Origin: Escherichia phage fp01
Sequence record: NC_048731.1
Direction: 5' to 3' (one strand)
DNA length: 64,000 bases
This document shows positions 1 through 64,000 of this stretch, piece after piece (position 1 is the stretch's first letter; each line of letters starts with the position of its first letter). Below the pieces are notes generated by a model. The model was not told where the DNA came from. It was given only the letters and a program-made list of their open reading frames with translations, and did not search any database. A program made the position numbers and the translations under genes.

Positions 1-827
1 TCCTCATCTGTTGTCTCAATCCAGATCATGACGATAAACACCCAAGTTTGCGTATTGATCCTGAAACAGGTATTATGCACTGCTTGAGTTGTGGCTTCGG
101 TAAAGGTATACCGAGCATTTACCATTATTTTAATGAGACTCAGTACCGACAGTCTCCAAGACTATCGCAGGTACGTAAAAAGATTTCAGAGATTAGGAAT
201 GGATCTACGAATCTTGCAATTCCTGAATCTGCTTACCTTTTCGAAGGTGATTTCCGAGGTATAAGTTCTAAGACCTTGAAGAAATATTTTGCTTTCCAAC
301 ACCAAGCAGACTGGGAAGGCAGAATTGTATTCCCAATCACAGATGCTGTTGGACGCAATATCCTATTTTTGGGTCGTTCTATAAACAGTTCTGCCCCTCC
401 TAAATACTTAGTAAAACCAAAACAAGTTTCACCACCGATTTTCCCTGTACGATATAATACTCCAGTTCTTATTCTAGTTGAAGGTATCTTTGATATGCTG
501 AACCTAGAGGATAATGGTATAGACTATGCTTCTTGCTGCTTTGGCACACATCAGTTCACCTCAGATAACATTGCAGATAAGTTCAGTCCTTATATTATTG
601 CTGGTGTTAAAGTTGTTGTTATCTTACTAGATAATGATGCTTCTGGTAATAAGGCTGCACAAGCATTGGCCAAATTAATTCGTACAAAAACGCGTTTAAC
701 ACCTGTAGTTGCTAACTTTCTTCTACCAGAAGGCAAAGATCCAGGTGACTTAAACAAAGATGAAATTGATATGTTAGCAAAACGTATTGAAATTTTAGTT
801 GCTGAATCGCTTAAAGATTTGGTATAA
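1..827 (+). CDS. DNA primase, C-terminal part (5' end lies upstream of the window)
   Basis: Frame is open from nt 3; CHC2-type zinc-finger motif 'HDDKHPSLRID...HCLSCG' and TOPRIM-like acidic motifs 'VEGIFD', 'LLDNDASGNKAA', 'KDPGD'. The TTG at 48 in the ORF track is not the real start. Confidence 0.6.
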   Translation, partial: LICCLNPDHDDKHPSLRIDPETGIMHCLSCGFGKGIPSIYHYFNETQYRQSPRLSQVRKKISEIRNGSTNLAIPESAYLFEGDFRGISSKTLKKYFAFQHQADWEGRIVFPITDAVGRNILFLGRSINSSAPPKYLVKPKQVSPPIFPVRYNTPVLILVEGIFDMLNLEDNGIDYASCCFGTHQFTSDNIADKFSPYIIAGVKVVVILLDNDASGNKAAQALAKLIRTKTRLTPVVANFLLPEGKDPGDLNKDEIDMLAKRIEILVAESLKDLV

Positions 828-828
828 T
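799..828 (+). promoter_or_regulatory. sigma70-type promoter upstream of DNA polymerase gene
   Basis: 'TTGCTG' + 18 nt + 'TATAAT' followed by AT-rich 'ATATATTGG', same style as other early promoters in the window. Confidence 0.4.
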
Positions 829-889
829 ATATTGGTAAGTTAGAGAAGAAACACTGAAGTTATACTTACTTACCAAGAGGAGATTAAAT

Positions 890-3457
890 TTGAAAATCGC
901 AGTAGTTGATAAAGCTCTAAATAACACTCGTTACGATAAACATTTCCAGCTATACGGCGAGGAAGTTGATGTATTCCATATGTGTAACGAGAAGTTATCT
1001 GGTCGTTTGCTTAAAAAGCACATTACTATTGGAACACCAGAAAACCCATTTGATCCGAATGATTATGATTTTGTTATACTAGTAGGTGCTGAACCTTTCC
1101 TGTATTTCGCAGGTAAGAAAGGCATTGGTGACTATACTGGTAAACGTGTAGAGTATAATGGATATGCTAACTGGATTGCGAGTATCAGCCCAGCCCAGTT
1201 ACACTTTAAGCCTGAAATGAAACCAGTTTTCGATGCAACAGTAGAAAATATCCACGATATTATCAATGGTCGTGAGAAGATTGCAAAAGCTGGTGATTAC
1301 CGTCCTATTACTGACCCTGATGAGGCGGAAGAATATATCAAGATGGTGTATAATATGGTTATCGGACCTGTCGCATTCGACTCCGAAACCTCAGCACTAT
1401 ACTGTCGAGATGGTTATCTGCTAGGTGTTTCTATATCTCACCAAGAGTATCAGGGTGTATATATCGATTCTGATTGTCTCACAGAGGTTGCAGTATATTA
1501 TCTCCAGAAAATTCTGGATAGTGAAAACCACACTATTGTTTTTCACAACTTGAAGTTTGATATGCACTTTTATAAGTACCATCTGGGACTTACTTTTGAT
1601 AAAGCACATAAAGAACGCAGGCTCCATGATACTATGTTGCAGCATTATGTTCTAGATGAGCGTCGTGGTACTCATGGCTTGAAATCTCTAGCAATGAAGT
1701 ATACCGATATGGGTGACTATGACTTTGAACTAGATAAGTTCAAGGAGGATTACTGCAAAGCACATAAAATCAAGAAAGAAGATTTCACCTATGATTTAAT
1801 TCCGTTTGATATTATGTGGCCTTACGCTGCGAAAGATACTGATGCCACCCTACGTTTGCACAACTTCTTCTTACCAAAAATTGAGAAGAATGAAAAACTT
1901 TGCAGCCTGTATTATGATGTCCTAATGCCTGGTTGTGTATTTCTCCAGCGTGTTGAGGATCGTGGTGTACCTATTTCTATTGATCGTTTAAAAGAAGCAC
2001 AGTACCAGTTAACCCATAATCTGAATAAAGCTCGTGAGAAGCTGTATACTTATCCAGAAGTAGTTCAGCTAGAGAAAGATCAGAATGAAGCGTTTAACCC
2101 AAACTCTGTTAAACAACTCCGTGTTCTTCTGTTTGACTATGTTGGCTTAACTCCAACAGGTAAATTGACGGATACTGGAGCAGACTCTACAGATGCAGAA
2201 GCTCTGAACGAATTGTCTACGCAGCATCCAATTGCTAAGACTCTACTAGAGATTCGTAAGCTGACTAAGCTGATCTCTACTTACGTTGAGAAAATTCTTC
2301 TGAGTATTGATGCAGATGGTTGCATTCGTACTGGCTTCCACGAACACATGACTACTTCTGGTCGCCTGAGTTCTTCTGGTAAACTGAACCTGCAACAGTT
2401 ACCTCGTGATGAATCTATTATCAAGGGCTGTGTAGTAGCTCCTCCCGGGTATCGTGTAATCGCATGGGACTTAACAACTGCGGAAGTTTATTATGCTGCT
2501 GTTCTATCTGGCGATAGAAATATGCAACAAGTATTTATCAACATGAGAAATGAACCAGATAAATACCCGGACTTCCACTCTAACATCGCACACATGGTAT
2601 TTAAGCTCCAATGCGAACCTCGTGATGTTAAAAAGTTATTCCCAGCTCTGCGTCAAGCAGCTAAAGCAATCACCTTTGGTATTCTATATGGTTCTGGCCC
2701 AGCTAAAGTAGCTCATTCTGTTAACGAAGCTCTTCTGGAGCAGGCTGCTAAGACAGGCGAACCGTTTGTAGAATGTACGGTTGCAGATGCTAAAGAGTAT
2801 ATCGAAACTTACTTCGGTCAGTTCCCGCAGCTTAAGCGTTGGATTGATAAGTGCCACGATCAGATCAAGAATCATGGATTTATCTATAGTCACTTTGGTC
2901 GTAAGCGTCGTCTGCACAATATCCACTCCGAAGACCGTGGTGTTCAGGGTGAGGAAATCCGTTCTGGATTTAACGCAATCATTCAGTCTGCTTCTTCTGA
3001 TAGTCTCCTTTTAGGTGCTGTAGATGCAGATAATGAGATCATTTCTCTTGGCCTAGAACAAGAGATGAAGATTGTTATGCTGGTTCATGACTCCGTAGTT
3101 GCTATTGTTCGTGAGGATTTGATCGACCAATACAATGAAATCCTGATTCGTAATATTCAGAAAGACCGTGGTATCAGTATTCCTGGCTGTCCGATTGGTA
3201 TTGATTCAGATTCTGAAGCTGGAGGTTCTCGTGACTACTCTTGTGGTAAGATGAAGAAGCAGCATCCATCAATCGCTTGTATTGATGATGATGAATATAC
3301 CCGCTATGTCAAAAGTGTGTTACTTGATGCAGATTTCGAGTATAAGAAACTAGCTGCAATGGATAAAGAGCATCCAGATCACAGCAAATACAAGGATGAT
3401 AAGTTTATTGCTGTATGTAAAGATTTGGATAACGTGAGAAGGATTCTCGGTGCTTGA
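890..3457 (+). CDS. DNA polymerase, family A with 3'-5' exonuclease domain (T5 DNA polymerase-like, 855 aa)
   Basis: Exo motif 'VAFDSETS'; Pol I motif B 'RQAAKAITFGILYGSG'; motif C 'LVHDSVV'. Apparent TTG start preceded by 'AGGAG'. Size matches T5 DNA polymerase as I recall it. Confidence 0.85.
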   Translation: MKIAVVDKALNNTRYDKHFQLYGEEVDVFHMCNEKLSGRLLKKHITIGTPENPFDPNDYDFVILVGAEPFLYFAGKKGIGDYTGKRVEYNGYANWIASISPAQLHFKPEMKPVFDATVENIHDIINGREKIAKAGDYRPITDPDEAEEYIKMVYNMVIGPVAFDSETSALYCRDGYLLGVSISHQEYQGVYIDSDCLTEVAVYYLQKILDSENHTIVFHNLKFDMHFYKYHLGLTFDKAHKERRLHDTMLQHYVLDERRGTHGLKSLAMKYTDMGDYDFELDKFKEDYCKAHKIKKEDFTYDLIPFDIMWPYAAKDTDATLRLHNFFLPKIEKNEKLCSLYYDVLMPGCVFLQRVEDRGVPISIDRLKEAQYQLTHNLNKAREKLYTYPEVVQLEKDQNEAFNPNSVKQLRVLLFDYVGLTPTGKLTDTGADSTDAEALNELSTQHPIAKTLLEIRKLTKLISTYVEKILLSIDADGCIRTGFHEHMTTSGRLSSSGKLNLQQLPRDESIIKGCVVAPPGYRVIAWDLTTAEVYYAAVLSGDRNMQQVFINMRNEPDKYPDFHSNIAHMVFKLQCEPRDVKKLFPALRQAAKAITFGILYGSGPAKVAHSVNEALLEQAAKTGEPFVECTVADAKEYIETYFGQFPQLKRWIDKCHDQIKNHGFIYSHFGRKRRLHNIHSEDRGVQGEEIRSGFNAIIQSASSDSLLLGAVDADNEIISLGLEQEMKIVMLVHDSVVAIVREDLIDQYNEILIRNIQKDRGISIPGCPIGIDSDSEAGGSRDYSCGKMKKQHPSIACIDDDEYTRYVKSVLLDADFEYKKLAAMDKEHPDHSKYKDDKFIAVCKDLDNVRRILGA

Positions 3458-3947
3458 TTTCAAATTGCCCGTATATGCTTTACGGGCGTTTGTATCAATT
3501 GAGCAAGAGGGTGATTATTCCGTAATTACAACAAGGTATAATAAATATGTGCTAGATAACAGGAAGTTGCCTGGCACGTTTTCTCAACGTAGGCTTATTC
3601 TATTTGAGAAACGGAAAGAATTACCCTACAAGCTCTACCCTATTAGAGGTAGAATATCAATGTTGTCTCAATTAGTTGGGTCAAAGCGTAGCCAATTTAT
3701 AGATTCTGATGGAAATCTTATTAACTGGAAGAAAACTACATTCTATGATGTTGTCACCTCTAAAGTTTTGCATTCAGCTAGAATTTATAATGGAAAATAC
3801 CAATGCTATGTAGCTAAAGTTCCATACCCATTTGTATTATCCTATGTTCCAGCTTATATAAGCTATATTCTGGTAAATAATAGCCCTGTTATTTACCAAG
3901 TCCATCAAGAGGAGCCTGAAATTCCTAGACTTAGAATAAAATTATGA
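3450..3947 (+). CDS. hypothetical protein (start uncertain; possible internal ATG near 3660)
   Basis: Open frame between polymerase and helicase genes; no recognisable motif. Confidence 0.3.
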   Translation: MLDFKLPVYALRAFVSIEQEGDYSVITTRYNKYVLDNRKLPGTFSQRRLILFEKRKELPYKLYPIRGRISMLSQLVGSKRSQFIDSDGNLINWKKTTFYDVVTSKVLHSARIYNGKYQCYVAKVPYPFVLSYVPAYISYILVNNSPVIYQVHQEEPEIPRLRIKL

Positions 3948-5296
3948 AAGTTGTTATATCTAATAAAGCCTATTTCAAGCCCGATGATGAACTTTGGGAT
4001 TATTGTAGTAAGCAAACCACTTATCACATAGAGACAATGACTAGTAAATACCCTATTATGTATAAGAATAGTGGTGTTGTTGCCAAAGAGATTAAGTGGA
4101 TTCCTATCACTCGTCTAGATTTATTAGATGCTAAAGGAGTAAAATACGAATTAGTCGATAAACGCACATTAGCTCCGGCAGATATACCAAAACCTAAGTT
4201 CAAGCTGCGTGAAGAAGATCAGCTTCCAATATACGAAGAATGCGATGATACCTGTATTATTAATGGTAAGCCTGGATTTGGTAAAACTATCCTAGCCCTT
4301 GCACTTGCGTATAAATTTGGCCAAAAAACTCTGGTAATATGTACGAATACATCCATTCGTGAGATGTGGGCAGCAGAAGTTCGTAAATGGTTTGGGTTTG
4401 AACCGGGTATCATAGGTTCTGGGAAATACAATATTGATCCACCAATTGTAGTCAGTAATATTCAAACAGTGAATAAACATGCGAATAATCTTTCTAAAGT
4501 ATTCGGTACTGTTATAGTTGATGAAGTTCACCATTGTGTGGCTACAACTTTCACTAACTTCCTAGAAATATCATGTGCTCGCTATAAGATTGGACTATCC
4601 GGTACATTAAAAAGAAAAGATGGTCTACAAGTTATGTTCAAAGATTTCTTTGGATATAAGATTTTTAGCCCACCGGTTAATAATACTGTTGCACCTACAA
4701 TCCATAGGTACTCTGTACCTGTTGAGTTATCAGGAAATCAGAATGTGCCATGGGCATTACGTGCTAATGATGTGTACAATCATCCTGAGTATCGAGAAAC
4801 TATTATAAACCTAGCACATTTATATGTGAATATGGGGCATAAAGTACTCATTGTAAGCGATAGAACAGAGTTAATCCAAACAGTACTAGAAGCTCTTGCA
4901 CAGCGTGGTGTTACAACTTATGAAATTATAGGGGCAACCCACTTAGATGACCGATTAAAAATCCAGGAAGATATAGCAAAAGGTGGACCTTGTGTACTTG
5001 CAGCAGCTCAGAGTATCTTCTCTGAAGGTATTTCCCTTAATGAGCTATCTTGTTTAATAATGGGAAGTCTTATTAATAATGAATCTCTCATTGAACAGCT
5101 TGCAGGACGTGTTCAACGTATTGTCGATGGTAAACTCGACCCTATTGTTGTAGATCTAATCATGAAAGGTGGTACTGGGCTAAGACAGGCTTCTGGACGT
5201 ATGGCAGTATATCGTAACAACGGGTGGAAAACTATTACCACGACTCCGGAGAAAGCAGTTCAATTAGCTAAAATTGCATTTGGCAACAGCTCATAA
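3944..5296 (+). CDS. SF2 DNA helicase (T5 D10-like)
   Basis: Walker A 'NGKPGFGKT', Walker B/DEAH-like 'VDEVHH', later 'SGT' and Q/R-rich helicase motifs; ATG at 3944 overlaps the upstream stop. Confidence 0.7.
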   Translation: MKVVISNKAYFKPDDELWDYCSKQTTYHIETMTSKYPIMYKNSGVVAKEIKWIPITRLDLLDAKGVKYELVDKRTLAPADIPKPKFKLREEDQLPIYEECDDTCIINGKPGFGKTILALALAYKFGQKTLVICTNTSIREMWAAEVRKWFGFEPGIIGSGKYNIDPPIVVSNIQTVNKHANNLSKVFGTVIVDEVHHCVATTFTNFLEISCARYKIGLSGTLKRKDGLQVMFKDFFGYKIFSPPVNNTVAPTIHRYSVPVELSGNQNVPWALRANDVYNHPEYRETIINLAHLYVNMGHKVLIVSDRTELIQTVLEALAQRGVTTYEIIGATHLDDRLKIQEDIAKGGPCVLAAAQSIFSEGISLNELSCLIMGSLINNESLIEQLAGRVQRIVDGKLDPIVVDLIMKGGTGLRQASGRMAVYRNNGWKTITTTPEKAVQLAKIAFGNSS

Positions 5297-5308
5297 ATGA
5301 TGTATAAT
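5280..5308 (+). promoter_or_regulatory. sigma70 promoter (T5 early type)
   Basis: 'TTGGCA' + 17 nt + 'TATAAT', followed by 'ATATACATAAATTTGAGAGAG', which resembles the downstream region of the classical T5 PN25 promoter as I recall it. Confidence 0.45.
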
Positions 5309-5379
5309 ATATACATAAATTTGAGAGAGAAAGTTTCGGATTGATAAGAAAGTCCGAAGCAGAAAAATAAAAATTTTAG

Positions 5380-5409
5380 TTGCTAAATTCTCTCGAAATC
5401 TAGTATAAT
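5380..5409 (+). promoter_or_regulatory. sigma70 promoter (T5 early type), tandem copy
   Basis: 'TTGCTA' + 18 nt + 'TATAAT' followed by 'ATATACATAAATTCGAGGAG'; near-duplicate of the promoter at 5280-5308. Confidence 0.45.
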
Positions 5410-5793
5410 ATATACATAAATTCGAGGAGAAAACAAAAATTAAATTCTTCGATTATGAAAAGCTATACTTACTAGCTAGAGGAAATTCCGACCTAATTAT
5501 TAAGCTATTCAAAAGAATGCTTACAGAGCCTGATGCTCACCAACTATTGGTCGGTTCCTCATTCATTTTGAATGAATCAACTATTGTTGATAATCCAAAT
5601 AAATTGTCTAATAGACAACTGGCAGAATATCTAGGAATTTTAAGTCTACGAAATTATGCCGAATACAAGTTTACAAACGATCCTAGTTTGGACATGCAAT
5701 ATGTTCCAGTATGGATACCACGTTTAGTAATCGACACTAACCCACTAATCGCAATTAACAAATCGAAATTAATCTTTAAAGAGGAAATAAAAT

Positions 5794-6567
5794 ATGGCTA
5801 AGTCTTGGGGCGAAACTACTGGCGGTTCTAACGATAAAATCGAATTCCTGAAGTTCAACAACGGTATCACTCGTGTTCGTATCGTTTCTGGTGTTCTTCC
5901 ACGTTATGTCTATTGGCTGACTAATAAAGAGGGTAACGTAGCTCCTTTTGAATGTCTCCGTTTTAACCGTGACAAAGAGAGCTTTGTTCGTGGTAAAGCT
6001 GATCCAGTTCATGAGATGGGCTTCTTCGAGAAAGAGCTGGATAAAGATGGTAATCGTGTTCCGCTGAAACCGAAGAAAAACTATATCGCTTTTGTTATTG
6101 ACCGTTCTGATAACAAACTGAAAGTAATGGAAGTCAAGGCTACTATTCTGAAAGGCATCCAGTCTATCATGAAGCAGCTGAGCCTGGCAACTCCGTTTGA
6201 TATTGATATTTCTATCGAGAAAAAAGGTAAAGGTTTCGATACTGAGTATGATGTACAGCAGATTGCTGCTATGCAGTTCCAGATTAAGCTGCAAGATCCT
6301 AACAGTGCGGAATCTAAGCAATATGCTGCGGATGTCGATCTGATCGGTGAAGCTATGTGTGATGAAGATGGCGACATCATTAAGTTCGAAAAAGTTCCTT
6401 CTCTGGAACAAACCTATCCGGTTCCTACCTATGAAGAGCAGAAAGAAGCAATTCAAGCCTTCATGGAGGGTCGTGAGAATAAAGATGATGATGCCAAATC
6501 TGGTAATAGCAATGCAGGCTCCCAGAAAGGTATTGACTCAGAAGCTGCAAGCGATCTGGACGACTAA
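5794..6567 (+). CDS. abundant early protein with acidic C-terminal tail, possibly ssDNA-binding protein
   Basis: Strong RBS 'AAAGAGGAAATAAAATATG'; codon usage visibly biased toward major E. coli codons; C-terminus 'DSEAASDLDD' is SSB-like; followed by a strong terminator. Function is inference. Confidence 0.55.
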   Translation: MAKSWGETTGGSNDKIEFLKFNNGITRVRIVSGVLPRYVYWLTNKEGNVAPFECLRFNRDKESFVRGKADPVHEMGFFEKELDKDGNRVPLKPKKNYIAFVIDRSDNKLKVMEVKATILKGIQSIMKQLSLATPFDIDISIEKKGKGFDTEYDVQQIAAMQFQIKLQDPNSAESKQYAADVDLIGEAMCDEDGDIIKFEKVPSLEQTYPVPTYEEQKEAIQAFMEGRENKDDDAKSGNSNAGSQKGIDSEAASDLDD

Positions 6568-6574
6568 TAAATAG

Positions 6575-6598
6575 AGGGGCTTCGGCCCCTTTCTTTTT
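6575..6598 (+). terminator. rho-independent terminator
   Basis: Hairpin 'AGGGGC-TTCG-GCCCCT' (UUCG tetraloop) followed by 'TTCTTTTT'. Confidence 0.7.
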
Positions 6599-6603
6599 AA
6601 CCA

Positions 6604-7581
6604 ATGAGAATATTATTTAGTGCTGATCATCATATCAAACTAGGACAAGATAAAGTTCCAAAGGAATGGCAGAAGCGTCGCTTCCTGATGCTAGGAGAAC
6701 GGTTAAATGATATATTCCATAATCATAACTGTGATCTTCATATTGCTGGTGGTGATATACTTGATGTTGCCGACCCGTCGTCAGAAGAAATAGAACTGCT
6801 TGAACAGTTCATGTCAAGACTTGACCATCCAGGCAAAATCTTTACTGGAAATCATGAAATGTTAACTAAAACCATTTCATGTCTATATCATTATGCAGGA
6901 GTTATTAATAAAGTAACGAGCGGGAAGTGGGAAGTAATTACCAAACCATATCGTTCCCCTGAATTTGATATTGTTCCATATGACGAAATCCATAAATCTA
7001 AGTGGAAACCATCTGAATCAAAACTATGTTTCACGCATGTTCGTGGTGAAATCCCTCCACATGTAAAACCAGAAATTGATCTAACTAAGTATAACTGTTA
7101 TGATACTGTAATTGCTGGCGATTTACATTCTTATACTAATAGCCAGACTATCGGATCTACTAGACTTCTCTACCCAGGGTCTCCATTAACTACATCGTTC
7201 CATAGAGAACGCACAAAAGGTACAAATGGTTGTTTTATCGTTGATACCGACACATTAAAAGTAGAATGGATTGAACTCGGTGATTTACCACAACTGATTC
7301 GTAAAACAATCGGAGCCGGTGAAGAGATGGAACCTAGTGATTATGATCGTGTAGTATATGAAGTTACTGGTGACGTTGTTCAATTAAAGTCAATCAAAGA
7401 CTCTGATTTATTAGATAAGAAGATTAACCATCGAGTTACTAAAGACGCTAAGTTAAATCTTGTCGATCTTGATATGTTAGGTGAACTTGAACTTTACTTC
7501 CGTGAAGTCGAGAAGCTATCTCAAGGCGACATTGATAGAATCTTGGCTAGAGCTGCGAAATATGTCAAAGATTACAATTAA
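6604..7581 (+). CDS. Mre11/SbcD-like metallophosphatase nuclease (T5 D13-like)
   Basis: Calcineurin-like phosphoesterase motifs 'ADHH', 'GGDILD', 'TGNHE'. Confidence 0.75.
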   Translation: MRILFSADHHIKLGQDKVPKEWQKRRFLMLGERLNDIFHNHNCDLHIAGGDILDVADPSSEEIELLEQFMSRLDHPGKIFTGNHEMLTKTISCLYHYAGVINKVTSGKWEVITKPYRSPEFDIVPYDEIHKSKWKPSESKLCFTHVRGEIPPHVKPEIDLTKYNCYDTVIAGDLHSYTNSQTIGSTRLLYPGSPLTTSFHRERTKGTNGCFIVDTDTLKVEWIELGDLPQLIRKTIGAGEEMEPSDYDRVVYEVTGDVVQLKSIKDSDLLDKKINHRVTKDAKLNLVDLDMLGELELYFREVEKLSQGDIDRILARAAKYVKDYN

Positions 7582-9400
7582 GACACTAAAATTTAGTAAC
7601 GTTATGTCTTACGGTAAGGACATCGTAATTCATTTCGATAAGAATCCAGTTACTCAACTAATTGGTGGCAATGGGCTAGGGAAATCCACTATTGCTACTG
7701 TTATTGAAGAATTGTTTTATAACAAGAACTCACGGGGTATTAAGAAGGACGCCCTGTTCTCTTGGTCTACTCCGAAAAAAGAGTATGATATGCACGCTTA
7801 CTTCTCGAAAGATGAAGATGAGTATGAATTGCATAAAGTAGTTAAATCAACTGCTAAAGTAACTCTTATTAAGAATGGAGAAGATATTAGTGGCCACACG
7901 GCAACTCAAACATACAAGATGATTGAAGAGATTATGGGTGGTGACTTCCAAACATTCACCAAACTAATTTATCAATCAGTGGGTTCCAATCTAGACTTTC
8001 TAAAAGCAACAGATGCAACACGTAAGGCTTTTCTTGTCAACTTGTTCAATCAAGAACAGTATAAAGAAATGTCAGAAACTATTAAGGCTGACCGTAAAGA
8101 AATAGCAAATACCTTAAATAATTTGCAGGGCCAAATGGCTGTAATTACGAAGATCCTTAATGGAAAGAATAATCTGGGAACTTTGCAGGAACCTGTAGAA
8201 GTACCGGAGTTTGATGAAGAGCCATTAGCACAAGAACTTACTGAATCGAAAATTAAGGCGGCATTAGCCAAGTCTCAAGAGGCTAATATTACTAAATTGC
8301 GTAATTTGGACAAAGCTGTACAAGTTGCCGAACAATCTTTCGAACCTTTCAAAAATTTGCCCGCGCCTACTGACCAAAACGAAGAGATCTCAAGTGTTAC
8401 GCGTGACCTAACGATTGTGACCTCACGTGCGGGAGAAGTTAAGAAACGTTATCAGAAGTTCAAGCAAGAGGCTTCAAATACTGAATGTCCTACTTGTGGT
8501 ACTCATCTGGATACAACTGCTGCTCAAAAAGCAATGGATATGGCTAGAATAGAATATGACCCTCTGTTCAAAGAGAAGCAATCTCTTGAAGCTAAGCTAG
8601 AACAGTTGAAGAAAGAACAACTTGAGTACGTTGCGTATACTAGAGCAAAGGATGCTTTGGATAAAGCAGTGGCAGCTAGAGACGAGTTCAAAAATTCAAT
8701 GAGTGACGCCTCTTTTGAAGAACTCAATGTGCAAAACCTACAGGTGCAAATCCGACAACTAGAACAGGAAATAGCTGATGGCCGTTCTAAGGTTGCAATT
8801 GCCAAAGAGCATAATGCAAATGTCGAATTAGCCAATGCAAAATATAAAGCGAAACTAGAACAGATTGAGAAAGCTGAGGCAGAAATGTCTGAGATTACTT
8901 CCAAACTGGATGAAGTATCAGAAGCTGTTTCTGATCTAGATATTCTGATTGCTGCATTGAAAAATCTGGTAGGGTATAAACTAGAACATAGCGTGAAAGT
9001 ATTTGAAGAGCTTATCAATAAATACCTTTCCATTATGACTGGCGGTAAGTTCGCACTTGGATTTGAACTTGATGAAACAAAATTACAAGTAGTAATCTTC
9101 AATGATGGAAACCGTACTAGTATGGAGAATTGCTCTACTGGTCAGCAAAGTCGAATCAACCTAGCAACTCTGTTAGCTATTCGAATGCTACTAACATCTA
9201 TTAGTAAAGTTAATATTAATCTTCTATTCCTTGATGAAGTAATTAGCTTTATTGATACGAAAGGACTTGACACCCTTGTTGAATTATTAAATGAGGAAGA
9301 AAGTCTAAATTCTATCATTGTTTCTCATGGGCATACGCATCCATTGGCCCATAAGATTACTGTCAAAAAAGATGCAGAAGGATTTTCCTACTTAGAATAA
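7562..9400 (+). CDS. Rad50/SbcC-like ATPase (T5 D12-like)
   Basis: Walker A 'GGNGLGKST', long coiled coil with zinc-hook-like 'CPTCG', ABC signature 'STGQQSRINLA', Walker B 'LLFLDEV'. Likely start is ATG at 7562 (MSKITIK), not 7481. Confidence 0.75.
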   Translation: MSKITIKTLKFSNVMSYGKDIVIHFDKNPVTQLIGGNGLGKSTIATVIEELFYNKNSRGIKKDALFSWSTPKKEYDMHAYFSKDEDEYELHKVVKSTAKVTLIKNGEDISGHTATQTYKMIEEIMGGDFQTFTKLIYQSVGSNLDFLKATDATRKAFLVNLFNQEQYKEMSETIKADRKEIANTLNNLQGQMAVITKILNGKNNLGTLQEPVEVPEFDEEPLAQELTESKIKAALAKSQEANITKLRNLDKAVQVAEQSFEPFKNLPAPTDQNEEISSVTRDLTIVTSRAGEVKKRYQKFKQEASNTECPTCGTHLDTTAAQKAMDMARIEYDPLFKEKQSLEAKLEQLKKEQLEYVAYTRAKDALDKAVAARDEFKNSMSDASFEELNVQNLQVQIRQLEQEIADGRSKVAIAKEHNANVELANAKYKAKLEQIEKAEAEMSEITSKLDEVSEAVSDLDILIAALKNLVGYKLEHSVKVFEELINKYLSIMTGGKFALGFELDETKLQVVIFNDGNRTSMENCSTGQQSRINLATLLAIRMLLTSISKVNINLLFLDEVISFIDTKGLDTLVELLNEEESLNSIIVSHGHTHPLAHKITVKKDAEGFSYLE

Positions 9401-9403
9401 AAC

Positions 9404-9886
9404 ATGGCTGTAGATAGTAGAGAGAAAGGTAAACGTGGTGAATATCAGGTAAGAGATATTCTACGTGAGCGTACAGGTCTTGAGTGGGAACGTGTTCCTG
9501 GCTCTGGTGCTTTTGGCCAGAGCCACGGACTAAAAGGTGACATCTACCTTCCACCACAAAGCGGACACATTAGTAGATACTGCTTCGAAGTTAAGTGGTA
9601 TAAAGATGATAATATATCAAGTAATTTATTTAATGTTGGTGAATCCACTCTAGAGAAGTGGTGGCAGCAGTGCTCACGTGAAGGTGAGCAAATGAACTCC
9701 AAACCTGCATTAATATTCAAAAAAGACAGAGGACAGTGGTTAATAGCTTTGGATAGCTCAGACCCGATGGTTGACAACTTAATGAGTCGTACCCATATGG
9801 TGTTAAATAAGAAAGACATGGAAATCGTAATTGGTTTATTTGAGCCGTGGCTACATCATGCATCTGTTGAGGACTTAATTAAATAA
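9404..9886 (+). CDS. hypothetical protein, possible PD-(D/E)xK-type nuclease
   Basis: Candidate 'GDIYL...FEVKWYK' D...ExK arrangement; placed between SbcC-like and flap endonuclease genes. Weak. Confidence 0.4.
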   Translation: MAVDSREKGKRGEYQVRDILRERTGLEWERVPGSGAFGQSHGLKGDIYLPPQSGHISRYCFEVKWYKDDNISSNLFNVGESTLEKWWQQCSREGEQMNSKPALIFKKDRGQWLIALDSSDPMVDNLMSRTHMVLNKKDMEIVIGLFEPWLHHASVEDLIK

Positions 9887-10761
9887 TGAGTAAATCCTGG
9901 GGAAAATTTATTGAAGAAGAGGAAGCTGAAATGGCTTCCCGTCGTAACCTAATGATTGTCGATGGAACTAACTTAGGCTTTCGCTTCAAGCATAACAATA
10001 GTAAAAAACCATTTGCCTCAAGTTATGTTTCCACTATTCAGTCTCTTGCAAAATCTTATTCTGCTAGAACTACAATAGTTTTAGGAGATAAGGGGAAGTC
10101 TGCATTCCGCTTAGAGCATTTACCTGAGTATAAGGGTAATCGAGATGAGAAATACTCTCAGCGTACGGAAGAGGAGAAAGCGTTAGATGAGCAGTTCTTC
10201 GAGTATTTGAAAGATGCTTTCGAATTATGTGAAACTACGTTCCCAACTTTCACTATTCGTGGTGTAGAAGCAGACGACATGGCAGCTTATATTGTTAAGC
10301 TCATCGGGCATCTATATGATCATATTTGGCTAATTTCTACCGATGGTGACTGGGATACTTTATTAACTGATAAAGTATCTCGCTTCTCTTTCACAACACG
10401 TCGTGAATATCATCTTCGTGATATGTATGAGCATCATAATGTTGACGATGTAGAGCAGTTTATCTCCCTGAAAGCAATTATGGGTGATTTAGGGGATAAT
10501 ATCCGAGGTGTTGAAGGTATTGGGGCAAAGCGTGGGTATAATATTATTCGTGAATTTGGTAACGTTCTGGATATTATTGATCAGCTTCCACTGCCTGGAA
10601 AACAGAAATATATACAGAATTTAAATGCTTCGGAAGAATTGCTTTATCGAAACCTAATTCTGGTTGATTTACCTACCTACTGTGTGGATGCTATTGCTGC
10701 TGTAGGTCAAGATGTATTAGATAAATTTACAAAAGATATTTTGGAGATTGCAGAACAATGA
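9886..10761 (+). CDS. flap endonuclease / 5'-3' exonuclease (T5 D15-like, 291 aa)
   Basis: N-terminus 'MSKSWGKFIEEEEAEMASRRNLMIVDGTNLGFRF' and overall sequence match what I recall of T5 5'-exonuclease; conserved acidic clusters 'VDGTN', 'GVEADD', 'STDGDWD'. Confidence 0.85.
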   Translation: MSKSWGKFIEEEEAEMASRRNLMIVDGTNLGFRFKHNNSKKPFASSYVSTIQSLAKSYSARTTIVLGDKGKSAFRLEHLPEYKGNRDEKYSQRTEEEKALDEQFFEYLKDAFELCETTFPTFTIRGVEADDMAAYIVKLIGHLYDHIWLISTDGDWDTLLTDKVSRFSFTTRREYHLRDMYEHHNVDDVEQFISLKAIMGDLGDNIRGVEGIGAKRGYNIIREFGNVLDIIDQLPLPGKQKYIQNLNASEELLYRNLILVDLPTYCVDAIAAVGQDVLDKFTKDILEIAEQ

Positions 10762-11204
10762 TTAAAATTAAATTAACTCATCCAGATTGTATGCCTAAGA
10801 TTGGTTCCGAAGATGCTGCAGGTATGGATCTGCGAGCATTCTTTGGTACTAACCCTGCTGCAGATTTACGTGCTATTGCACCAGGCAAATCCCTAATGAT
10901 TGACACCGGTGTCGCGGTGGAAATTCCGCGAGGTTGGTTCGGTTTGGTAGTTCCTCGTAGCTCTTTAGGTAAGCGTCATTTGATGATTGCAAATACCGCG
11001 GGAGTGATTGACTCAGACTATCGTGGAACTATTAAGATGAACCTGTTCAACTACGGTTCTGAAATTCAAACTCTGGAAAATTTTGAAAGACTTTGTCAGC
11101 TGGTAGTAGTACCACACTACTCAACTCATAATTTTGAAATTGTTGACGAACTAGGGGAGACTGATCGTGGAGAGGGTGGCTTTGGAAGTTCGGGAAGTAA
11201 ATAA
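10758..11204 (+). CDS. dut: dUTP pyrophosphatase
   Basis: dUTPase motifs 'AGMDLRA', 'VPRSSLG', 'GVIDSDYRGT', 'RGEGGFGSSG'. Confidence 0.85.
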   Translation: MIKIKLTHPDCMPKIGSEDAAGMDLRAFFGTNPAADLRAIAPGKSLMIDTGVAVEIPRGWFGLVVPRSSLGKRHLMIANTAGVIDSDYRGTIKMNLFNYGSEIQTLENFERLCQLVVVPHYSTHNFEIVDELGETDRGEGGFGSSGSK

Positions 11205-11228
11205 TCTACATATCAAATAAATAATAAA

Positions 11229-11260
11229 CCCCAGAGGGATATCCCTCTGGGGTTTTCTTT
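11229..11260. terminator. bidirectional rho-independent terminator between converging modules
   Basis: Hairpin 'CCCCAGAGGG-ATAT-CCCTCTGGGG' flanked by A-run upstream and 'TTTTCTTTTATT' downstream. Confidence 0.65.
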
Positions 11261-13389
11261 TATTGAGGTACTATCTGTACCTTTAATTGCTTGAGTTCTT
11301 CTTCTAAGTCTTCAATCCTTTTAATAAGATCTTGAACAACATGCATAGTATCAAGAAGCATTGGAGTTGTATCAAGTTCTTTTTGTTCCTGTTCTGCCCC
11401 ATTGTTATCATAGAATTTTCTAGTTTTAACATAAAGCGGTTCTATAACTTCTGTTTCCTGAGCGATAACACCTCGTCTTATACGTTGAAGATTATCGTTA
11501 TTATATATGAATGTCACAAAGTTTAGATTTTTGATGTTTTCTAAAGCTTTTTCAACAGTTGTATTTTCTATAGAATGTTTAAGGCGCCTATCTGAAGTTG
11601 CATTCTTTTGTAAAGTGTATGTTTCTTCTGATCCTGGTTGCCATTTGTGGAAAAAAATATCGGAATTTAATGGTTGAATACCGACACGAACTCCATAAGC
11701 GTTATTAGCATCGCCAGCAATATGCCATACGGATTGTGCAAAAGATGTTCCGTTGTGATGAATCATCCCCCAGTGACACGAAGTCTTATAACCACCTTGA
11801 CTAGATTGGGCACCACTAAGAAGACTATTAAAAGCGTAATTTGCTCCAATAGCCTGGTCTTCCGCGCTAAATGTACCTTTAGTAAAACCTGTTTCACTCC
11901 AAGCCATCATAGTCCCATATCTTGCTCTATATCGATCGCTACTCAGCGTACCTGTGTCATCAAAGGCAAGGTCTTTTGTCACCCCTTTTGTCTTGTTGTA
12001 TACAGACAGAATCGCATAATAAAGGCCATCCATGTATGCATCGCATCGCAATCCTGCATCCGCTTCAACAACGGTGCCGATTTTGTATTGGGCCTTTACC
12101 TGTCCTGACAATGCCTTTACGCCAGAGCCTGGGCGGACAGCATCAGCATTCATTACACTCCAAGACGTATTCGCGGCAACAAAGCCACCAGAGGCACGAA
12201 TCACCCAAACGCCGACAAAGTTGCGCGGAACGATTTCTGCTGCTGAACGACCATAAACAGGACTGCAGCGAGAAGCGTCAAAGTTGGTTTGTATGTACCT
12301 TGAACCAGAGCCAACCGCAGCAGGAGCGTCCCCCGAAGTTATCGACTGAAAAGCACCGTTAGTTGCCACTTGGCTTGCTAAAGAAGCCAATGTCACCATT
12401 GTGTGCGGCGCTGCGTAAGTTATATTTGGAGCGCCTGATTCAGACACAACCCCGTTGGACGATGAATTCCCGCCGTCACCCCTGCCAAATAAGGCCTGTA
12501 TGGAACCAGTTTGAACACCGTTCCTGTCAGGCACTCGAAACGTTGTTGTTCCGTTACCCAAAGAATATTTACCACGCTTTGATGCGTCAGCAAGCCATTC
12601 CGCATCTGAAATCGGCGTAAGCATTTGCGCATATGCCCAAAGCTCAGGCCAGTCAGCCCTGTTAAGAAGCTGCCCATCAGAAACCACCTCATACGGTTGA
12701 ATATACGCACGGCTATCTCGAAGATGGAAATCACCGACACCGTAGTTCATCACGCCATTCATTGTGGGTCCTACTGTGCCAGTATTAATTTTGTTCTCCA
12801 CCCAACGCTTAGTTACAGCATCATAATCATTAACGGGGTCTCCCGCAAGGGGGGTAGATCCAATAGGACGAACATTTAACCACGCAGCTGCGCGATCTGC
12901 TAAATCTGATAAATTATTTTCAGTCAATAGGCTTTCGTCTTTTGTTGGCACATTATAACTTTGTCTAAAAGCTTCTTTTGATACTACTCCAGTACCCCCT
13001 TGTTCTATAGAAAGTGCAGTGGTTAAACCTGTTAAAGATTTAATAGTTGAGTTGGCACCATCCATGTCTATACTAGCAAATCTTGACCATGCAGTCCATG
13101 AACTGTAAAAAGATCTACTATATATCTCATTACTATTATAAGGTAAGTAAATTTGAGTACAAGAAGTTGCTAAATTGCTTGCATTATTTTTTAAAACTAG
13201 TAATGTACCTGCAGCCGCAACAGGATAGTTAAGAGAAGTAGGAGAGTTAGCATTTTCAGATTGCCAATACTTTCCATACACACTCCCATCAAGTGTATTT
13301 AAATTTGTTCCTGTAGTAATTAAACCATATACAGGTAAAGCGGCTACATCAGTAGCCTTTAAGTTAATTTTATCAATTCTAAGAGCCAT
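11260..13389 (-). CDS. L-shaped tail fibre distal protein with C-terminal intramolecular chaperone (auto-cleaving) domain
   Basis: C-terminal ~110 aa ('KHSIENTTVEKALENIKNLNFVTF...EDLEEELKQLKVQ') resembles the S74-type chaperone domain found at the end of T5 pb1 and other phage fibres; body is Gly/Ser/Thr-rich. Confidence 0.65.
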   Translation of the reverse strand: MALRIDKINLKATDVAALPVYGLITTGTNLNTLDGSVYGKYWQSENANSPTSLNYPVAAAGTLLVLKNNASNLATSCTQIYLPYNSNEIYSRSFYSSWTAWSRFASIDMDGANSTIKSLTGLTTALSIEQGGTGVVSKEAFRQSYNVPTKDESLLTENNLSDLADRAAAWLNVRPIGSTPLAGDPVNDYDAVTKRWVENKINTGTVGPTMNGVMNYGVGDFHLRDSRAYIQPYEVVSDGQLLNRADWPELWAYAQMLTPISDAEWLADASKRGKYSLGNGTTTFRVPDRNGVQTGSIQALFGRGDGGNSSSNGVVSESGAPNITYAAPHTMVTLASLASQVATNGAFQSITSGDAPAAVGSGSRYIQTNFDASRCSPVYGRSAAEIVPRNFVGVWVIRASGGFVAANTSWSVMNADAVRPGSGVKALSGQVKAQYKIGTVVEADAGLRCDAYMDGLYYAILSVYNKTKGVTKDLAFDDTGTLSSDRYRARYGTMMAWSETGFTKGTFSAEDQAIGANYAFNSLLSGAQSSQGGYKTSCHWGMIHHNGTSFAQSVWHIAGDANNAYGVRVGIQPLNSDIFFHKWQPGSEETYTLQKNATSDRRLKHSIENTTVEKALENIKNLNFVTFIYNNDNLQRIRRGVIAQETEVIEPLYVKTRKFYDNNGAEQEQKELDTTPMLLDTMHVVQDLIKRIEDLEEELKQLKVQIVPQ

Positions 13390-13398
13390 TTTAACTCC

Positions 13399-13704
13399 TT
13401 ATGCCCACATGCGAACAGGTGTTTCTGGGTTTACTATAAATTTATCTAGTATAGAGAGATCAAAATCATCAATATTCATAATACGCAGATTAACGTGATA
13501 TCCTTCTTGCACTACATACTCAATATCTTCTATATTTTGATACTCTGTTAAGGGTTTTGCAGGCTGACTGATAATACCGATAAAATCAATACTGACATTT
13601 TCACAATATAAACTACCTGTTTCTTCATCTAAACTAAAGCCAAATTTTATCAAATTAATTTTCATTTCATCAGCATTAGTAAATTTTAGATATAAATCTT
13701 TCAT
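13399..13704 (-). CDS. hypothetical protein within tail-fibre locus
   Basis: Compact ORF between the two fibre genes; no motif. Confidence 0.4.
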   Translation of the reverse strand: MKDLYLKFTNADEMKINLIKFGFSLDEETGSLYCENVSIDFIGIISQPAKPLTEYQNIEDIEYVVQEGYHVNLRIMNIDDFDLSILDKFIVNPETPVRMWA

Positions 13705-13750
13705 TATAGAATCCTTAATTTTATGGGAACATTATATAATATTCCTGTAC

Positions 13751-15654
13751 TTACCGTAAGCCATTAATTTGATCATTATTTAAAGCCCTATACCATACTC
13801 GGAAATTCTTAATATGATATACAAATTTAGAAGGGGTAGGAGATGGTGATGCACCTAACCTAGACGGAATACCTGTCAAACTCACGGGAGTACTAGTAGA
13901 TTTAGCAGTTTTACCATTAAAGAAATTACTAATCTCATTCCCTGTTATTTTTTGAGCATAGGTCATAGGAGGTAGACTTTCTATATCTGGAATAGCTAAG
14001 GTTGGCCCTGTACTAGATCTATATGTTCTTATAGTGGCATTATCAGCGCTATCACAGCGGCAGATAATGTCATACTTAGAACCTCTTACTTGCATAACTT
14101 CTACATAACTAGTATAAGGTCGTACTTTACAATTAAATTCAAAAGATACTGTGCGCTCAAAGTAGTCCGCCAGGGTTCTATAGCCGGCATTATCTGGTAT
14201 ACACCACCATTCATCTGCTGTTCTAGTAGTGGTGGTATCAGTGCTATTACGGATGTAAGAAGTTGGAGCTATGCCTTCCTCAACCTGTATACCCCAAATG
14301 TAGAAACCAGAAACACCATCCCCCTGGTAGACAGTAGTATTGGTATTTTTAGCCATCTGGAGTCTAAATATAGTGCTTCGACTTTCAGTGGCTGCAAAAG
14401 AAACCCAAATTCTATATATACCTCCAGTTAATCTCTCATACCCCCCTCTAATATTACTAGCAGAACCACTTGTAGCAACAGTTTCATTTTTAATATCAAA
14501 AAACATACCAACAGTTGTACCGGAAGCTACACGTAGATATACTAAACGGTTAGCGGTATCATCTTTAACATAAGCAGAATAGCAATAAAAAGTATCAGCA
14601 GTCAAAGATATCCATTTATCGTTGCAGTAATGCTCGCCGTCATTGGTATTCTCGGTAAACTTAGTCATCAACATTTCGCCAGTCGGGCACGCCGAAGCAT
14701 TAGGAGTTGTAATAACTAGACTACCTCCAGTAATTGCTTCTGAATTAGTATATAAATTAGTGCACTGAGACTCCATTAATAAACCTTGCTTTTCAAATCT
14801 AGGTTCATTAATATCTGCAAAACACATTTTACCACTTTTATCTATATAACTGGCGGTAGTTGAGCGAGTAAAATTTGCAGATTTTGTTGGCAATTCCAGA
14901 GTTACATCATTAATTGTTGCTAAATCGTAGGGGGCCATACCAGATAATAATCTCATATCATCAGTTAAAGGTACCCAAACATCCGGATAAGGGACAGGTT
15001 CATACATAATAATACTAGCAGCAGAAGCAGCGGCGGCAGCTTCAGAAGCTTTAGCATTAATTTCAGAAGCTTTAGCGTTAGTCTCTGAAGCTTTAGCATT
15101 AGTCTCAGAAGNNNNNNNNNNNNNNNNNNNNNNNNNNNNNNNNNNNNNNNNNTTTTACTTGCTAATGCATTAGTTTCGCTAGTAGCAGCATTAGTTTCCG
15201 AGGTTTTAGCTTTGGTTTCACTAGATTTTGCATTAGTTTCTGATGCTTTTGCATTAGTCTCGGATGTTTTAGCCTTAGTTTCACTAGCTTTCGCATTAGT
15301 CTCAGATACTTTAGCTGCTGCGGCTGATGCTGCAGATCTATCCGCTGATGCAGCAGATTGAGTAGCAGATGTAGCGGACTGAGTGGCAGAGGCTTCAGAA
15401 GCTCCAGCAGAAATAGCAGCTTCCTGTTCAGAATCCTTAGCATTAAGTTCTGAAGTCTTAGCAGCTATCTCAGAAGCTTTTGCAGCTGCAGCAGATTTAG
15501 CCGTAGCCTCAATAGAGGATACTAATTCACTTGCAGTAATAGAGCTAATAGAATTACCTAGAGTTACAGTATATCTAGGAAATTTACTAGCAGTAGCTTT
15601 AGTATCATCAATATTTAATATCTGTTGTACAATAATCTTAGTAGTTACTGCCAT
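13751..15654 (-). CDS. L-shaped tail fibre proximal protein (interrupted by assembly gap; true length unknown)
   Basis: Reading upstream of the Met at 15007 in the same frame stays open through the 21-nt repeats to the gap; beyond the gap the N-terminal part starts at 15654. Track ORFs 13751..15007 and 14965..15654 are therefore one gene. Confidence 0.55.
15040..15310 (-). repeat. tandem 21-nt repeats encoding 7-aa units (SETNAKA-like)
   Basis: At least 10 copies of 'GCATTAGT(C/T)TC(A/G)GA(A/T)GCTTTA'-like units on the plus strand, encoding 'ASETNAKASETKAKTSETNA...'. Confidence 0.8.
15112..15152. other. assembly gap (41 N)
   Basis: Run of n inside the tandem-repeat region; length is not a multiple of 3, so the downstream frame in the track is artefactual. 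Confidence 0.95.
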
Positions 15655-16076
15655 TATTTAGTTACCCCATCACTGATAAATACTTTACCCTCCATTATGC
15701 GAAAGGAGCTAATTGCAGATCCTACAACATCTCTAGTCATGATTATATCATAGTATCCTGCTAATCGCTGACGGGGGTTATACTTATCTCTATCTTTAGA
15801 TGCTTTAGCTCCTAGATTTTCCACGGATTCTACTGGCAAACTTATAGCCACAGCCCCCTGGGCAGCATCAATAATATTAGTAGTAAAGGATGCTAGGGTT
15901 TCTGCGTTCTCTTCTAGACTACTTTTTATAACACCTCTTAGAGAATACCCCGTTAAATTAACAGGGGTATTTGTAGGTGGGTAAGTACTATCATCAACAT
16001 CTAAGAACTGCATCATTAAACCATATGGTACTTTCTCATCTATTACTAAGTCTATAACTCTATTTTCAGTACTCAT
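15654..16076 (-). CDS. tail collar protein (T5 p132-like)
   Basis: 140 aa; sits between baseplate genes and the fibre gene as in T5; assignment by order and size. Confidence 0.45.
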
Positions 16077-16079
16077 TAT

Positions 16080-18152
16080 TTACCTTATATGGATGTACCC
16101 GTTTTGCAGGTCTATCTTCATTCTGTAATAGGCTTCCGGGTTGGAGGATAGTGCTGCTGCACGATCATATATAATATTTACACCGATTTGGGATAGGAAA
16201 GCATTACCAGCAACTATTTTACTAGCAGTTACAGTACCATTAACTATCATATCACCGTGTAAGACCATAGCAGGGCTAACCCATGCCGAGCCATTCCATT
16301 GTCTAGTAAATGCTGTTTGCGGAGCATTACTATTAAACTCAGTTAATACATCGTATTTAACAGGCGGGGAACCAAAATTACTTTGGAAGAAGGAGTTAGC
16401 ACGACTATCGTCCCATCCTCCTAATCCGGCCACTCCAAGAGAATACATGCCCGGACCTCTCTGGCCATCCGCACCAATAGTACCTTCAGTACCACTCCAC
16501 TGAACAACATCCGCCCAACTAGTACCTTCCAATAATTTATTTGTAACAGGGTCTAGAGTACCAGTTGTAGCATAAATATTCTGAGTCATATCAGTACGGT
16601 TAGGTGGTGTTTTAGACCATCCAGGAGGCGGATAATCTTGCTCCAATGGTTTTGCTGGCAAACTTTTACCAAGTTTATAAACAAATACTGTTTGTTTACC
16701 CTGCATCCCAGTACCAATATCTACGTCTCCATTAGGAGTACCAATAACAACTCCACTAGAAATACGAAGAGTATCGCCATCATAGCGTATCCACTGAGTA
16801 GCATTACCTATATCTAACTTTGGCTTAGCAGAAGTGTTATCCATTCCCATCCAGATACCAGATTTTGTATCTCCCCAAGTTTTACCTTGAGTATAGATTG
16901 CCGGGTTATCTTGGCCAGTTAGATTAGTCATTACAAAGTTAGCAGCATTGATAGTTTTAGTTATAATACTACCATCAACGTTAACTATCTTTTTAATAGG
17001 GTCGAAAGATATTGGTGCTTTTCCTTCTGCATCTAGGAGGCCTATATTAATAGCACCAGTAGCAGCATCGATTAAAAATGTTTGCTTCCACGTGGAGCCA
17101 TCTTTGATCTTACCTTTAATATACGCATAGTTTACTTCTATACCAGTTTCATTAACAAAGCTATTATCAAGATGGGTGTCCTCATTTAGTATAAAAGTCT
17201 GTACTGCAGAATCTGTAACATCTTGAGCATTTGGCCCCCACGCTATAGAGGAGACCTTAAATTTATGCTCAATTTTCCACGGAAACGATATAATAGTTGC
17301 CGCTTGTGCAGCACCTACGTTAATTTTTTGGGCCTTAGTCCATCCAGTTCTTGCAAATTCTGTGGAATCTATATAAGAAACGACAAATTCCCGAACATTG
17401 GCTCCAGATCCCCTATTCCACTCCCACTGTACACGAAGGTCATATCTCTCTTTACCATCTGCAATTCTTGCAGCCTTGAAGGTAATATTGCTAGGAGCAG
17501 TGGGCGGTACAAAGTTATACTCTACAGTAAGAACTTTAGAAAATTCAAAGTATCCAGAGGAGTCTACCGTTACACCATCAGGCATAGTAACTTGCCCTGA
17601 TATGCGTACTTTATAATCACCAATAGGGACACCACCAAATCTAATAGTGGGGGATAACGGACCTACATAATATTTTACCCACGTACTATTTGAAGGTTGA
17701 GTACTTTTTAACTCAATAGTACAGTAGCTTGCTTCACCAGTTGTTTCTACGACAACTATCGGTGCACCTACCCCAACATCCACAGGTTCTGATTCAGATC
17801 TTGCTGCAACAATTGTTGGCTTCTCTTTTGTCCTAAAGTTAGTCTCATTAGAGAGATTGATACCAATCTTAGCCTCTAACAGTTCAGAATCAATAATAGA
17901 GTCGTAAAAAGCCCCTTGAATCTCATAAGAGGTTGAAGGGGTCAGATTATTAATCATTACGAAGAAAGTATCTATACCAGTATAATCACGTCTATCTATA
18001 CTTTCTCCTGTCTTTAACCAAAAAGATCTGCCAATAACGTCATAGTCAGTATATATAGAATGCTGGACATATGCCATTGTATATCCAGTCATTATACTAT
18101 TTAAGACCATTTTGGCTGGTGCATTATTCGAAATCATTAAATGGATGCCCAC
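16080..18152 (-). CDS. baseplate tube / central fibre protein (T5 pb4-like)
   Basis: 690 aa, Gly/Thr/Ser-rich beta-rich composition, downstream of hub gene. Confidence 0.45.
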   Translation of the reverse strand: MGIHLMISNNAPAKMVLNSIMTGYTMAYVQHSIYTDYDVIGRSFWLKTGESIDRRDYTGIDTFFVMINNLTPSTSYEIQGAFYDSIIDSELLEAKIGINLSNETNFRTKEKPTIVAARSESEPVDVGVGAPIVVVETTGEASYCTIELKSTQPSNSTWVKYYVGPLSPTIRFGGVPIGDYKVRISGQVTMPDGVTVDSSGYFEFSKVLTVEYNFVPPTAPSNITFKAARIADGKERYDLRVQWEWNRGSGANVREFVVSYIDSTEFARTGWTKAQKINVGAAQAATIISFPWKIEHKFKVSSIAWGPNAQDVTDSAVQTFILNEDTHLDNSFVNETGIEVNYAYIKGKIKDGSTWKQTFLIDAATGAINIGLLDAEGKAPISFDPIKKIVNVDGSIITKTINAANFVMTNLTGQDNPAIYTQGKTWGDTKSGIWMGMDNTSAKPKLDIGNATQWIRYDGDTLRISSGVVIGTPNGDVDIGTGMQGKQTVFVYKLGKSLPAKPLEQDYPPPGWSKTPPNRTDMTQNIYATTGTLDPVTNKLLEGTSWADVVQWSGTEGTIGADGQRGPGMYSLGVAGLGGWDDSRANSFFQSNFGSPPVKYDVLTEFNSNAPQTAFTRQWNGSAWVSPAMVLHGDMIVNGTVTASKIVAGNAFLSQIGVNIIYDRAAALSSNPEAYYRMKIDLQNGYIHIR

Positions 18153-20986
18153 TCCACAGACTGTTCTCCATCATCTCCTTCCGCTCTAATACGAAAATAT
18201 AGTTTTCTATTGATTCCTAGAGCATCACTATTATGAAGAGCAAAATCTGCCTTATTATACATTAATAAATAGTCATAAGTATACTGATTTTCAATACGTA
18301 CACTTCTTAGCATTCTATTCTGGGAATCATAGATTTCCAGAGTATAGAATATACTTTCTATTATATCTTCTTCTGGTATCCTATCCCAAGCTAGTTTTAC
18401 ATCTGGGCCTACAAATTCAGTTACATCCCCAGAAGCCGTATTAGTTACCCTAAAATTAGATACTACGCTTAGGTTTTTAGCAGAGTTAAGTTCTATAGAT
18501 AATGTTACTGGAGAACTTCTCCTACCATTTATATCCACAGCCCTTATTTCAAATATTGCTAAACCTGCAGGCTCTCCAATTATCTCTTGGATCATGCGTT
18601 CATTGGGATTTGTTTCTAGTTGCTGCACAATATAAGGCTCAGCATGACCGGAATGCACGATAGAGTAATAAACTACGTTATTAGTTAAACTTGGAAGCCA
18701 GGATAACTCACCATTTTTTCCTATGGAACCAACTAAACCACCAGGTGTAGGAGTATATTTAAAATCTCTAGGAGGAAGAACATTGTTACTAATATCTGGT
18801 ATATCATTACCACTATTATCTACTTGATCAGAGTTGATAAATACATCTTCCCCATACTCCTGTAGAGTAACATTTATCTTTCCTTCCCTAGAGTTTTCGA
18901 CTTCATCTACTAAAAAGTACTTCTTATCCCATCCGTAACGGTCGTATGTAAATGCAATAGCATCATTAGGCTCAATACCAATGAATTGATATGGTAAAGA
19001 AAATGAGAGGGTTCTAGAATACCTAGATTTCTTAAGTTCTCTGTCTGCAAAACTTCTAGCAGTATAGTAGTTAGTTATATTTGCAAAAGATAATTGTAAT
19101 TTTTTGTCTAAATTTTTATCTTGCTCTTTATATCTAGAGTTATAAAAGGTAATAGAGTTAGTTTTCCAGCTAAGAGCTGGGTCTACGATAGATGCTTGAA
19201 CTGAGTTGAATTTATTTCTACCAGTAGTATCTGATAGCTCTAAATCACCATAAGTATCCAGAAAATTAATTTCTAATGGAGTATTAGAATATTTTTCTAC
19301 AGTAATCCTATATTGACCCGATAAGTTGTTAATAGCCCCACCGTAGGATTCTAGTAAACCTTGAACATTTTTAAATACTGATTCAGATGTATCTAGAATA
19401 GTATTCATTTGTACTATTTGTCTATTTTCTGCTAATGGATCAGTCCACCCAACATATCTCCAGTATGGCTGCCAGGATACTTGGTAGGATTCATCTATAA
19501 TATCTAGGATAGCAGCTTCTTGTACCAATTGTTGGAGAGGGAACTGATCAATAGCAATGTTTGCACCATACCTATCTGAAGTTAAGTAGTCAAGTGTTTG
19601 CCAAATACCATTTAAACTAGTACTATTAGCAGTTACTCTACCATCAGAATGGTAGATTTTTATCTTCTTACCCTGAATCTCAGCACTAACTTCTGGAATC
19701 TCAGTTCTATTTTCATTAATAGTAAAGCGTACTACCGCGTATGCAGTATCTAATAGTTTATATCTAGCATCCCAGTACTCAGGCCCATTACCGTTCATAC
19801 TTTGGAGATAGAACCCACGCTCCTTCGCTATATTTACTAATACTTCAGAAGCCGTTTGATCAGCTTTTCCATGATAAGTCCAAATCCTTATATCACCATT
19901 ACCATCGTTATATTTATATTCCTGGCCATGCACAGAAGGACTACTAGAAGACATTCCTGATGCTATTCTCTGCATGGTGTCTCCTGCTACTTTTTTAACA
20001 CCGAAACAGGTTCTAGCAGAGCTATCATTAGAGTCCATACAAATCATAGGGTTATCCCCGAAGGAAAAGTCAAGAAAACCGTCTATCTCTCCTTCAGCAA
20101 AAGCATATACTACGTAAACTATATTAGGATTGTGTAATTCCGTATCCGCAAAAATAGGTATTCCCGGTATTTTCTGTACACCATAAACTACTGGTATATA
20201 CTTAGCAGCAAGGTTAAAATCTATATCTACTTCTTTAGTAACAGTCTCATAATACTTTTTAAGACTATAACTTCTAGATAGTCCAAATAGCTTTTTCTTA
20301 GACTTTAGCTTGTATCTTTCTTCCTGTACCTGATACTTTGCTAGAATAGAGATACTTTTATTGGCGTGAAAGAAACCGTAGTCTTCTTGGTACTCAAGTC
20401 TTTTAGCCCCATTAGATGGAAGTAATTGTCCTGCTACAACTTCAAGCCCTCTATGAGAAGCATCATCAGTAAATCTACCATTAACCCTATCAAAATCATA
20501 GAATTGGTTAGAACAATTCCAAGTAATTGTGGAGGTTCCAACTCCCGAAGTACTAATATTATCCTTAATACCTCCACCAGTAATTCTACCTCTAAAGTAT
20601 AATAAAGGCCCATTTGTGTCTGGGTCTACAGGTAAAATAGAACCATCCTCTGTAATAATTGCTTGATGAATTGATACTAGTCTATCTAAAAAGGACACAC
20701 CATTCTGCACTAATTTCAGTACTTCATCCTGCGCTGTACCTGTAATAGTAAAAGATAGGCTGCCAATAGATAAATCTCTATTTTGTTTATGTGTGCTAAT
20801 AGACTTAACTTTACCGGCCTGGTACAGAATACCGTTATATAGTACATCTCTAAAATAGTCAGTTAAGTAAATAAAAGCAGTACTAGTACCAGTAGAGCCG
20901 GGTAATTCTAGAGAAATTAGACTAGCAGTTTTTATTCTGCTATTATTTTTTAAGTAGTTTCTAGCACTATCTAATATTTTTTTCAT
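18137..20986 (-). CDS. baseplate hub protein (T5 pb3-like, 949 aa)
   Basis: Large protein directly after Dit-like gene; size matches T5 pb3 as recalled. Confidence 0.55.
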   Translation of the reverse strand: MKKILDSARNYLKNNSRIKTASLISLELPGSTGTSTAFIYLTDYFRDVLYNGILYQAGKVKSISTHKQNRDLSIGSLSFTITGTAQDEVLKLVQNGVSFLDRLVSIHQAIITEDGSILPVDPDTNGPLLYFRGRITGGGIKDNISTSGVGTSTITWNCSNQFYDFDRVNGRFTDDASHRGLEVVAGQLLPSNGAKRLEYQEDYGFFHANKSISILAKYQVQEERYKLKSKKKLFGLSRSYSLKKYYETVTKEVDIDFNLAAKYIPVVYGVQKIPGIPIFADTELHNPNIVYVVYAFAEGEIDGFLDFSFGDNPMICMDSNDSSARTCFGVKKVAGDTMQRIASGMSSSSPSVHGQEYKYNDGNGDIRIWTYHGKADQTASEVLVNIAKERGFYLQSMNGNGPEYWDARYKLLDTAYAVVRFTINENRTEIPEVSAEIQGKKIKIYHSDGRVTANSTSLNGIWQTLDYLTSDRYGANIAIDQFPLQQLVQEAAILDIIDESYQVSWQPYWRYVGWTDPLAENRQIVQMNTILDTSESVFKNVQGLLESYGGAINNLSGQYRITVEKYSNTPLEINFLDTYGDLELSDTTGRNKFNSVQASIVDPALSWKTNSITFYNSRYKEQDKNLDKKLQLSFANITNYYTARSFADRELKKSRYSRTLSFSLPYQFIGIEPNDAIAFTYDRYGWDKKYFLVDEVENSREGKINVTLQEYGEDVFINSDQVDNSGNDIPDISNNVLPPRDFKYTPTPGGLVGSIGKNGELSWLPSLTNNVVYYSIVHSGHAEPYIVQQLETNPNERMIQEIIGEPAGLAIFEIRAVDINGRRSSPVTLSIELNSAKNLSVVSNFRVTNTASGDVTEFVGPDVKLAWDRIPEEDIIESIFYTLEIYDSQNRMLRSVRIENQYTYDYLLMYNKADFALHNSDALGINRKLYFRIRAEGDDGEQSVEWASI

Positions 20987-21597
20987 AGACTTTCCCGTAA
21001 ATTTAATGAGATGTTGGAATATGTTCCGTTATTATTTAGTGTAGATCCAAAAGCATCACCATTCATGAGTTTTGTTCTAAATAGTATTCCATTAAATACT
21101 GGCTTCTCCGCTCCAGTAGTAGTTATAAATAAATCAGGGTATAAGTTTATAGACCATGTATTACCTGATTTGTTAAATGATGTTATTTTATATACTTTTG
21201 GGTGGTTAGACAGCTTAAATAGATCCCCCGGTTTTGGAGTACCTGTAAGAAGTCCTTTTGTATCCATAGTTACATTAGAACCCTTCTGTCCAGCAGGTAT
21301 ATTTACTAGACTAGTATTACCTCTAACTCTAAAAGCTTCGTATTGGGGTAATATAACATCTATGTAACCACCAGTCCTTTTGTATTCTAGAATAAAAGCA
21401 TCTAGAACACTATATTCATCTGGAAATAATTCTGGATAAGAAATATTTATACCCCAGTATTGAGCAGATACCTTAACTTCGTTAACTTTACCATTTGGTA
21501 ACTCATCACGAATTACTGGGTCATTATCAATCAGGTTAACACTTTCGAATCCTAAGCCTGAAAGTTCTGGATTCGTGTATGGGTCTGGTAATCTCAT
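20983..21597 (-). CDS. distal tail protein Dit (T5 pb9-like, 204 aa)
   Basis: Immediately downstream of the tape measure gene; size matches T5 pb9. Confidence 0.5.
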   Translation of the reverse strand: MRLPDPYTNPELSGLGFESVNLIDNDPVIRDELPNGKVNEVKVSAQYWGINISYPELFPDEYSVLDAFILEYKRTGGYIDVILPQYEAFRVRGNTSLVNIPAGQKGSNVTMDTKGLLTGTPKPGDLFKLSNHPKVYKITSFNKSGNTWSINLYPDLFITTTGAEKPVFNGILFRTKLMNGDAFGSTLNNNGTYSNISLNLRESL

Positions 21598-21680
21598 AGT
21601 TAATTTCTCCTCTTTAATAACAATATTATAATAGTATTAGAAAATTTTATCAAGAAATTTTTATTTTTCCATAAAGAAAA

Positions 21681-21699
21681 GGAGGACTCAAAGTCCTCC
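21681..21699 (-). terminator. hairpin after tape measure gene
   Basis: 'GGAGGACT-CAA-AGTCCTCC' followed on the minus strand by T-rich 'TTTTCTTTATGGAAAAATAAAAA'. Confidence 0.5.
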
Positions 21700-21706
21700 T
21701 CCAGTT

Positions 21707-24700
21707 TTAAGAATTTCCTAATGTTTTCAGACTAGCACCGTTCTCATTCAGAGCTAATTCTACTGCGTCTCTTAGAGCACTACTATTACTAGAAGCAAAC
21801 TCTCTAAAACTTGCAGCATCCATAGCACTAATATTCAGGATGATAGGTCTTCCTGAAGTTGAGTTAGATGAGGTTTTTAGCTCATCATTAGGTGTAGCTT
21901 TCATAGGAACCATAGGGGTAACTACTTCTGTACCATGCTCACCCATTTGATAACTAACCCCAGGGTACATATTACCGCCTTCAGCACGAGGAACGAAAGA
22001 GTTAGCACCACCTATACCTTTATCGCCTCTGATATAAGATAGTTCACCTGCATTAGCAGACATGGACACATCTATATTCTTCTGACGTTCTCCTAAGGTT
22101 AGGTAACTAGTTGTATCCGCTCCAGAATCTGCAATAGAAGACATACCAGATGCAGAAGATGCTTGAGCAAGAGCTAAGGCACCTGCTAAACCTGCCGCCA
22201 CCATCAAAGGAATAGAGAACGGGTACGGTACAGCTGTCGCCGCTTGCATTACAGCTACTGCAGTTTGGATGATGATCTGCTTCTTAGCTGCGTCTTGTTG
22301 AATCTTCAGTTTTTCAGCTTCCAACTTCTTCAACTTAGCTTTAGATGCTTCTGATTTACCATCACGTTTCTGCTCTGCTGCAATAGCCTGATCAATTGCA
22401 CTAACCTGCTGACTAGTACTATACTGAATCACAGAAGATACAGCTTGCATACCTGCTGCGATCGTGGAAGTAGTATCTAGTGATTTCATTGAGAACTGAA
22501 TCATAGCATTAGTTAAATTACCCATGCTTTGAGCCACAGCAGTTGCTTCTGAGTTTAGCTCAGATAACTTAGAGATTGCCTGATCATAAGAGGCCATCCT
22601 ATTTCCCATATCAGCAAAATCTTTGTCTTTTCCAGATAGTCCAGTTGTAGGAGTATACACAGCACCTAAAGAAGACCCAACAGAAGCTTGCATTTGAGCA
22701 TTACGTTGTGCTGTTAAAGCCGCTATCTGAGCCCTTGTCTTGGCTATTTCAGCATTCCAACGCATCTGCTCATTAGCGTTACCTTTAGTAAGTTCCTTCA
22801 TCTGAGTATAAAAGTCTAACTGCATTTCCATTTTTTGCATTTCCCCTGCCAGAGGGAACATTGAAGTTAGAGTATTTTCAAAGGCTTCCTGCCTTTTACT
22901 GGTCATTTCAGCTTGCTGATCTTGGCGGAATTTCCAGATTTCACGTTCAATTTGGGCTTGAGCACGTCTTGATTGTTCAGCTTCTTTGTGTTTATCTGCT
23001 TGCTTAGAGTACCACTCATACTTTTCTTTTTCAATGGTCAATTCAAGATTTAACTGTGCTAGACGATACTGAGTATCTGTCATAGTACGGTTATTTAAGA
23101 GAGCTATCTCACGATCTACACCCAGGATTTTATCTGTGTAATCCTTGACCTTCTTCTGAGCTTCCATACCCTGATTGGTAAGTTTAAGTTTCTCCAGCTG
23201 AATTTTTTCAATTTCTTTCTCAACAGCTTTATTTCCCTGGTTTGTTTGAAGAACACGGCGTAAAGCAGCTTCTTGCTCTTCTAACTGTTGCAGCTCTAAA
23301 CGTCTACCAGCTTCCTGAGCTTTTTCTTTATCCTTAGTTTGGTTATATACATCAGCTATCTTCTGTTGAACTGCTAACTGGTTCTTAGTCTCATTACCAG
23401 TTAGTTTAACGTACTCAGATAAGGCCTGAGACGCAGTTTTCATTTCAGACAGAGTATTGTAACCTAGGTTAAGATTTTTAACGTATTCATCAGCACTCTT
23501 ACCAGTACCTAGAGATAGAGATTCTATGTTTTTTATAGCATCTGCTAAAGTAGCACTAGTTTTAGCAGCAGTATCTGTATTCTGAGCAACGTTCTGTATA
23601 TCATTAGCTAAGTCACTAGCAGTTTTCTTAGTCTGATTGTACGCTTTCTGCTGCTCAGTTAATCCTTTTAATACAGTAGAGTTAAAATCGTATACAGCAT
23701 CAGGATCAGTAGTGTCTCTTTGTAGATTAATTTGCTTCTGAAACTCTGGACTAGCCTTTGCAGCAGCAGCCCCAGCAGCTTGATACGCTGATTTCCAAGC
23801 ATTTAGGTTCTCTGTAGAATCCTCTACTTCCTTACCAAGTCTAGTTACTTGTAGACCCATAGCTGCAGTTTCTGCTACAAATTGCTTATTGGCCTCCGAA
23901 GCACCTGCTGCTGCAAGACCAACAGGAATACCTTCACCAACTTGACGTATAGCTAGTTTTGTATAGAAATCTGCTTGTTCCATTCGTTTATCGAACTCAG
24001 ATTTTAGCTTATTACGCTTATCAAGAGATTCCTTATACATATCTAGAGCTTTATTATAGCCTTCTTCAGAGGCAGCTAAACTTAAAGCAACAGCACCAAC
24101 ATTGGTAGGGTCTATCTGTCTATTAGTTTTTTCTTGGGCCCTAGCTGCTTCAGCAGATATAGAAGCCTGAGATGTATAAAATACTGTGTTGATAGCATCA
24201 ATTACTGGCCCTAAATATTTAGCAGCAGCTTGTTGTATTTTTCTTAGTGCAGCATCTGCATTAGCAGCAAATTGCTCCCACGGAGTTGCACGTAGTACTT
24301 CATCTAGGTAGCCAAATCGCTTAGTAGATTCAGCAATTACCGCGTTAGCGTATGCTTGTTGTTTCTGGAAGGTAGTAAGACTATTAACATTATATGTTAT
24401 ACCTGTGTTTGCAGCATTTAACTGTTTAACATAATCAGCGTATGCGTCATTAAGACGGATAGTGACACCAAGTTCATCCAGAAGTTCGATTTCTTGTTTA
24501 GATACGCCCTTAATTACACGGTTAAGTGCATCAGTCATATCAACGCCAAGAACAGCAGCCGCACGACGAGCTACTAAACCAAATTTATTAAGTTGTTCGG
24601 CATCAAATCCATAAGCGGATGCTGAAGACGCCTGTCTCATTGCTTCCTCAAAAGAAATAGCATATCCAGCAGCTTCTTGTAGCGATCTAGCAAGGGTCTG

Positions 24701-25390
24701 AACAGGAGTACCTGTCTGAGTACCTACTATAACACCAAATTTTTCTAGACGATTTAGCTGATCACCTAGTTTAAGTTGTTCAAATGCTGATTGCAAAACG
24801 AAGATGTTGGAAGCAAGAGCTGCGTACATAATAGGTAGACTACCACCGATCTTAGCCATTGCCGCAAAATCACGAGTTGCACCACGTGCTGAACCAGAAG
24901 TATTACCAATAGCTCTAGAAGCTCTACCAGCGGCACCAGCAGTATCATTAAAACCCCTAGCTGTGCCACCTAATGCTCTATTAGTATCATATAATCTATC
25001 CTGGACTTTTTCTGTTGCAGCTGCAACATCATTACCCATTGTTTTAACAGATCTAGAAACTCCATCGAATCCAATTTCTAGTTTATCTGTTACTTCAATG
25101 AGCTGGATAGCCAGGTAATCTAGCTTATCACCAATACCGTCAATGGATTTAGTGATACCAGCCATACCCCTACTAGCTTGCATTTTAGTAAGACTTTTCG
25201 CTGCTCTGTCTGCTGCCCTCTCAATGGAATAAAGAGTTTTGGGCATTTTACCTAACTGCTCATTTGTCAGTTCGGAAGCAGCAGCAGCGTTTTCTAACGC
25301 ATCAGATACGTTTTCAATAGACTTTGCAGTACGAGTTGCCCCCTTCTGTTTAACGTCTATTAATAATTCTCGTATTAGCTTATCAGTCAT
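21707..25390 (-). CDS. tail tape measure protein (T5 pb2-like)
   Basis: 1227 aa, Ala/Gln-rich, extended coiled-coil-like composition; largest gene of the tail module. Confidence 0.85.
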   Translation of the reverse strand: MTDKLIRELLIDVKQKGATRTAKSIENVSDALENAAAASELTNEQLGKMPKTLYSIERAADRAAKSLTKMQASRGMAGITKSIDGIGDKLDYLAIQLIEVTDKLEIGFDGVSRSVKTMGNDVAAATEKVQDRLYDTNRALGGTARGFNDTAGAAGRASRAIGNTSGSARGATRDFAAMAKIGGSLPIMYAALASNIFVLQSAFEQLKLGDQLNRLEKFGVIVGTQTGTPVQTLARSLQEAAGYAISFEEAMRQASSASAYGFDAEQLNKFGLVARRAAAVLGVDMTDALNRVIKGVSKQEIELLDELGVTIRLNDAYADYVKQLNAANTGITYNVNSLTTFQKQQAYANAVIAESTKRFGYLDEVLRATPWEQFAANADAALRKIQQAAAKYLGPVIDAINTVFYTSQASISAEAARAQEKTNRQIDPTNVGAVALSLAASEEGYNKALDMYKESLDKRNKLKSEFDKRMEQADFYTKLAIRQVGEGIPVGLAAAGASEANKQFVAETAAMGLQVTRLGKEVEDSTENLNAWKSAYQAAGAAAAKASPEFQKQINLQRDTTDPDAVYDFNSTVLKGLTEQQKAYNQTKKTASDLANDIQNVAQNTDTAAKTSATLADAIKNIESLSLGTGKSADEYVKNLNLGYNTLSEMKTASQALSEYVKLTGNETKNQLAVQQKIADVYNQTKDKEKAQEAGRRLELQQLEEQEAALRRVLQTNQGNKAVEKEIEKIQLEKLKLTNQGMEAQKKVKDYTDKILGVDREIALLNNRTMTDTQYRLAQLNLELTIEKEKYEWYSKQADKHKEAEQSRRAQAQIEREIWKFRQDQQAEMTSKRQEAFENTLTSMFPLAGEMQKMEMQLDFYTQMKELTKGNANEQMRWNAEIAKTRAQIAALTAQRNAQMQASVGSSLGAVYTPTTGLSGKDKDFADMGNRMASYDQAISKLSELNSEATAVAQSMGNLTNAMIQFSMKSLDTTSTIAAGMQAVSSVIQYSTSQQVSAIDQAIAAEQKRDGKSEASKAKLKKLEAEKLKIQQDAAKKQIIIQTAVAVMQAATAVPYPFSIPLMVAAGLAGALALAQASSASGMSSIADSGADTTSYLTLGERQKNIDVSMSANAGELSYIRGDKGIGGANSFVPRAEGGNMYPGVSYQMGEHGTEVVTPMVPMKATPNDELKTSSNSTSGRPIILNISAMDAASFREFASSNSSALRDAVELALNENGASLKTLGNS

Positions 25391-25413
25391 GTTTTATTTT
25401 TCCCAATAAAAAA

Positions 25414-25438
25414 GGCTCTGGGCAAATCACCCAGAGCC
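25414..25438 (-). terminator. hairpin plus T-run upstream of tape measure gene
   Basis: 'GGCTCTGGG-TGATTTG-CCCAGAGCC' (minus strand) followed by 'TTTTTTATTGGGAAAAATAAAAC' then ATG. Confidence 0.55.
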
Positions 25439-25473
25439 AAGCCTCATCGTGGAACGCCCATTGGAGGAAACTT

Positions 25474-25842
25474 TTATCGTGCACGAGATTTAGCATGTGG
25501 TTTAACGTTAGGAATCCTTCCGTTTTGCGGTTTATGCTTCTCAGCACGTTTACGTGCAGCGTCTACAGCTTTAGCATCAAATATATTGATAATGTGTAGA
25601 ACAAATTCTTTTTCTATAGGATCAGTAATCCCATAAATATCAAATAAAACACCTAATGCAGCCTTATCCTTACCTATAAAAATAGGAAAGTCACCCGGTA
25701 TGAAACAATCAATTAGACTGTTATAAATATTCATACTAATAGATACAATAGGTGGAAAATCTTCGAGTTCAACGGGCATAGCCTTTGGATCAGGTTCTAT
25801 ACCCATTGACTCGCAAAGTATTAAATATTGTTGTTTAGTCAT
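25474..25842 (-). CDS. hypothetical tail assembly protein
   Basis: 122 aa, between tail tube and tape measure genes where chaperones usually lie. Confidence 0.35.
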   Translation of the reverse strand: MTKQQYLILCESMGIEPDPKAMPVELEDFPPIVSISMNIYNSLIDCFIPGDFPIFIGKDKAALGVLFDIYGITDPIEKEFVLHIINIFDAKAVDAARKRAEKHKPQNGRIPNVKPHAKSRAR

Positions 25843-25903
25843 TTTAGATGCTGAGCTTTTAATACATTTGTCTGCAAAATCAGCAACAGCATCTAGGAGT
25901 TCT

Positions 25904-26308
25904 TTACGCTTTTGGGCTACGAAAAGTGTCTAAGTGGAACACTGTCTGGTTGATCCAAGAATCAAACGCAGCAGAGTTCTGCATGAGCATTACAGCATTA
26001 TCGCGGCTAAAAGGAACCTCAGTAGCAGGATCAGCATCTGTTTCAATCAGCATCAGTTTTTCAACGTCACCAACAGTTAAGCCAGTCCAACCTTTAATAG
26101 CTGCGTCAACAAAGGCTTCAATGAACTTATCATCATCCTGCACCTGAATCAAAGTACCGTTAACCCATTCATCGCGTTTAGCAGAAGAAATAACACGTTT
26201 AGAGGTAGCACGAGACATATAGTTAAGTTCTAGTTTAAAGTTCGGCATACCTGGGTAGGAAAGAGTAATAGTACGAGTATCAAGAGTAATATCTTTTAAA
26301 TTAATCAT
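25904..26308 (-). CDS. putative tail assembly chaperone
   Basis: 134 aa, position only. Confidence 0.35.
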   Translation of the reverse strand: MINLKDITLDTRTITLSYPGMPNFKLELNYMSRATSKRVISSAKRDEWVNGTLIQVQDDDKFIEAFVDAAIKGWTGLTVGDVEKLMLIETDADPATEVPFSRDNAVMLMQNSAAFDSWINQTVFHLDTFRSPKA

Positions 26309-27204
26309 TTTTTAATTTCTCCAAAGAAATCTATTCTCACTGGGTCTGAAGAAGCAGTAGGTATAATATCCCACTCAACTCTATACACATCTGAGAACTC
26401 TAGGCGTTTTGTAATACGTGCTGAAGGAAAATCTATAGAAATATTATTATTTCTTATCGTTAAAGGTACATCTGTCTCCGGTTCTATATTATAAACCATA
26501 TCTCCTGCAAAACGTTTTAAGTAGTATAGAGAAATGGTTGCCGAAGCATTCATTTCAGTTACATAGGCTCTTTTATTATTATAAATTTTATTTATATCAA
26601 AAACACTCTTATCCTCTCTCCAGGAGCACTGCTGTTGGAAAGATAAAGAGGCAGAAATAAGACCGGGTAAGATGCTGCCATTAGTAGAAGCCATTACTGG
26701 GCTGTAAGACATTACTTCACCCTGTATAATAGAAGCTGCTTCTCTATATGTAGATACTTCTGAGAATTTCCCAGACTCAATACCAACATTAAGAATTGGT
26801 ATGTTCTTATCTAAAGAAAAATCTACTGTAGATACATAACAGTTTTCAAAATATACACAGTTATTATCTTTGTTTACTATATAGATATTGAACATAATAG
26901 GTTCAATATTACTACTATATAGCGGGAGTAAGAAAGTATTACCTTTTCTATCAAAACCTAACCATTCAAAGAAGTTAGCCTCAGTAAGAGTATTACTGAA
27001 ATTTACTGCTAAAGAGATAGAAGAGGGGGTTTGAGCATTTATAATAGAGTCTGCATAGTTAGTTCTACGATGAACAGTCCTACGAAGAGTCTTGAATTCC
27101 TCGTAGGAAGTCTGTATATCATAGTTTGATAGGGCATCAAAATGAAATGCCCTACCATCATACTCAACTATAACTTTTGACTCTCTCATTAGAGAGTAGT
27201 ACAT
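26305..27204 (-). CDS. hypothetical tail protein
   Basis: 299 aa directly downstream of the major tail gene. Confidence 0.4.
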   Translation of the reverse strand: MYYSLMRESKVIVEYDGRAFHFDALSNYDIQTSYEEFKTLRRTVHRRTNYADSIINAQTPSSISLAVNFSNTLTEANFFEWLGFDRKGNTFLLPLYSSNIEPIMFNIYIVNKDNNCVYFENCYVSTVDFSLDKNIPILNVGIESGKFSEVSTYREAASIIQGEVMSYSPVMASTNGSILPGLISASLSFQQQCSWREDKSVFDINKIYNNKRAYVTEMNASATISLYYLKRFAGDMVYNIEPETDVPLTIRNNNISIDFPSARITKRLEFSDVYRVEWDIIPTASSDPVRIDFFGEIKK

Positions 27205-27208
27205 TTAA

Positions 27209-28618
27209 TTAGCCACCAGAACTAGTAACTGTAATGCTCTTAGTACCTTCTACACCAGAACCATCTTTAGCAACAGCTTTAACAGTAACCTCTCCAGTCT
27301 TAGTAGTATCCGCAGTTAATAGACCAGATTCTGGATCAATTGTAGCTGCATCACCACTAGAAATAGACCAAGTTACAGCACTATTAGTAGCGTCAGGCGG
27401 AGTTACTTCAACAGACATCTGTAAAGTATTGCTATTCTCCACTGAAGTGACATTACCAGCAGATTTAACTGTGATTGATTCAACTAGTTTTGGTGGAGTT
27501 TTAGCGCCATCTCCTGTAGCAATCAGATTAGCCACAGTGGTTTTAGTATACTTGTTAGAGAAACCAAGATAACCCTCATCACCCGTATCCAAATCTGTAG
27601 GGATAGCTTTAAACTCTACTGAAGTACCAAGTACATCATCAGTCTCAATAGTAGGAATGTTAACATGCGCCTGTTTAGCAACTAACACAGCTGCCGGACG
27701 TTCATCATCGTATTCACCACCAAGGATAAGTGCAATCTCAAACTTGTTAACTACCTTAAGAGTTTTAATTAGATCTTTATATAGCTCCATAGATCCTAGA
27801 GCTTTATCGTTAAGGTAAGCTGTCAGAGAACCAGTTAGTTCAAATGCGCCAGTAAATGAACCGATCGGAATATTTACACGGGACATAATATTCGGGGTTA
27901 GATACGTGATGTTATTATTAATGGTGAAAGTACCACCAGTAATAGGGATATCATATGCCTTATCAGAATCCATATCCTTAATTTTCAGGATAGTCAATTT
28001 GTTCTTGATATAAGAACTCTGAATAGTCATATAAGTTTCATCATCAATACCTACCTCATCTGGATCAAATGGTTGCGCATCCAGAGGAATAAGCTGATTA
28101 CCATTACCAGACCAAGTTACACGACCAATATCCTCAATATCAACGTTAACTTCTGCCTGGTTGATCTGGCAAGAGTCGATGTAACTCCATGCTTTGTCAG
28201 TCAGGATGTAGATATGCAGCATTGCCAGTTCGTGGTACGCGTTATCTTTAAAGTTAACCATAAAATTGGTTTCGTTATTATGTGCTCCTGTATCACCTTC
28301 TAGGTTAAGAGCTTTACCACTAGAAAGAGCATGCCATAACATATAGTCAGGGACAATCTGTTTGTTAGTAGTTTTATCTTTATATGGCAGGATATAAGTA
28401 GAGAAACTCCACTCAGCCGCGTTTAAAGAGTCGTTAAAACGTTTAGAACCACGAGTTGGACGCGGACCAGCTTCATTAACAGTAATATCTGTTGAGTTAC
28501 TGTCCTGACCCCAAGAAATATCATCCTGAACTAGAATCTCTTGCGTGTTGGTCTTATCATGACCAGTCTTAACCGTAGACACGAAGATTCGAGTATTACG
28601 TAATAGTTGTAAAGACAT
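27209..28618 (-). CDS. major tail tube protein with C-terminal Ig-like domain (T5 pb6-like)
   Basis: 469 aa; C-terminal ~90 aa 'ITVKSAGNVTSVENSNTLQMSVEVTPPDATNSAVTWSISSGDAATIDPESGLLTA...' is BIG2/Ig-like. Confidence 0.7.
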   Translation of the reverse strand: MSLQLLRNTRIFVSTVKTGHDKTNTQEILVQDDISWGQDSNSTDITVNEAGPRPTRGSKRFNDSLNAAEWSFSTYILPYKDKTTNKQIVPDYMLWHALSSGKALNLEGDTGAHNNETNFMVNFKDNAYHELAMLHIYILTDKAWSYIDSCQINQAEVNVDIEDIGRVTWSGNGNQLIPLDAQPFDPDEVGIDDETYMTIQSSYIKNKLTILKIKDMDSDKAYDIPITGGTFTINNNITYLTPNIMSRVNIPIGSFTGAFELTGSLTAYLNDKALGSMELYKDLIKTLKVVNKFEIALILGGEYDDERPAAVLVAKQAHVNIPTIETDDVLGTSVEFKAIPTDLDTGDEGYLGFSNKYTKTTVANLIATGDGAKTPPKLVESITVKSAGNVTSVENSNTLQMSVEVTPPDATNSAVTWSISSGDAATIDPESGLLTADTTKTGEVTVKAVAKDGSGVEGTKSITVTSSGG

Positions 28619-28644
28619 TTAATTATTTTCTCCTAATCTGTAAC

Positions 28645-29130
28645 TTATCTGCGAAGTGACCTACGTGGAGGCTGATACCTCACTGTTACATTTATTTCTG
28701 CTAAACCATATGGGGCCAGTAGACCCTCATCTGTACTAACTGATGTAATGATCATATCAGTTGCCTCACATGGGAAGGTCGATCCATTAGGTTTACTAAC
28801 AGTATATTCTAAATTTCCACCTGTGTCAATAACGGTTTTTATATCCGCTACGAGTTTTTCAAGTTGCTCTTGAATGTCTGTTTTCTCTTTATCGTACACC
28901 AGGATTGGAAGTTCTAAAAACATCCACTGTTGGCCTGAAGGAAGATACTGCCCAGTTTCAGTTCCGATATGAACTGCCACATAAGGAAACTCTCGTATTT
29001 CCTCAAATTTATAAGTTTGACGAGAAACGTTTCCATATAGGTTATTAAAATATTCGTCAGGTTGAGAACCGTCCAACTGTTTAGATATACGGTCAACCAG
29101 AGCTTGTGCAATACTTGTTCTATGATCCAT
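28645..29130 (-). CDS. tail terminator / completion protein
   Basis: 161 aa immediately upstream of the tail tube gene. Confidence 0.45.
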   Translation of the reverse strand: MDHRTSIAQALVDRISKQLDGSQPDEYFNNLYGNVSRQTYKFEEIREFPYVAVHIGTETGQYLPSGQQWMFLELPILVYDKEKTDIQEQLEKLVADIKTVIDTGGNLEYTVSKPNGSTFPCEATDMIITSVSTDEGLLAPYGLAEINVTVRYQPPRRSLRR

Positions 29131-29133
29131 TTA

Positions 29134-29901
29134 TTAGGTTCCTTGATTAACCTTGATTTTATATCTAGAGTGAATCAGGTCTCTTGCAGCTTTTGCTATA
29201 GCCTCACCAATAAGTTTTTGGGGGTTTCTAGCACCAGGATAAGGTCGTAGAGATAGTCCCCTATAGGTAGATACTGCAGGGTTGAATACAGAATATGGAC
29301 GAGTCATATAATTATACGTTACGTTTAATTCAGGAGAACCTTTACTAGTTTCAGAATCACGGAGCATAACATCTTTAATTTTTAAAGAGTTTGCAAACCT
29401 GCCAGTTCTAAATTTTAATGGAGCTCCTGTCTTTTTCATATCCTTTATTAAGTACTCTTTAGCAACTATCTCTAGTATAACCTTCATATTGCTATTAGAC
29501 ACGAAACGTCCGGAAGCACCTGTTATTGCACCTGAGTATCCATCCTCTACGTCTCTAGGATCCCCAAAGTTTACCTGCACTCTGCCTGTAGAACGTTTTT
29601 TACCTACAGCGGATTTTTTGCCAGCAGTTGCCTGTATAAGATTTTCTAGAGCACCTAAATCCCCAGAAAGATCTAAACTAGAGGATACCGCTTTTAGTAT
29701 AGAGGCTGTTCTAACATCAAGAAGATCTTGTGATACGGGTTTTGAAAACTTAAAAGATACTTGAGCAACAGTACCATCTCTGGTAGGATCTTTTAACCCT
29801 GTTTCAACAGAGTATACAACAGTATTCTTATTATTTTCAGATCGTCCTGCAGTATCTAGCTGCTCTTTAATAATCTGTTTAGCTAGATCGGAAAGAGACA
29901 T
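29134..29901 (-). CDS. hypothetical head-tail joining protein
   Basis: Position between capsid and tail genes. Confidence 0.4.
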   Translation of the reverse strand: MSLSDLAKQIIKEQLDTAGRSENNKNTVVYSVETGLKDPTRDGTVAQVSFKFSKPVSQDLLDVRTASILKAVSSSLDLSGDLGALENLIQATAGKKSAVGKKRSTGRVQVNFGDPRDVEDGYSGAITGASGRFVSNSNMKVILEIVAKEYLIKDMKKTGAPLKFRTGRFANSLKIKDVMLRDSETSKGSPELNVTYNYMTRPYSVFNPAVSTYRGLSLRPYPGARNPQKLIGEAIAKAARDLIHSRYKIKVNQGT

Positions 29902-30413
29902 TATACTCTCCTATACACTTCAATAATAGTACGAATATGCTCTGGAATACCAGACTTAGTGCTATTGAAGGTTACTGTTTCACCACCAATTGTTTTAGCT
30001 TGGCGGTAATCTTGTTTGTGCCAATGATCTACTAGCATACATGCTGCAAGTTTGAGATCTTCAGGTATTGGATTGAATCCACCTTGTGTATATGCTACAT
30101 CCATATAACCTTCTGGAGGATTAAATTTGAGAAGGATAATACCGTCAGAGTATAGCTTATACTGCTCTGGGTCAATCTCATTATCATTAATCGTCACTTT
30201 AGTTACGGAAGTAGCAGATGGTGAACTCAGAAAATATTTCCTACGTGTAGGTTTTGTATTGATTAACTGGTCTACCGCATCAGCATCATCCATGCCTAGA
30301 AGGCTTGTAATCAGCGCATTGGCAGCAGTAATCATCATTTCTACACCAGACTCTAATTCAGGTCGTTTTAAACTACCGTATAATCTATAATCTTCGGCTG
30401 TGATGATTTGCAT
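29901..30413 (-). CDS. hypothetical head completion / connector protein
   Basis: Position; start follows the shared intergenic cassette. Confidence 0.4.
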   Translation of the reverse strand: MQIITAEDYRLYGSLKRPELESGVEMMITAANALITSLLGMDDADAVDQLINTKPTRRKYFLSSPSATSVTKVTINDNEIDPEQYKLYSDGIILLKFNPPEGYMDVAYTQGGFNPIPEDLKLAACMLVDHWHKQDYRQAKTIGGETVTFNSTKSGIPEHIRTIIEVYRRV

Positions 30414-30433
30414 TTATTTTTCCCAATAAAAAA

Positions 30434-30451
30434 GGAGAGCCGAAGCTCTCC
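30434..30451 (-). terminator. hairpin plus T-run after major capsid gene
   Basis: 'GGAGAGC-TTCG-GCTCTCC' (minus) followed by 'TTTTTTATTGGGAAAAATAAATG'. Confidence 0.55.
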
Positions 30452-30472
30452 TTATCGGCTGAAAAGCCTGTA

Positions 30473-31849
30473 TTAAGACGCAGCGTAAGCACCAGATACA
30501 ACGCCATTACTAAAGTAACGTTGCAGGTTAACACGCTGAGTAACGTAGTACGCATCACGCTGTTTACCAGCTTGGCGCTCACGTTCAACAGTAACAGCGC
30601 GCTGACGCGGCATTACGAAGTTATCTTTATAAACAATAACTGCGAACTCTTTATCTACTGCTTTAGCTGGGAAGTACTCAGAAACTACAACCGGCAGACC
30701 ATAAATACGACCAACCTGACCTTGCAGTTTAACAGCATCGTTACCAACCTGGGCAACATCCTGCCATTCTTCATCTTCTAGCAGGTCGTAGTAAGCATCC
30801 ATAGATACGATCAGTACCAGTTTGCTCAGTTTCAGACCATGACGGCCAAGTTTACGACGCAGTTTAGAAATAGTTTTAGCAGTTACCAGAACAGTACCAT
30901 CAGCTTTAGCTTCAGTAGTAACTTTAGCACCATCGTCTTCAGCCAGTTTCAACAGACCTTTCGGTTTACCAGTACCATCACCAGTCATAAACGCTTCTTC
31001 GATAGAAACAGCATGTGCTTCAATCAGACGCTTACGCAGCAGAGGCAGCAGAGAGAAGATTGCATCTTCTTCAGTTTCATCAGTGATGAAGGATTTAGCA
31101 GCCAGTTTGTAGGTTTTAAAACTAATTTCAGTTAAAGTACCCTTAACTTCTTCACCAACAGTAGCATCAGTACCATATGAACCAGCATCTACCCAAGTAG
31201 CTTTTCCAGCTTCAGGCTCAACCAGCATAGTAAGAATTTTGCTGGACATTGGCAGTTCATCGAACAGTGCACCAACTACTAACTCTTTCTGCAGGTCACG
31301 AAGAATACGGGTAGAGAAAATAGTTTCATAGTTTTCACTGGAAACCTGTACAGAGGAAGAGGTATTAACAGCTTTAACGTGGGCCTTACCATGTTCAGTT
31401 TCAAATACGTCCTTCTCCATCATATAGGACAGAAGAACTAGTTTTTCAACTTCATCTTCAAAAGCTTCCTGAGTACCGTACAGTGCTTTAGCTACACTAT
31501 CACCAACGAAGGAACGACCTTCACGAGCTGCTAGCAGAGATTTAATTTCATCCTGAAGACCAACAATAGTTTCCTGCTGTTTTTCTACAGTCTGTGCAAA
31601 CAGTTCTGCGCTCTTCTTGGATTTTTCATCCAGGGACTTAACCAGCTCCAGAGCTTGTTCCAGTTTCTGACGATCTTCGCCAACTGCTTTAGAAACCAGG
31701 TCATTCATACGAGCCAGTTCTTTTTCTTCCTGCTCTTTACGCATACGTTCAGCTTCGGCAGCTTTCTGAGCAGCGGTCAGACCTTCCAGAGATTTAGCCA
31801 GATCACCCAGACCAAGTTCTTCTTTCAGCTTATTAATATCAATAGTCAT
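30473..31849 (-). CDS. major capsid protein with N-terminal scaffolding (delta) domain (T5 pb8-like, 458 aa)
   Basis: N-terminal coiled-coil 'KLKEELGLGDLAKSLEGLTAAQKAAEAERMRKEQEEKE', then HK97-like body; lies after protease gene. Confidence 0.8.
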   Translation of the reverse strand: MTIDINKLKEELGLGDLAKSLEGLTAAQKAAEAERMRKEQEEKELARMNDLVSKAVGEDRQKLEQALELVKSLDEKSKKSAELFAQTVEKQQETIVGLQDEIKSLLAAREGRSFVGDSVAKALYGTQEAFEDEVEKLVLLSYMMEKDVFETEHGKAHVKAVNTSSSVQVSSENYETIFSTRILRDLQKELVVGALFDELPMSSKILTMLVEPEAGKATWVDAGSYGTDATVGEEVKGTLTEISFKTYKLAAKSFITDETEEDAIFSLLPLLRKRLIEAHAVSIEEAFMTGDGTGKPKGLLKLAEDDGAKVTTEAKADGTVLVTAKTISKLRRKLGRHGLKLSKLVLIVSMDAYYDLLEDEEWQDVAQVGNDAVKLQGQVGRIYGLPVVVSEYFPAKAVDKEFAVIVYKDNFVMPRQRAVTVERERQAGKQRDAYYVTQRVNLQRYFSNGVVSGAYAAS

Positions 31850-31866
31850 TTTTAAATAATTCTCCG

Positions 31867-32499
31867 TTATTCTTTAACGTAGCCTAAAGCTATCGCAAGT
31901 TTTTCTAGTTCAGAAAGATTACGTTCTTGAGCTGGGACAGCTTTAGAACTTATTGCAGTAAAAGATTTGCGCCATTCAGTATAATCATGACCATTCATAC
32001 TCTTAGCGAGATTGAATGTTGAGTCTTGATTACAAGGTACAGAAACTACCGAAACTTCGTATAGTTCTAAATCTTTAATAATAAATATATCAGTAGCTTC
32101 ATCCCACTCTGCATCTAGGCAGCGGAATCCGATACTAAAAGTTTTCAGTACACCGTTTTTAATTAGTGAAAAGATAGCCGGATCAGAACTTTCATAGATC
32201 TCGCATTCGATTTCGAGACCCATTTCAGTAGGATTAAGATCAATACACTTGCCGATTGGACGACGATGGTCGTGTCCGAAAAGAATAATCGGGTTTTTCA
32301 TGTAGTTAGCAAGTGCATTAGATGTTTTCCATGCCGAAGCAGGAATCACATCACCAGCACGATCTTTACTAATTGTATTAGCAAATCCACGGATTTTTAC
32401 AACACCCTCTTTGGATTCGCTATCAATAGATTTAATATAAGCATCTAAATGAACCGGTGCTGATTTTAACTTATTATAGTCAATCGCAGCGTTTGTCAT
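31867..32499 (-). CDS. prohead protease (T5 pb11-like, 210 aa)
   Basis: Position between portal/decoration and capsid genes; size. Confidence 0.65.
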   Translation of the reverse strand: MTNAAIDYNKLKSAPVHLDAYIKSIDSESKEGVVKIRGFANTISKDRAGDVIPASAWKTSNALANYMKNPIILFGHDHRRPIGKCIDLNPTEMGLEIECEIYESSDPAIFSLIKNGVLKTFSIGFRCLDAEWDEATDIFIIKDLELYEVSVVSVPCNQDSTFNLAKSMNGHDYTEWRKSFTAISSKAVPAQERNLSELEKLAIALGYVKE

Positions 32500-32502
32500 T
32501 TA

Positions 32503-32985
32503 TTAGCCTCCAACACCGGGATTAACAGTAGCCACACACTCGTTAGAAGTAATAGAAACGGATTTACTATCCGTTACCACAACTTTATAAGTGCCAGCAT
32601 CTTCCGCAGCAGCTGTAGCTTTGTTAAAGTTAGGACCAGTAGCACCACTTAGCGGGGAACCATCTTTAGTCCAAGCATAAGTATAAGGTGCTGTACCTCC
32701 AGTAACTGTTACACCAAGATTAATTGCTGCACCAGTTTCAACTGTTAGAGTTTTAGCTAAATTTTTAGTGAAGGCTAGAGCAGGTACTGCTGGACCAGCC
32801 TTACCATAAGCCTCTACAAATTTCTTCCATACTTTGCGGTTAGTATGCGCAGATGAAAGTCCTAGTTCTCTACGCAGAAAAGCATAGCTAGGAACATATT
32901 TATGCGCAGCAACCGTAGCAAAGAAGATATGAGATTCTGGTAGTTTTTCACCAAAAATGGTCTTTAGACCACTATAATCAATCAT
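32503..32985 (-). CDS. capsid decoration protein with Ig-like domain (T5 pb10-like)
   Basis: C-terminal 'VTVTGGTAPYTYAWTKDGSPLSG...GTYKVVVTD' Ig-like repeat. Confidence 0.5.
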   Translation of the reverse strand: MIDYSGLKTIFGEKLPESHIFFATVAAHKYVPSYAFLRRELGLSSAHTNRKVWKKFVEAYGKAGPAVPALAFTKNLAKTLTVETGAAINLGVTVTGGTAPYTYAWTKDGSPLSGATGPNFNKATAAAEDAGTYKVVVTDSKSVSITSNECVATVNPGVGG

Positions 32986-34199
32986 TCTTTATCTCCCTCG
33001 GTGGAACCTTGAGGTCTACCACCTTCTTGACCGGATACGCCTGTTGCAGAACCAGCGACGTTAGCAGGAATACGAATCTTATTCATCTGCTCATCATCTA
33101 AAGGCTCAAGGTTCAGCTCTAAACGAGCTTCGTTACCAGTTATAATACCATTATTAACCAATGAGGTTAAATGTTTAGCCTCAGATTCTTTATCTGGTGT
33201 TAATGCAGCTACTTCCTTAGTATTAGGAGTAATCTTATAACCAAAAAAGAAAGTAAGAGAACTAGTCAGCTTGTTCAGCATAGGGATGATAGTCATATAA
33301 TAGAACAGTTCGATATTTGGTCGAATGTTCGCATTATTACCACCATCAAGTAGCACTTGCGGAACACCAAAGGCTAGACAGATAGATTTATTAAATCCTT
33401 CAATGTCTTCCTTAAAGTCTAGATCTTTAAAAGAGGATATTTGGGAGTACGGTTTAGCTTTCATACCACCATCTAGAATCAGGACAGAGGACTGACCAGT
33501 ACTAGGATTATAATCTAGTTGCAATTCTTCTTGTTTACGCTCACGCAATTTCTTGTTCAGGATTTCATCCGTCTCAAGAATAAGACCAATCACGGTTCCG
33601 TTATCGAGGAATTTCTCTTTAAAGTTAAGCATCTTAGAACGCTTCTCAAGAGAATCAATAACAGTAGCAACACGAGATTGTCCAGAAATTTGAGAATTTG
33701 TGCCGCACACGTAACTGTTATCCTTTATAAAGATAATCTCATCTACGCGATAGTCTATCTGATTATTAAATATAAATTTTTTGATAAACTTATTGGCATC
33801 TGCCTCTACTTGCATTAGTGCAGCAGGGACATGGTAAAGTGCTGTGCCATCCCAATAGATGTATGCACAACCTTCAAAGAGTAGGTCAGTGACTACAAGT
33901 CTACGGAATGTGCTTATATCCATGAATGGATTAGGTCGTACATTTAAGAGAGTGTCTAGAGTCTTTGTCTTGATGCCATTGGCATATGTGACAATATTAT
34001 ATTTATCTCCGACAGTATAAGAACACTCCGCCGCACTATCTATAACCATATTAGCAGTTCTATTGAGAATCTCAATTTTACTGTAGGCTTGTCCAGTGGT
34101 AAAAGGCTTACGGTTAGTGCGATGACTAACTGGTTCCATGTCTCTTATAATACGTTGACCCGGATTTAGCTTTTCAGTAATCCAGCTTTTAAAACCCAT
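32982..34199 (-). CDS. portal protein (T5 pb7-like)
   Basis: 405 aa downstream of terminase large subunit; size and position. Confidence 0.7.
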   Translation of the reverse strand: MGFKSWITEKLNPGQRIIRDMEPVSHRTNRKPFTTGQAYSKIEILNRTANMVIDSAAECSYTVGDKYNIVTYANGIKTKTLDTLLNVRPNPFMDISTFRRLVVTDLLFEGCAYIYWDGTALYHVPAALMQVEADANKFIKKFIFNNQIDYRVDEIIFIKDNSYVCGTNSQISGQSRVATVIDSLEKRSKMLNFKEKFLDNGTVIGLILETDEILNKKLRERKQEELQLDYNPSTGQSSVLILDGGMKAKPYSQISSFKDLDFKEDIEGFNKSICLAFGVPQVLLDGGNNANIRPNIELFYYMTIIPMLNKLTSSLTFFFGYKITPNTKEVAALTPDKESEAKHLTSLVNNGIITGNEARLELNLEPLDDEQMNKIRIPANVAGSATGVSGQEGGRPQGSTEGDKE

Positions 34200-34636
34200 T
34201 ATAAGAACCTTGCGAATCCTGATTTTGTTTCAGTCTTGACTTGTGTCTTTTCTTGAGGATTCTGTAATTTGTCTTTCTGCTTTTGAACCCACACTTTTTG
34301 CTTATTAGCAGAAAATAAGGGAGGTTCTTTTGTGTAAACCTTATGTAATAATTGGTGATGGTGTACACAAAGGGTAACAGTGTCTTCTACTAGCTCATGC
34401 CTGTATCGATCATAGAATGCCGTCCTATTTGAAAGGACTGTTTCTTCGTCAGTGAAATCCAGTTGGAGTTCTTTAGCAAATTTTTTAACTAGTAGAGACA
34501 CCGTATGGTAATGATGAAGCTCTAATTCTTCAGCACAACCGCAGATAGCACATTGAGAGTCTTTTTTATATTGACTTTTTATTCCGTCTCTCATAAGGGA
34601 TATAGCATCGCGTTTATATTTTACATTGCTTGCCAT
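34199..34636 (-). CDS. HNH endonuclease
   Basis: 'CAICGC...ELHHYH...LCVHHHQLLH' Cys/His HNH-type motif; likely start 'MASNVKYK' with 'GAGGAG' RBS. Confidence 0.5.
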   Translation of the reverse strand: MASNVKYKRDAISLMRDGIKSQYKKDSQCAICGCAEELELHHYHTVSLLVKKFAKELQLDFTDEETVLSNRTAFYDRYRHELVEDTVTLCVHHHQLLHKVYTKEPPLFSANKQKVWVQKQKDKLQNPQEKTQVKTETKSGFARFL

Positions 34637-34750
34637 AGTGTTCTCCTCAACTGTATGAATATAGTATACATAATCGTATCGAATTTGTAAAGGGGATTTT
34701 AAAATGCAGGAATGGGATACCAACTGAGTAGTATCCCATCCTATACTTAT

Positions 34751-36067
34751 TTATTTACCACGGGAAATAGAGTAAATTCCATAGCGCAGAGCATCACAAA
34801 GGTGAGAGTTAGCATCATGACGTGGTTTTTCACGTGATAATTTCTCTTCGCCTTCTTGGAAATCCCACTTGTAGTTCTGCAATGCATGGATTAATGAAGA
34901 GCATGAAGCGTCTACAATAATCTTACCCTGTTGGAATAGTGCTTGTAAACATGCTAATCCATCTAGGACAGATTTTTTAGCTGGAGCTGATGCAATTTCA
35001 TGTTCGTAAGCTAAGTCCTGGCGGAACTGAGCTGCCGCGGAATCAACGAAGATACGATCTACGTTATAACGATCTATACAGTGCTGAATATACGCAGCAT
35101 GCTGAGCTGTAGTTTTCTCTGCCTGCTGGTACTCTTCTAATACATAGTAAGTATCTGTATCATAATGATACTTGATAGTAAGAACTGCTGTAGGATCACG
35201 ATAACCAACGTCAATGCCAAGCAATGTTTCGAATGCTTCATCATCTTTAAAGAAGTGACGCATACCTTTAAGGTCTTTAACATGATCGATAGCATTAAAG
35301 GTATCAAAGATCTGACCTTCGAATACAGAGAAGTCAGCCTCATATTCCTGACGGAAGTAGTTTTTACTAACAGTACGACGTGCTTCTTCGATGTCATTCA
35401 GGTCAGCACGTGGATTATCACGATATGTACCATGAATAGACACCCAGTTAGGTAATGTATCATCAAATCCATAGGCATAAAACTCTTTAAACCAGTTACC
35501 ACCACGAGGAGTAGAGATAAATAGAGCCTTAGAATTAGGTTTATCTAGAGTAGGGCGCAGCTGAACCCTAAAGGCATCACCACCCACATCGGAAATTGCC
35601 GCCTCGTCAAAGATGATAAAATCATATGAACGTCCAACTGCGGAGTCCGCCTGAGCCGCAGAAGCTAGTTTAAATAGAGAACCATTAGCTAACTCAATCT
35701 CTTTATCTTTAGCATTCTCACGTTCAGTTTGCAACCCATACTTCTTAATAAGACCACGAATCTGAGACCATCCGATATTGGCCAGTGAGTAGTTAGGGGC
35801 AACTACTAGCACCTTCACATTAGGTTCCAGCAATTTTAGGAACCCAAGTGTATATGCTATAAAGGATTTGCCTACACGACGTGACACACACGCCGTTACA
35901 AAACGATGTCTAGGGTCCTCTAAAGCATTAATAATTGCTATTTGAGGACCATTAGGTGTAATACCTTCTTGCGCTAGTATTCCTGAAACCGGTAGACGAA
36001 AGAAACGTTTGTCTATTCCGAAATCAATAACATCTACTGTATTAACGTAGGGTCTTGATACTTCCAT
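34751..36067 (-). CDS. terminase large subunit
   Basis: Walker A-like 'SRRVGKSF', Walker B 'DFIIFDEAA', C-terminal RNaseH-like nuclease acidic residues; 438 aa. Confidence 0.85.
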   Translation of the reverse strand: MEVSRPYVNTVDVIDFGIDKRFFRLPVSGILAQEGITPNGPQIAIINALEDPRHRFVTACVSRRVGKSFIAYTLGFLKLLEPNVKVLVVAPNYSLANIGWSQIRGLIKKYGLQTERENAKDKEIELANGSLFKLASAAQADSAVGRSYDFIIFDEAAISDVGGDAFRVQLRPTLDKPNSKALFISTPRGGNWFKEFYAYGFDDTLPNWVSIHGTYRDNPRADLNDIEEARRTVSKNYFRQEYEADFSVFEGQIFDTFNAIDHVKDLKGMRHFFKDDEAFETLLGIDVGYRDPTAVLTIKYHYDTDTYYVLEEYQQAEKTTAQHAAYIQHCIDRYNVDRIFVDSAAAQFRQDLAYEHEIASAPAKKSVLDGLACLQALFQQGKIIVDASCSSLIHALQNYKWDFQEGEEKLSREKPRHDANSHLCDALRYGIYSISRGK

Positions 36068-36549
36068 TACTTCTTACCTCCAGTAGCTAGGGAAGTAATT
36101 AAGTCCATGTAGTTTTGATCCCCAGCTCCAGCAATAATATTATTCTGGATGTTGGTCTGATTGGCTGGAGTACGGGCTGCTGCCTTCACTTTCTCCAGTT
36201 CTACCATCATTTTCATTTCTTCCATCTTCATCTTGTGTGCCTTCCAGAGAATATCCATAATATCCTGGTCAGAACCCATGCCGGTTTCTTCTAGCTCCTC
36301 TAGTTTACGCTTGATAACTTCATCCAGAACACCAAATAAACGATCTCTGTTACGGAAACCACTCTCCATAAAAATATCATTTAAGTAGTTCTTAACTTCA
36401 CTACGATTCATAATATCTCGAAAAGCAATTTCGGACATCCCAAGACTACGTGCGGCAGAAGGCACATCGCTGCCGCACTGTAAATAAGCTTCAATCACAT
36501 CCATCCCTTCAGGGGACATAAGATCTGGTACTAATACATCATTTGCCAT
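36067..36549 (-). CDS. terminase small subunit (putative)
   Basis: 160 aa immediately upstream of and coupled to the large subunit gene. Confidence 0.5.
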
Positions 36550-36559
36550 ATTTCCTCCT

Positions 36560-38317
36560 TTAGGTAAGGCGTTGAACTGTTACTCTTAATCTAGGTAGGA
36601 AAACCGCACTACCTAAACTTACGTGCATAACTACCCCTAACTCTACATTTCCATTTCCTAGATTTTTAACTGTATATGTGAAACTATTTCTACTTAGTGC
36701 ATTATTAGGTGTGTATCTAAATGCAGATGTAGTATGAAATGGTACTAAGTAACCTACAGGTAATGTTAAAATCTGGTGGAATATTGCATCTCCATTACTA
36801 TAGCTATAAGCCCTTCTTCCCTGCACCTGAAATACACCGTTATTCCATGTATTAGCCGGAACACCAGCACAATTAAGATTACCAGATATAACTTCAGTAG
36901 TAAGAATAACGGTAGCATTACCTCCTGGAATTCCTAGTCCAATAGTAGATAGAGCCACGTATCTGTCTCCAGTTCCGGGGTAGTAAGGGGTAATATCATC
37001 CCCCATGTAAGAACTACCAACATTTCCACTAAAAAGTCTCAGAGGAACTGAAGAAGGCCCCCAAACAACACCATGTTCATTACCAATAGTATTATTACTT
37101 GAGTTTACGTACCATTGCTTACCCGCTCCGAATTTGTAAATACTAATTTGAGACTTAGCCCCTCCATAGTCTACGGGAGACCATAAACTTCCATTACTAG
37201 AGCCTACAAGTTCGCACCTTGCAGTGGTATCTCCAAAGGCTCCAGTGTACGCTGCGTTATTTCCGACGTATTCCATATCTGGCCTATAGCCTAAGTTACC
37301 AAAAGCATTCTGGTTAATAAACTTATATCCAGTATTCGGTAAACTAACCCCTTTTATAGTAAAATTAGAGGGGGAGATAAGAATATCTGAACCAGTAAAA
37401 GGATTACCAGAGATACCCATATTACCATTAGAATACCTCAGATTAAGTACATACCAAATAACCTTAGTAGGAGTTATGTTATACCAATCCTGTAATATTG
37501 TAGCATTACCAGATTGATTAGCTAAATTAGTTGTAGAACCCCTACAAACAAATCTGTTACCTCCATCGTGGTACATAGTATTTACGCTACCAGGAAGACC
37601 TTGTCTTACCCCGCCATACCCACGTATGTTAGAGCTACAAACATAGAACCAATCGTGTCCTCTGTGTGCTGATCCTAAAGGAGACATCCATCCCGGATCC
37701 CAGTAATATGGATTATTACCATCTATAGGTACTGTACTACTATTAGTAGGAAAACCCAGCTGTGCAAAAGCTTCTGCAACAGTAATACCTACTGGAGCTC
37801 CTGCACCTGGCCTAACTATACCATGATAAGTACTATGTAGGGTGGTCCCACCAGTACCATTTCTAGAGATAGATTCTTCATGCCCTATAGATGGGTTATA
37901 GTTATATGTGCCAGATGCCAGGCTATTACCAAATGCAAATCCACTAGTTTGGGAAACGCTAGCAAAAGATCTAAAAGGATCTGCTTGAGTGGCAACTATA
38001 GTTTGACCTACTTTACTCTGAGTACCATTAAGAAAAGCCCTATGAGTACCATTAATCTCAATAGCAGTTAGTATAACTCTACCTGGGTCATTGGATTTAA
38101 TATTTATTATGTCAGAGGGCATCTGACATACAAAAAACCCATTTCCAGCATTTCCTAACCCGGCCTCATAAGTACCATCAACTAGGACAAATGGCATATC
38201 ACTATGAAAAATACTATTGGCATTTGGACTATAGTGACGATTAATGTCACCCCCAGATTCAGTATTTAAAGATAGTACGGTCTTACCATCGCTATATTTT
38301 CCAGCGAAAAAACCCAT
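36560..38317 (-). CDS. receptor-binding tail protein (T5 pb5/Oad-like)
   Basis: 585 aa Gly/Asn/Ser-rich beta-type protein at the end of the late module, divergently paired with an Llp-like lipoprotein gene as in T5; 'AGGAG' RBS. Confidence 0.55.
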
Positions 38318-38402
38318 ATAATCTCCTATTATAAAAATGTATTTGCTTTCATCCCTCTATTTTGCTATAATAGATTCATAAATTAGAAATGGAGAGATAA
38401 AT

Positions 38403-38669
38403 ATGAAAAAGTTTGTGATTGCACTAGTTGCCGCAGTTATGTTATCTGGTTGTGCACCTGCTCCCAAACCATTTTGTACTGGATTTGTAAAATCTTTTGG
38501 TGGTGCGGGAGAAGAACATTACGGTCTCAAGATTCAAAAAGTTCGTATTAAGGGAGATCGCTTCCCAGTAGTACAGCTCCGTACTAAGTTTGGGTGGTGG
38601 GATCTCAGTCAGTTTGACCTTAAATATGGTGATTGTAAATTTAAACTAGAGCAATCTAACTACCTGTAA
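38403..38669 (+). CDS. llp: superinfection-exclusion lipoprotein (Llp-like)
   Basis: Signal peptide with lipobox 'LSGC'; small size; divergent from the receptor-binding protein gene. Confidence 0.6.
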   Translation: MKKFVIALVAAVMLSGCAPAPKPFCTGFVKSFGGAGEEHYGLKIQKVRIKGDRFPVVQLRTKFGWWDLSQFDLKYGDCKFKLEQSNYL

Positions 38670-38844
38670 TTAGTATAAAGCAAAAAGACATCCAAGTAAA
38701 CTAAATTTTTTATTTTTTGGATGGTATATTGGCAGAAACCACTATGCAAGAAAAGTAGAAGTCCTTCTAGGAAGTCACGAGTATGGTTGGTTATGCACAA
38801 ACTATAAAATATTCCAAATACAACATTTACGGGGCACGAAAGTT

Positions 38845-38973
38845 ATGTCAAATAAAAGAAAGAGCAGACGCGGAGAAGTGTATGATAGCTGGATAAATAG
38901 TTTTGGGTTCGGAACTATCTTATTCTTTATTTTCGTAGGTTTTTGGTTAGCAGCTATGGCGGGGTGGATTTAA
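38845..38973 (+). CDS. small membrane protein (42 aa)
   Basis: 'MSNKRKSRRGEVYDSWINSFGFGTILFFIFVGFWLAAMAGWI'; stop overlaps next start (TAATG). Confidence 0.3.
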   Translation: MSNKRKSRRGEVYDSWINSFGFGTILFFIFVGFWLAAMAGWI

Positions 38974-39077
38974 TGGGAGTAGTAATTATTGTTTTACTAA
39001 TTATTGTAATTCTAGGGCAATGTGTCTTGGATAACCACTTAGCTCGTATTGAACGTAAGCTGCGGGAATATAAATAA
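38973..39077 (+). CDS. small membrane protein (34 aa)
   Basis: 'MGVVIIVLLIIVILGQCVLDNHLARIERKLREYK'; start/stop overlaps with neighbours. Confidence 0.3.
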   Translation: MGVVIIVLLIIVILGQCVLDNHLARIERKLREYK

Positions 39078-39322
39078 TGTTTAGTATTATAATTGCTTTT
39101 ATTATCGGGATACTCGCGGGAGTTTTCGGGACGACTGCGGCAATCAACAAGCATCGTAAATATATTGCGGGAGTGACGCGGGAGATTGCGGAAAGGGAGC
39201 GGAAGTTTGACGAGAAACGTGCGGAGTTTGAGCGAGAGTGGTCGGATGGATCTCGGGCGTCGCGGAAGAGATTCCGTGAGTTCAGGCCAGAACACAGGTT
39301 TGATGACCCTTCTATGCGCTAA
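39077..39322 (+). CDS. small membrane protein with charged C-terminal tail (81 aa)
   Basis: N-terminal TM helix 'MFSIIIAFIIGILAGVFG', Arg/Glu-rich tail. Confidence 0.4.
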   Translation: MFSIIIAFIIGILAGVFGTTAAINKHRKYIAGVTREIAERERKFDEKRAEFEREWSDGSRASRKRFREFRPEHRFDDPSMR

Positions 39323-39436
39323 TTTGACTTTTGCCAAATTTCATAAGATTACACATGGAGGTGTGCCCAGTGGGTTGGGGGAGAATACTTAGTCTGCTAA
39401 CCGCCACCCCCGTTACTATTACCTTGCTAACTGTTT

Positions 39437-39471
39437 CATCCTGTAACCATTTTAATTACAGGATGAAACTA
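39437..39471. terminator. strong hairpin (13-bp arms) downstream of dmp-like gene
   Basis: 'TTTCATCCTGTAA-CCATTTTAA-TTACAGGATGAAA' perfect inverted repeat. Confidence 0.45.
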
Positions 39472-39486
39472 TGTCAACTTTAATTA

Positions 39487-40221
39487 TTACGCAACTTTTA
39501 ATTTCTCAATATATTGTTGCGGGCTGCAACTATATTCTGCGCGTTCTTCCTCGGTCATACTTTCCCAACATAATTTCAAACGATCGGCTAGGAACTGATA
39601 ATCATTATCATCCTCGAGGGATTCATCAATAAAGGTTCCGCCTATCAATGCCACGCCGATTGATAGAATATCATTAACGGCTTGCGCATCTAGCGTTTTA
39701 AATCCATATGACGCAGCCGCTGATAATACACCTTTATGATCATCAATCATTGTAAAATCAGCGTTCGGATATAGCTGTTTAAATAATTCAAAGTAATAAC
39801 TTTTGTATACTGCGTCCTTGCTGTGGTATATCTCGCTAACCTTATCAGCCTCAAAATATTTATGCAGTGTATCGCGGGAAAATACACGGATATTACTATC
39901 ACCACGCCCGCGCAATCCTTGTTTGCGCAAATAATAATAATCCGACTTGCTCATCAGCCGAGCGGTGCAAATAATGTTTAAAGTATTTGAGTCATTCATA
40001 CATTGGCGCATATATTCCACCAAAGGTAATAAGGTGTCTTGCATTATTAAATCATGTTTACACGCTTCATTTTTATACTTATTTAAATTTAAATTCCCGT
40101 CGCTATCAAAGCAAGGCGCTACACGATGGAAAGAATTAATGATAGTGCCGTCCAGATCCCAAATCATGACGCGGGAAATATGCGGGAAATTACGGGAAAT
40201 ATTCATAATAGCTTTATTCAT
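39487..40221 (-). CDS. dmp: HAD-superfamily 5'-deoxyribonucleotidase (T5 Dmp-like)
   Basis: HAD motif I 'IWDLDGTI'; 244 aa; sits downstream of the A1-like gene in the GC-richer island. Confidence 0.6.
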   Translation of the reverse strand: MNKAIMNISRNFPHISRVMIWDLDGTIINSFHRVAPCFDSDGNLNLNKYKNEACKHDLIMQDTLLPLVEYMRQCMNDSNTLNIICTARLMSKSDYYYLRKQGLRGRGDSNIRVFSRDTLHKYFEADKVSEIYHSKDAVYKSYYFELFKQLYPNADFTMIDDHKGVLSAAASYGFKTLDAQAVNDILSIGVALIGGTFIDESLEDDNDYQFLADRLKLCWESMTEEERAEYSCSPQQYIEKLKVA

Positions 40222-40300
40222 TTGTTACGTTCTCCATTAAAGGGATGTAGTTTATCCAGCACTGCCCGCTATTTATAAGCGGGCAATAATAAATCAACTA

Positions 40301-40693
40301 TCAAAGACCATAAGCCAAAGCATCGGCGATAAAACTAATATCTTCGCCGGATATATGGGAACGAATACCCGCGCAGATATACACCTTTGCGCTTGATAGC
40401 TGATCATCAAAGCAAGCCGGACAAGGCGCGACAACTGCAAACGCAAGGCCAGCTTTCACGGCGTCAATGATAATCGTTTCTTGTTTCACCGTATCAACAT
40501 AAACGCCTGCGGCCTTGATGTAACTACTTGCGCGGCCTTGCGTATAGGCGAAAGTCGTGATCTGTAGCGCCTCATTAAATTCGATTAAATCATCAACAAC
40601 GTGACCGGCCTCAACGTGATACCGCTCACCATTAGAATAAACCAGAACGATTGAGGATTGAGCGCGATCGAATGGAATATTTTGCTTTTTCAT
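40301..40693 (-). CDS. hypothetical protein with HxE...PCxxC motif
   Basis: 'YHVEAGH' and 'APCPACF'; start 'MKKQNIPF' with leader 'TTAAATTAATTGGAGTTT'. Confidence 0.5.
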   Translation of the reverse strand: MKKQNIPFDRAQSSIVLVYSNGERYHVEAGHVVDDLIEFNEALQITTFAYTQGRASSYIKAAGVYVDTVKQETIIIDAVKAGLAFAVVAPCPACFDDQLSSAKVYICAGIRSHISGEDISFIADALAYGL

Positions 40694-40759
40694 ATTTATA
40701 AACTCCAATTAATTTAATAAGGGGCATAAGCTGGAAGTATTTCCAGCTTATAAATTTAA

Positions 40760-42424
40760 TTATGCGAAAAATTTGCCGTTTTTAAAGTCAATCAAAGTGC
40801 GTTGCCCGTTGGCGTATGTAATTAAATGCGTTTGCGTCCAGCTTGACGCGCCAACGTTGTAACCCATATCCAGACTACCAGCTACGCCAGCGGTATAAAC
40901 GCCGCCATAAATGCTAGCGGTGTGAGTGTGTCCGGTGTTTAACTTGCCCAATTTCTTAAACTGCTTAGGATTGCCACGGCTGCCGTTTATGCCGTTATGA
41001 CCGTGTACACCACACTCAATGCCTGCAATTTTGAATGATTGATCAGTCGTTAGGAAAATCGCGTTAAACTCGCAACCTGCGACGCTACGCAGCGCATAAT
41101 CTAGCACGTTGAAAGTATCGTCATGATTACCGATTGCCGCGTAAATTGCAGCATTAAGGCGGTGATATAGTTCCGCATTGGCTGGGTCGTCTTTAATGTT
41201 AGCATTACGATCATCAAGCCAACGAGATAGCGCCAAATCGTGATTCGATTCAACAATGATCGTTTGACTAAAATCACGCTCCATCGATTCCAGCACGCGC
41301 CCGGTATCGATAAGATCATCAATAACCTTATCCCGTCCGGCTGCATACTGTTTCGCTAGAAATACACCGGAAGCGCGGTTATGATGATTGCGCGATGTAA
41401 AATCATGCACGTCATGGATAAACTGATATTTAGGCTTGAGAATATCAAGCAAACTATTGTCGCCAGCCCATGACGCTGCGGCGCACTCCTCATCTAATTT
41501 TTCGGCGTGAATGTCACCATACTGTAAGCCTAAAACATGCCCCGATGTTTCATAGCATCCGGCGGGAGTAGCGCAAACATTCAGATCATAAAACACCCCG
41601 CTTTCATCCATTGTTTCAAGCTGGCGAACAAAAAATTCACCGTCCTCATCGAACTCGACAATCAGCGCACCAAAGTTATGAAGTGCTTCCGCTTTCTGTC
41701 CTGCTTTCTGCTGAATGTAGTTTTTGAGTGTTGCCGTTCCGGTTGAATACATGCGGCGCACCACTTCACCTTTTAAAGCTGGGACGCTTTCGGCGGTGAT
41801 TTTAGCGTGACCAATTGCCAGACCCTCGATATTTAAAGCCGTTGCAGTTTCTGCAAATCCAGAAAGCGGATAATCTGCGGTTGGCAAAACATTAATTTCA
41901 GCCATGAAAGCAAAACGGCGGTTATTTAAAAACACGTTTTTGCTGCAAATATACTTATCAAAAGCGGAATCATATTTGATTCCGTCAGCACCTTCCCCAT
42001 TTTGGAATCCGTTTTTATTATAAATATACTTAGAAACAAGCAAATCAGCGCCGATAAATTTGGCATATTGTTCAAGCGAGGACAAAAAGTTTTTATGCGG
42101 GAAAGTATTATTCTGAATCGATGTAATAATAAAGCGTTTGCCTTGTTTTACTTCCCACTGTTCCACGGTACTAGAAACAATTCCAGCCGCTTCGGGGCGC
42201 TCATCGTTTTTAATGGCTTTTACCGCTTTCGCCGCTTTCGGTTTAGCTGGTTTATTTGCTTCCAGCCAGTCGCAGATAGCGGTTGAATGTTTTGCAGTAT
42301 CGTAAACCGCTTTTGATATATCGTCGCAGACCTCCAATTTAGTAGCGCGCAGACGTTTACCATAGAAATTAAAGTCAGCGGCTAGTTTCAGGATAGCGGT
42401 TTGTTTTTCTGCGGAAAAAATCAT
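40760..42424 (-). CDS. A1: pre-early A1-like protein with metallophosphatase (Mre11-like) motifs
   Basis: ~554 aa from 'MIFSAEK'; 'GDIHAE', 'ESNHD', 'GHNGINGSRG', 'TGHTHTA' phosphoesterase motifs; size and position match T5 A1 as recalled. Confidence 0.65.
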   Translation of the reverse strand: MIFSAEKQTAILKLAADFNFYGKRLRATKLEVCDDISKAVYDTAKHSTAICDWLEANKPAKPKAAKAVKAIKNDERPEAAGIVSSTVEQWEVKQGKRFIITSIQNNTFPHKNFLSSLEQYAKFIGADLLVSKYIYNKNGFQNGEGADGIKYDSAFDKYICSKNVFLNNRRFAFMAEINVLPTADYPLSGFAETATALNIEGLAIGHAKITAESVPALKGEVVRRMYSTGTATLKNYIQQKAGQKAEALHNFGALIVEFDEDGEFFVRQLETMDESGVFYDLNVCATPAGCYETSGHVLGLQYGDIHAEKLDEECAAASWAGDNSLLDILKPKYQFIHDVHDFTSRNHHNRASGVFLAKQYAAGRDKVIDDLIDTGRVLESMERDFSQTIIVESNHDLALSRWLDDRNANIKDDPANAELYHRLNAAIYAAIGNHDDTFNVLDYALRSVAGCEFNAIFLTTDQSFKIAGIECGVHGHNGINGSRGNPKQFKKLGKLNTGHTHTASIYGGVYTAGVAGSLDMGYNVGASSWTQTHLITYANGQRTLIDFKNGKFFA

Positions 42425-42518
42425 AGTAATAAACTCCATTAAAGGGATAAAAAACGTTTGTTATTGGCAATATTGCCAGATATAACGCCTTGAATAATAG
42501 GCGTTATAATTTGCAACA

Positions 42519-42716
42519 TTAATTTAAAGGCATAAGGCTAGAACTAACACCACAAACAACGGCGGCAATAAAACAAATCAGACCTAAACGCTTCGCTAAC
42601 TTAGATTTGCGTTTAAAATAATACGAATCTAAGTCATTTTGAAAATATGCGAACAATAACGAGGCCGCCATAATAAATAGTCCTAGAATCAGCGATTCAG
42701 TAGGGTAAAAGATCAT
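42519..42716 (-). CDS. small two-TM membrane protein (65 aa)
   Basis: 'MIFYPTESLILGLFIMAASLLFAYF...LICFIAAVVCGV'; leader 'CCCTTTAACTGGAG'. Confidence 0.4.
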   Translation of the reverse strand: MIFYPTESLILGLFIMAASLLFAYFQNDLDSYYFKRKSKLAKRLGLICFIAAVVCGVSSSLMPLN

Positions 42717-42745
42717 TTTAATAACTCCAGTTAAAGGGAAATTAT

Positions 42746-42765
42746 AGTGGGGAATAATCCCCACT
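42746..42765. promoter_or_regulatory. perfect inverted repeat between A2-like and small membrane genes
   Basis: 'AGTGGGGA-ATAA-TCCCCACT'. Confidence 0.35.
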
Positions 42766-42773
42766 AGTTAAAT

Positions 42774-43181
42774 TTATTCACCTGCGGCCTGTTTTACTTC
42801 ATCGGCAACGCCTAACAACTGCGCCACGGCGTCCAGCGTTTCCAGTTTCGCGCTTTCAAGGCTTGCCAGATCATCGGCGTCTTTGATAATGCCGGAATCA
42901 ATAGCGTGTTTTGCAATTACTCGCACATAATGAGCCTTGCGGATTGAACTGCCGCCGCCAACTTTGCGCGGCTTATCGCTTTTTTGATAGGCTTTCGCGC
43001 TGGTCAATTTTGAGCGAACGGATACGGGAGAAGTCGCGCCCACTGCCTTTGCAATCTCTTTCAGGCCGTCGCTATTTGCAAATTCTAAACCGTTTTCGTT
43101 GATTAACTGCTGATACAGGGTAACAGCTTTTTGGGTGTTGTCTTCATTCCAAGTGAATTTTGCGGTTTTTGCGTTAGTCAT
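42774..43181 (-). CDS. hypothetical pre-early protein (A2-sized, possibly DNA-binding)
   Basis: 135 aa, Lys/Ala-rich; upstream of the A1-like gene in the same operon; leader 'TTAAATTAATTGGAGTTT'. Identity with T5 A2 is a guess from order and size. Confidence 0.3.
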   Translation of the reverse strand: MTNAKTAKFTWNEDNTQKAVTLYQQLINENGLEFANSDGLKEIAKAVGATSPVSVRSKLTSAKAYQKSDKPRKVGGGSSIRKAHYVRVIAKHAIDSGIIKDADDLASLESAKLETLDAVAQLLGVADEVKQAAGE

Positions 43182-43279
43182 GGTAAAAACTCCAATTAAT
43201 TTAATTTAAGGGATTAGATTAACTAATGTTAATCGTTATAACCCTCCTTATTCTAGGAGGGTATAAAGTTAACACTAAT

Positions 43280-43531
43280 TTATAATACAGCTTCCCATTT
43301 TTCGTTGCGTTGAACAACCTTTACAACATCGCCTGATTTAACGCGAACGTTATAAACGGTTTTGCCGTTGTTACTGCGTTCTGTTTCAGCGTATACCGCG
43401 TCGATTGTATCGAACGGCATAAGCGCCGCGCCTTTAATACGTTCGGCCTTTCCGGTTAATTCATCCGTTTTAGTAACGAAAGGAATAAAAACGGATTGAC
43501 CAATTTTAGGCGTGGTAATAACGTTTTGCAT
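43280..43531 (-). CDS. hypothetical protein (83 aa)
   Basis: ORF with 'GGAG' RBS. Confidence 0.45.
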   Translation of the reverse strand: MQNVITTPKIGQSVFIPFVTKTDELTGKAERIKGAALMPFDTIDAVYAETERSNNGKTVYNVRVKSGDVVKVVQRNEKWEAVL

Positions 43532-43762
43532 AATATAGACTCCAGTTTATTCAGTGGATTGTTCCGCATTACCTGCTAGAAAATAACAGGTAATAAGAAA
43601 AAATCCGCTCGCCATTATAAAATCAAATTAAAGAACTCCACGCGGGCCGCTATATCCCAGTTAGGGGGCGAGACACATTATGGTAAGTGCCGACCGTCAA
43701 ATTGTATCAAGTTATCGCTCTTTTCGAACTGGGTATATCTTAAAAGCCCATCGGCTAGGTTG

Positions 43763-43963
43763 TCAAACTATTTTTTGCAGTTTTTTATGATTTTCCTTCA
43801 GGTCAATCATAATATTACGCCAGATCATTTCTAAACCTTGCTGGCGCCCTTTCTTGTACTGCGTGAAGCGGTATTTTACCGATCTTTGCGCTACTGTCAA
43901 TAATTTTTTAGTTTCGCTATCCAGTGCCTTGCTAGGTTTACCAGTGATCAATAGAGTTTGCAT
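43763..43963 (-). CDS. hypothetical basic protein (66 aa)
   Basis: ORF; coupled to an upstream 52-aa ORF by TAATG overlap. Confidence 0.35.
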   Translation of the reverse strand: MQTLLITGKPSKALDSETKKLLTVAQRSVKYRFTQYKKGRQQGLEMIWRNIMIDLKENHKKLQKIV

Positions 43964-44121
43964 TATTTGAGATCCTCCAAAGCGTATAAACCTTTGCCAT
44001 CATTGCAGATTATTACTGCTTCTGAATAGGTGGCATGATATTCGTTTGCCGCTTTTACCCATTGCTCGATCTTTTCGATCGTGTCGTGGGTAGCTGGATG
44101 ATCGTTATATATTGTTTGCAT
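43963..44121 (-). CDS. hypothetical protein (52 aa)
   Basis: ORF 'MQTIYNDHPATHDTIEKIEQWVKAANEYH...' translationally coupled to the next gene. Confidence 0.25.
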   Translation of the reverse strand: MQTIYNDHPATHDTIEKIEQWVKAANEYHATYSEAVIICNDGKGLYALEDLK

Positions 44122-44583
44122 ATCGTCGATTCCTTATAATGAATAAGTTTACCGCCGATAGGCTTTTAAGATATACCCAATTTTTAAAGAGCGCGGCGGT
44201 AAACTCCCCGCCGTGTAGTTCGTCATTGCCGCCCTACGAGATAAATAATAACAAACAACGAAAAAGGCGCAACCTTATATTTGTAAAGAAATGTAAAGAC
44301 AAAATCCACCGGACACCGTGCGGCGATCTGGGCGCGACGGCCTAAAATTAAAAGAAACGGGCGCGCGAATACCACAAAACACAGCAGATAAGCAAGTAAT
44401 TTTTTCATTTATATTTGCTTTGCCCTACTTGACAAAATCTAAAAAGCTCGTGGCGACGATAAACGACGTGGCCCCTTATGATTGGATGGCTAAAAACTTT
44501 ACTGCGTTCTGGGGCGTTTCAGGCCGCTTATTTTCGACTTAACAAATCATTAACAAACGCAAAATTGAAAAATAGTTGGAAAA

Positions 44584-44609
44584 GGTCTTGACTTTTAAAA
44601 ATCAAGACC
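44584..44609 (-). terminator. hairpin downstream of HNH gene
   Basis: 'GGTCTTGA-(10 nt)-TCAAGACC'. Confidence 0.4.
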
Positions 44610-44633
44610 AAATGACTTAATTTATTAAATTAA

Positions 44634-45152
44634 TTAATTGACAATTCCAAATTCAGCTTTTTTAGTTTCAAGCCATAATAATAACTCTTGTAAATCATAA
44701 CCTGACTTACTAACACGCTTGTTAGTAATAGGATTCTTAATTTGAGCAGTCAAATAGTCACGCCCGTAACTATCACGGGGGCGAACTTTATTAACGTAAA
44801 TGTTTTTAGGGATACCATTAGCACGCTTACAGTTTTCATACTCACTAGGAGTACGATTATAATTATTCTGCGAACTATCAACCGCGCGAAGATTCCAGAT
44901 GTTATTATTACGAGTGTTACGATCGATATGATCAATCATTAGCTCGCTATCTATACCGCCATTCATTATACAAAAGATAATTCTATGTACTTTTAACTGT
45001 CCCATGCCTAATAGTTCAACTTGCCAATAATTACCATTTAAACCACCTGCGACGGCGTGATCTTCCCGCCAACGTAAAAATGATAACGCTGTTTCATCAT
45101 AATAAAAGTAACTATTAAAAAGATCATAATCTATATCTTTATATTTACCCAT
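44634..45152 (-). CDS. HNH homing endonuclease
   Basis: 'IDHIDRNTRNNNIWNLRAV' HNH motif; gene is markedly AT-richer than its GC-richer surroundings. Confidence 0.65.
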   Translation of the reverse strand: MGKYKDIDYDLFNSYFYYDETALSFLRWREDHAVAGGLNGNYWQVELLGMGQLKVHRIIFCIMNGGIDSELMIDHIDRNTRNNNIWNLRAVDSSQNNYNRTPSEYENCKRANGIPKNIYVNKVRPRDSYGRDYLTAQIKNPITNKRVSKSGYDLQELLLWLETKKAEFGIVN

Positions 45153-45717
45153 TGTTATAGTTTCCTTATGTTATTAATTTAATCTCTATTATATTATATC
45201 AAAACAATTAGCAGACTAGCTAATGAGTTTTTCAGGTTTAATTAGCAGACTCATAATCACTCTAAAAACCTATTAGCCAACTAACTATATTTTATTATAT
45301 AATAACTGTATAAATTAGTTAGTGAGAACCACTATCATTTAAGTTACCCACAGCCTTATACATTTTGTAAAATAATTTGACACAATAGGCGGCGATATGA
45401 GGGCTTTTACACAGACTTATCCACAGGTTATTCCACTGTATAAATATACAGGGTAAAAAGGTAGTGTTAACAACTGCAATCAATTTTAAGCGGCCTAAAA
45501 CGCTTTCTAACGAGCTAAACGCTGCGGGGTAGTATTAAAGTAAAGCCTTCACCCGTCGGCCTGGTGGCTTCGCCGTGTCTTGCTCTTTACTACACCGCTG
45601 CGCGGTTAGCATAAAACTAGGTGTTAGGCAAGGAAAATAAAAAAGTAAAATAATCTTTGCCTATGCTAGAAAATTACCCTTATCATTCACTCACCGATTA
45701 ACGAGGGAGGCCAACAA

Positions 45718-46704
45718 ATGCGGCTATATAAACCAGATAACGCAACCGTCTTAAAAGGTGCGCTGCGTAACCTGCTGGACGGTAGCAGAACAACCAGCAT
45801 TAAACATTTTGTTTTCAATATTGAAACTATTCATCAAAACTTTTTTGATGATTATGATGCTTACAATATGAATAGTTTTCTACCGTTATATAAGCAAGGG
45901 GCAACGCTTGTTTTATATAATCAGGATTATCAATTACTTACTAGTAGGGGGCCGGATACTGATTTCATAGTCGTAAAAGGCAACACAGTAAAAGCCTATG
46001 ATACTGGGGCGGGCTTAGAAGTTTTTTCAATAGAAAACTATGAAGCCAATGATAATGATCTTTATGACGTAGAAAATTTTCTTGATTCATTTTGGCGTTA
46101 TTTATCAGTTGGCTGGAATCGGTCGGATTCTGATGGGTATCGTTTTGCGGCTATAATGGCCTTTGATGATAACGGTAATTTTTTGCTACCGTCGGAGTTA
46201 TATAATCGGGTATATGAAGGCGATATTGTTGACGCCGGATTTTCTTTCGAAAGGGAAGAAAGTATTGACAGTATAGAAAAACATGCTGTAAATTCTAACA
46301 CTAAAAGCGTTCACACTCAAACTACTGAAAACAAAGGAAAAAATGCCATGACCAAGATCGCTAACATCGTTGCCGCCAATAAGTCTGCCGTTGTAAACGC
46401 TGCAAAACTGGAAGCGGGTAAAATTGCACTGACTCAAATTACGAAAGTAGCGGCTAAAAAAGCACCGTTCATGATCAAAGGCTATATTGATACGCCGATT
46501 GGTCGTGTAGTGATCGCTAACCTGCTGAGTGTAGCGGTTGACCAGTACGCCCCGAGTAACCAGAAAGCGAAAGCGGTAGCAGGGGCGGCTATGGAAGCGG
46601 CGATGTTGGAAATGGTGCAAAGTTTTAACATCGCTGAGATGATTGATGAAATGGTAAAAGGTATCGATATTTCTACTTTCACCACTAACACCGAAAGCGA
46701 GTAA
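45718..46704 (+). CDS. hypothetical protein, acidic N-terminal half and Ala/Lys-rich C-terminal half
   Basis: 328 aa; RBS 'GAGGGAGG'; first gene of a tightly packed plus-strand operon. Confidence 0.6.
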   Translation: MRLYKPDNATVLKGALRNLLDGSRTTSIKHFVFNIETIHQNFFDDYDAYNMNSFLPLYKQGATLVLYNQDYQLLTSRGPDTDFIVVKGNTVKAYDTGAGLEVFSIENYEANDNDLYDVENFLDSFWRYLSVGWNRSDSDGYRFAAIMAFDDNGNFLLPSELYNRVYEGDIVDAGFSFEREESIDSIEKHAVNSNTKSVHTQTTENKGKNAMTKIANIVAANKSAVVNAAKLEAGKIALTQITKVAAKKAPFMIKGYIDTPIGRVVIANLLSVAVDQYAPSNQKAKAVAGAAMEAAMLEMVQSFNIAEMIDEMVKGIDISTFTTNTESE

Positions 46705-46768
46705 TAATAACTAGCGGGGTAACAATCCCCGCTTTACTATTCCCTTGTTAATTAATAGGAGGCTAATT

Positions 46769-47086
46769 ATGCAGCTTAACAAAAAAATGCTAGAACAATT
46801 GCGGGGTAGAATCCAGCGCGATGACTACCCTCACATTAATTATTCTTCGGAAGTAGTAGACACTGCCGATTCATGGAAAAAAGCAGGTTACCCCTATGTA
46901 TGGCAACATGCAGAAAGCGCAAACGGATTCCATGCCTTTCGTGATTTAGGTCATGGAAAACTTTGCGTTTTTAAAGGTGAGTTATTAATAGGAGTATCAG
47001 AATCGGAAGTAATCACGGATGAGGTTGTATTCTTAGACAATGACCAATATGAAACAGGCAATCAGTTTTATTTTCCCGCTAATTAA
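46769..47086 (+). CDS. hypothetical protein (105 aa)
   Basis: Start 'MQLNKKM' preceded by 'TTAATTAATAGGAGGCTAATT'. Confidence 0.55.
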   Translation: MQLNKKMLEQLRGRIQRDDYPHINYSSEVVDTADSWKKAGYPYVWQHAESANGFHAFRDLGHGKLCVFKGELLIGVSESEVITDEVVFLDNDQYETGNQFYFPAN

Positions 47087-47100
47087 TAGGAGGCTAATTA

Positions 47101-47595
47101 ATGGCTGAAGAAAAATATGGCTTCTCACTGGGAGAAGTGAGCACGGCAAAACATGATATGATCATTTTAGTCGATTGTCATACTGGCTATTGCGGGGAAG
47201 GGAATACCGAGGAATATTTTGTTCCTGCTGGTACGGATCTAGACGCTTTCGCTCAGGAAATGGCTATTGATAATGCTTCTCGTTTTGGTAGCGATGGCTA
47301 TGAAGACGAGGAAACTGGCGAATGGTATGAAAATGAAAACGTATATGCGAGCCTTTATCATTATCAATTAAGTAAATCCGGCACATATGTAAACGGCGGC
47401 GATCCTATTAATTCCGTCATGAAATTAATTATTAAACACGGTGGCGTCGAGATAATTGATAACAAAGCGGTAATATATGCAAACCGATTAAAACAGCTTG
47501 TTTATATCCCTGATAGTACCCGATGGGATGAATACGCCGTTTTGCATGACGAATTGAAACGATGTTTCAATGTTGAAGCCTTACAAGTAGTCTAA
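47101..47595 (+). CDS. hypothetical acidic protein (164 aa)
   Basis: Preceded by the same 'TTAATTAATAGGAGGCTAATTA' cassette; Asp/Glu/Tyr-rich. Confidence 0.6.
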   Translation: MAEEKYGFSLGEVSTAKHDMIILVDCHTGYCGEGNTEEYFVPAGTDLDAFAQEMAIDNASRFGSDGYEDEETGEWYENENVYASLYHYQLSKSGTYVNGGDPINSVMKLIIKHGGVEIIDNKAVIYANRLKQLVYIPDSTRWDEYAVLHDELKRCFNVEALQVV

Positions 47596-47701
47596 TGTAA
47601 AGTTTTGTAAAGGTCGCCTTTTATGGTGGCCTTTTTTGCTATAATGCCTTTACACCGTTTGAGGACGGTTGAAAATTTTCCCAAAAATTTGGAGGCTTAA
47701 A

Positions 47702-47932
47702 ATGGTTGCTTATTCTTCTTCTGACGCTCTTTTCACTGGGAAAGGCTGGGTATCTAATCGCTGGATTATTCAAGAAATGGTGCAAGAATACGGCATTGCT
47801 AAAACTTACACTACCATTCAGGCGCTTTATGATAATGATCAAATCGATCAGCAAACGGCGGGCTTTTTGCTGGATACCCTGAAAGCGGAACACTGTACCA
47901 AAAAACAAGCGGCAAAAATTGTTTTAATGTAA
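47702..47932 (+). CDS. hypothetical protein (76 aa)
   Basis: ATG at 47702 with 'GGAGG' RBS; preceded by a 'TATAAT' element at 47639-47644. Confidence 0.45.
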   Translation: MVAYSSSDALFTGKGWVSNRWIIQEMVQEYGIAKTYTTIQALYDNDQIDQQTAGFLLDTLKAEHCTKKQAAKIVLM

Positions 47933-47981
47933 TTAATAACGGGGCGTTACTTTCGCCCCACTAACTAGGGGAGTAGTACAA

Positions 47982-48164
47982 ATGGTTATTTTTCGAGCTG
48001 TTCTAGCAGGTATCTTGGGCGCTATTTTGACCCTTTTCGCCACCGCGTATGGTATTCAGGATTCCTATTGCGGTTTGGTAAATACAAAACCAATGGTTAC
48101 TATTGGCGCTGGCATTGCTGTATTTTCTTATCTGCTAGGCTGCATGACTAGTAAAGGAGAATAA
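47982..48164 (+). CDS. small membrane protein (60 aa, two TM)
   Basis: Hydrophobic 'VIFRAVLAGILGAILTLFATAYG' and 'TIGAGIAVFSYLLGC'. Confidence 0.45.
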   Translation: MVIFRAVLAGILGAILTLFATAYGIQDSYCGLVNTKPMVTIGAGIAVFSYLLGCMTSKGE

Positions 48165-48166
48165 AA

Positions 48167-48379
48167 ATGATCCGCAACGTTTCTCTTGCACGTTCGAAAG
48201 GCTTTAAGCTGGTGGATGCTAACACGTTCGAGCGTCTTGATTGTAAAATCGAATATGTAGCACGTAACAAAAATGCCTTTCGTGTTACCGAGAAAAAATT
48301 TGACAAGCGCGGCAACGTGATCGCTGAAACGGTTAAACACTTTGCCACCTTTTACGCTGCGTTTCGTGGGGTGTTATAA
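48167..48379 (+). CDS. hypothetical basic protein (70 aa)
   Basis: 'AAGGAG' RBS; coupled to neighbours. Confidence 0.45.
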   Translation: MIRNVSLARSKGFKLVDANTFERLDCKIEYVARNKNAFRVTEKKFDKRGNVIAETVKHFATFYAAFRGVL

Positions 48380-48380
48380 A

Positions 48381-48725
48381 ATGGTTATTTATGAAGGCAA
48401 TCGTTTTGTTGCTAATTGCCGCCCGGCATTGTTAGCAAACTATTTAAATCAGCTTTCGCCAGCTTATAAGGGCGTTATTAATATTTATGAGGGCAAGGCA
48501 CATTATAAAATTAATGCGGTCGTTGCCCGTGAACTAGCATTTCAATTTTTGACCTTTGCATCTTGTGACGTTCAAGTTATGGGTGAAGCATTAATTGCGG
48601 AAAATGAAGAGGATTTTATTAATATTTTCCGCAAGGTATGCACCGAGCGCCTGATAATGAAAGGCGCGTATATTCAATCCACTGCGGATAGTATTGAAAC
48701 AGCGTTTCGAAAGGTGGCACAATGA
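48381..48725 (+). CDS. hypothetical protein (114 aa)
   Basis: ATG at 48381 directly after upstream stop. Confidence 0.5.
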   Translation: MVIYEGNRFVANCRPALLANYLNQLSPAYKGVINIYEGKAHYKINAVVARELAFQFLTFASCDVQVMGEALIAENEEDFINIFRKVCTERLIMKGAYIQSTADSIETAFRKVAQ

Positions 48726-48880
48726 AAAAGTTTTTAATAGCTGGCATGTTTCCTTTGTTGCCTTATGTAATTTGCTGGGCTTTATATGCTCATGGTGCTA
48801 GTGTTCCCGGTGTGGCTGCATTTGGTGTATCAGCGGGCTTTCTAGCCGGACTACTAGCAAGCGTATATTTACGCAAGTAA
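48722..48880 (+). CDS. small membrane protein (52 aa)
   Basis: 'MKKFLIAGMFPLLPYVICWALYAHGASVPGVAAFGVSAGFLAGLLASVYLRK'; ATGA overlap with previous gene. Confidence 0.4.
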   Translation: MKKFLIAGMFPLLPYVICWALYAHGASVPGVAAFGVSAGFLAGLLASVYLRK

Positions 48881-48899
48881 TTAACAACGGAGCGTTATT

Positions 48900-49094
48900 A
48901 TGAGCAATAAAATTATTGTAACCAAAACCAGCACAACGGTTGATGTTTTTTACGTGCCCGATACGCCGGAAAACCGACAAGCGGTCGAGCGTGGGGAATA
49001 TGATAAAGTGATTTATGATCACGATGGTTATTATCAGTATTTGGTGGATTCATATGGGGAGGAGGAAAAGATCACGCACCGACTACCGGACTAA
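48900..49094 (+). CDS. hypothetical acidic protein (64 aa)
   Basis: Last ORF before the repeat landscape. Confidence 0.45.
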   Translation: MSNKIIVTKTSTTVDVFYVPDTPENRQAVERGEYDKVIYDHDGYYQYLVDSYGEEEKITHRLPD

Positions 49095-49133
49095 TAATCA
49101 CGGGGCGCAACTATCAGGAAGTGCCCCCAATTC

Positions 49134-49158
49134 TCAAATGAGAATGATTCTCATTTGA
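49134..49158. repeat. perfect 25-nt palindrome
   Basis: 'TCAAATGAGAAT-G-ATTCTCATTTGA'; motif 'AAATGAGAATGATTCT' recurs at ~49650 and ~49700. Confidence 0.85.
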
Positions 49159-49360
49159 CCGCGCCCGCGATGGTTAGCCTGCTAATGGTTAGGGTGTTAC
49201 GTGTCGCCTTGTGTGATCGTTAGCGAGCTAACTAATTTTCAAGCCTCCTCCAATTTTGCCCTTGTTTTAGTATCCCCACCAAAATTAAACGCGTTAGAAT
49301 GCGTTTGAGGGCGTTTTAGCGGTATATTAGAATTATTCACTGCGTAGGAATACTGTATAT

Positions 49361-49460
49361 TTATCCAGTAGGATAAGCTGTGGATAAGTCTGTTGATAAC
49401 GCTTCAAAACGGCTAGGATTTTGTCAAGTCAAATCGTGCTGTTGATAAGTCTGGGGATAA
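49361..49460. promoter_or_regulatory. cluster of DnaA-box-like 9-mers
   Basis: 'TGTGGATAA' (perfect complement of TTATCCACA) plus 'TGTTGATAA' x2, 'TGGGGATAA', 'TTATCCAGT' within ~100 bp. Confidence 0.6.
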
Positions 49461-49485
49461 CTTAAATAATAGTGTTTCTCACTTC

Positions 49486-49740
49486 CGTTCTTAAATGCGA
49501 ATCATTATCATTTGCATTCCACTTCCTGAATAAGAATCATTCCACTATCTAAACGATAATCATTCCACTTCCTGAATAATAATCATTCCACTATCTAAAT
49601 AAGAATCATTCCACTATCTAAACGATAATCATTCCACTTTTTAAATGAGATTGATTCTCATTCCACTTTCTAAATGCGAATTATTATCATTCGCATTCCG
49701 CTTTTTAAATGAGAATGATTCTTATTATCATTCGTATTTA
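49486..49740. repeat. tandem iteron-like ~23-bp repeats
   Basis: About 8 head-to-tail units of 'CATTCCACT(A/T)(T/C)CT(A/G)AA(T/C)(A/G)A(T/G)AAT' with variants. Confidence 0.8.
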
Positions 49741-49762
49741 GCGCAGAGCAATTGCTCTGCGC
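49741..49762. repeat. perfect 22-nt palindrome followed by T-run
   Basis: 'GCGCAGAGCA-ATT-GCTCTGCGC' then 'TTTTGTG'; could act as a terminator or protein site. Confidence 0.8.
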
Positions 49763-49765
49763 TTT

Positions 49766-50369
49766 TGTGCAAAACCGACATTGCTCCACGGGTGTTACGT
49801 GCGGGCGTATGTGCAAATCCGACAGGATTTTTGGTAGTGTGCAAATCCGACCCGAAAAATTTTTATAGTGTGCGAATCCGACAATGAATTTTTCCAAAAA
49901 CTCCAGCAATCCGATGCTGCGCATCAATCCTGTGGAATTAACTAGAATATGTGCAAATCCGACATGAGTTTATTTGTGCGAATCCGACAAGATTTTTGTG
50001 ACTTCGATTGGAGGGTGTGTGATTGTGTGGGTTTGGGGAGAAGTTGAGAGAGCGAGGGAAAATTAGGGGAGAAGCTAGAGAGGCGCATGTTTGGTGCGGG
50101 GGCACCCGATTTGCGGGGATTTTGGGGAAGAGTTGAGAAGATTTGGGTTAATTTGAGATTAGTGGAGATAAAGTAAAATTTTATTAGCTAAATGGGGCAA
50201 AATAGCTTGACAAGTGAAAATTCTTGTGGCTCTAAAAACTCAGGCAATCATGGGCCTTCGGCCCGAAATAATGCTGCCATTTTCAAGAGATTATGTGTCC
50301 ATGAAAACTTAGGCAATTGTGCAAATCCGACCATAAATTTCTAGAAACACAATGTGCAAATCCGACAGT
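49766..50369 (+). repeat. eight dispersed direct copies of a 14-nt motif
   Basis: 'GTGC(A/G)AA(A/T)CCGAC(A/C)' at ~49767, 49811, 49840, 49871, 49950, 49977, 50320, 50353, all on the same strand. Confidence 0.8.
50000..50200 (+). repeat. purine-rich G-tract region with 3 copies of 'GGGGAGAAG(T/C)TGAGAG'-like unit
   Basis: Strong G+A skew on plus strand; G-runs 'GGG','GGGG','GGGGG' spaced by short linkers. Confidence 0.7.
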
Positions 50370-50914
50370 AAAATCCAGAAATGTGTTTTCAAAAAATGTT
50401 GTCTAGAAATAACCGCCCTCCCCATAACCGCCCTGTATTAAACCGCCTAGTATATGTTCCTAGAAACTTAGGAGAACCGCCCACTAGAAGTGTGATATCT
50501 CGTGAGTATTTCGTGAGAACTCTGGAGTTTCTAGGAAAGTGTTGTGCCATCCTAGCAGATGAGCGGCAACAGGTGTATCATCTTGAATGTAAATTATGTG
50601 GTCAAAAGTTTTACTTTTATTTTAAATATAAGATCCCCCAGGGTTCTCATATAGAGCTTTGCCCCCGCCAGAAGGTCTCGTGATGTTTCTAGCAATTTAT
50701 ATTAAATTACTTATTAACTTGTCCTGTCGCTCCGTATCCTCCGCTACAAGTTAGTAATTTTAAATTACTGAACCACCACACCTTCTGTGTGGCAACTCTA
50801 AATGGTTAATTCTATTAACTCATAGAGTTATGATAACATACATTTAGCTATCTGTCAACGAGAGTTTGTATTTGAGTCTCGGTACAGGTATTGTGCACCG
50901 AGACTTGCAGGATC

Positions 50915-51799
50915 TTACAGTAACTCTTGGTATGCTTTTTGATACGCCTCAGTGTCCGTAGGTGTACCTTTTGCAATGGCTATTAATTCATCTGTAATCT
51001 GAATATTCGTATTATAACGTGAGTGGAACTCGTCAGGAATTTCTAGATACCTATTGATGAATGCTGCAGCAAGCGGTGAAGCTACACCCATTTCTAGAAC
51101 CCATCCAACATGGTTTTCAAATTTCAGATAAGGAGAATCAGATGGGATTGGTGGGGTTACATCAATTTTCTCTGGTTCTTTTTCTGGAAGCAACGGATTA
51201 TTATATAATGCTTCATCTGGAAGCACAGATTTACGCTCTTTAAATATATAAGTTTCTAGATCAGATGCTTTAGATCCTGAGTATACAGCAAAGATGCTAG
51301 CTTTACCTTGTGATGCTCTAACTGGTAGATAACTAGTAGGATAGCTTCTTAATGCATCATGGAATGGACTTCCTGAATATTTGTACGTATCCCCATAGAG
51401 ATCGTCAATATTCATTCGTTCATCTTCAAAAATGTGAAATGACTTAAATGGTGGAATGGTGAAGTATTCCATCTGTAATCCATAAACTAAGAAACGATGT
51501 GCATATGCACTGATTTTTAAGACTGTGAATGCTTTTTCACCTTCTTTATGGGCATTGCCCTTTGAAGTAACTGGGTAACGTTTACAAAACATCTCTACTA
51601 GACGTTTCTCATTAAGACTAAGGGTGGAGTACAGTCGTCCACTTAACCCTATAAGTGCATCGAACATAAATGCTAGTTTATCTTTTTCTTCTTGGGTTAG
51701 TTCAGGAAACGGAAGTACTTTAGCATTAGGAACACTATTATTCTCCTTTGCCTTTACTTTGCCAGCATTTTGTCTTAGTTTATCTTTAAAGTTATACAT
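50915..51799 (-). CDS. hypothetical early protein (294 aa)
   Basis: Long ORF, first gene of the minus-strand early block after the repeat region. Confidence 0.55.
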   Translation of the reverse strand: MYNFKDKLRQNAGKVKAKENNSVPNAKVLPFPELTQEEKDKLAFMFDALIGLSGRLYSTLSLNEKRLVEMFCKRYPVTSKGNAHKEGEKAFTVLKISAYAHRFLVYGLQMEYFTIPPFKSFHIFEDERMNIDDLYGDTYKYSGSPFHDALRSYPTSYLPVRASQGKASIFAVYSGSKASDLETYIFKERKSVLPDEALYNNPLLPEKEPEKIDVTPPIPSDSPYLKFENHVGWVLEMGVASPLAAAFINRYLEIPDEFHSRYNTNIQITDELIAIAKGTPTDTEAYQKAYQELL

Positions 51800-51877
51800 T
51801 ATTTATCTCTCATTTTTAAGGTCTGGATGACCTTCTTTTTATTTTAGAGCCTCCGTAGAGGCTCATGTATTAGAGGA

Positions 51878-52492
51878 TTAGCTACCTCTCTTATCCTCGT
51901 CGATAACAGCTCCCAACGCCTCCATAATAGCATCTTCTAAGCTTCCATGCTTACTAGGATTATTAAAATGAATAGTACAAACAGAACTCCTAGAAACTCC
52001 AGCATCCGCAGGTGCTACGCTTCGCATATCAGATTCAAAAGCTTCTTGAGTATGTTTCAGCTGTACAGAAGGGCCGTAGTCTTCACCAAACTTATATGAC
52101 TGCGTACTACTTACCACACCCCCACAAGGAACATTGTGCATATCCGACATTAATCTTTTATCGGAGTTATTCAGCATTGAGATTGTCCCTGACTGCCACG
52201 GATCTCTAATAGTCACTGGAGTACTGGGGCGATTCACCTCGGTCTTCACAAGTTTGTACCCTGCATCGATTAATGCGTTAATTAGATTATCAGCCGGGAT
52301 GCGAGCCTTGCCAAAAATCTTACGAGCATCTTCGAGCTTATCCTCAAGATCTTTACATGCTCTAAGGTCATTGTGTGCAAATGTTAGCTTCATAGATTTG
52401 AATTGTACAGTAGCAGTTAAATCTTTAAAGCTATAATCCCATGTGTTCAGTTCATGATCTGGTACTACTTGAATAGGTTGTTGTGTAAACAT
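51878..52492 (-). CDS. hypothetical early protein (204 aa)
   Basis: ORF. Confidence 0.5.
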   Translation of the reverse strand: MFTQQPIQVVPDHELNTWDYSFKDLTATVQFKSMKLTFAHNDLRACKDLEDKLEDARKIFGKARIPADNLINALIDAGYKLVKTEVNRPSTPVTIRDPWQSGTISMLNNSDKRLMSDMHNVPCGGVVSSTQSYKFGEDYGPSVQLKHTQEAFESDMRSVAPADAGVSRSSVCTIHFNNPSKHGSLEDAIMEALGAVIDEDKRGS

Positions 52493-52677
52493 TATTTATT
52501 CTCCAGTTTGTCTAATAGCTTATGAGCTGCTAGATTATATTGTTCAAGTTCACGATTAAGGATTTGGTTTTCACACTTTAACTCTAGGTTCTCTTTATTA
52601 AGAAGATTGCTAATAAATAGAAGTGCTAGTATAATTAGCAAGGAACCTACGAGCATTAAAAGAAAAAGAGTTTCCAT
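52492..52677 (-). CDS. small membrane/coiled-coil protein (61 aa)
   Basis: N-terminal TM 'LFLLMLVGSLLIILALLFI' then coiled-coil-like tail. Confidence 0.4.
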   Translation of the reverse strand: METLFLLMLVGSLLIILALLFISNLLNKENLELKCENQILNRELEQYNLAAHKLLDKLENK

Positions 52678-53117
52678 TATTTTATCTCCATTCTTAACTT
52701 TGAAAACTTATTATACCAAACTATATGATTATCGTCAATTACAAATTTATGATAACATGCTGGTACGGTATAAGTTCCATAATCCGTGACACGCTGCACA
52801 ACCTTGTGTGCACACAGTCGACAACCATGCCCTTCTAAATGAGATCTAGCAGTTTGCCAGTAATAACCATCATGGTCCGGGCAATAGATCTCAACTTGCT
52901 GTTGCATTGTCTTATAATTTACACGCTCATACCCAAAGAAAGCTCCATGAGCTGCAACAGCTTTCTTGATAAATATAAGGTTTAATGCTTCTTGTTGAAA
53001 GTCGGGATGTAGCTGCTTAATCTTAGTTCTATTAATAGATCCATCCGATTTGATAAACCTATTTATTGGGAAGTTGTTAGCTTCCTCGATTAATAATTCA
53101 TTTACTTTTTCTCTCAT
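52677..53117 (-). CDS. hypothetical Cys/His-rich protein (147 aa from 'MREKVNE')
   Basis: 'CPDHDGYYW...HLEGHGCRLCAH' possible metal-binding motif; TAAtATG junction with upstream gene. Confidence 0.45.
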   Translation of the reverse strand: MREKVNELLIEEANNFPINRFIKSDGSINRTKIKQLHPDFQQEALNLIFIKKAVAAHGAFFGYERVNYKTMQQQVEIYCPDHDGYYWQTARSHLEGHGCRLCAHKVVQRVTDYGTYTVPACYHKFVIDDNHIVWYNKFSKLRMEIK

Positions 53118-53118
53118 A

Positions 53119-53343
53119 TTAGATATTCTCACAGCTAAGGTAGAAACATTCGTAAGCATCCCCAGTAAACTCTTTATCTTGTAATATACACTTAGCCTGG
53201 TCTTCTGGTACTCCAGCATCTAATAATTGTTGTTTACTTGGCTTTTCAGCGAATACCTTTACAAAATATTCACCATCCTGATTATACTCATTTATATCTC
53301 TAGTAAGGACATATACTTGCATTTGAAGTTCCTTGAAACACAA
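53119..53343 (-). CDS. hypothetical protein (74 aa)
   Basis: ORF. Confidence 0.4.
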   Translation of the reverse strand: MCFKELQMQVYVLTRDINEYNQDGEYFVKVFAEKPSKQQLLDAGVPEDQAKCILQDKEFTGDAYECFYLSCENI

Positions 53344-53376
53344 AAGGCCAGAACAATTAAGTCCTGGCCTCTAGAA

Positions 53377-53751
53377 TTAATGAAGTTGTTTACCACTTCT
53401 TAAAATAGTGGCCGTTTCCATAAGATTTAATGTTGTATCACGCTTTTTGATTTGTTTGTCGAGTTCATCGGTACGTTTGCCAATGTAAGCGTTAATAGCC
53501 ATATTCATAGCTGAGGCGAGATCTTCTTTGGTTATCTCTTCATCATCTAAAGCTAATTTAGCTAAAGAATCGAAAGTACTAGAAAGTCCTATAAGATCAG
53601 AAGCTTCCCCAGCCAAAATAGGATTTATATTATCTATTGTTACTTCTAACATAGAGTTAACAATATCTTCACCATCTATTAGACCAGATTCAATATTACT
53701 CTCCCACTCCTTCATCTGCTCCAGCAATGGATTTTTCTTTTCTGTCATGGT
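53377..53751 (-). CDS. hypothetical acidic protein (start uncertain)
   Basis: ORF; probable start at internal Met 'MTEKKNP'. Confidence 0.4.
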   Translation of the reverse strand, partial: TMTEKKNPLLEQMKEWESNIESGLIDGEDIVNSMLEVTIDNINPILAGEASDLIGLSSTFDSLAKLALDDEEITKEDLASAMNMAINAYIGKRTDELDKQIKKRDTTLNLMETATILRSGKQLH

Positions 53752-54157
53752 AAAGGTTTCCTGTGTCAGTTGGTAAGAAGGACGATTGAGCTTTAGGTGG
53801 ATGTTGTTTAGCAATCCAGTTAAGAATCAGCACACGACTAGGGACAATATCGGTATTATACCAGAAATCGTGAACCCATTGACGAGCATCCTCAAACTTA
53901 CCAAATTTATACGCTTTCTTAAACAATTCAAACCCAAAACAATCCGGCGTAAAGTCTACTTCACGATACTGAATTACTTTAGAACCCGTTAGATCTTGAA
54001 TTGCTGCATTAATTTCTGTATGGGAGAATTTTGTTTCGTGAAACTTATTAAAGAATCGGTAGTTGAAGCGTCCGTTCGTTTCGACAAATAACTGGATAAA
54101 GAGATCGTTAAATTGGTTATCAAACCAGTAATTCTGTAGTTGTTGTAGTGCTGTCAT
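53696..54157 (-). CDS. hypothetical protein (153 aa)
   Basis: ORF, aromatic-rich. Confidence 0.45.
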   Translation of the reverse strand: MTALQQLQNYWFDNQFNDLFIQLFVETNGRFNYRFFNKFHETKFSHTEINAAIQDLTGSKVIQYREVDFTPDCFGFELFKKAYKFGKFEDARQWVHDFWYNTDIVPSRVLILNWIAKQHPPKAQSSFLPTDTGNLYHDRKEKSIAGADEGVGE

Positions 54158-54354
54158 TTACGAACTCCGTTAATTGCCACGATGATGCCTTCGTACATAA
54201 AAGGAAGTAGTTCAGAAGTGTAGAAGATATTTTCCGTTATTCCTAGATGTCGAAAAAGTATATTAAATAATGCTGTTAGAAATACAATCTGAGGCAGTAA
54301 TACAAAATACTCAGTTACAATCTTTGGTGCCTGATAAACAAGACGTTTTATCAT
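54154..54354 (-). CDS. small membrane protein (66 aa)
   Basis: Hydrophobic core 'VLLPQIVFLTALFNILF'. Confidence 0.35.
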   Translation of the reverse strand: MIKRLVYQAPKIVTEYFVLLPQIVFLTALFNILFRHLGITENIFYTSELLPFMYEGIIVAINGVRK

Positions 54355-54453
54355 TGTTTTTAAGTCTCCTTATTACTTTGGCCTGCTCCACAATAATAAA
54401 AACTGCAAGCACTAATAGTGCTATTAGCCCCGCAGTAATTGGTACTAAATCAA

Positions 54454-54780
54454 TCATGGGAGACGCCATACGTAATTAGCTGTCTGTAGAGTCTTAGCAG
54501 TATCATCATGGTACATTACTACAGACTTTGGTGAATAGCTATCAGCTAGTTCTTTACGAATCATTTCACACTCTTCACCAGTATCAATATTTTTAACTAT
54601 CACTTTCATATTAAGTGGTGTTAATACAGAAAGTGGTTTCCAAGAGTCCTCAATTTCAATTCCTACCTTTTTCTCGATTAACATGAGAACTTCTAGTGTA
54701 TCATCTGGAATACTAATATTATTATTCACAAACTGTAATATCTCATGTAAGGTATTTAATTCATTAAAATTAAGCTTCAT
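54454..54780 (-). CDS. hypothetical protein (108 aa)
   Basis: ORF. Confidence 0.45.
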   Translation of the reverse strand: MKLNFNELNTLHEILQFVNNNISIPDDTLEVLMLIEKKVGIEIEDSWKPLSVLTPLNMKVIVKNIDTGEECEMIRKELADSYSPKSVVMYHDDTAKTLQTANYVWRLP

Positions 54781-55015
54781 CTTTAAGAATATCCTCTACC
54801 ATATCACAAGACTGTTGCAATTCATCCGCAATTCGTTTAATATCAGTTTTTGTTATTTTACCAATTAACATCACCAGTAACATAGAAAAGATAATAAGTG
54901 GGACTGGAATAACAAATAAAGCTACCTTAGCTACATTCTTTGGCGTCCATGTGTGGTACTTAGTAACCAGTACACCAACCACAATTAGATAAAACGCTAG
55001 AATAAACATCATCAT
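54770..55015 (-). CDS. small membrane protein (81 aa)
   Basis: Two hydrophobic helices. Confidence 0.4.
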   Translation of the reverse strand: MMMFILAFYLIVVGVLVTKYHTWTPKNVAKVALFVIPVPLIIFSMLLVMLIGKITKTDIKRIADELQQSCDMVEDILKDEA

Positions 55016-55293
55016 TTTTTAATCTCCGTAATTATCTGTGCACGCATTACTTTATTAGGTAGTTTTGTATTCCCAGCAATTGCTTCGATATTGTTTAGTT
55101 TTTCTTTTAGAATATCTGAGCGTCTCTGAGCTAGTTCAATATCTTGTTCTTGTTCTATTAAGCGGCAGTGAAGTCCACTATTAGTAGTAAGCATACTCTC
55201 TATATTTTTTCGCATGCTTACAATACCAATAATCCCCCCAATCGCTGCTAGTGTCATAAGAACTAGCAATCCAATGAGAATTTCTATAATCAT
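55012..55293 (-). CDS. membrane-anchored coiled-coil protein (93 aa)
   Basis: N-terminal TM 'IIEILIGLLVLMTLAAIGGIIGIV'. Confidence 0.4.
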   Translation of the reverse strand: MIIEILIGLLVLMTLAAIGGIIGIVSMRKNIESMLTTNSGLHCRLIEQEQDIELAQRRSDILKEKLNNIEAIAGNTKLPNKVMRAQIITEIKK

Positions 55294-55826
55294 TTATTTA
55301 ATTCCTCTAAAGTAGGTAATGGTTTTGTATGATCAAAAGTTTCTATAACAGCGGTAGGCCCATGTAGTTCTAAACGTAGTTCATTAGCTCTTTGAACTGC
55401 CAACTCTAAATCTAGGTATCTAAAGTAACCTCCGTGTACTGTAATACTTTCGGCGCTTCTGACCTGGACTCTCCATTGTTGTCGATCTTTTTTCCAGGTA
55501 ATTCCTAAGTACCCCGAATTAGATTGAGCGATTTTGCTACGATTATTCTCTTGGGACGTACAATCTTTTAAATTACACCACCTATTATCTTTTCTTATAT
55601 TATTTAAGTGGTGTACTAGATTTGGAATATACCCCTCCATGTACAAAAAGGCTAATCTATGGGCTGCGTATCTTTTTCTATTTATTCCAATAAATATATA
55701 ACCATCCTTATCAGGACTACCAGCAATACTACCTGCTTTACCTCGTCCTCTACTGACTTTCCTTATAAACTCGCCCGTTTCCGGGTGGTATTCAAATAAC
55801 TCTTTTAATCTTTCTTGTGTTAGCAT
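55290..55826 (-). CDS. HNH homing endonuclease with AP2-like DNA-binding segment
   Basis: 'VHHLNNIRKDNRWCNL' HNH motif; 'GYLGITWKKDRQQWRVQV' AP2-like. Confidence 0.6.
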   Translation of the reverse strand: MLTQERLKELFEYHPETGEFIRKVSRGRGKAGSIAGSPDKDGYIFIGINRKRYAAHRLAFLYMEGYIPNLVHHLNNIRKDNRWCNLKDCTSQENNRSKIAQSNSGYLGITWKKDRQQWRVQVRSAESITVHGGYFRYLDLELAVQRANELRLELHGPTAVIETFDHTKPLPTLEELNK

Positions 55827-56089
55827 TTTTTCTTTAATTGCTTGACTTCACGCTCAAAGCTAGCTGCTCGGCGTTCTGCCACTGCTTGATGCTCCTTAGC
55901 AAAGCGTGTCTCTTGTTTTGCTAAGTTAAAGGCCATAGCGTTCTTGTTAAGAGAATCGTACATCTTCTTCATCGCCGGAATAGACATTTTCATCAGTTGC
56001 CCCTCAAATCCTTGCATGTCGAGGAGAATTGCCAGAACGTTAGCCATTTCATTTTTAGTCATGTTTTCCATTAGAATTTCCTCTCTCAT
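55820..56089 (-). CDS. hypothetical protein (89 aa)
   Basis: ORF downstream of a PN25-like promoter with 'GAGAGAGG' RBS. Confidence 0.45.
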   Translation of the reverse strand: MREEILMENMTKNEMANVLAILLDMQGFEGQLMKMSIPAMKKMYDSLNKNAMAFNLAKQETRFAKEHQAVAERRAASFEREVKQLKKKC

Positions 56090-56103
56090 TAATTTATGAA
56101 CTT

Positions 56104-56132
56104 ATTATACAGAATTTTAAGGCTTAAAGCAA
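56104..56132 (-). promoter_or_regulatory. sigma70 promoter closely resembling T5 PN25
   Basis: Minus-strand 'TTGCTT' + 17 nt ('TAAGCCTTAAAATTCTG') + 'TATAAT' + 'AAGTTCATAAATTAATGAGAGAGG'. Confidence 0.6.
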
Positions 56133-56149
56133 CTGAATTTTTTAATTAC

Positions 56150-56578
56150 TTACCAATCGTTAACAACGCCGGAGAACTCAGAAGCAAAAACTTTTTCAAA
56201 TTTCTCTGCAATTTCAGGATGATCTTTGCAGATCAGCTCAATACAGGCTTCTGGAGTCATTCCTTCATCTTCAGGATCACCGTAGTATTTGTCCCAGAGA
56301 TCATCAGGAATGATGCGTTCAGCTAGATCTTGGAAATAAACTGCCTGGTAACGTGGGGCTTCTTCAGCAAAGAGTTCTTCGATCTCTTCATCAGCCTCAC
56401 CTCTGTAATCTGCCATTAATAGGGCATCAGTTGCGTAACATTCCCAGACCATCAAACGTTCAGAGATAGGATTAGACTTATCTTGAACGTAAGACTGGAA
56501 CAAGGTTCGGAAAGTTGCCTTAACTTGTTCAAACTTATCTGCTGCTGCGAAAACTAGAGCTTTATCAACTTTGTTCAT
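56150..56578 (-). CDS. hypothetical acidic protein (142 aa)
   Basis: ORF with own promoter. Confidence 0.5.
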   Translation of the reverse strand: MNKVDKALVFAAADKFEQVKATFRTLFQSYVQDKSNPISERLMVWECYATDALLMADYRGEADEEIEELFAEEAPRYQAVYFQDLAERIIPDDLWDKYYGDPEDEGMTPEACIELICKDHPEIAEKFEKVFASEFSGVVNDW

Positions 56579-56608
56579 TTTGATTCCTTCTCATCAATTT
56601 ATAAAGTA

Positions 56609-56637
56609 ATTATACAGAAACTTAAGCATTTTAGCAA
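56609..56637 (-). promoter_or_regulatory. sigma70 promoter (T5 early type)
   Basis: Minus-strand 'TTGCTA' + 17 nt + 'TATAAT' + 'TACTTTATAAATTGATGAGAAGG'. Confidence 0.55.
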
Positions 56638-56745
56638 ATAAAACTTTTAATTAAAATGCCTAATCCCGTGCCAATAGCAATACAAATGATTATAAGTATT
56701 GCTATCGCTTGTATGATTCGTTTAATAATAGCCTCGGTTATATAC

Positions 56746-57267
56746 TCAGACATTTAACATCCAGCTAGTTTTATCATGTGAAGTGTACTTACCACCCATG
56801 ATGTCTTCCAGGCGTACTGGTGATTTTGCATACTCGACACAAACATTAATATAACGAGGGTCTCCCATTAGCTCAAAGTGAGTATGCCCATGTAAGTTCT
56901 TTTTACCTCTCAGTTCCCCAGGGTGTATTGGAGCATGGGAAAGCCAGAAGTTTTTATACTTAACTAGTGATTGTACGTTATCTACAACCCCTATTAAGTC
57001 TTTGAAAGATAATCCTTCTCGTTCTAAGTCGTGGTTTCCCAAAACTAACGTAGTTCTAACATTGCCAAATAGTTTTTCGAACTTCTCCAAACCATTTCTA
57101 GATACAAATGCGTCTCCTAAAATATAGAATACTGTACGCTTATCTTTCATGGATGTAATAGTATCCATAATAAATTCATCATGCTCTTCCATAGTAGAGA
57201 AGATTGGTCTGAATTTAGTAATATTTGTATGCCCCAAGTGGAGATCACTCCAAAAGCGAACTTTCAT
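56746..57267 (-). CDS. calcineurin-like metallophosphoesterase (173 aa)
   Basis: 'SDLHLGH', 'GDAF', 'GNHD', 'HGHTH' motifs. Confidence 0.65.
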   Translation of the reverse strand: MKVRFWSDLHLGHTNITKFRPIFSTMEEHDEFIMDTITSMKDKRTVFYILGDAFVSRNGLEKFEKLFGNVRTTLVLGNHDLEREGLSFKDLIGVVDNVQSLVKYKNFWLSHAPIHPGELRGKKNLHGHTHFELMGDPRYINVCVEYAKSPVRLEDIMGGKYTSHDKTSWMLNV

Positions 57268-58130
57268 TAAAGAATCCTCTGTACACCGCAGCTATTATTT
57301 TTGTCTGTGGTAAATGTGGTGATTTTGCCAGTTTCATCGTTAACTTGCGCAACCGTCAACTGCCCGTTGAAAACACCGCCAGTATCCAGATAAACACGGT
57401 TTTTATAAAGAAGTGGGTAAGGAACTCCAGTGTGTCCGTGGAACACAAAATCTACCCCCTTAACTTCTGGCACTACGTTTATTAGTTCCACCGGCATCCC
57501 GGCATACCTTTTAAAGTATGGGTGATTTGCATCCTCAGACATATGGGAAAATACATCTTGAATAATATCACGATCCCATAGGCAAGCATCCATAAGACCT
57601 CCTAACCCATGATCTGTAGCATGTTCTAGTTGTACTACTAGATTGTCCCAATTAGGGATTTTTACTTCATCGCCACATTCTTTGTATTCAATTGGTACTG
57701 CGGCATGTGCTACACCATATTTTTTCCCTCTATGTAGTACAGTCATAAGTAGGGGCATTTTTTCAGCCATATCTTCGGCAATATTTTTAATGGTGTCTGC
57801 ATCTAGTTCATTCATAGCCCACATACCACCATTATACATCCAATTAGCCCAATCTCCTACAATCATAAATTGGTCATGATTACCACGTACACTGATAAAA
57901 CGTGGATTATACAGGAATTTGGCTAAAACTTGTAGGTTTTGTGTGCCTCGGTCTATTAAGTCTCCGACACATACTACGCAATCTTTTTTGCTATTATACC
58001 CAGCTAATTTCAACGCATCTTCTAGCAAATCATTGCATCCATGAATATCACCAACGAAAAACAAGTTGGCGTCATCCGGCACTACTAGAGTTTTATGTAC
58101 ATTAAATTCTTTTTTCATAATTATTCCCAA
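57267..58130 (-). CDS. serine/threonine protein phosphatase (PPP family)
   Basis: 'GDIHGC', 'GDLIDRG', 'GNHD' signature triad; 'HGHT' later. Confidence 0.75.
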   Translation of the reverse strand: MGIIMKKEFNVHKTLVVPDDANLFFVGDIHGCNDLLEDALKLAGYNSKKDCVVCVGDLIDRGTQNLQVLAKFLYNPRFISVRGNHDQFMIVGDWANWMYNGGMWAMNELDADTIKNIAEDMAEKMPLLMTVLHRGKKYGVAHAAVPIEYKECGDEVKIPNWDNLVVQLEHATDHGLGGLMDACLWDRDIIQDVFSHMSEDANHPYFKRYAGMPVELINVVPEVKGVDFVFHGHTGVPYPLLYKNRVYLDTGGVFNGQLTVAQVNDETGKITTFTTDKNNSCGVQRIL

Positions 58131-58366
58131 ATAACAGTTAAAATAGTTGTGCCATAATCATTAGATAGTTGGAGAGTATAACCCTCTTTATAGAGGGCTT
58201 TTATAGCTTCATAACTAATTTCATCACGATTAAACTGTACAAAAGAACCTCCAATCTCCACAGAAGAAACTATTCTCTTTTTAACATACTTATACGTTTT
58301 CTTCTTGCTCTTAAGGAGTGCAGCTCTATTTATCCTGGCTAAACGTTTTGCTTGTTCCGCTAACAT
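58121..58366 (-). CDS. hypothetical protein (81 aa)
   Basis: ORF with PN25-type promoter and 'GGAGGA' RBS. Confidence 0.45.
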   Translation of the reverse strand: MLAEQAKRLARINRAALLKSKKKTYKYVKKRIVSSVEIGGSFVQFNRDEISYEAIKALYKEGYTLQLSNDYGTTILTVIWE

Positions 58367-58393
58367 TTAATCCTCCAATCAATTTATATAAGT

Positions 58394-58422
58394 ATTATAC
58401 CAAAATTTTTAGCAAAAAGCAA
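58394..58422 (-). promoter_or_regulatory. sigma70 promoter (T5 early type)
   Basis: Minus-strand 'TTGCTT' + 17 nt + 'TATAAT'. Confidence 0.5.
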
Positions 58423-58431
58423 GTAAAATAA

Positions 58432-58457
58432 AAGCCTGATCAGCTAAGATCAGGCTT
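58432..58457 (-). terminator. rho-independent terminator
   Basis: 'AAGCCTGATC-(loop)-GATCAGGCTT' then T-rich tract on the minus strand. Confidence 0.55.
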
Positions 58458-58463
58458 TGTTTA

Positions 58464-58754
58464 TTAGTCCTCTGGATTATCATCCAGGAAATTTTTAATA
58501 GCTTCGTGCATAGTTTCTTTACGAAGCTGACGTCCAATCAGAATATGATTAGCTTCTACTCGACCATTAGGTAAGCGATCCGCCAGAACCACTACAGGAA
58601 CTTGGCGCACTCCAAATTTCTGCATTAATTCTGTATTATCAGTCTCTTTATGGATTTCCAAATTATAGTCACTGACTACTTTATCAAATACTGGCTCAAA
58701 CATTTTGCAAGGATTGCAAGTGGAACCTTTCAATAGATATACTAATTTACTCAT
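58464..58754 (-). CDS. thioredoxin/glutaredoxin-like protein
   Basis: Active-site-like 'CNPC' near N-terminus in a ~96-aa protein. Confidence 0.55.
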   Translation of the reverse strand: MSKLVYLLKGSTCNPCKMFEPVFDKVVSDYNLEIHKETDNTELMQKFGVRQVPVVVLADRLPNGRVEANHILIGRQLRKETMHEAIKNFLDDNPED

Positions 58755-59178
58755 AGTTATTAATGGCCTCTAAGAAGTTTTTCATAGTTTTTACAGTTGC
58801 GGTGCTCAGATCAAGATTTACACCCAAACACTCGGTTAGTGCTTCCTGATAAGGAGCCTTTAATCTGCCTTCTGGGACTTCTACCTTCTTATATTCTTTA
58901 TTTTTGACCTTTTTAATCATAGTCTCTAGTACAAGAAGAGGTAATTTAGCACCTTCAATATCAGTACCCAAAAGTTCAGTTAAAATTTTATTAAGATCAA
59001 GACGAGTTAACTTTTTGCCCTTAGACATAGATGCACCTACCTTTGTATCAATAGATTTTTCCGCTTTCTTTTCGAGCTTTTTGTACTCAGGAGAGTCATG
59101 ATCACGGAGTGCAATGTTTAGCTCGTACTGTGGTATACGAAAATGTTCCGCCATTTGAGTATAGAAACGATCAGACAT
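58747..59178 (-). CDS. hypothetical protein (143 aa)
   Basis: ORF. Confidence 0.45.
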   Translation of the reverse strand: MSDRFYTQMAEHFRIPQYELNIALRDHDSPEYKKLEKKAEKSIDTKVGASMSKGKKLTRLDLNKILTELLGTDIEGAKLPLLVLETMIKKVKNKEYKKVEVPEGRLKAPYQEALTECLGVNLDLSTATVKTMKNFLEAINNYE

Positions 59179-59213
59179 AATATATACCTCTCTCTTAACT
59201 AATTTATGTATAT

Positions 59214-59242
59214 ATTATATAATAACTAGGGCTAAAAGTCAA
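59214..59242 (-). promoter_or_regulatory. sigma70 promoter (T5 early type)
   Basis: Minus-strand 'TTGACT' + 17 nt + 'TATAAT' + 'ATATACATAAATTAG'. Confidence 0.5.
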
Positions 59243-59255
59243 CTACTTTTTTATC

Positions 59256-59672
59256 TTAATCTACTGCATGGATAAATCTTTTCCTAACTAGATACATAGT
59301 TATTGGGTAAATTGAGTACATAAGTATCGGGGAGAAAAGGGTGAAATAAGCTGTAACTCCCCCAGCTAACATCAAAGGTATTAATGCTAGAGTAAGGGCC
59401 ATAAGAATCATGCCGAATGAAACAGCCAAAGCTATGGATATAGGATTCTCTAGTTCCATCCATAGCCAACAATATTTCGTATCTCTATGGCAATTGCATT
59501 TACAAACGCCGAATGAACCCATAATTATATACTCTAGTCCGTGAATAACCTTTATTAATAAGCTATTTCGGGTAGTTAATGCAAGGATAGTAAAGACTAT
59601 CATTAAAATGAATACTACTAGACTTATTTTCCAGATACCTAGCAGCATCATAGTGAATAGTTCTGCAAACAT
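59256..59672 (-). CDS. multi-pass membrane protein with 'CKCNCH' motif
   Basis: Four hydrophobic segments; located just downstream of endolysin. Confidence 0.45.
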   Translation of the reverse strand: MFAELFTMMLLGIWKISLVVFILMIVFTILALTTRNSLLIKVIHGLEYIIMGSFGVCKCNCHRDTKYCWLWMELENPISIALAVSFGMILMALTLALIPLMLAGGVTAYFTLFSPILMYSIYPITMYLVRKRFIHAVD

Positions 59673-59750
59673 GGCTTTCTCCTATCTTCAAAAAATTATT
59701 AAAGCCCCCTTTGCCTAAAAAGGCGGGAATATTCCCGCCTCAGTTATTAA

Positions 59751-60164
59751 TTAAACTAGTTCTACATGACCGCCATCATAGGTACCACGTTTTATTTCAT
59801 CGTGATAGTCTCCCGAAGCATTCCAATCAGCACCAAAACGAAGTTTAATGCCTAGTTCTTTACCTGCTTGTTCAAAAGCCTTTTTAACTGCCCAAAATGC
59901 TTCTAAGTCATTCCAATCAATCTTGCCATTAATGTATGGAGCAAAATCAAGAGCATCCCCAGTAATATGCTTGCTTTTACTAGGATCTTTTAAAAATGAA
60001 GTACCATTAGCAATATTCTGGGCACTTTGTGCTACTGTACGAATACCCTGTACGATCGTGAAATCATATGGAGATAATTCTAAAGCTCTACGAGCTACTT
60101 TTTGTAGCTCTGGCTTAACGGTAGCTAATTGTTTTTCGCTATTTTTACCAAATTTAAAACTCAT
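59751..60164 (-). CDS. lys: endolysin, L-alanyl-D-glutamate peptidase type (T5 Lys-like, 137 aa)
   Basis: Sequence 'MSFKFGKNSEKQLATVKPELQKV...' matches T5 endolysin as I recall it; coupled to holin gene. Confidence 0.8.
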   Translation of the reverse strand: MSFKFGKNSEKQLATVKPELQKVARRALELSPYDFTIVQGIRTVAQSAQNIANGTSFLKDPSKSKHITGDALDFAPYINGKIDWNDLEAFWAVKKAFEQAGKELGIKLRFGADWNASGDYHDEIKRGTYDGGHVELV

Positions 60165-60817
60165 ATTGATCTACCTAAAGATCTCTGTTGTGGGGAACAG
60201 AGCTTTGTTAAATACTCGTTAAATTTCTCAGAATCGGCTGCATCTACAGGATTATCTTTCCAAGCAATACCAATATATCCAGCATAGATATTGTTTAGAT
60301 TGAAATACGGACAAGTGTATATGTAATTAAAAGTAACGTTCTTAAACGCAGGTATATTTAACCCCATGTATTTATTTACTTTTACACTTAAATCCGATGC
60401 GTAGTTAAAGCCTTCCAAGTGACGTCTATATAGCTCAGACGTTTTATTTACCGCTTTATCGGCCAAGTCAGCCCTATCTAATTGCGCATTGCTTTCCCAT
60501 GCAATAATGTTAGAATAATCATTAATGGCATCGGGTTTATACTTGACGACAAAAACAGCATCCGCACCCGTTTGAGAAAAGAGTACCATGCTTTTTTCTC
60601 TAGCTACATTAGGAAAGTTATCTATCCTTTGAGTTTGAACATCCTGTAGAACCGCAGACGTGGAGAAAGTCTTTAAGAATGACATCACCTCGCTAGTATT
60701 ACTAACAAATAAGAAAATAATGACAGCAACTAAGATAGTTAGCAGACGTTTAAGAAGCGATGCTGGATCTTTCGCTTCTTGGAGCAGTACCGTTAATAAT
60801 TGTAAGAACTTTTCCAA
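60161..60817 (-). CDS. hol: holin, T4 T-type (single N-terminal TM, large periplasmic domain, 218 aa)
   Basis: One TM 'LLTILVAVIIFLFV' then ~170-aa soluble domain; directly upstream of endolysin. Confidence 0.7.
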   Translation of the reverse strand: MEKFLQLLTVLLQEAKDPASLLKRLLTILVAVIIFLFVSNTSEVMSFLKTFSTSAVLQDVQTQRIDNFPNVAREKSMVLFSQTGADAVFVVKYKPDAINDYSNIIAWESNAQLDRADLADKAVNKTSELYRRHLEGFNYASDLSVKVNKYMGLNIPAFKNVTFNYIYTCPYFNLNNIYAGYIGIAWKDNPVDAADSEKFNEYLTKLCSPQQRSLGRSI

Positions 60818-60973
60818 TTGTAACCTCCTCTAACCAGTACCATTATACTAATTTTGGAGGAAAATTACAATGTGTTTTTAAAGATCACTTCTGGAGCATA
60901 AAATTTTGTCGTTGTCAAGAAGAATTTTAGATAAAAGAAAAGCCAGGGTCGTTAAACCCTGGCTTAAAATTAC

Positions 60974-61573
60974 TTACTCTTCGTTATGCTCCTCGGATTG
61001 AGGTAACTGGGCTTTATTATATTGCTCAGATCGATATTTTGCCAAGATTTCAATACGCTTATGGATTTCTTTGCTATCTAGATAGATATTTTTGTTGTCT
61101 TTTACCATCTCGTCGATTTCATCTATTGAGAAGAACGGATAGTAGACATCTAGCATCATATCTTCTACGAACTTGTTGTAAGATTCATAGGCTTTCTTGA
61201 TTTCTTGACCTTTCTCACAGAATCCGCCAGAGAACGTGTGTCCCATTAGCGTAGCATGTGGATGTACTACCCACCCATGACAGGATAGGAAAATTGTGCA
61301 GTAAGCAGAAGCACTAGGACCAACCAGATGTCCTATAACTGTTCCACGGCAATTAGCAATTAAGTTAGATAACTGTGCAGCAGTATCAACATAACCACCA
61401 GGGCCATTAATCATCAGATTAATTTCGTCGTCCTCATTTGCTTGCATAAGTACCATTGATAAATCACGGTATTCATCCGGCGGGCCTAATTCTTCATCAA
61501 AGAAAAAGGTATACTCATTAGATTGGCGAATGGAGTGAAACAGGTTAGTCTTTTCTTCTTTTTTATTAGTCAT
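60974..61573 (-). CDS. ClpP-like serine protease
   Basis: 'INGPGGYV' and 'GHLVGPSASAYCTIFLSCHG' resemble ClpP active-site regions. Confidence 0.55.
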   Translation of the reverse strand: MTNKKEEKTNLFHSIRQSNEYTFFFDEELGPPDEYRDLSMVLMQANEDDEINLMINGPGGYVDTAAQLSNLIANCRGTVIGHLVGPSASAYCTIFLSCHGWVVHPHATLMGHTFSGGFCEKGQEIKKAYESYNKFVEDMMLDVYYPFFSIDEIDEMVKDNKNIYLDSKEIHKRIEILAKYRSEQYNKAQLPQSEEHNEE

Positions 61574-61585
61574 AGCGATCCTTGA

Positions 61586-62338
61586 TTATCCAACTAGTGG
61601 TTCTAGCTCTAAGTCACAGAAGTTATAAACTTCTAGTTTAAGGTTATTGATACCATCGAATTTATTAACTAATTCGTGAGTAATATATTTTGCAGGAATG
61701 CCACTTTCAGATGGATGATCTGATTTAATAGTGAACTTCTGCTCAGCGGGTACTACATTTACTATCAAAGAATCCATATCTAAATGGTTTGTTTCTCTGA
61801 GTAGCTCTCCTTCATTGGGGAATCTAACATCTGTTATTACGGCGACGTCTGGGTCGTCTTTAGCGATGGATTGCTCCAGAATTATGAGCCAAATGCGTTC
61901 ATGCACCAGCTGCCTTCCTAGCTCTGTTCCTACGAGCTGTAACATTTTTCTCGGAGAAATAAATAAGCTATAAAGACCGTCTTCTTTATTCTCTGAGATA
62001 AGTTGTTGAGGATTAAGATATTTTTCCTCAAAAATAGGCCAAACGTACGAGAAGTCTTCAAACTTATCGATACCGTACTTAAACCACACATCTCTGGCTC
62101 GCTCCAGTTGAGATTGTGTGACCGTAAACCATTGGTCAACCTCTTTCCCCCTGCGCTCTCCTAGAAACTCTGGAGTTACACCGAGGATTACGGATGCAAG
62201 TTCATAAACGGGCTTAGCAAAACTATAACGACGGGGTAAACACGTTGGATACGTGTCATTACACCAATCGATAATTAATTTTGCAACGGTATCTTTTCCC
62301 GAACCAGCTTCACCATGTAAACCGACTAATACTGACAT
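61586..62338 (-). CDS. dnk: deoxynucleoside monophosphate kinase
   Basis: P-loop 'GLHGEAGSGKDT'; 250 aa; matches T5 dNMP kinase in size and position. Confidence 0.65.
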   Translation of the reverse strand: MSVLVGLHGEAGSGKDTVAKLIIDWCNDTYPTCLPRRYSFAKPVYELASVILGVTPEFLGERRGKEVDQWFTVTQSQLERARDVWFKYGIDKFEDFSYVWPIFEEKYLNPQQLISENKEDGLYSLFISPRKMLQLVGTELGRQLVHERIWLIILEQSIAKDDPDVAVITDVRFPNEGELLRETNHLDMDSLIVNVVPAEQKFTIKSDHPSESGIPAKYITHELVNKFDGINNLKLEVYNFCDLELEPLVG

Positions 62339-62691
62339 TAATCTTTCCTATTGTTAATTGGTGGATAGTAAACTAAGCAACGTTTTTCTTGTAAATCTTG
62401 GCGATAGAAGCAAACCATACCAGTCAGTCGTGAAATGTAAGAGTAAACTGCTTCCTCACATTTTGCTTTTGCATTCCAATCTTTATATGGTACAACAACT
62501 ACTACGCCATCTTCTCCATTTGTAGCTAATTTCTTTTCAAACTTAAAGTCAAAGCTACAAGGTTGAAGTCCTTTAGGCCAGTCTACATGAGCTTGCTTTA
62601 ACTCATGAGATGGCTCTGGTTTTATTTCTTCTGCACAGCCTGTGATTGTGATTGCGGCTGCGAGCAGTATTCCAAGTTTCCAGTTAAACAC
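62338..62691 (-). CDS. lipoprotein (117 aa)
   Basis: Signal peptide with lipobox 'ITGC'; Cys-rich mature part; overlaps upstream gene by 70 nt. Confidence 0.55.
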   Translation of the reverse strand: MFNWKLGILLAAAITITGCAEEIKPEPSHELKQAHVDWPKGLQPCSFDFKFEKKLATNGEDGVVVVVPYKDWNAKAKCEEAVYSYISRLTGMVCFYRQDLQEKRCLVYYPPINNRKD

Positions 62692-63071
62692 GCTAATCTT
62701 TCCTCGAACTCTTTATTCTGCTTTTTAGCAATTAATGTTACCAACCCAGGCTTTGCAGCTATAATATCTTGGCGACTAAGTGCTTTATCTAACTGCTTGA
62801 TCTTTTTGTCTAGATCTGCTTGCGAAATATTATTCATTGTGAAATACTGATTCATTCTAGTCTCACGAAGTTCACTTTCAGCTTTCACCTTATTAAGCGA
62901 AGTCTCTAGAGAAGAGATCTTTTTAGTAGCTACTGCAAGATCACCTGCTAGAGTCTCAACCTTATTAACTAAGTGATAAGCACCGAATCCGATGCCTATC
63001 GCTAGACCTGCTCCCAGGATAAACCACTTACCGTGCCATATTCCTGAAAGAAGTTTTTGTATCAAATCCAT
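62622..63071 (-). CDS. membrane-anchored coiled-coil protein (i-spanin-like)
   Basis: N-terminal TM 'WFILGAGLAIGIGFGAY' followed by heptad-rich periplasmic region. Confidence 0.45.
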   Translation of the reverse strand: MDLIQKLLSGIWHGKWFILGAGLAIGIGFGAYHLVNKVETLAGDLAVATKKISSLETSLNKVKAESELRETRMNQYFTMNNISQADLDKKIKQLDKALSRQDIIAAKPGLVTLIAKKQNKEFEERLACLTGNLEYCSQPQSQSQAVQKK

Positions 63072-63726
63072 GCGCTGCTAACCTGTCTTTATCTGATACT
63101 TTAATCATATCAGGCTCACCAGTTCCTAGTACACCGAAGATATACTGTTCGAGAACTTGGTGTAAACGGTATAAGTTACTTTCAATTTCCTGCCACGGAA
63201 TACCTGACTGATGGAAACGAATGTTAGTCTGAATCACGAAGTTACGAACATCATCGTTATCGTTCTTCTTGATACCTTTCACATATGCAATCGGTACACG
63301 CAGTTCGGATAAGATACGTTCTGCTTTAGGTTTTGCTTCAACGAGCAAATCACGCATTGTTTCACGAACATCTCCACGACTCTTATCCATTAAGTAAGAG
63401 CGAGCATGCAATCCCATCTCTTCCATTTTATCGAACATAGTGTCGAGATTAAACGTTTTGAAGCTAAATGCTGGATGCCAGCAGTACAGCTCGTGTAACC
63501 AGTAAACTTCACCTGCAACAAATAGTGGATTCACAAAATATTCGAAATCACCACGGAAAGATAGCGAACCATCACGAAATACCTGGCGACTATGCACGAT
63601 GTTCTTTTCTGCATCATCAGTTACTTTAACCAGTAGCTCTTCGGTTTTACGCTCCCAAACACGATCTGCATCAAATAAACTGTTCTGCAAATCATATACG
63701 TCGGCGAATTTAGAAATGATCCTCAT
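63028..63726 (-). CDS. hypothetical protein (232 aa)
   Basis: ORF with PN25-type promoter upstream. Confidence 0.5.
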   Translation of the reverse strand: MRIISKFADVYDLQNSLFDADRVWERKTEELLVKVTDDAEKNIVHSRQVFRDGSLSFRGDFEYFVNPLFVAGEVYWLHELYCWHPAFSFKTFNLDTMFDKMEEMGLHARSYLMDKSRGDVRETMRDLLVEAKPKAERILSELRVPIAYVKGIKKNDNDDVRNFVIQTNIRFHQSGIPWQEIESNLYRLHQVLEQYIFGVLGTGEPDMIKVSDKDRLAAHGFDTKTSFRNMAR

Positions 63727-63757
63727 ATTTAATCCTCTTGCCTCAATCTATAAACAT

Positions 63758-63786
63758 ATTATACAAAAGTTTGGGCATCTAAGCAA
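63758..63786 (-). promoter_or_regulatory. sigma70 promoter (T5 early type)
   Basis: Minus-strand 'TTGCTT' + 17 nt + 'TATAAT' + 'ATGTTTATAGATTGAGG'. Confidence 0.5.
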
Positions 63787-64000
63787 CTAAAATTTTATTA
63801 TAAAAATAGCCCAGTCGCAAAAGTGCAGGCTGGGCTTTGTCATTATTTGCTTTTGCTAGTAAGCTGACTTAGTGTCAATCTTATGTAATATTAGTTTCTC
63901 TAGCTTTGCGTAGTACCCCTGCATTTCTCCACAATTTGATGTCAGCAACTGTTTCTTTATATGGAGCAATGGTAGAACCAATTGGGCCAGCAACTAATAG

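Follow-up and report, generated by a model that had tools for sequence, protein, structure and literature searches.

Gene Order at the Junction

The window, i.e., the whole stretch of 64,000 nt from Escherichia phage fp01 (NC_048731.1) that was analyzed here, represents a Tequintavirus (T5-like) genome with approximately 92-95% identity to the phages Spc35, NR01, and HMD-P5. In megablast searches, the segment 38300-40300 matched 447 phage records, nearly all of them T5-like and obtained from Salmonella and Escherichia; 134 phage records covered at least 80% of this segment. Spc35 (HQ406778) was the top match, with 94.9% identity over 38300-40300, and is the closest relative in this interval among sequenced phages.

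The features of the junction are listed in Table 1. The complete synteny of a T5-like junction was found: terminase, receptor-binding protein, receptor-blocking lipoprotein, small membrane-protein ORFs, and, on the opposite strand, dmp, A1, and A2. Of these, dmp comes first in the repeat and closes the leftward pre-early operon. All three deposited T5 records share the order oad/pb5 (minus strand), llp (plus strand), T5.159-T5.162 (plus strand; four small ORFs described as having a single transmembrane domain), right terminal repeat, and dmp/A1/A2 (minus strand). The right terminal repeat of T5 begins 41 nt past T5.162, and collinearity between the window and T5 extends across the junction. 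Late genes that directly meet pre-early genes are the normal right-hand junction of T5-like genomes. An earlier note, made from the sequence of this window, had the lipoprotein gene ending at 38669 and dmp beginning at 39487 on the minus strand, and had placed the boundary between unique region and repeat inside 38670-39486; the gene limits were borne out, and homology puts the left repeat boundary within that interval, at 39364/39365.

Table 1. Features at the late/pre-early junction of the window (positions in the 64,000-nt window).
Feature	Position	Strand	Basis or remark
Receptor-binding tail protein gene (585 aa)	36560..38317	-	ORF list; last late gene, right-hand unique region
Lipoprotein gene (88 aa)	38403..38669	+	ORF list; phrog_1119
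42-aa ORF	38845..38973	+	ORF list; phrog_8596; T5.159 homolog
34-aa ORF	38973..39077	+	ORF list; phrog_6369; T5.160 homolog
81-aa ORF	39077..39322	+	ORF list; phrog_6447; T5.162 homolog
Conserved 27-nt block	39339..39365	none	Ends at predicted left terminus
Predicted terminal repeat (~10.87 kb)	39364..50232	none	Homology to deposited T5-like record ends
Stem-loop	39433..39469	-	14-nt perfect arms; 17 nt downstream of dmp stop
dmp (deoxynucleoside-5'-monophosphatase)	39487..40221	-	97% identity to Spc35 dmp; phrog_415
A1	40760-42439	-	ORF list

Receptor-Binding Protein, Lipoprotein, and Small Membrane Proteins

The last late gene matches genes of Spc35, chee24, and other phages whose annotated product is a receptor-binding protein. 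The adjoining, divergently oriented lipoprotein gene (dN/dS ~0.17) encodes a lipobox, LSGC, within a Pfam LPAM_1 lipid attachment site, and its product matches its PHROG family with an E value of 1.7e-26; against T5 Llp, an E value of only 0.046 was obtained. The protein is predicted to be a receptor-blocking (superinfection-exclusion) lipoprotein of the Cor/BF23 type, for which T5 Llp is a functional analog and not a homolog. The label "llp" that the earlier note had given to this gene therefore holds in the sense of an analogous receptor-blocking-type lipoprotein, and fails as a statement of homology to T5 Llp. In the window, receptor-binding protein and lipoprotein are both of the BF23/Spc35 (BtuB) type, whereas T5 carries the FhuA-type pair pb5/Llp; the lipoprotein of Spc35 has 100% amino-acid identity to that of the window.

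Three overlapping ORFs of 42, 34, and 81 aa follow, exactly at the coordinates previously reported for them; successive ORFs overlap by one base at TAATG stop/start junctions. Each encodes one hydrophobic segment of 17 aa with a mean Kyte-Doolittle hydropathy of 2.2-3.4: a C-terminal helix in the 42-aa protein (2.23 at residues 22-38), an N-terminal helix in the 34-aa protein (3.37), and an N-terminal helix followed by a highly charged tail in the 81-aa protein. All three gave full-length matches to the PHROG families of Table 1 (E values of 3e-32, 3e-17, and 1.8e-47 in order of position), and their identities to the T5 counterparts are 97.6% (T5.159), 78% over T5.160 residues 15-32, and 87% (T5.162). 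Among unique relatives, mean dN was 0.055 against a dS of 0.53 for the 42-aa ORF (24 sequences); the corresponding values were 0.23 against 1.09 for the 34-aa ORF and 0.063 against 0.26 for the 81-aa ORF, with 23-25 unique relatives across the three ORFs. With dN/dS ratios of approximately 0.1-0.25, the three ORFs are real genes under purifying selection.

A homolog of T5.161 is missing in the window, in contrast to T5, and likewise in Spc35; 21 of 29 junction loci have this gene. The 81-aa protein has a sub-threshold match to the Pfam family LapA_dom (22 bits, cut-off 28), beyond which no Pfam match was found for the small proteins; PADLOC defense-system profiles matched neither the lipoprotein nor any of the three small proteins, and nothing on T5.159-162 was found in the literature searched. 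The small-ORF cassette differs between lineages and runs in the same direction as the lipoprotein gene. Based on position, orientation, and variable content, a guess of low confidence would be that the small proteins have accessory roles in the inner membrane and are perhaps expressed together with the lipoprotein.

Predicted Boundaries of the Terminal Repeat

The comparison with T5 repeat coordinates that had been suggested earlier could be carried through: base 1 of T5 aligns with window position 39364, and the right end of T5 aligns with 50232. By homology to the left ends of T5 and nine other records, the left boundary in the window falls at GGTG/TGCCCAGTGG (the slash marks the boundary), or, in the wider context of the T5 alignment, at ACACATGGAGGTG/TGCCCAGTGG. 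The left-end survey covered 37 IMG/VR loci recovered using the dmp protein; ten deposited left ends, those of T5, L6jm, NBEco002, and seven IMG/VR genomes, lie at this site or up to 3 nt rightward, and most of these ten records, T5 included, carry both repeats. The T5 left-end sequence TGTCCACTG corresponds to TGCCCAGTG in the window. On the right-hand side, two records of T5 and those of L6jm and HASG4 have ends that align to window position 50232; the alignment of NBEco002 reaches 50230, with 2 nt of that record left over, which corresponds to the same site. The window reads TTGTGGCTC/TAAAAAC here, corresponding to the T5 right-end sequence TGTGGCTC/TAAAAAC. From these homologies we infer that virion DNA would start at 39364/5 and end at 50232, with a predicted repeat of approximately 10.87 kb.

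The deposited ends are not uniform. The annotated length of the T5 repeat is 9,749, 10,139, or 10,219 bp, depending on the record; in BF23, a repeat of 9,743 bp was determined by PhageTerm (PMC10644984). Since the annotations disagree and the BF23 repeat has this shorter length, the right boundary is less secure than the left. The Kenya-K16 repeat corresponds to window 39384-49467, and the left end of Klebsiella phage IME260 is displaced rightward by approximately 24 nt from the T5-equivalent site. The annotated repeat of chee24 begins just past the hairpin; chee24 and other records begin 0-16 nt past the dmp stop codon, starts that appear to follow an arbitrary convention. Some deposited ends may have been placed by analogy to T5 and may therefore not be independent of each other. 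When both ends are read inward (left TGYCCAS, right GAGCCAC), an inverted likeness becomes visible that is too short to be distinguished from chance, and it was discarded; the T5 nick consensus R/GCGCRGG is absent from the interval.

A Single Repeat Copy Between Right-Unique and Left-Unique DNA

The predicted repeat is present once, and a search of the 64-kb window yielded no second copy. To its left lies right-unique DNA (terminase, receptor-binding protein, and lipoprotein genes), and to its right the sequence passes unbroken into the early region of left-unique DNA. Here, T5 9317-11992 corresponds to window 49259-51974 in a single alignment that spans the T5 repeat end at 10219, and relatives align collinearly to window 39300-64000 over the entire repeat and onward through the early genes (dNMP kinase, holin, ClpP). 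Since the lone repeat copy is bordered by both unique ends, the assembly is very probably collapsed and circularly permuted, with the two copies of a T5-like long direct terminal repeat merged and the interval between the lipoprotein gene and dmp representing the boundary between right-unique region and repeat. The earlier suggestion of a collapsed terminal repeat or a circularly closed assembly is thus supported by a lone copy with right-unique DNA to its left and left-unique DNA to its right. The accompanying reservation, that a single sequence cannot show which repeat copy is present or place the physical ends, was too cautious; the window alone shows the collapse, and homology predicts the ends.

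The one-copy arrangement matches a concatemer junction or a circular form of replicating T5; a circular form has been reported for replicating T5 (bioRxiv 10.1101/866236), and assemblers yield the single-copy arrangement for phages with direct terminal repeats (PMC5557969). The segment 39364-50232 is accordingly predicted, from homology to deposited genomes, to be present in two copies in each virion and in one copy per unit of a replicating concatemer. The join of the lipoprotein gene and dmp is expected to be contiguous in all virion molecules, since this is where the unique region meets the right-hand repeat in the interior of the genome. Reads across this join are therefore expected, and the proposal of the earlier note to count long reads spanning the junction in all molecules against a collapsed repeat is flawed; it is the combination of right-unique DNA, repeat, and left-unique DNA on one molecule that virion DNA should lack.

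There is only a very slight chance that the adjacency of lipoprotein gene and dmp results from an assembly misjoin, or that the genome is truly circular or permuted and lacks a terminal repeat: a 41-N gap at 15112-15152 identifies the record as a draft assembly, but the same adjacency is found in T5 and in the 134 well-covered records mentioned above, both T5-type terminus sequences are kept in the window, and long repeats occur in all characterized T5-like phages (PMC10644984; bioRxiv 10.1101/866236). For a collapsed repeat, the assembly would best be re-oriented to begin at approximately 39364/5 and completed by a second copy of 39364-50232; dmp, A1, A2, and the other genes of this segment would be diploid in the virion. 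Edits made in the repeat are copied to both of its ends of the genome (PMC8108384).

The Stem-Loop Downstream of dmp

The earlier note had also described a perfect hairpin with 13-nt arms at 39437-39471. The hairpin is indeed perfect; its coordinates were off by 2-4 nt, and the arms (39433-39446 and 39456-39469) measure 14 nt, separated by a loop of 9 nt, or of 3 nt if G·U pairs are allowed. Only one other perfect inverted repeat in the window is at least 14 nt long and has a short spacer. In dmp-sense RNA, the stem grows to 17 bp and is extended by a 6-bp outer helix (39426-39478). As minus-strand RNA, the terminal 123 nt fold with -43.1 kcal/mol (z -5.1), and as plus-strand RNA with -33.6 kcal/mol (z -3.0). 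A second candidate hairpin at 39377-39411 pairs in the window and is not clearly conserved in relatives; it was discarded. A permissive Rfam scan of 38300-40300 (E up to 1) found no family.

A stem of 12-21 bp lies 13-17 nt past the dmp stop codon in both sequence types found in Tequintavirus, type A (T5 and the window) and type B (chee24 and L6jm), in Epseptimavirus, and in Klebsiella phages of the genus Sugarlandvirus; in a Proteus phage of the genus Novosibvirus, a 13-bp stem lies between dmp and a terminus-type motif. The hairpin of the window differs from that of T5 at two compensated pairs. In an RNAalifold alignment of 16 unique sequences, 8 of 16 stem pairs showed compensatory double changes, and the alignment, read in dmp sense, contained 23 G·U cells spread over 7 pair positions against a single C·A cell. 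Two to five dmp-sense G·U pairs occurred in 21 of 23 unique sequences, and these 21 fold more stably in dmp sense; opposite-sense G·U pairs were absent in 22 of the 23, with a single pair in the remaining one. The hairpin thus displays the general marks of a structured RNA, i.e., compensatory changes that maintain pairing and wobble pairs that are strand-specific. Selection on RNA in dmp direction is expected to give such a strand-specific pattern, which would not be expected of a DNA cruciform or a protein-binding palindrome. Most likely, the hairpin is an RNA element in dmp (minus-strand) sense and forms a 3'-end element of the pre-early transcript.

The manner in which such an element would act is suggested by its composition and position. 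The stem is AT-rich, a U-tract is absent 3' of the stem on either strand (minus tail AGUUAGCAAGG, plus tail UAUGUCAACUUU), and a terminator scan did not call the hairpin; for these reasons, a 3'-end barrier or stabilizer is the most likely role, rather than a canonical intrinsic terminator. In such a mechanism, the leftward pre-early transcript (A1, then dmp) would end in a stable stem-loop of 17-21 bp located approximately 70 nt from the DNA end; without it, transcription during first-step transfer would continue off this end. Once run-off, weak termination, or processing had occurred, the stem-loop would shield the message from 3' exonucleases; its right-hand copy would also limit read-through antisense to the lipoprotein gene cluster. 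No mapping of T5 transcript 3' ends was found in the literature searched. Long stable operon-end stems without U-tract are known among stem-loops that stabilize mRNA 3' ends (REP-type elements and RNase III-processed 3' hairpins of phage early transcripts); the likeness to the hairpin of the window is a functional analogy, with no shared sequence family.

The leading alternative, which appears unlikely, is a bidirectional intrinsic terminator that stops both the plus-strand transcript of the lipoprotein gene and small ORFs and the minus-strand pre-early transcript. T5 record AY587007 annotates the hairpin (111683..111719) as a "putative rho-independent terminator"; the hairpin sits between convergent genes, and the perfect 14-bp stem of the window could form in plus-sense RNA as well as in minus-sense RNA, or as a DNA cruciform. 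Yet the stem, with 14-17 bp and 5 of 14 pairs GC, departs from the G+C-rich 5-12-bp stem with short loop that characterizes intrinsic terminators, and the missing T/U run and the negative terminator scan argue in the same direction. In relatives, moreover, the plus-sense stem contains C·A mismatches where the minus-sense stem has G·U pairs, and the predicted physical end falls between the small ORFs and the hairpin.

An element acting as DNA, i.e., a cruciform or protein-binding palindrome involved in end formation, repeat duplication, or ejection, is distinctly less probable. Its appeal lies in the short distance to the predicted left end, in the stem-loop at the same position in four genera, and in the unexplained duplication of the T5 repeat (PMC8108384; PMC5557969). 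A palindrome recognized by a protein should conserve its sequence, whereas here pairing is kept and stem sequence is not; the one-sided distribution of G·U pairs (23 cells vs. 1) fits RNA and not a symmetric cruciform, and the distance between stem and terminus varies among lineages. Slightly less probable again is the possibility that the region serves mainly as a minus-strand promoter, TTGACA-17-TAAAAT at 39477..39449, directed toward the repeat boundary and the receptor-binding protein gene: it matches 11 of 12 consensus positions with the -10 element in the loop, and T5 and other type-A phages keep this -10 element together with a -35 element TTGAAA, but type-B Tequintavirus, Epseptimavirus, and Klebsiella phages have lost the site while keeping the stem, and promoter-like matches in the region are no more numerous than in shuffled sequence.

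A Conserved Block Adjoining the Left Boundary

The predicted left terminus coincides with the end of a 27-nt block, TTTCATAAGATTACACATGGAGGTGTG, that occurs once in the window; a search found no second copy at the right boundary or elsewhere. Apart from the dmp-proximal piece, the block is the best-conserved intergenic stretch, with a per-column conservation of approximately 0.82 that is only moderately above the 0.57-0.74 of its flanks. It shows one mismatch in Epseptimavirus and three in a Klebsiella Sugarlandvirus, and a Proteus Novosibvirus has a variant of the block core, GGGTGTGTCC. The block lies just outside the repeat and would thus be single-copy in virions and precede each repeat in concatemers.

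A plus-strand ORF across the boundary (39331-39483; 50 aa with TTG as start codon, 42 aa with the ATG at 39355) was judged to be non-coding, because it is reduced to 22 aa in type-B relatives and shows non-conservative changes between T5 and the window, as judged by eye. This ORF has a perfect GGAGGTG Shine-Dalgarno sequence.

The block is a candidate component of the signal by which the left-end cut is positioned. More specifically, the block (ending in ACACATGGAGGTG/TG) together with the adjacent YCCASTGG could constitute the left-end cut signal for a T5-type terminase, perhaps with the dmp-distal hairpin or hairpins; this is a tentative proposal, and the odds are against it. If true, it would be the first defined cis-element for making exact 10-kb terminal repeats, in a phage group where the mechanism of repeat duplication is unknown (PMC8108384; PMC5557969).

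Comparison With Other Phages and Implications

The interval agrees with T5 (AY543070 110349-111660; AY587007 110421-111737) in gene order, repeat start, and hairpin position; unlike T5, the window contains one repeat copy and not two. Spc35 has been deposited as a linear genome of 118,351 bp with both repeats, where the right repeat is annotated from 41 nt past the 81-aa ORF, the only member of the ORF triplet that is annotated. Phages T7 and T3 likewise have fixed ends and a direct repeat that occurs once per concatemer junction, with an inverted repeat near the left boundary; for the T7 concatemer junction, which contains short direct repeats and pac sites, a hairpin-end intermediate has been proposed. 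The T5-type repeat is approximately 70 times longer and has no sequence similarity to the T7/T3 system, and the strand-specific G·U pattern of the window hairpin favors a role as RNA over a DNA hairpin. In SPO1-type phages as well, the mechanism that makes long exact terminal repeats is, to our knowledge, still unknown.

The junction, the small ORFs, and the hairpin are ordinary features that are already annotated in T5; the additions made here, the RNA-sense covariation of the "terminator" and the terminus-adjoining block, are minor refinements. Their biological value is modest, and they leave the picture of T5 genome organization unchanged. For the "putative terminator" of T5, the strand-specific covariation suggests a conserved 3'-end element of pre-early RNA, shared by four genera of the Demerecviridae; the conserved sequence adjoining the terminus provides a concrete target for studying the cutting and duplication of long repeats in T5-type phages.

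Coordinates and right end of the predicted terminal repeat

Deposited terminal-repeat annotations of near-identical sequences (phages chee24, Kenya-K16 and IME260, and record AY692264) lie 20 to >700 nt apart; the repeat coordinates of public T5-like records are no reliable standard. The source of the window is a draft short-read assembly, as marked by a run of 41 Ns at 15112–15152 (within 14996–15495); this run is an assembly gap or mask, and the minus-strand ORF in which it falls is tandemly repetitive there, with a unit of 21 nt (7 codons). The predicted right terminus reads …TTGACAAGTGAAAATTCTTGTGGCTC/TAAAAAC (within 50200–50264; the slash marks the terminus), and a GC-rich hairpin, GGGCC-TTC-GGCCC (50252–50264), follows 19 nt past it. 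Read inward, both repeat ends bear a weak likeness to NNNCCA(C/G) that is indistinguishable from chance.

Palindromes are clustered in the right-hand, non-coding portion of the terminal repeat, together with a 23-nt repeat (CATTCCACT…) that occurs there five times. Davison reportedly described an injection-stop (iss) and DnaA-box region in T5, of which this cluster is the counterpart; the AGCGCAGAGCAA palindrome is the probable match of the 7.9% major nick site. Matches to the full T5 major-nick consensus, RGCGCRGG, show no excess over chance in the window (3 vs. 2.2 expected); every copy is on the minus strand, a bias that fits the strand reported to be nicked.

Features located in the window
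Feature	Position	Strand	Remark
RGCGCRGG	8360–8367	−	consensus match
RGCGCRGG	20728–20735	−	consensus match
RGCGCRGG	62150–62157	−	consensus match
50-aa ORF	39331–39483	+	TTG start; 42 aa from internal ATG at 39355
Palindrome/23-nt-repeat cluster	49134–49158, 49515–49675, 49644–49726, 49740–49763		non-coding right part of repeat

The repeat boundary and the small-ORF cassette

A near-consensus sigma-70 site (TTGACA-17-TAAAAT, 39477–39449, minus strand; 11 of 12 positions) overlaps the hairpin downstream of the dmp stop codon, its −10 falling in the loop. The site is kept in T5 and other type-A phages (the sequence type downstream of dmp that includes the window), where the −35 reads TTGAAA, and is lost from type-B (including chee24 and L6jm), Epseptimavirus and Klebsiella phages. 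Although the ORF spanning the predicted repeat boundary overlaps GGAGGTG, a perfect Shine-Dalgarno sequence, its truncation to 22 aa in type-B relatives makes it unlikely to be a gene.

The content of the small-ORF cassette (38973–39322) differs from phage to phage, as compared with chee24, Kenya-K16, a further relative (L004) and others; a T5.161 homolog (64 aa) occurs at 21 of the 29 junction loci but is missing from the window, Spc35, L6jm, NBEco002 and NR01. An HNH (homing) endonuclease is annotated among the matched features in some records, NR01 being one example. The 175-nt gap 3′ of the lipoprotein gene contains an extended −10-like sequence, TGGTATATT (38722–38730), some 115 nt before the start of the 42-aa ORF, so that a separate promoter may serve the small ORFs.

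At the end of the 81-aa ORF, the motif TAWGCGCTAA (39313–39322) shows no variation across all Tequintavirus and Epseptimavirus junctions; it shares only the R/GCGC core with the T5 nick consensus R/GCGCRGG (PMC3517423). The C-terminus and stop codon of this ORF vary by lineage despite the invariant motif, a sequence pattern which suggests that TAWGCGCTAA is conserved at the DNA or RNA level.

Follow-up and report, generated by a model that had tools for sequence, protein, structure and literature searches.

A T5-like phage terminal repeat is set apart by composition, codon usage and a conserved CCC-box leader

A sequence-only reading of the window (the whole 64,000-nucleotide stretch of phage DNA analysed here) proposed that the pre-early operon at 39487-43531 has stereotyped translation leaders and a composition unlike that of the rest of the phage, raising the question of how far this distinctness extends and what maintains it. 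By megablast the window, a T5-like (Tequintavirus) genome, has 89–92% DNA identity to Tequintavirus genomes, and 39487-43531 is the dmp-A1-A2 pre-early operon, which lies within a 10.9 kb terminal repeat; the other 53 kb form the remainder of the window (Table 1; gene calls are heuristic).

Table 1. Features of the terminal repeat, with positions in the window
Feature	Position	Strand	Evidence or remark
Terminal repeat, first-step-transfer (pre-early) DNA	39364..50232	.	ends mapped by blastn, SPC35 and T5 annotation
dmp (deoxynucleoside-5'-monophosphatase), 244 aa	39487..40221	-	megablast matches; NR01, T5 annotation
dmp leader ATCCCTTTAATGGAGAACGTAACAA	40222..40246	-	CCC box + GGAG
Intercistronic hairpin, 130-aa gene / dmp	40262..40286	-	predicted fold, z = -4.1
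130-aa pre-early gene	40301..40693	-	T5.002 homologue, phrog_4576
130-aa gene leader CCCCTTATTAAATTAATTGGAGTTTATAAAT	40694..40724	-	
Hairpin, A1 / 130-aa gene	40726..40751	-	11 bp, without following U-run
A1 (DNA transfer / host shut-off protein), 554 aa	40760..42424	-	tblastn 90-98% to Tequintavirus A1
A1 leader ATCCCTTTAATGGAGTTTATTACT	42425..42448	-	
Two hairpins, 65-aa gene / A1	42465..42507	-	42482-42507 and 42465-42478
65-aa membrane protein gene	42519..42716	-	T5.005 homologue, phrog_4820
65-aa gene leader TTCCCTTTAACTGGAGTTATTAAA	42717..42740	-	
Hairpin, A2 / 65-aa gene	42745..42766	-	9 bp; 17-sequence comparison
A2 (DNA-binding protein), 135 aa	42774..43181	-	
A2 leader ATCCCTTAAATTAAATTAATTGGAGTTTTTACC	43182..43214	-	
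Hairpin, 83-aa gene / A2	43241..43262	-	predicted fold, z = -3.3
83-aa pre-early gene	43280..43531	-	T5.007 homologue, DUF7177
83-aa gene leader ATCCACTGAATAAACTGGAGTC	43532..43593	-	with hairpin 43569-43593 ahead of leader
Divergent pre-early operon: 328, 105, 164, 76, 60, 70, 114 aa	45718..48725	+	
105-aa gene leader TTCCCTTGTTAATTAATAGGAGGCTAATT	46740..46768	+	
164-aa gene leader TTCCCGCTAATTAATAGGAGGCTAATTA	47073..47100	+	
T5.012 homologue (gene 47702-47932) leader TTCCCAAAAATTTGGAGGCTTAAA	47678..47701	+	

We observed that the operon differs in composition from the rest of the window, as had been proposed, but the true extent of the distinct domain is wider, being the whole terminal repeat, 39364-50232. 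Along the window, CpG observed/expected (o/e) climbed at 38.3–39.0 kb and dropped at 49.5–50.3 kb, with values of 1.4–1.5 in the distinct region and 0.6–0.8 in the rest. The G+C contrast originally estimated (~50% in A1 vs ~40% in tail genes) was correct in direction but too large: A1 has 44.4% G+C (best 1-kb window, 45.4%), and the gap is ~6 points rather than 10. Late genes had 34–43% (mean 38.5%), and the G+C-richest kilobase of the window, 12001–13000 (48.7%), lay in a late gene. Computed GC3 and codon statistics did differ between the block and its flanks, as the same reading had anticipated. GC3 had a median of 0.399 (mean 0.40) in the core block and 0.376 in the whole repeat, compared with 0.289 in the rest (Mann-Whitney p = 7e-4 and p = 1e-5, respectively), and GC1 and GC2 showed no difference between the repeat and the rest of the window. 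Values for individual genes were 0.38 for dmp (CpG o/e 1.55), 0.416 for A1 and 0.485 for A2 (CAI 0.52). The plus-strand operon had its codon and dinucleotide signature in common with the minus-strand operon (median GC3 0.345 vs 0.289, p = 0.0035; CpG rho 1.24; delta* x1000 between the two operons, 73).

The dinucleotide and tetranucleotide contrast was far stronger than the contrast in GC3. Karlin delta* (x1000) was 215 between the repeat and late genes and 199 between the repeat and early genes, compared with 65 between late and early genes, and tetranucleotide usage of the repeat correlated with that of E. coli (r = 0.49) and not with that of the remaining phage (r = -0.05). The CpG signal extended beyond codons: at the codon 3|1 junction it was 1.33 vs 0.72 (1.06 in E. 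coli), in noncoding DNA of the repeat 1.13 vs 0.63–0.82, and in a low-GC3 HNH gene 1.57. The presence of a CpG/GpC excess at all of these places, at a level higher than that of E. coli, indicates that translation is not the sole force acting on the repeat.

The codon shift of repeat genes correlated (r = 0.74) with how far phage usage lies from the E. coli average, and did so among G/C-ending codons (r = 0.65) and among A/T-ending ones (r = 0.64) taken separately. The host-rare codons that a T5 tRNA decodes (AGA, ATA, CTA, GGA, ACA, TCA) accounted for 12.8% in the repeat vs 22.7% outside it (p = 1.7e-11), compared with 33.2% vs 33.8% for host-rare codons without a phage tRNA (p = 0.78), a contrast partly confounded with third-base composition in that all the phage-tRNA codons, and none of the control codons, end in A. 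Even so, AAA, GAA and CAA rise. The tRNA set is that of T5 (anticodons UCU (Arg), UAG, UGU and UGA; UCC and Ile2-CAU as annotated), the window phage's own tRNA region lying outside the window. The contrast was repeated in T5 (p = 0.006), Proteus phage RP7 (p = 1e-17), Vibrio phage JSF10 (p = 0.008) and Klebsiella phage VAC51 (p = 2e-8), and this recurrence in T5 and three other genera supports host-tuned translation. AGA made up 4% of arginine codons in the repeat, compared with 22% in early and 35% in late genes; the corresponding shares were 43%, 10% and 9% for CGC, and 40%, 16% and 11% for GGC. AAA and GAA were up in the repeat, contrary to the G+C trend, and TAT and CAA moved away from host preference. 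CAI, computed against highly expressed E. coli genes (ribosomal-protein and EF genes; host reference, 69 K-12 genes), was modestly raised (p = 0.02–0.07), but the highest values were in late structural genes, with the major capsid gene at the top of the window. The earlier idea that pre-early genes are tuned to host translation thus gains from the halving of tRNA-linked rare codons and the correlation with E. coli usage, and is qualified by the modest CAI and the CpG excess in noncoding DNA.

The element common to the leaders is a conserved CCC box (WWTCCCTTWA), 6–17 nt 5' of (T)GGAG. We found CCCTTTAATGGAG 5' of dmp (40232–40244) and of A1 (42434–42446), and CCCTTTAACTGGAG 5' of the 65-aa gene (42725–42738), three matches where 0.01 were expected; CCCTTTAA occurs only three times in the whole window, in the same three leaders. 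The string first reported for these genes is indeed repeated and restricted to this operon, but in the form CCCTTTAA(T/C)TGGAG it is one base over-long for dmp and A1. The common leader reported for the 130-aa and A2 genes, TTAAATTAATTGGAGTTT, was exact at both (40700–40717 and 43187–43204). For the plus-strand operon, TAATTAATAGGAGGCTAATTA was found twice on the plus strand (46749, 47080), but the 15-mer originally quoted occurs once, and just 2–3 of the seven genes have the leader, so that the original wording for the operon as a whole was too broad. A composite motif of CCC box, GGAG and ATG was present six times inside the repeat and once outside it in the window (6 vs 0 in T5, 5 vs 0 in RP7, 7 vs 1 in VAC51), against Markov-1 expectations of 0–0.2 inside and 0.5–1.1 outside. 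It was found in 7 of the 11 free leaders of the repeat and in 1 of 26 outside it (Fisher p = 2e-4), and with respect to transcription the CCC-box motif is oriented alike in the two divergent operons.

The CCC box was found again in T5 and in Proteus and Klebsiella relatives, at A1 identities as low as 42%. All 20 distinct leader variants of dmp, and all 20 of A2, retain it, and most relatives have ATCCCC at the corresponding place ahead of the 83-aa gene. In an alignment of 27 A1 leaders, GGAG was invariant and at least 90% of rows kept the TCCCTT box, with two unrelated versions of the linker 5' of the box. The 65-aa gene leader was unchanged even ahead of a 38–44% identical allele of the gene. 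Across leader variants the Shine-Dalgarno sequence was nearly always a bare GGAG. A hairpin usually lies ahead of the CCC box, and these hairpins are retained in relatives with compensatory changes: between A2 and the 65-aa gene, 98.6% of cells were paired across 17 sequences and two pairs had changed on both sides, and in one relative the hairpin of the 65-aa/A1 gap has the same position and another stem sequence. In T5.003, a hairpin lies between CCCC and AGGAG. Folding predicted the stretch from CCC box to AUG to be largely unpaired, and the six core genes to have less structured initiation regions than the other genes (ensemble dG -2.8 vs -4.4 kcal/mol, p = 0.011).

On balance we favor the view that the whole repeat forms a compositional compartment of its own, maintained because selection favors expression by a naive host machinery, and we infer that translation is the selective agent. 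The repeat, 8–9% of the genome, enters first and is expressed in a still-intact host, before any phage tRNA. Its genes shun host-rare codons that the remaining phage genes use freely and that the own tRNAs of T5-like phages decode, with host-typical CGC, GGC, GCG, CCG and ACC taking their place. Each cistron of the polycistronic pre-early transcript would open with the same series of elements: a GC-rich hairpin beyond the prior stop, the CCC box, an A/U-rich, G-free spacer of 6–17 nt and a short (U)GGAG(U) Shine-Dalgarno sequence, then 7–11 nt to the AUG. Such a stereotyped cassette may offer host 30S subunits, at each cistron, a place to land that is insulated and weakly structured, and the CCC box may be an RNA-level signal common to the entire temporal class. 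The codons, word usage and leader of the first-injected end fit genes that need expression by an untouched host cell.

Selection may instead have acted mainly on the first-step-transfer DNA itself, with the codon pattern largely a by-product, a possibility that we regard as real but doubtful. Naked DNA facing active restriction, nucleases and silencers would be purged of recognizable or foreign-looking words and drift to a host-like signature. Consistent with this, the repeat had 0.46 of the expected G/C-containing 6-bp palindromes, vs 0.65–0.84 elsewhere in the window; 34 of the 64 were missing from the repeat (Poisson expectation 8.3), GAATTC occurred zero times and CCWGG once, and avoidance was also seen in the pre-early regions of T5, VAC51 and RP7. 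In T5-like phages, restriction takes effect only where the sites lie in first-step-transfer DNA (PMC10644984). The reach of the CpG excess into noncoding DNA, codon junctions and the HNH gene, and the E. coli-like tetranucleotides, point the same way. Palindrome avoidance does not, however, predict that AGA and TCT are lost or that CpG/GpC is in excess, and DNA-level mimicry would not be expected to separate rare codons with a phage tRNA from those without. No defense system of these hosts is known to sense CpG content or signature. Both explanations can hold at once. The CpG/GpC excess outside codons and the avoided palindromes indicate that DNA-level selection is also at work.

It is less likely that the pre-early class is coordinated post-transcriptionally through the CCC-box/GGAG leader, serving as an operator that a phage or host protein binds or cuts and that contributes to A1-dependent pre-early shut-off, as with RegB and RegA in T4. 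Shut-off requires A1 (PMC10644984). The motif is specific to its class and strand, and its conservation goes well past Shine-Dalgarno needs; the almost constant bare GGAG also suits an operator, and the T5.003 hairpin would hold CCCC and AGGAG near each other. Nevertheless, a search of the pre-early proteins for RNA-binding and RNase domains found none, and the leaders do not match the T4 RegB context. The classical literature, moreover, assigns shut-off at least in part to transcription.

A repeat-specific mutation or repair bias, such as GC-biased heteroduplex correction on recombination of repeat copies, would require no selection on expression and would explain why the island is present in every relative examined and why its edges are the repeat boundaries within a few hundred bases, noncoding DNA included. 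We consider it improbable: VAC51 has the signature and codon shift without a rise in GC3, AGG, CTC, GAG and AAG fall as AAA and GAA rise, CC/GG is not enriched, and G+C is up just ~2 points. More improbable still is that the leaders resemble one another through recent duplication, or as recombination linkers between exchangeable cassettes, and that the block owes its composition to a foreign origin, as the atypical composition, the exchange of 65-aa alleles behind an unchanged leader and the patchy presence of T5.003 among relatives might suggest, since the CCC box and codon shift last in genera with A1 33–74% identical, dmp, A1 and A2 are family core genes, and hairpin sequences differ among intergenic regions, so that the cassettes are not mutual copies.

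A search of the literature, limited to accessible papers, yielded no account of either the CCC-box leader or the compositional compartment formed by the repeat. The T7 gene 10 'epsilon' translational enhancer, UUAACUUUA, is likewise an A/U-rich element directly 5' of the Shine-Dalgarno sequence, and three leaders here have CUUUAA in common with it; however, the nine-base sequence is absent from these leaders, and the invariant CCC is not in epsilon. T4 RegB cuts GGAG in early Shine-Dalgarno sites (consensus GGAGRAYARAA), and RegA also controls T4 early mRNAs. T4 thus likewise has a temporal class of mRNAs with a stereotyped GGAG-centered leader, but here the additional conserved element lies 5' rather than 3', the T4 consensus is unmatched, and no RegB-like protein was found among the pre-early proteins. 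Compared with T5 and other Tequintavirus repeats, the window has the same order (dmp, T5.002, A1, T5.005, A2, T5.007, divergent operon, noncoding injection-stop region), with dmp-A1-A2 as in the T5 left terminal repeat; it differs in having no T5.003 homologue and two additional plus-strand genes (105 and 164 aa) with an AGGAGG leader, and the record, collapsed and permuted in assembly, has a single repeat copy. Restriction-site avoidance in the T5 first-step-transfer region is attributed to Davison and Brunel (1979) as cited in PMC10644984; the repeat here similarly has no EcoRI site and is generally depleted of 6-bp palindromes, but the measurement covers all 64 palindromes and four genera, and avoidance does not account for the CpG excess. 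Finally, in other phages early genes fit host tRNAs and later genes phage tRNAs (Mioduser et al., 2017, PMC5683454; phage Sf14, PMC12482277). As in those cases, synonymous usage follows expression class, and the class preceding phage tRNAs avoids the codons that those tRNAs read; here, by contrast, the split is between pre-early genes and all others rather than early and late, coincides with a physically defined DNA segment, and is joined by a dinucleotide and tetranucleotide signature that includes noncoding DNA.

The sequence-only reading had described the pre-early operon at 39487-43531 as compositionally distinct from the rest of the phage, with roughly 50% G+C in A1 against roughly 40% in the tail genes. 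This observation is real but mis-sized. A1 is richer in G+C than the late genes, but at 44.4%, compared with a late mean of 38.5%, it does not reach 50%; the richest kilobase of the block has 45.4% G+C, and the plain G+C profile rises by only 2-7 points. The G+C maximum for any kilobase in the window (48.7%) falls in a 709-aa late gene, where it is due to a GC2 of 0.45 and hence to amino-acid composition. Given so small a rise, with a late gene highest, we used GC3, codons and oligonucleotides instead of G+C alone as descriptors. Mean GC3 was 0.40 in the core block and median GC3 was 0.376 in the repeat, compared with 0.289 elsewhere (p = 7e-4 and 1e-5), and neither GC1 nor GC2 changed significantly between the repeat and the rest. 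The difference in composition from the flanking modules is real and synonymous. The extent originally assigned to it was too small: the distinct domain is the terminal repeat as a whole, its boundaries in a sliding CpG profile falling at the repeat ends. An 81-aa ORF that lies just to the left of the repeat contains many GCGGGAG-like repeats and has 50% G+C, a GC3 of 0.54, a CpG o/e of 1.67 and a very low CAI (0.21); the CpG-rich domain therefore starts ~300-450 bp ahead of the repeat end as mapped.

Megablast of 39000-45000 matched 510 phage records, the best being Tequintavirus genomes at 89-92% identity, including Salmonella phages NR01 and SPC35 and T5-like coliphages. Annotation of these relatives gives the order terminase, receptor-binding protein, receptor-blocking lipoprotein and then terminal repeat. 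As in a T5-type repeat, one strand carries dmp, A1 and A2 in the order known from T5, a second operon is divergent, homology to annotated terminal repeats is evident and both ends could be mapped. Its placement at 39364-50232 implies a collapsed and permuted assembly with one repeat copy present. The layout agrees with the published description of two pre-early transcription units in inverse orientation (PMC10644984). The T5 equivalent of the region spanned by the 40-nt inverted repeat carries the annotated promoter P-H22.

Features of the terminal repeat and other sites in the window
Feature	Coordinates	Strand	Basis or remark
Richest kilobase of the window	12001-13000		in late gene 11260-13389
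Masked run of 41 N	15112-15152		within late gene
Receptor-binding protein gene	36560-38317		annotation of best-matching relatives
Receptor-blocking lipoprotein gene	38403-38669		annotation of best-matching relatives
81-aa ORF	39077-39322	+	left of repeat start
Terminal repeat	39364-50232		blastn with annotated repeat ends of SPC35 and T5
dmp, 130-aa gene (T5.002 homologue), A1, 65-aa membrane protein gene, A2, 83-aa gene (DUF7177)	39487-43531	-	six genes
Three tandem ATTTCCCG units (ATTTCCCGTAATTTCCCGCATATTTCCCGCG)	40170-40200	-	dmp 5' coding end
Terminator-scan matches	40726-40751, 42745-42766	+	coding-strand sequence after them not a U-run
40-nt inverted repeat, 88% complementary	43716-43755 / 44154-44193		flanks two small ORFs
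Two small ORFs	43763-44121		inside repeat
HNH homing-endonuclease gene	44634-45152	-	inside repeat
Imperfect long inverted repeats, 75 nt (76%) and 39 nt (87%)	45321-45451 / 49353-49483		flank plus-strand pre-early operon
DnaA-box sequences TTATCCACA	45417 (+), 49379 (-)		in the long inverted repeats
Divergent pre-early operon	45718-48725	+	inside repeat
Noncoding region equivalent to T5 injection stop			inside repeat
Chi site	48208		one in repeat, two in whole window
TATAAT-N6-ATARATT	5303, 5404, 38366, 45298	+	
TATAAT-N6-ATARATT	56091, 56596, 58381, 59201, 63745	-	

The relative abundance of CpG was 1.38 in the repeat and 1.52 in its minus-strand operon, compared with 0.63 in late and 0.76-0.78 in early genes. 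GpC was also elevated (1.56 versus 1.06-1.17), and AG, GA and AC were reduced to ~0.8, from 0.9-1.2. GCGC and CGCG were eight-fold and CGCGC 24-fold commoner in the repeat than elsewhere, and AGAG was eight-fold rarer; the enriched k-mers were symmetric, and no strand-biased motif was found. Karlin's delta* (x1000) was 215 between repeat and late genes, 199 between repeat and early genes, 141 between repeat and E. coli, 73 between the two pre-early operons and 65 between late and early genes. Tetranucleotide usage in the repeat was uncorrelated with that in the remainder of its own genome (r = -0.04 and -0.06), and was correlated with that of E. coli (r = 0.49), the repeats of T5 (0.95) and Klebsiella phage VAC51 (0.86), and the pre-early regions of Proteus phage RP7 (0.45) and Vibrio phage JSF10 (0.38). 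The same CpG island is present in T5, VAC51 and RP7, and in weaker form in JSF10. The non-repeat compartments of four genera were mutually correlated (r = 0.53-0.86). Non-repeat DNA of four Demerecviridae genomes from four genera and four hosts (L071, L072, L073 and T5, L005) is CpG-poor, with an r to E. coli of -0.15 to 0.30. The atypical composition of the repeat is what a horizontally acquired island of foreign origin would display; however, both the genes and the signature are common to all four genera examined rather than patchily distributed, making such an origin unlikely.

We compared codon usage, based on heuristic gene calls, with tables from E. coli K-12 genes, 39 of them ordinary and 30 encoding ribosomal proteins or elongation factors, which is a small host reference; replacing the Sharp-Li CAI table with weights from the 30 genes left the conclusions the same. 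The codon shift in the repeat was correlated with the direction to average E. coli usage (r = 0.74; 0.65 for G/C-ending and 0.64 for A/T-ending codons), and with the highly expressed, ribosomal-protein set at only r = 0.38 (CAI p = 0.02-0.07). The share of AGA among Arg codons dropped from 22-35% elsewhere to 4% in the repeat. ATA, CTA, GGA, ACA and CCA were also down, CGC, GGC, GCG, CCG and ACC were up, and AAA and GAA were up in opposition to the G+C trend. A GC-biased repair process is unlikely to be the cause of this composition, given that in VAC51 GC3 does not rise although signature and codon shift are both present, and that several G/C-ending codons are down in the repeat.

No tRNA genes were found in the window, and we used the T5 set as a proxy for fp01 tRNAs (anticodons UCU, UAG, UGU, UGA, UGG, UGC, UAC, UUU, UUC and UUG and, as annotated, also UCC and the AUA-reading Ile2). 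Host-rare codons with a T5 tRNA decreased from 22.7% to 12.8% in the repeat (p = 1.7e-11; per gene p = 2e-4), whereas those without one were at 33.8% versus 33.2% in the repeat (p = 0.78), the two codon sets differing in third base. This avoidance was repeated in T5 (p = 0.006) and in the pre-early genes of RP7 (p = 1e-17), VAC51 (p = 2e-8) and JSF10 (p = 0.008), with host-likeness measured against E. coli K-12 for the Proteus and Vibrio phages too. Several of our tests were uncorrected for multiple comparisons, with the main p-values far below reasonable thresholds. T5 tRNA genes are reportedly expressed only from about 5 min (PMC3326045), and avoidance of phage-tRNA codons combined with late tRNA expression is what would be predicted if pre-early genes were tuned to host translation before phage tRNAs are available. 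Codon usage thus supports that idea, which leaves the DNA signature incompletely explained. The avoidance of AGA, ATA, CTA, GGA, ACA and TCA predicts a host-tRNA limit on pre-early translation. Published work already shows that phage temporal classes differ in codon usage, in part because of tRNA supply (PMC5683454, PMC12482277); we found no comparable codon/tRNA analysis of T5 pre-early genes in the searchable literature, and Davison's 2020 preprint does not mention composition.

CpG was also in excess at codon junctions (1.33 in the repeat versus 0.72 elsewhere; 1.06 in E. coli) and in noncoding DNA (1.13 versus 0.63-0.82), and the HNH gene combines a phage-like GC3 of 0.27 with a repeat-like CpG o/e of 1.57. 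Translation does not explain the CpG excess in these three settings. G/C-containing 6-bp palindromes occurred in the repeat at 0.46 of expectation, with 34 of 64 absent; the regions covered were the repeat of the window, T5 (L005) 1-10219 and, in two other Demerecviridae genomes, L073 1-9700 and L071 13900-23400. The sites for EcoRI (GAATTC), HindIII (AAGCTT), NsiI (ATGCAT), SphI (GCATGC), SacII (CCGCGG) and EagI (CGGCCG) are absent from the repeats of three phages, and CCWGG occurs once in the repeat of the window, versus about nine expected. Restriction acts on T5-like phages only via sites in the first-injected DNA (PMC10644984). Palindrome avoidance fits this rule and shows that this segment is also under selection at the DNA level.

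The stereotyped translation leaders described for the pre-early genes are real, although the formula shared by dmp, A1 and the 65-aa gene was one base too long for the first two. Dmp and A1 are preceded by CCCTTTAATGGAG and the 65-aa gene by CCCTTTAACTGGAG; this pattern has three matches versus 0.01 expected, and they are the sole occurrences of CCCTTTAA in 64 kb. The string TTAAATTAATTGGAGTTT upstream of the 130-aa gene and A2 matched exactly, and TAATTAATAGGAGGCTAATTA, described for the plus-strand operon as a whole, precedes two of its genes but not the others. By comparing leaders side by side, and then 65 related loci from IMG/VR, we identified a common element, a nearly G-free pyrimidine box around an invariant CCC (consensus WWTCCCTTWA; the CCC box), located 6-17 nt upstream of the short Shine-Dalgarno (T)GGAG(T)T, which is itself 7-11 nt from the ATG. 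A composite pattern of box, spacer, GGAG, spacer and ATG was found six times in 10.9 kb inside the pre-early region of the window and once in 53 kb outside; the corresponding counts were six and zero in T5, five and zero in RP7 (A1 42% identical), and seven and one in VAC51 (A1 74% identical), with Markov-1 expectations of 0-0.2 inside and 0.5-1.1 outside. Similarly, CCC lies at most 26 nt from the Shine-Dalgarno in 7 of 11 truly intergenic repeat leaders versus 1 of 26 leaders elsewhere (Fisher p = 2e-4). In JSF10 (A1 33% identical), CCCT boxes can be recognised upstream of A1, dmp and a neighbour, together with degenerate Shine-Dalgarno sequences, and the motif is absent from contigs with A1-like genes outside Demerecviridae (L045-L070). 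All 27 aligned A1 leaders have GGAG, and at least 90% of them keep the TCCCTT box, whereas the linker directly 5' of the box comes in two unrelated forms. Upstream of the 65-aa gene, the leader stays the same even where the gene itself is only 38-44% identical. The leaders are part of a conserved cassette specific to pre-early genes. In both divergent operons the box points the same way relative to transcription, which argues for an RNA-level or transcription-coupled role.

The tandem units at the dmp 5' coding end resemble the CCC box of the leaders. T5.003 (L005 1371-1649), which has no homologue in the window (compared with 40694-40759), has a leader in the order CCCC, hairpin, AGGAG, placing the hairpin between box and Shine-Dalgarno. 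TATAAT-N6-ATARATT has nine copies in the window versus 0.16 expected, and a GAGAGG-type Shine-Dalgarno comes after most of them; the motif resembles a second type of stereotyped leader, made up of promoter and initial transcribed sequence. Its single copy in the repeat, at 45298, is probably the plus-operon promoter.

In every intergenic region a GC-rich hairpin follows the stop codon of the gene before (z-scores of the folds -2.2 to -4.1). The hairpins differ from one another in sequence, and relatives preserve them with compensatory changes (98.6% paired; both sides altered in two pairs). We rejected them as intrinsic terminators, as no U-run directly follows them on the coding strand; a terminator scan of the minus strand reported none of them, and its two matches lie on the plus strand. 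An Rfam 15 search of 38500-50500 returned no known RNA family, with one chance-level match only (E = 0.27). The RNA between CCC box and AUG is open in the predicted fold, and the six core genes have initiation regions with somewhat less structure than other genes show (p = 0.011, n = 6). We rejected a stand-alone structure in which the CCC box pairs with the Shine-Dalgarno: it would be limited to a 3-bp UCC/GGA contact with 7-17-nt loops, and the predicted folds leave the leader open. A promoter role was rejected as well, since the T5 annotation has no promoter between dmp and A2 and a promoter scan gave nothing consistent. We dismissed a complementarity of UCCCUU to the 450 region of 16S rRNA, adjoining the "epsilon" target, since chance alone should give a 6-mer match in 1.5 kb; pairing at epsilon has itself reportedly been refuted as a model.

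The most likely picture is that the repeat is a host-adapted expression compartment in which each cistron would start with an insulated, open ribosome-landing cassette. The CCC box may serve in ribosome recruitment or as a handle for class-wide shut-off. We consider it improbable, on present evidence, that Demerecviridae genomes consist of two compositional compartments apart since before the genera split, the first-injected one host-like with its own codon dialect, and that the class-specific CCC box upstream of GGAG lets pre-early mRNAs be recruited to ribosomes as a group and later silenced or cut as a group. Were this the case, the CCC box would be the missing cis-target of A1-dependent shut-off. 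Two-step injection by T5 has been studied for 60 years, and on how its pre-early genes are expressed so quickly and then switched off our data provide two handles: a short, mutable leader element specific to pre-early cistrons, and a set of avoided codons. One phage genome can keep two unrelated oligonucleotide signatures, which is relevant to signature-based host prediction and to the detection of "foreign" DNA. For engineering of T5-like phages, inserts into the repeat should match its dialect and be free of palindromes.

Two known systems resemble the leaders in part. GGAG is common to the leaders and to T4 RegB targets; however, the downstream RAYARAA of the latter is replaced here by UUUAUUA, AACGUAA and UUAUUAA, and no RegB-like endoribonuclease family was found among the pre-early proteins scanned. 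The T7 epsilon enhancer, UUAACUUUA upstream of the Shine-Dalgarno, is not matched as a whole, and the leaders share with it CUUUAA alone, which is present in three of them.

Follow-up and report, generated by a model that had tools for sequence, protein, structure and literature searches.

Layout of the pre-early region

The window, that is, the whole 64,000-nucleotide stretch of DNA analysed here, comes from a T5-like phage (Demerecviridae, Markadamsvirinae). Between 38317 and 50900, late structural genes abut the terminal-repeat (pre-early) block, and early genes lie to its right; the assembly therefore seems to include the terminal repeat a single time, as a permuted or collapsed one would. 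Searches with T5 proteins (tblastn) established the gene order within the block. The leftward unit, on the minus strand, comprises dmp (39490-40221), the T5.002 homologue, A1 (40763-42424), the T5.005 homologue, A2 (42777-43181), and the T5.007 and T5.008 homologues. The rightward unit, on the plus strand, opens with the T5.011 homologue (45718-46704; Pfam DUF7566, E 1.7e-111; 77% protein identity to T5.011) and continues with homologues of T5.012-T5.017.

The first gene on the leftward side of this divergent region is an ORF at 44634-45152 on the minus strand, which has an ATG start and encodes 172 aa. It matches the Pfam family HNH_3 (PF13392; residues 54-97, E 4.8e-12) with 45.8 bits, above the curated threshold of 24.8 bits, as well as PHROG 99, "HNH endonuclease" (E 3.7e-30). 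A 61-aa minus-strand ORF (44223-44408; phrog_17446, E 1.4e-37), homologous to SPC35_0008, separates it from the T5.008 homologue. The initial annotation had placed the HNH gene between the minus-strand A2, A1, and dmp genes and the plus-strand operon, followed by 565 bp without ORFs, and both statements hold. The 565 bp between the HNH gene and the first rightward gene (45153-45717) contain no credible ORF, the sole candidate being a 54-aa minus-strand frame with a TTG start.

A 3.3-kb query around the locus matched 464 phage records, nearly all from Salmonella or Escherichia T5-like phages; the best matches were NR01, T5_ev219, and NBEco002 (90-93%). Within the 64-kb window, tblastn with the HNH protein found no paralogue. 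A second HNH_3 gene (55290-55826, minus strand, 178 aa; Pfam E 5.7e-11) is present in the early region; it was not matched in that search and is only distantly related, with 32% identity to T5 HegG over 91 residues.

The HNH ORF has a GC content of 0.343, compared with 0.442 for A1, 0.483 for A2, and 0.402 for the DUF7566 gene. The initial annotation had stressed this difference, which is real locally (0.343 versus 0.40-0.48) but is not an anomaly: 519-bp windows average 0.386 (standard deviation 0.033), the value for the whole window, which puts the ORF at the 10th percentile, and its GC3 (0.266) does not stand out in the genome. Both figures rule out AT-richness as a sign of foreign origin. 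Several late (structural) genes are equally AT-rich (GC 0.336-0.351); the unusual genes are the GC-rich outliers, pre-early A1 and A2. The most AT-rich stretch is non-coding (45153-45320; GC 0.226).

The HNH protein

The only PDB relative identified by sequence is I-HmuI: residues 53-116 of the two proteins align without gaps, so that D74, H75, and N96 fall on same-numbered I-HmuI residues. The catalytic and metal-binding roles of these three residues are presumably those of their I-HmuI counterparts (Shen et al. 2004). Six residues (H56, D74, H75, N83, N87, and N96) are invariant across 15 homologues. The general-base His and the metal-binding Asp and Asn of the beta-beta-alpha-metal motif are all present, and the beta-beta-alpha-metal fold itself is predicted in the structural model.

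That model, made with AlphaFold2 from the homologue alignment, has a mean pLDDT of 83 and a disordered linker at residues 101-112. The last 52 residues can be superposed at 2.3 A on 2gcc, an AP2/ERF domain, and the predicted C-terminal domain has a three-stranded antiparallel sheet packed on one helix. A database search retrieved only 17 relatives, all with HNH_3. One homologue, P0017, is alone in also carrying Pfam AP2 (PF00847, a precomputed annotation), aligned to the C-terminal third of the HNH protein. PF00847 gave no match to the HNH protein itself at E up to 10, so the AP2 assignment, which draws on the predicted structure and the alignment to P0017, is at the level of fold only. As modelled, the protein consists of an I-HmuI-like N-terminal HNH nuclease module and a C-terminal AP2-like DNA-binding domain. 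Phage homing endonucleases that join an HNH nuclease to an AP2 DNA-binding domain are a known type.

Among six window-type alleles, dN/dS is 0.08-0.29; the protein is thus maintained by purifying selection. Its length is kept at 172-175 aa across five allele lineages, and the gene appears real and intact. The copy in phage bux (1501-2019 of its record) differs from the MSP1 allele solely in a Q95-to-stop change just before N96. This copy is freshly inactivated, and fits the decay stage of the homing-endonuclease life cycle.

Two other identities for the gene were considered and rejected. A terminase-associated HNH protein is ruled out by location, in the pre-early terminal-repeat region between the A2 and T5.011 homologues; the enzyme that makes the natural T5 nicks is ruled out on prevalence and expected pre-early timing.

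Insertion polymorphism

The position of the HNH gene (44634-45152) is designated site A. T5 has hegG at this site, and NR01 and FFH1 have close copies of the window gene; Spc35, SSP1, Shivani, and KPP2018 have no HNH gene there, and are the four empty sites among the 13 loci that anchor mapping took in besides the window. Comparison with these T5-like genomes bears out an insertion polymorphism, with its left junction at 44642/44643. Alignment to Spc35 (by blastn and MAFFT, which were also applied to T5 and NR01) shows 94% homology up to 44642, weak similarity (77-81%) at 45241-45320, and full homology (94%) from 45321. The left junction is sharp, and it is common to ten occupied loci: the window, T5, NR01, SP01, LVR16A, SH9, ESCO30, PH204, VSe12, and Sen_I1. 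Empty sites also have the sequence that forms the 3' end of the ORF, from the last three codons through the stop codon (44634-44642).

The right boundary is less distinct and falls within 45206-45320, where a repeated AATTAGCAGACT motif makes placement ambiguous. The minimal segment missing from HNH-less relatives is 598 bp (44643-45240) and replaces 87 bp of Spc35. The maximal replaced block is 678 bp (44643-45320), versus 260 bp in Spc35, and includes R2, an 80-bp AT-rich segment (45241-45320) that travels with the cassette. At the start of R2, AATTAGCAGACT occurs for the second time, repeating 45206-45217 in direct orientation. Identity of R2 reaches 91-97% in the HNH-bearing phages T5, NR01, SP01, and PH204 but no more than about 80% in Spc35, SSP1, Shivani, and KPP2018, which lack the HNH gene; LVR16A, SH9, ESCO30, and VSe12 have no R2.

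No clean excision is seen at the empty site: where the cassette would be, there are 87-260 bp of unrelated sequence, and a single pair of genomes therefore cannot tell gain from loss with replacement. Polymorphism in the flanks of the 13 loci allowed no target or immunity site to be named. The search for a conserved target site at the flanks, which the initial annotation had proposed, thus yielded none; occupied and empty genomes conserve the left flank to an equal degree, and only R2 co-varies with the cassette. R2 may be part of the cassette itself.

Cassette DNA was matched by 71 records (46 at a coverage of at least 80%) and the flanks by 464; most of the 434 records that match an empty-site query have the site without an intervening gene. 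An HNH gene is therefore present at site A in about 10-15% of matching phage records, and most relatives have none there, which leaves the proposed insertion standing on this point. The counts are in line with a 2026 preprint that reports hegG in <15% of Demerecviridae (10.64898/2026.04.02.716235).

The spacer has two insertion points, though the literature groups Shivani with T5 and FFH1. In Shivani (2929-3270 of its record) and SSP1 (1145-1486), where site A is empty, a different HNH gene of 113 aa sits inside the segment of the phrog_17446 61-aa ORF, about 300 bp to the left of site A. At this site B, anchor matches are split (1-74 and 112/118-186) around the 113-aa gene; the window equivalent is about 44297-44340. 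Upstream of the 113-aa gene is a segment with 76-78% similarity to the window cassette's promoter region.

The region has other variable features. The segment 43960-44121, with a 52-aa ORF (43963-44121; phrog_21018), occurs in Klebsiella phage KPP2018 but lacks a counterpart in T5, Spc35, or NR01, and forms a further small variable cassette of the leftward pre-early unit. This ORF and the DUF7416 gene (the T5.008 homologue) are bracketed by a 40-nt inverted repeat (43716-43755 and 44154-44193; 88% complementary, 398 nt apart). On the rightward side, two consecutive ORFs (46745-47086 and 47101-47595) are missing from T5, and the second has annotated homologues in Shivani, LVR16A, and KPP2018. 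Each is preceded by a copy of a 32-nt direct repeat (46738-46769 and 47069-47100; 84%) containing TTAATTAATAGGAGGCTAATTA, which looks like a duplicated translation-initiation region. In a metagenomic relative (Logan ERR11042085 contig, 1158-7774), the DUF7566 gene is co-oriented with the genes for HNH, DUF7416, DUF7177, A2, and A1; its pre-early region is rearranged and not divergent.

Allele lineages

Phages of two genera, Tequintavirus and Epseptimavirus, have an HNH gene at site A, and at least five full-length lineages can be told apart there: window, NR01, FFH1, Es2, and MSP1; T5; SP01; LVR16A, VSe12, and SH9; and ESCO30 and PH204. These lineages are 55-65% identical to one another in protein. 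Sen_I1 has a shortened 115-aa form.

Relatedness of the cassettes does not follow relatedness of the flanks. The HNH genes of ESCO30 and PH204 are 100% identical in DNA between flanking genes that are 83-93% identical, and those of LVR16A and VSe12 are 98.7% identical between flanking genes at 85-93%. The window and bux, a phage of another genus, share 90% in the HNH gene and 66-84% in the flanking genes. The opposite relation holds for the window and PH204, which have HNH genes 64% identical amid flanking genes at 90-93%. On sequence grounds, this decoupling in both directions is a signature of mobility. Among first-step-transfer (FST) proteins compared with T5, HegG is by far the most diverged (57%): dmp, A1, A2, and other conserved FST proteins are 89-99% identical, with T5.002 (81%) and T5.011 (77%) intermediate.

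Divergence is also uneven within the cassette. Sliding identity between lineages is 88-100% at the ends (44623-44702 and 45143-45262) and 35-65% in the centre (44743-45062, codons ~30-136). The cassette is thus a mosaic, bearing the footprints expected of a mobile nuclease gene that spreads by recombination.

Presence or absence at a fixed junction, together with the discordance between cassette and flanks, upholds the initial annotation in calling the HNH gene a mobile insertion. The word "recent" is not supported: the nearest known alleles have 96% DNA identity and a dS of 0.13-0.17, about as diverged as the flanks, and the two genera hold alleles only 55-65% identical.

Spacer elements

The HNH gene is intergenic. 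Its 5' region (45153-45240, minus strand), 92-98% identical to T5, carries the RBS AAGGAAA and a predicted promoter. The T5 record annotates promoters upstream of hegG and in front of T5.011, and 45161-45235 corresponds to the former (T5 5938-6012). The predicted cassette promoter contains TGATATAATATAAT (extended -10-like) and CTGCTA (TTGCTA in T5). A consensus scanner that requires a 16-18 bp spacer did not call it, and its spacer is non-canonical; we infer that it functions as a promoter.

On the other side of the gene, 25 bp downstream of the HNH stop codon, is a terminator-like hairpin (44584-44609, minus strand) with an 11-bp stem followed by UUUUCC. Both an inverted-repeat search and the RNA fold centroid return this hairpin, although the terminator scanner called no intrinsic terminator at the locus, this one included. 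It is 96% identical in the HNH-less Spc35, and is therefore part of the conserved flank rather than of the insert. A 17-nt inverted repeat (44514-44530 and 45487-45503; 94% complementary) brackets the cassette from within the conserved flanks, and T5, Shivani, and Sen_I1 show the same pairing.

Directly to the right of the cassette is an intact IRC-spacer-IRD, a 131-bp repeat with paired DnaA boxes (45321-45451), which matches the element and boxes described by Davison 2020. The two boxes found by scanning, TTTTACACA (45405-45413) and TTATCCACA (45417-45425), are 3 bp apart. The inverted partner of this repeat, at about 49353-49483 in the injection-stop region, has a TTATCCACA box at 49379-49387. 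The injection-stop region also contains 23-bp tandem repeats (CATTCCACT...) at 49515-49675 and related 29-nt repeats, overall 49462-49726.

The equivalent of the rightward pre-early promoter annotated in T5 lies upstream of the T5.011 homologue (45634-45712, plus strand). Its predicted hexamers, TTGCCT-18-TATCAT at 45657-45686, were called by the scanner, and identity to T5 is 92-100%. To the left of the cassette lie P-H22 and P-D/E20, the promoters of A2 and A1 in T5. A structured RNA in the 565-bp gap is ruled out: Rfam had no match over 43000-47000 at E up to 1, and the GC-richer stretch 45470-45640 folds no better than shuffled sequence (z -0.9 and -0.2). The initial annotation had suggested that the insertion may have split or displaced a regulatory region. 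A repeat-rich non-coding spacer is indeed interrupted, but every recognised promoter and the IRC-spacer-IRD are intact.

Interpretation

The HNH insertion as such is already known. The T5 record annotates hegG (T5.010) as a 172-aa "putative H-N-H endonuclease P-TflVII". Davison 2020 recognised hegG as an insertion absent from most T5-like phages, described the near-identical FFH1 allele, and grouped Shivani and SSP1 with T5 and FFH1. In the window, the gene with its own RBS and predicted promoter very probably forms a free-standing HNH homing endonuclease cassette at a recurrent hot spot, site A, as the positional homologue of T5 hegG. Judged by sequence, it belongs to the FFH1/NR01 allele lineage. 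The sequence comparisons and the structural model directly show an intact gene under purifying selection, its catalytic motif and predicted fold, presence or absence at the fixed junction, and cassette/flank discordance.

The mechanism that we infer, from the promoter through nicking rather than double-strand cutting and the target site to homing itself, would run as follows. Host RNA polymerase would transcribe the gene leftward from the first DNA to enter the cell. The protein, acting as a monomer, would use both its N-terminal beta-sheet region and its AP2-like domain to bind a site that is long and asymmetric. Its single beta-beta-alpha-metal active site (D74, H75, and N96) would most likely nick one strand, as does I-HmuI, a homing enzyme that nicks one strand of a long degenerate site. 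In a mixed infection, the HNH-less allele of a co-infecting relative would be attacked, and repair templated by the HNH-bearing genome would transfer the cassette, together with neighbouring markers, to the recipient.

Could the gene instead be ancestral at site A and lost from most lineages, so that the polymorphism reflects deletion or replacement of a gene that is not now mobile? Long residence is implied by the occupation of two genera by such dissimilar alleles (55-65% identical), the empty sites hold 87-260 bp of other sequence with no clean joint, and decay is ongoing, as the 115-aa Sen_I1 form and the bux nonsense copy attest. Yet vertical descent with loss cannot produce cassettes decoupled from their flanks in both directions, and nucleotide-identical ends around a diverged centre indicate repeated recombination. 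The related short HNH gene with a similar promoter segment at site B of Shivani and SSP1 also counts against loss, as does the continuity, in most phages, of the repeat regions that flank the insertion (Davison 2020). Ancestry followed by loss is accordingly improbable.

Somewhat more doubtful is the proposal that the gene is a domesticated pre-early effector, of benefit to the phage rather than selfish, that acts in host-DNA damage or compaction or in counter-defence. Its position in the first-injected DNA beside host-takeover genes would suit such a role, and purifying selection is in keeping with it, though equally expected for an active homing gene. Expression of T5 hegG alone is toxic to E. 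coli and brings about nucleoid supercompaction, a DNA-damage hallmark; however, hegG is dispensable, its expression compacts the nucleoid with no bulk or visible DNA degradation, and only A1 is needed for host DNA degradation (10.64898/2026.04.02.716235). Toxicity of this kind, lacking DNA degradation, would also fit off-target or host-directed activity. Against an effector stand the gene's low frequency (<15% of the family, and about 10-15% of matching records) and its presence/absence pattern, pseudogenes, and allele swapping, all typical of selfish nuclease genes. That the ORF is a functionless product of chance or decay in an AT-rich spacer is effectively refuted. The region is AT-rich and repeat-rich, and small spurious ORFs have been annotated nearby in some relatives, but an HNH_3 match well above the cut-off, conserved catalytic residues, a confident fold prediction, dN/dS values of 0.08-0.29, and a length of 172-175 aa kept in five lineages speak otherwise.

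A bolder version of the homing cassette is conceivable, if rather unlikely: site A would be a hot spot for cassette exchange, its conserved ends serving as recombination handles, and the nuclease a pre-early superinfection weapon rather than a passive parasite. One end would consist of the promoter and first ~30 codons, near-identical in at least five HNH-AP2 lineages, and the other of the last ~36 codons with the terminator hairpin, also near-identical. These ends would let alleles replace one another, while the centre, 35-65% identical, would set specificity. Expressed from the first 8% of the injected DNA, the nuclease might then attack a co-infecting competitor with a different allele or no HNH gene, striking its first-step-transfer DNA while this is still isolated.

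Annotators should name the gene an HNH homing endonuclease at the hegG locus, of the FFH1/NR01 allele type, and mark in the spacer to its right both the IRC-spacer-IRD repeat with its DnaA boxes and the rightward pre-early promoter. Refinements of the described phenomenon are the several lineages at one junction; the second insertion point in Shivani and SSP1; the bux nonsense copy; the conserved cassette ends around a diverged core; and the predicted AP2-like C-terminal fold. Such comparative details may aid homing tests in T5-like phages or engineering of the first-step-transfer region. Beyond correct annotation, the importance is little.

Comparison with known systems

HNH enzymes of the T5 F-Tfl group have been named in the literature as homing endonucleases that cause T5-like genomes to differ. 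The closest counterparts of the window gene are T5 HegG, FFH1 ORF9, and NR01 gp100, which share its locus, orientation, length of 172 aa, cassette junctions, and promoter region. Protein identity is 97% for FFH1 ORF9 and 94% for NR01 gp100, and only 57-61% for T5 HegG. Compared with the latter, the window type lacks 6 residues after RWREDHA and has 5 inserted ones (SEYEN), and the central 320 bp of the two cassettes are 35-65% identical between flanks at 85-98%. The low central identity and these indels mark the window gene as a different allele lineage at the same site.

Other close systems are also known. I-HmuI (PDB 1u3e), from Bacillus phage SPO1, is an intron-encoded HNH homing endonuclease that nicks its target. 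The HNH-AP2 homing endonucleases of phages and cyanobacteria combine HNH_3 with PF00847; the window protein has no Pfam AP2 match. Like the seg and mob genes of T-even phages and the nuclease genes at exchange boundaries (Barth, Dunham and Seed 2023), the window HNH gene is intergenic with its own predicted promoter, sporadic in distribution, and surrounded by clustered recombination breakpoints. Unlike them, it belongs to another phage family and another nuclease lineage, and it lies in the pre-early DNA that is injected first.

Follow-up and report, generated by a model that had tools for sequence, protein, structure and literature searches.

A probable divergent pre-early control region of the T5-like Escherichia phage fp01, with predicted DnaA boxes and a LexA-like palindrome in an inverted-repeat module

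The left terminal repeat of bacteriophage T5 constitutes the first-step-transfer (FST) DNA, the part that is injected ahead of the rest and bears the pre-early genes (annotation of AY587007). Davison (bioRxiv 10.1101/866236) described in it an IRC-spacer-IRD arrangement as part of 'Repeat Region 2', and an IRD'-spacer-IRC' arrangement as the probable core of the injection stop signal (iss). The DnaA box consensus of that work, TT(A/T)TNCACA, is the one used here; the same preprint states that an eighth DnaA box has been destroyed in T5-type phages and, citing origin-mapping studies, that the T5 replication origins lie near the genome centre. Three T5 records (AY587007, AY543070 and AY692264) annotate a promoter at the gene 011 position and another just upstream of hegG, the latter 9-83 nt upstream of hegG in AY543070 and AY692264. 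Pre-early primer-extension products from a T5 promoter called 'P11' are reported by Klimuk et al., and a 2026 preprint names three FST promoters of T5 as experimentally characterised, one of them 'upstream of gene 011'; because of the name and of this statement, the 'P11' of Klimuk et al. is taken here to be the promoter upstream of T5.011.

The DNA analysed here (the window) is a stretch of 64,000 nt from Escherichia phage fp01 (NC_048731.1), and the region of interest within it, 45153-45717, fills exactly the gap that separates the start codon of a minus-strand gene (44634-45152) from that of a plus-strand gene (45718-46704). The minus-strand gene encodes an HNH homing endonuclease (Pfam HNH_3, E 4.8e-12) and is a homolog of T5 hegG (T5.010), with the same length of 519 nt and the same position, while the plus-strand gene encodes a DUF7566 protein (E 1.7e-111) homologous to the 37-kDa pre-early protein T5.011. 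A megablast search with 44600-46800 matched 416 phage records, all of them T5-like and from Salmonella, Escherichia and related hosts; the best matches were Salmonella phage NR01 (93.5%) and T5_ev219, with T5 itself at 87%, so that the named relatives share about 87-93% nucleotide identity with the fp01 region. The T5 counterpart in AY587007 lies at 5.4-7.4 kb, within the 10.1-kb left terminal repeat, and the T5 annotation can be transferred feature by feature to 45153-45717. Judged by this homology, the region corresponds, in the first-step-transfer terminal repeat of T5, to the intergenic space that separates hegG (minus strand) from gene 011 (plus strand), and it is therefore already known, as the published T5 'Repeat Region 2' together with known pre-early promoters.

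A first-pass annotation had read the same 565 bp as an ORF-free leader upstream of the plus-strand operon that could encode a structured 5' UTR or small RNA in addition to promoters. Its statement that no ORF of meaningful length is present agrees with our results, the sole frame of at least 30 aa being a TTG-started, 54-aa minus-strand ORF (45319-45483); the candidate was rejected as a gene since variable alignment columns are spread evenly over its three codon positions (28/28/27). The term leader fits the region less well. Lying between outward-facing gene starts, 45153-45717 is a divergent intergenic region and not the upstream leader of a single operon, and the conserved promoter of the plus-strand gene is found only about 25-60 nt before the ATG. 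We consider it very likely that the 565 bp are a divergent pre-early control region of a T5-like phage, acting as DNA and not as a long RNA leader.

Resemblance to T5 'Repeat Region 2' (AY587007; bioRxiv 10.1101/866236) extends from the position and the flanking genes to a 131-bp module with an inverted partner at the iss, paired DnaA boxes 3 bp apart, a degenerate eighth box and the small repeat IRB'. The two phages differ in the distance to the partner module (3.9-4.1 kb in fp01 vs 3.18 kb in T5), in a more diverged IRB partner in fp01, and in a GC-rich segment with point changes and indels.

The promoters foreseen by the first-pass annotation are borne out, in that the region is a divergent pre-early promoter region, with one promoter annotated on each side in the T5 records and the gene 011 promoter reported as characterised in T5. 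In fp01 itself, promoter positions are predictions or transfers from T5. The predicted pre-early promoter of the gene 011 homolog, corresponding to 'P11' (45632-45693, plus strand), was delimited by promoter scan, conservation and T5 annotation, and consists of an A/T-rich tract (45632-45656), a -35 element TTGCCT (45657-45662), an 18-nt spacer and a -10 element TATCAT (45681-45686), with a predicted +1 near A45693. The same -35 and -10 sequences occur in T5, where only four differences are found in the roughly 90 nt from the A/T tract to the ATG; the start site in fp01 is predicted, and for T5 primer extension is reported. Among 27 distinct relatives TTGCC, TATCAT and the 18-nt spacing are invariant, while two unrelated upstream-tract/spacer cassettes circulate and have been shuffled between genera. 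Invariance of the -35 and -10 elements and of their spacing despite swapped cassettes is the pattern expected of a functional promoter.

Given the conserved -10 at 45681, the true 5' leader is predicted to be about 25 nt long (45693-45717), and carries the Shine-Dalgarno sequence GAGGGAGG (45703-45710) seven nt before the ATG. Its core CACCGATTAACGAGG is identical in the 16 of 17 aligned relatives that retain gene 011, and positions 45692-45711 have a majority fraction of 0.97, in an alignment anchored on the CACCGATTAACGAGG motif itself. The promoter scan also returned a weak promoter-like site on the plus strand (45274-45303) and another on the minus strand (45470-45443); strictly speaking, a longer transcript could still start from these upstream sites.

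On the opposite side, the predicted promoter of the HNH gene was placed at approximately 45161-45235 (minus strand) by transfer from the T5 annotation, and the minus strand reads TTGTTTTGATATAATATAATAG there. A repeat search found two exact copies of AATTAGCAGACT in this area (45206-45217 and 45240-45251), the first of which is part of the palindrome ATTAGC-N6-GCTAAT (45207-45224). The AATTAGCAGACT repeats are present only in phages with the HNH insertion and are a possible operator candidate in the HNH promoter region. Further into the region lies IRB' (45484-45509), a small hairpin AAGCG-N8-CGCTT identified from the T5 annotation and T5 sequences; its diverged inverted partner IRB, at about 44508-44533 to the left of the HNH gene, matches at ~18/26 positions, with 16/17 in the core.

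Between the two promoters lies the IRC-spacer-IRD module (45321-45451), with IRC and IRD as annotated in T5; 49353-49483 repeats it in inverted orientation. Both copies are 131 bp long and are 76-87% complementary. The partner, an IRD'-spacer-IRC' module in the injection-stop region (49351-49483), likewise holds a LexA-like box and DnaA-type boxes. In sensitive blastn searches the 131-bp module was the only part of the query still matched in Demerecviridae of Klebsiella, Pantoea, Pectobacterium and Vibrio, and the conservation profile of the whole region peaks at IRC, at IRD and at the -10/leader, with a dip at the hairpin of the GC-rich segment.

The IRD carries a pair of predicted consensus DnaA boxes, TTTTACACA gac TTATCCACA, 3 bp apart on the plus strand (45405-45413 and 45417-45425) and conserved in 56 distinct modules. 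The IRC carries a pair of DnaA-box-like sites on the same strand (45344-45352 and 45356-45364), consisting of TTACCCACA with one mismatch, gcc, and the degenerate TTATACATT; relatives read TTATCCACA-N3-TTATCCACA at this pair. Further features of the module are a conserved TTGAC core and, at its IRC end, a TAGTG-N5-CACTA palindrome; the blocks common to 30 region-2 and 26 iss versions are AGTGAGAA-CACTAT-ATTTAAGTTATCCACA, TTGAC, and TTAT-CACAGACTTATCCACAGGTTATCCTACTGTATAAATATACAG. The spacer TTGAC was considered as a -35 element and rejected, as neither paralog has a -10 at 16-18 nt. The two module paralogs of one genome are less alike than orthologs between phages, indicating that their shared motifs have been kept by selection and not by gene conversion.

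At the end of IRD, the module contains a candidate LexA (SOS) operator-like palindrome, CACTGTATAAATATACAGGG (CTG-N10-CAG; 45434-45453). The published E. coli SOS box consensus is TACTG(TA)5CAGTA, with an invariable 10-nt spacing from CTG to CAG, and the fp01 site agrees with it at 16/20 positions. A stronger candidate box, TACTGTATATTTATCCAGTA (49351-49370), is found in the iss partner (18/20), and the T5 iss copy, which is annotated only as 'palindrome D' and reads TACTGTATAAATATACAGTA, matches at 19/20. The pattern CTGTAT-N4-ATACAG, allowing at most one mismatch, occurs three times in the 64-kb window against 0.18 expected, and two of the three occurrences are the module sites, which are paralogs and hence not statistically independent. 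Scoring on a scale modelled on the heterology index gave 5.4 and 1.2 for the module sites, compared with 0.4-9.6 for 20 E. coli operators and a best (lowest) score of 4.8 among 200 randomised windows; the scale was built from these 20 operators, of which the uvrB box, like the consensus, was confirmed against a paper.

The LexA-like box is conserved in relatives across the Demerecviridae, beyond the conservation of the flanking sequence. With the DnaA box and the left half-site fixed as a search pattern, all of the ~39 distinct homologous instances in IMG/VR keep the right half-site at N10, which is CAG except for two instances of CAA; the site closes with CAGGG in region-2 copies and with CAGTA in iss copies, and variation among the instances is concentrated at the central positions, where LexA tolerates it. 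TACTG-N10-CAGTA is found in Pectobacterium My1, Pantoea AAS21, Klebsiella Torridgeon and phage Eos, and CACTG-N10-CAGTA in Vibrio VspSw_1. The order of the elements is DnaA box, 3 bp, DnaA box, 8 bp, LexA-like box. LexA or SOS is never mentioned in Davison's 2020 preprint (bioRxiv 10.1101/866236), and a full-text literature search for LexA together with T5 or its taxa brought up no relevant paper; an earlier mention is possible and priority is uncertain. Within the literature searched, the LexA-type palindrome is an addition to a known region.

Like E. coli SOS operators, the fp01 candidate sites have CTG-N10-CAG, an AT-rich centre, 16/20 and 18/20 agreement with the consensus and, on the scale described above, scores within the range of genuine operators. 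Unlike them, they overlap no conserved promoter, belong to a strictly lytic phage and form an inverted pair 4 kb apart. A second parallel is provided by E. coli uvrB/DARS1, where DnaA boxes also lie close to a consensus-type LexA box, and the uvrB paper considers an interplay between LexA and DnaA possible; the uvrB boxes overlap known promoters and a DnaA-reactivating site, whereas those of fp01 lie inside a long inverted repeat with no demonstrated promoter. The module may tentatively be read as a composite landing site for DnaA and LexA, in which the palindrome would be a genuine, unreported LexA site taking part in pausing, anchoring or insulating the first-injected DNA, a reading that is possible but on balance doubtful.

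Davison's own model takes IRC-spacer-IRD as a second injection-stop or anchoring site, at which membrane-associated DnaA, together with the partner module, holds the FST DNA until A1 and A2 bring about its release. The fixed geometry of the paired DnaA boxes, in both paralogs and across the family, speaks for it, as does an unexplained second FST band near 5.8 kb reported in 1979 (as cited in bioRxiv 10.1101/866236). The model is purely sequence-based, however, and the BF23 authors remark on the missing experiments. It also leaves the LexA-like palindrome unaccounted for, and some T5-like phages are without IRC and IRD altogether (bioRxiv 10.1101/866236). Moreover, a T5 mutant deleted from hegG to gene 017, a deletion that should remove the module, is reported to be viable with small plaques. 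Phages without IRC and IRD, taken together with this deletion, suggest that the region-2 module is accessory. We regard the model as rather unlikely.

A different explanation is that phage proteins, such as the DNA-binding A2 or A1 as a nuclease, recognise the palindromes and repeats, and that the resemblance to LexA sites is coincidental. Among the pre-early genes only A1 and A2 are essential, and second-step transfer depends on them; Davison proposes cleavage at a palindrome in this area, and any dimeric protein would preserve a palindrome. A coincidence would nevertheless have to extend to a match with the host consensus at 19/20 positions in T5 and 18/20 in the iss copy of the window, with the exact 10-nt spacing; the neighbouring sites are DnaA boxes of the host type, and the variation is central, where LexA tolerates change. 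This makes the explanation unlikely.

The LexA-like box could also be an ordinary SOS operator of a leftward promoter, with LexA and the downstream DnaA throttling leftward pre-early transcription until SOS induction. The minus-strand promoter-like site noted above overlaps the box and scores a 10/12 match in the promoter scan, with a -35 TTAACA (45470-45465) and a -10 TATATT (45448-45443) inside the palindrome; the segment GTGTTAACAACTGC is conserved in most Tequintavirus sequences, and the E. coli uvrB promoters likewise combine LexA boxes with DnaA boxes. The promoter-like site, however, is conserved neither in T5, where the -35 region is replaced, nor at the iss copy, and the -35 region is altered in Epseptimavirus. 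At the injection-stop region, where the LexA-like match is better, neither a comparable -35 nor a gene downstream is present, and the known strong leftward pre-early promoters (P-H22 and P-D/E20) are located elsewhere. We therefore hold a conventional SOS operator to be quite improbable.

The remaining explanation, proposed at the outset by the first-pass annotation, concerns RNA. On this view transcription would run through the region, or through its GC-rich part (45520-45602), and give rise to a structured 5' UTR or a small RNA acting as a regulator of the plus-strand pre-early operon. The complementary strings on which this was based lie in a variable GC-rich segment (45512-45612, plus strand) and are indeed present: AGTAAAG at 45539-45545, GGCCTGGTGGC at 45558-45568 and CTTTACT at 45585-45591, with a longer, imperfect complementary pair formed by CGCTGCGGGGTAGTA (45520-45534) and TACTACACCGCTGCG (45588-45602). 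The window sequence can form 34 pairs here, at -36.7 kcal/mol. Their pairing does not exceed chance, however. A 146-nt stretch folds at -42.5 kcal/mol, compared with -40.0 +/- 3.8 for dinucleotide shuffles (z -0.66; 44/200 shuffles as good), its opposite strand gives a z of -0.55, and the 101-nt core gives a z of -1.78 (12/200 shuffles as good).

Comparison across related phages, the check proposed along with the RNA reading, yielded shuffle-level energy and no covariation signal. When the window's MFE structure was imposed on 17 distinct Tequintavirus versions, the paired fraction and the score equalled those of the column-shuffle control and one of 576 cells was compensatory, in a test that is low-powered because the 17 sequences average 93% identity. 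The consensus structure chosen by RNAalifold was another one, in which no pair was compensatory and the covariation term came to -0.37 kcal/mol. In the Tequintavirus alignment the 5' arm of the hairpin varies freely (GCTGCGGGG, GCTATAGGG, GCGGTGGGG, GCTGTAAGG) while the 3' arm, CCGCTGCGCGG, is invariant. The core is absent from most Epseptimavirus relatives, which have a 35-nt gap and a replaced 5' side, and in NR01, Spc35 and Sw2 a CC(T/A)GGTGGC unit is duplicated at the hairpin, giving a duplicated or rearranged core. Folding z values across the relatives range from +0.14 to -4.1. The strongest case is the closest relative, NR01, whose hairpin here is far more stable (-50.9 kcal/mol, z -4.1), and in Epseptimavirus relatives the equivalent position is taken by an inverted repeat of another sequence, 9 bp long (GCGTTTTCT/AGAAAACGC). 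A hairpin conserved in structure and divergent in sequence across genera was nonetheless rejected, since the Epseptimavirus segments have z values around zero (+0.14 to -0.2) and the strong hairpin is found in NR01 only.

Searches for known RNA elements gave a similar picture. With Rfam at a permissive E-value, 44000-47000 produced seven matches (E 1.6-9.8), all below the gathering score and all in the flanking genes, with none inside 45153-45717; ARAGORN detected no tRNA or tmRNA, and a terminator scan returned no terminator-like site, which argues against a stand-alone small RNA. The GC-rich segment lies upstream of the conserved -35 and -10 elements and is thus probably outside the gene 011 transcript. 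The plus-strand promoter-like site at 45274-45303 could in principle yield a long leader that would include it, but this site is confined to phages with the HNH insertion. Folding at shuffle level, the absence of covariation and of an Rfam match, and a core that relatives have lost or doubled leave the structured 5' UTR or small RNA barely credible. The GC-rich hairpin segment is the least conserved and most indel-prone portion of the region in the conservation profile, and represents rapidly evolving spacer DNA that separates the module from the promoter.

Two further candidates in this region were discarded. A reading of CCTGGTGG as a Chi site was rejected, exact Chi occurring twice in the 64 kb against 0.83 expected and neither copy falling in this region, and CCTGGTGGCTTCGCC, considered as a dispersed repeat, has one copy only within the 64-kb window. 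An exact Chi is present at the position of CCTGGTGG in the relative AZ23.

The preferred reading of the locus as a DNA control region that may be a composite DnaA and LexA landing site can be put together as follows. Two predicted sigma-70 promoters point outward, one leftward to the HNH gene (which starts at 45152) and one rightward to the gene 011 operon (-35 at 45657, -10 at 45681), and between them sits the 131-bp module, the inverted paralog of the injection-stop module about 4 kb to the right. From the motifs we infer that the module may serve as a landing pad for DnaA and probably LexA, host proteins that the cell already contains on DNA entry. The inverted module pair brackets the rightward pre-early operon (011-017). 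While injection pauses, the modules would help to organise the FST DNA, to anchor or loop it, or to insulate it, the region-2 module in an accessory rather than an essential capacity.

If this is true, two-step injection or the pre-early programme of T5 would be tied to the DNA-damage state of the host, and LexA could be removed through the A1-driven degradation of host DNA by the phage. Growth of T5 on recA cloning strains indicates that LexA cleavage is not a strict requirement, or trigger, for second-step transfer.

The original proposal of an RNA leader opens nothing new, the region being annotated and published and the proposed RNA structure unsupported. In this non-coding stretch the constraint acts on DNA motifs and promoter elements, and not on RNA pairing. 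The LexA-type palindrome is a modest, testable lead on the T5 injection-stop mechanism, a question since the 1960s, and a near-consensus LexA-type site next to DnaA boxes, conserved family-wide, would permit a cheap and direct test of the cis elements of the injection pause.

The copy of the LexA-like palindrome in the injection-stop region, TACTGTATATTTATCCAGTA (49351-49370), has its T5 counterpart at AY587007 9330-9349 (L001). TACTGTATATTTATCCAGTA matches the LexA box at 18 of 20 positions and T5 'palindrome D' does so at 19 of 20, both exceeding the copy inside the gene-free region, and the 3' ends differ by paralog, with CAGTA in the injection-stop copies and CAGGG in those of Repeat Region 2. 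The window holds a third CTG-N10-CAG match, AGCTGTATACTTATCCAGAA (2040-2059), which scores 8.4 on a heterology-index-like scale built from 20 E. coli operators; it appears to sit in coding sequence, and the match is probably due to chance. Elsewhere in the window, 41 consecutive N at 15112-15152 indicate an assembly gap or a masked stretch.

At its IRC end, the 131-bp module carries a second, small palindrome, TAGTG-N5-CACTA (AGTGAGAACCACTA; 45323-45337 and 49467-49481). Sequence comparison found it kept in both module paralogs and also across genera. The partner module is followed on its right by repeats at 49515-49675 and 49810-52154, namely a 23-bp tandem array (CATTCCACT...) and the element TGTGC(A/G)AATCCGAC, which occurs eight times. 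Their counterparts in T5 are the annotated direct-repeat families of the injection-stop region.

Further repeats flank the HNH endonuclease gene. AATTAGCAGACT occurs twice, exactly and 34 bp apart, at 45206-45251, and its first copy is contained in a palindrome, ATTAGC-N6-GCTAAT, in the promoter region of the HNH gene. This element is restricted to phages with the HNH insertion and could be an operator or a homing-site remnant. Left of the gene, a 40-nt inverted repeat with 88% complementarity (43716-43755 and 44154-44193) matches IRA/IRA' of T5 Repeat Region 1, where the strong T5 promoters P-H22 and P-D/E20 are located.

The GC-rich unit CC(T/A)GGTGGCTTCGCC (45552-45580) is duplicated in some relatives, namely Sw2 (L003), Spc35 (L010) and NR01 (L026). 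The version in AZ23 (L009), GCTGGTGG, is an exact Chi site, whereas the other versions are one base off Chi. No Chi enrichment was observed in the window (2 sites against 0.83 expected).

Finally, comparison of 45632-45680 with the corresponding regions of related phages (L002-L034) revealed two unrelated upstream/spacer cassettes at the gene 011 promoter, AAAAAGTAAAATAAT... and AAACCTTTTCTTTTTT..., which show a mosaic distribution over the two genera Tequintavirus and Epseptimavirus; both core elements, -35 and -10, are constant. Such mosaic cassettes around a fixed -35 and -10, as read from these alignments, indicate that recombination has occurred within the gene 011 promoter.
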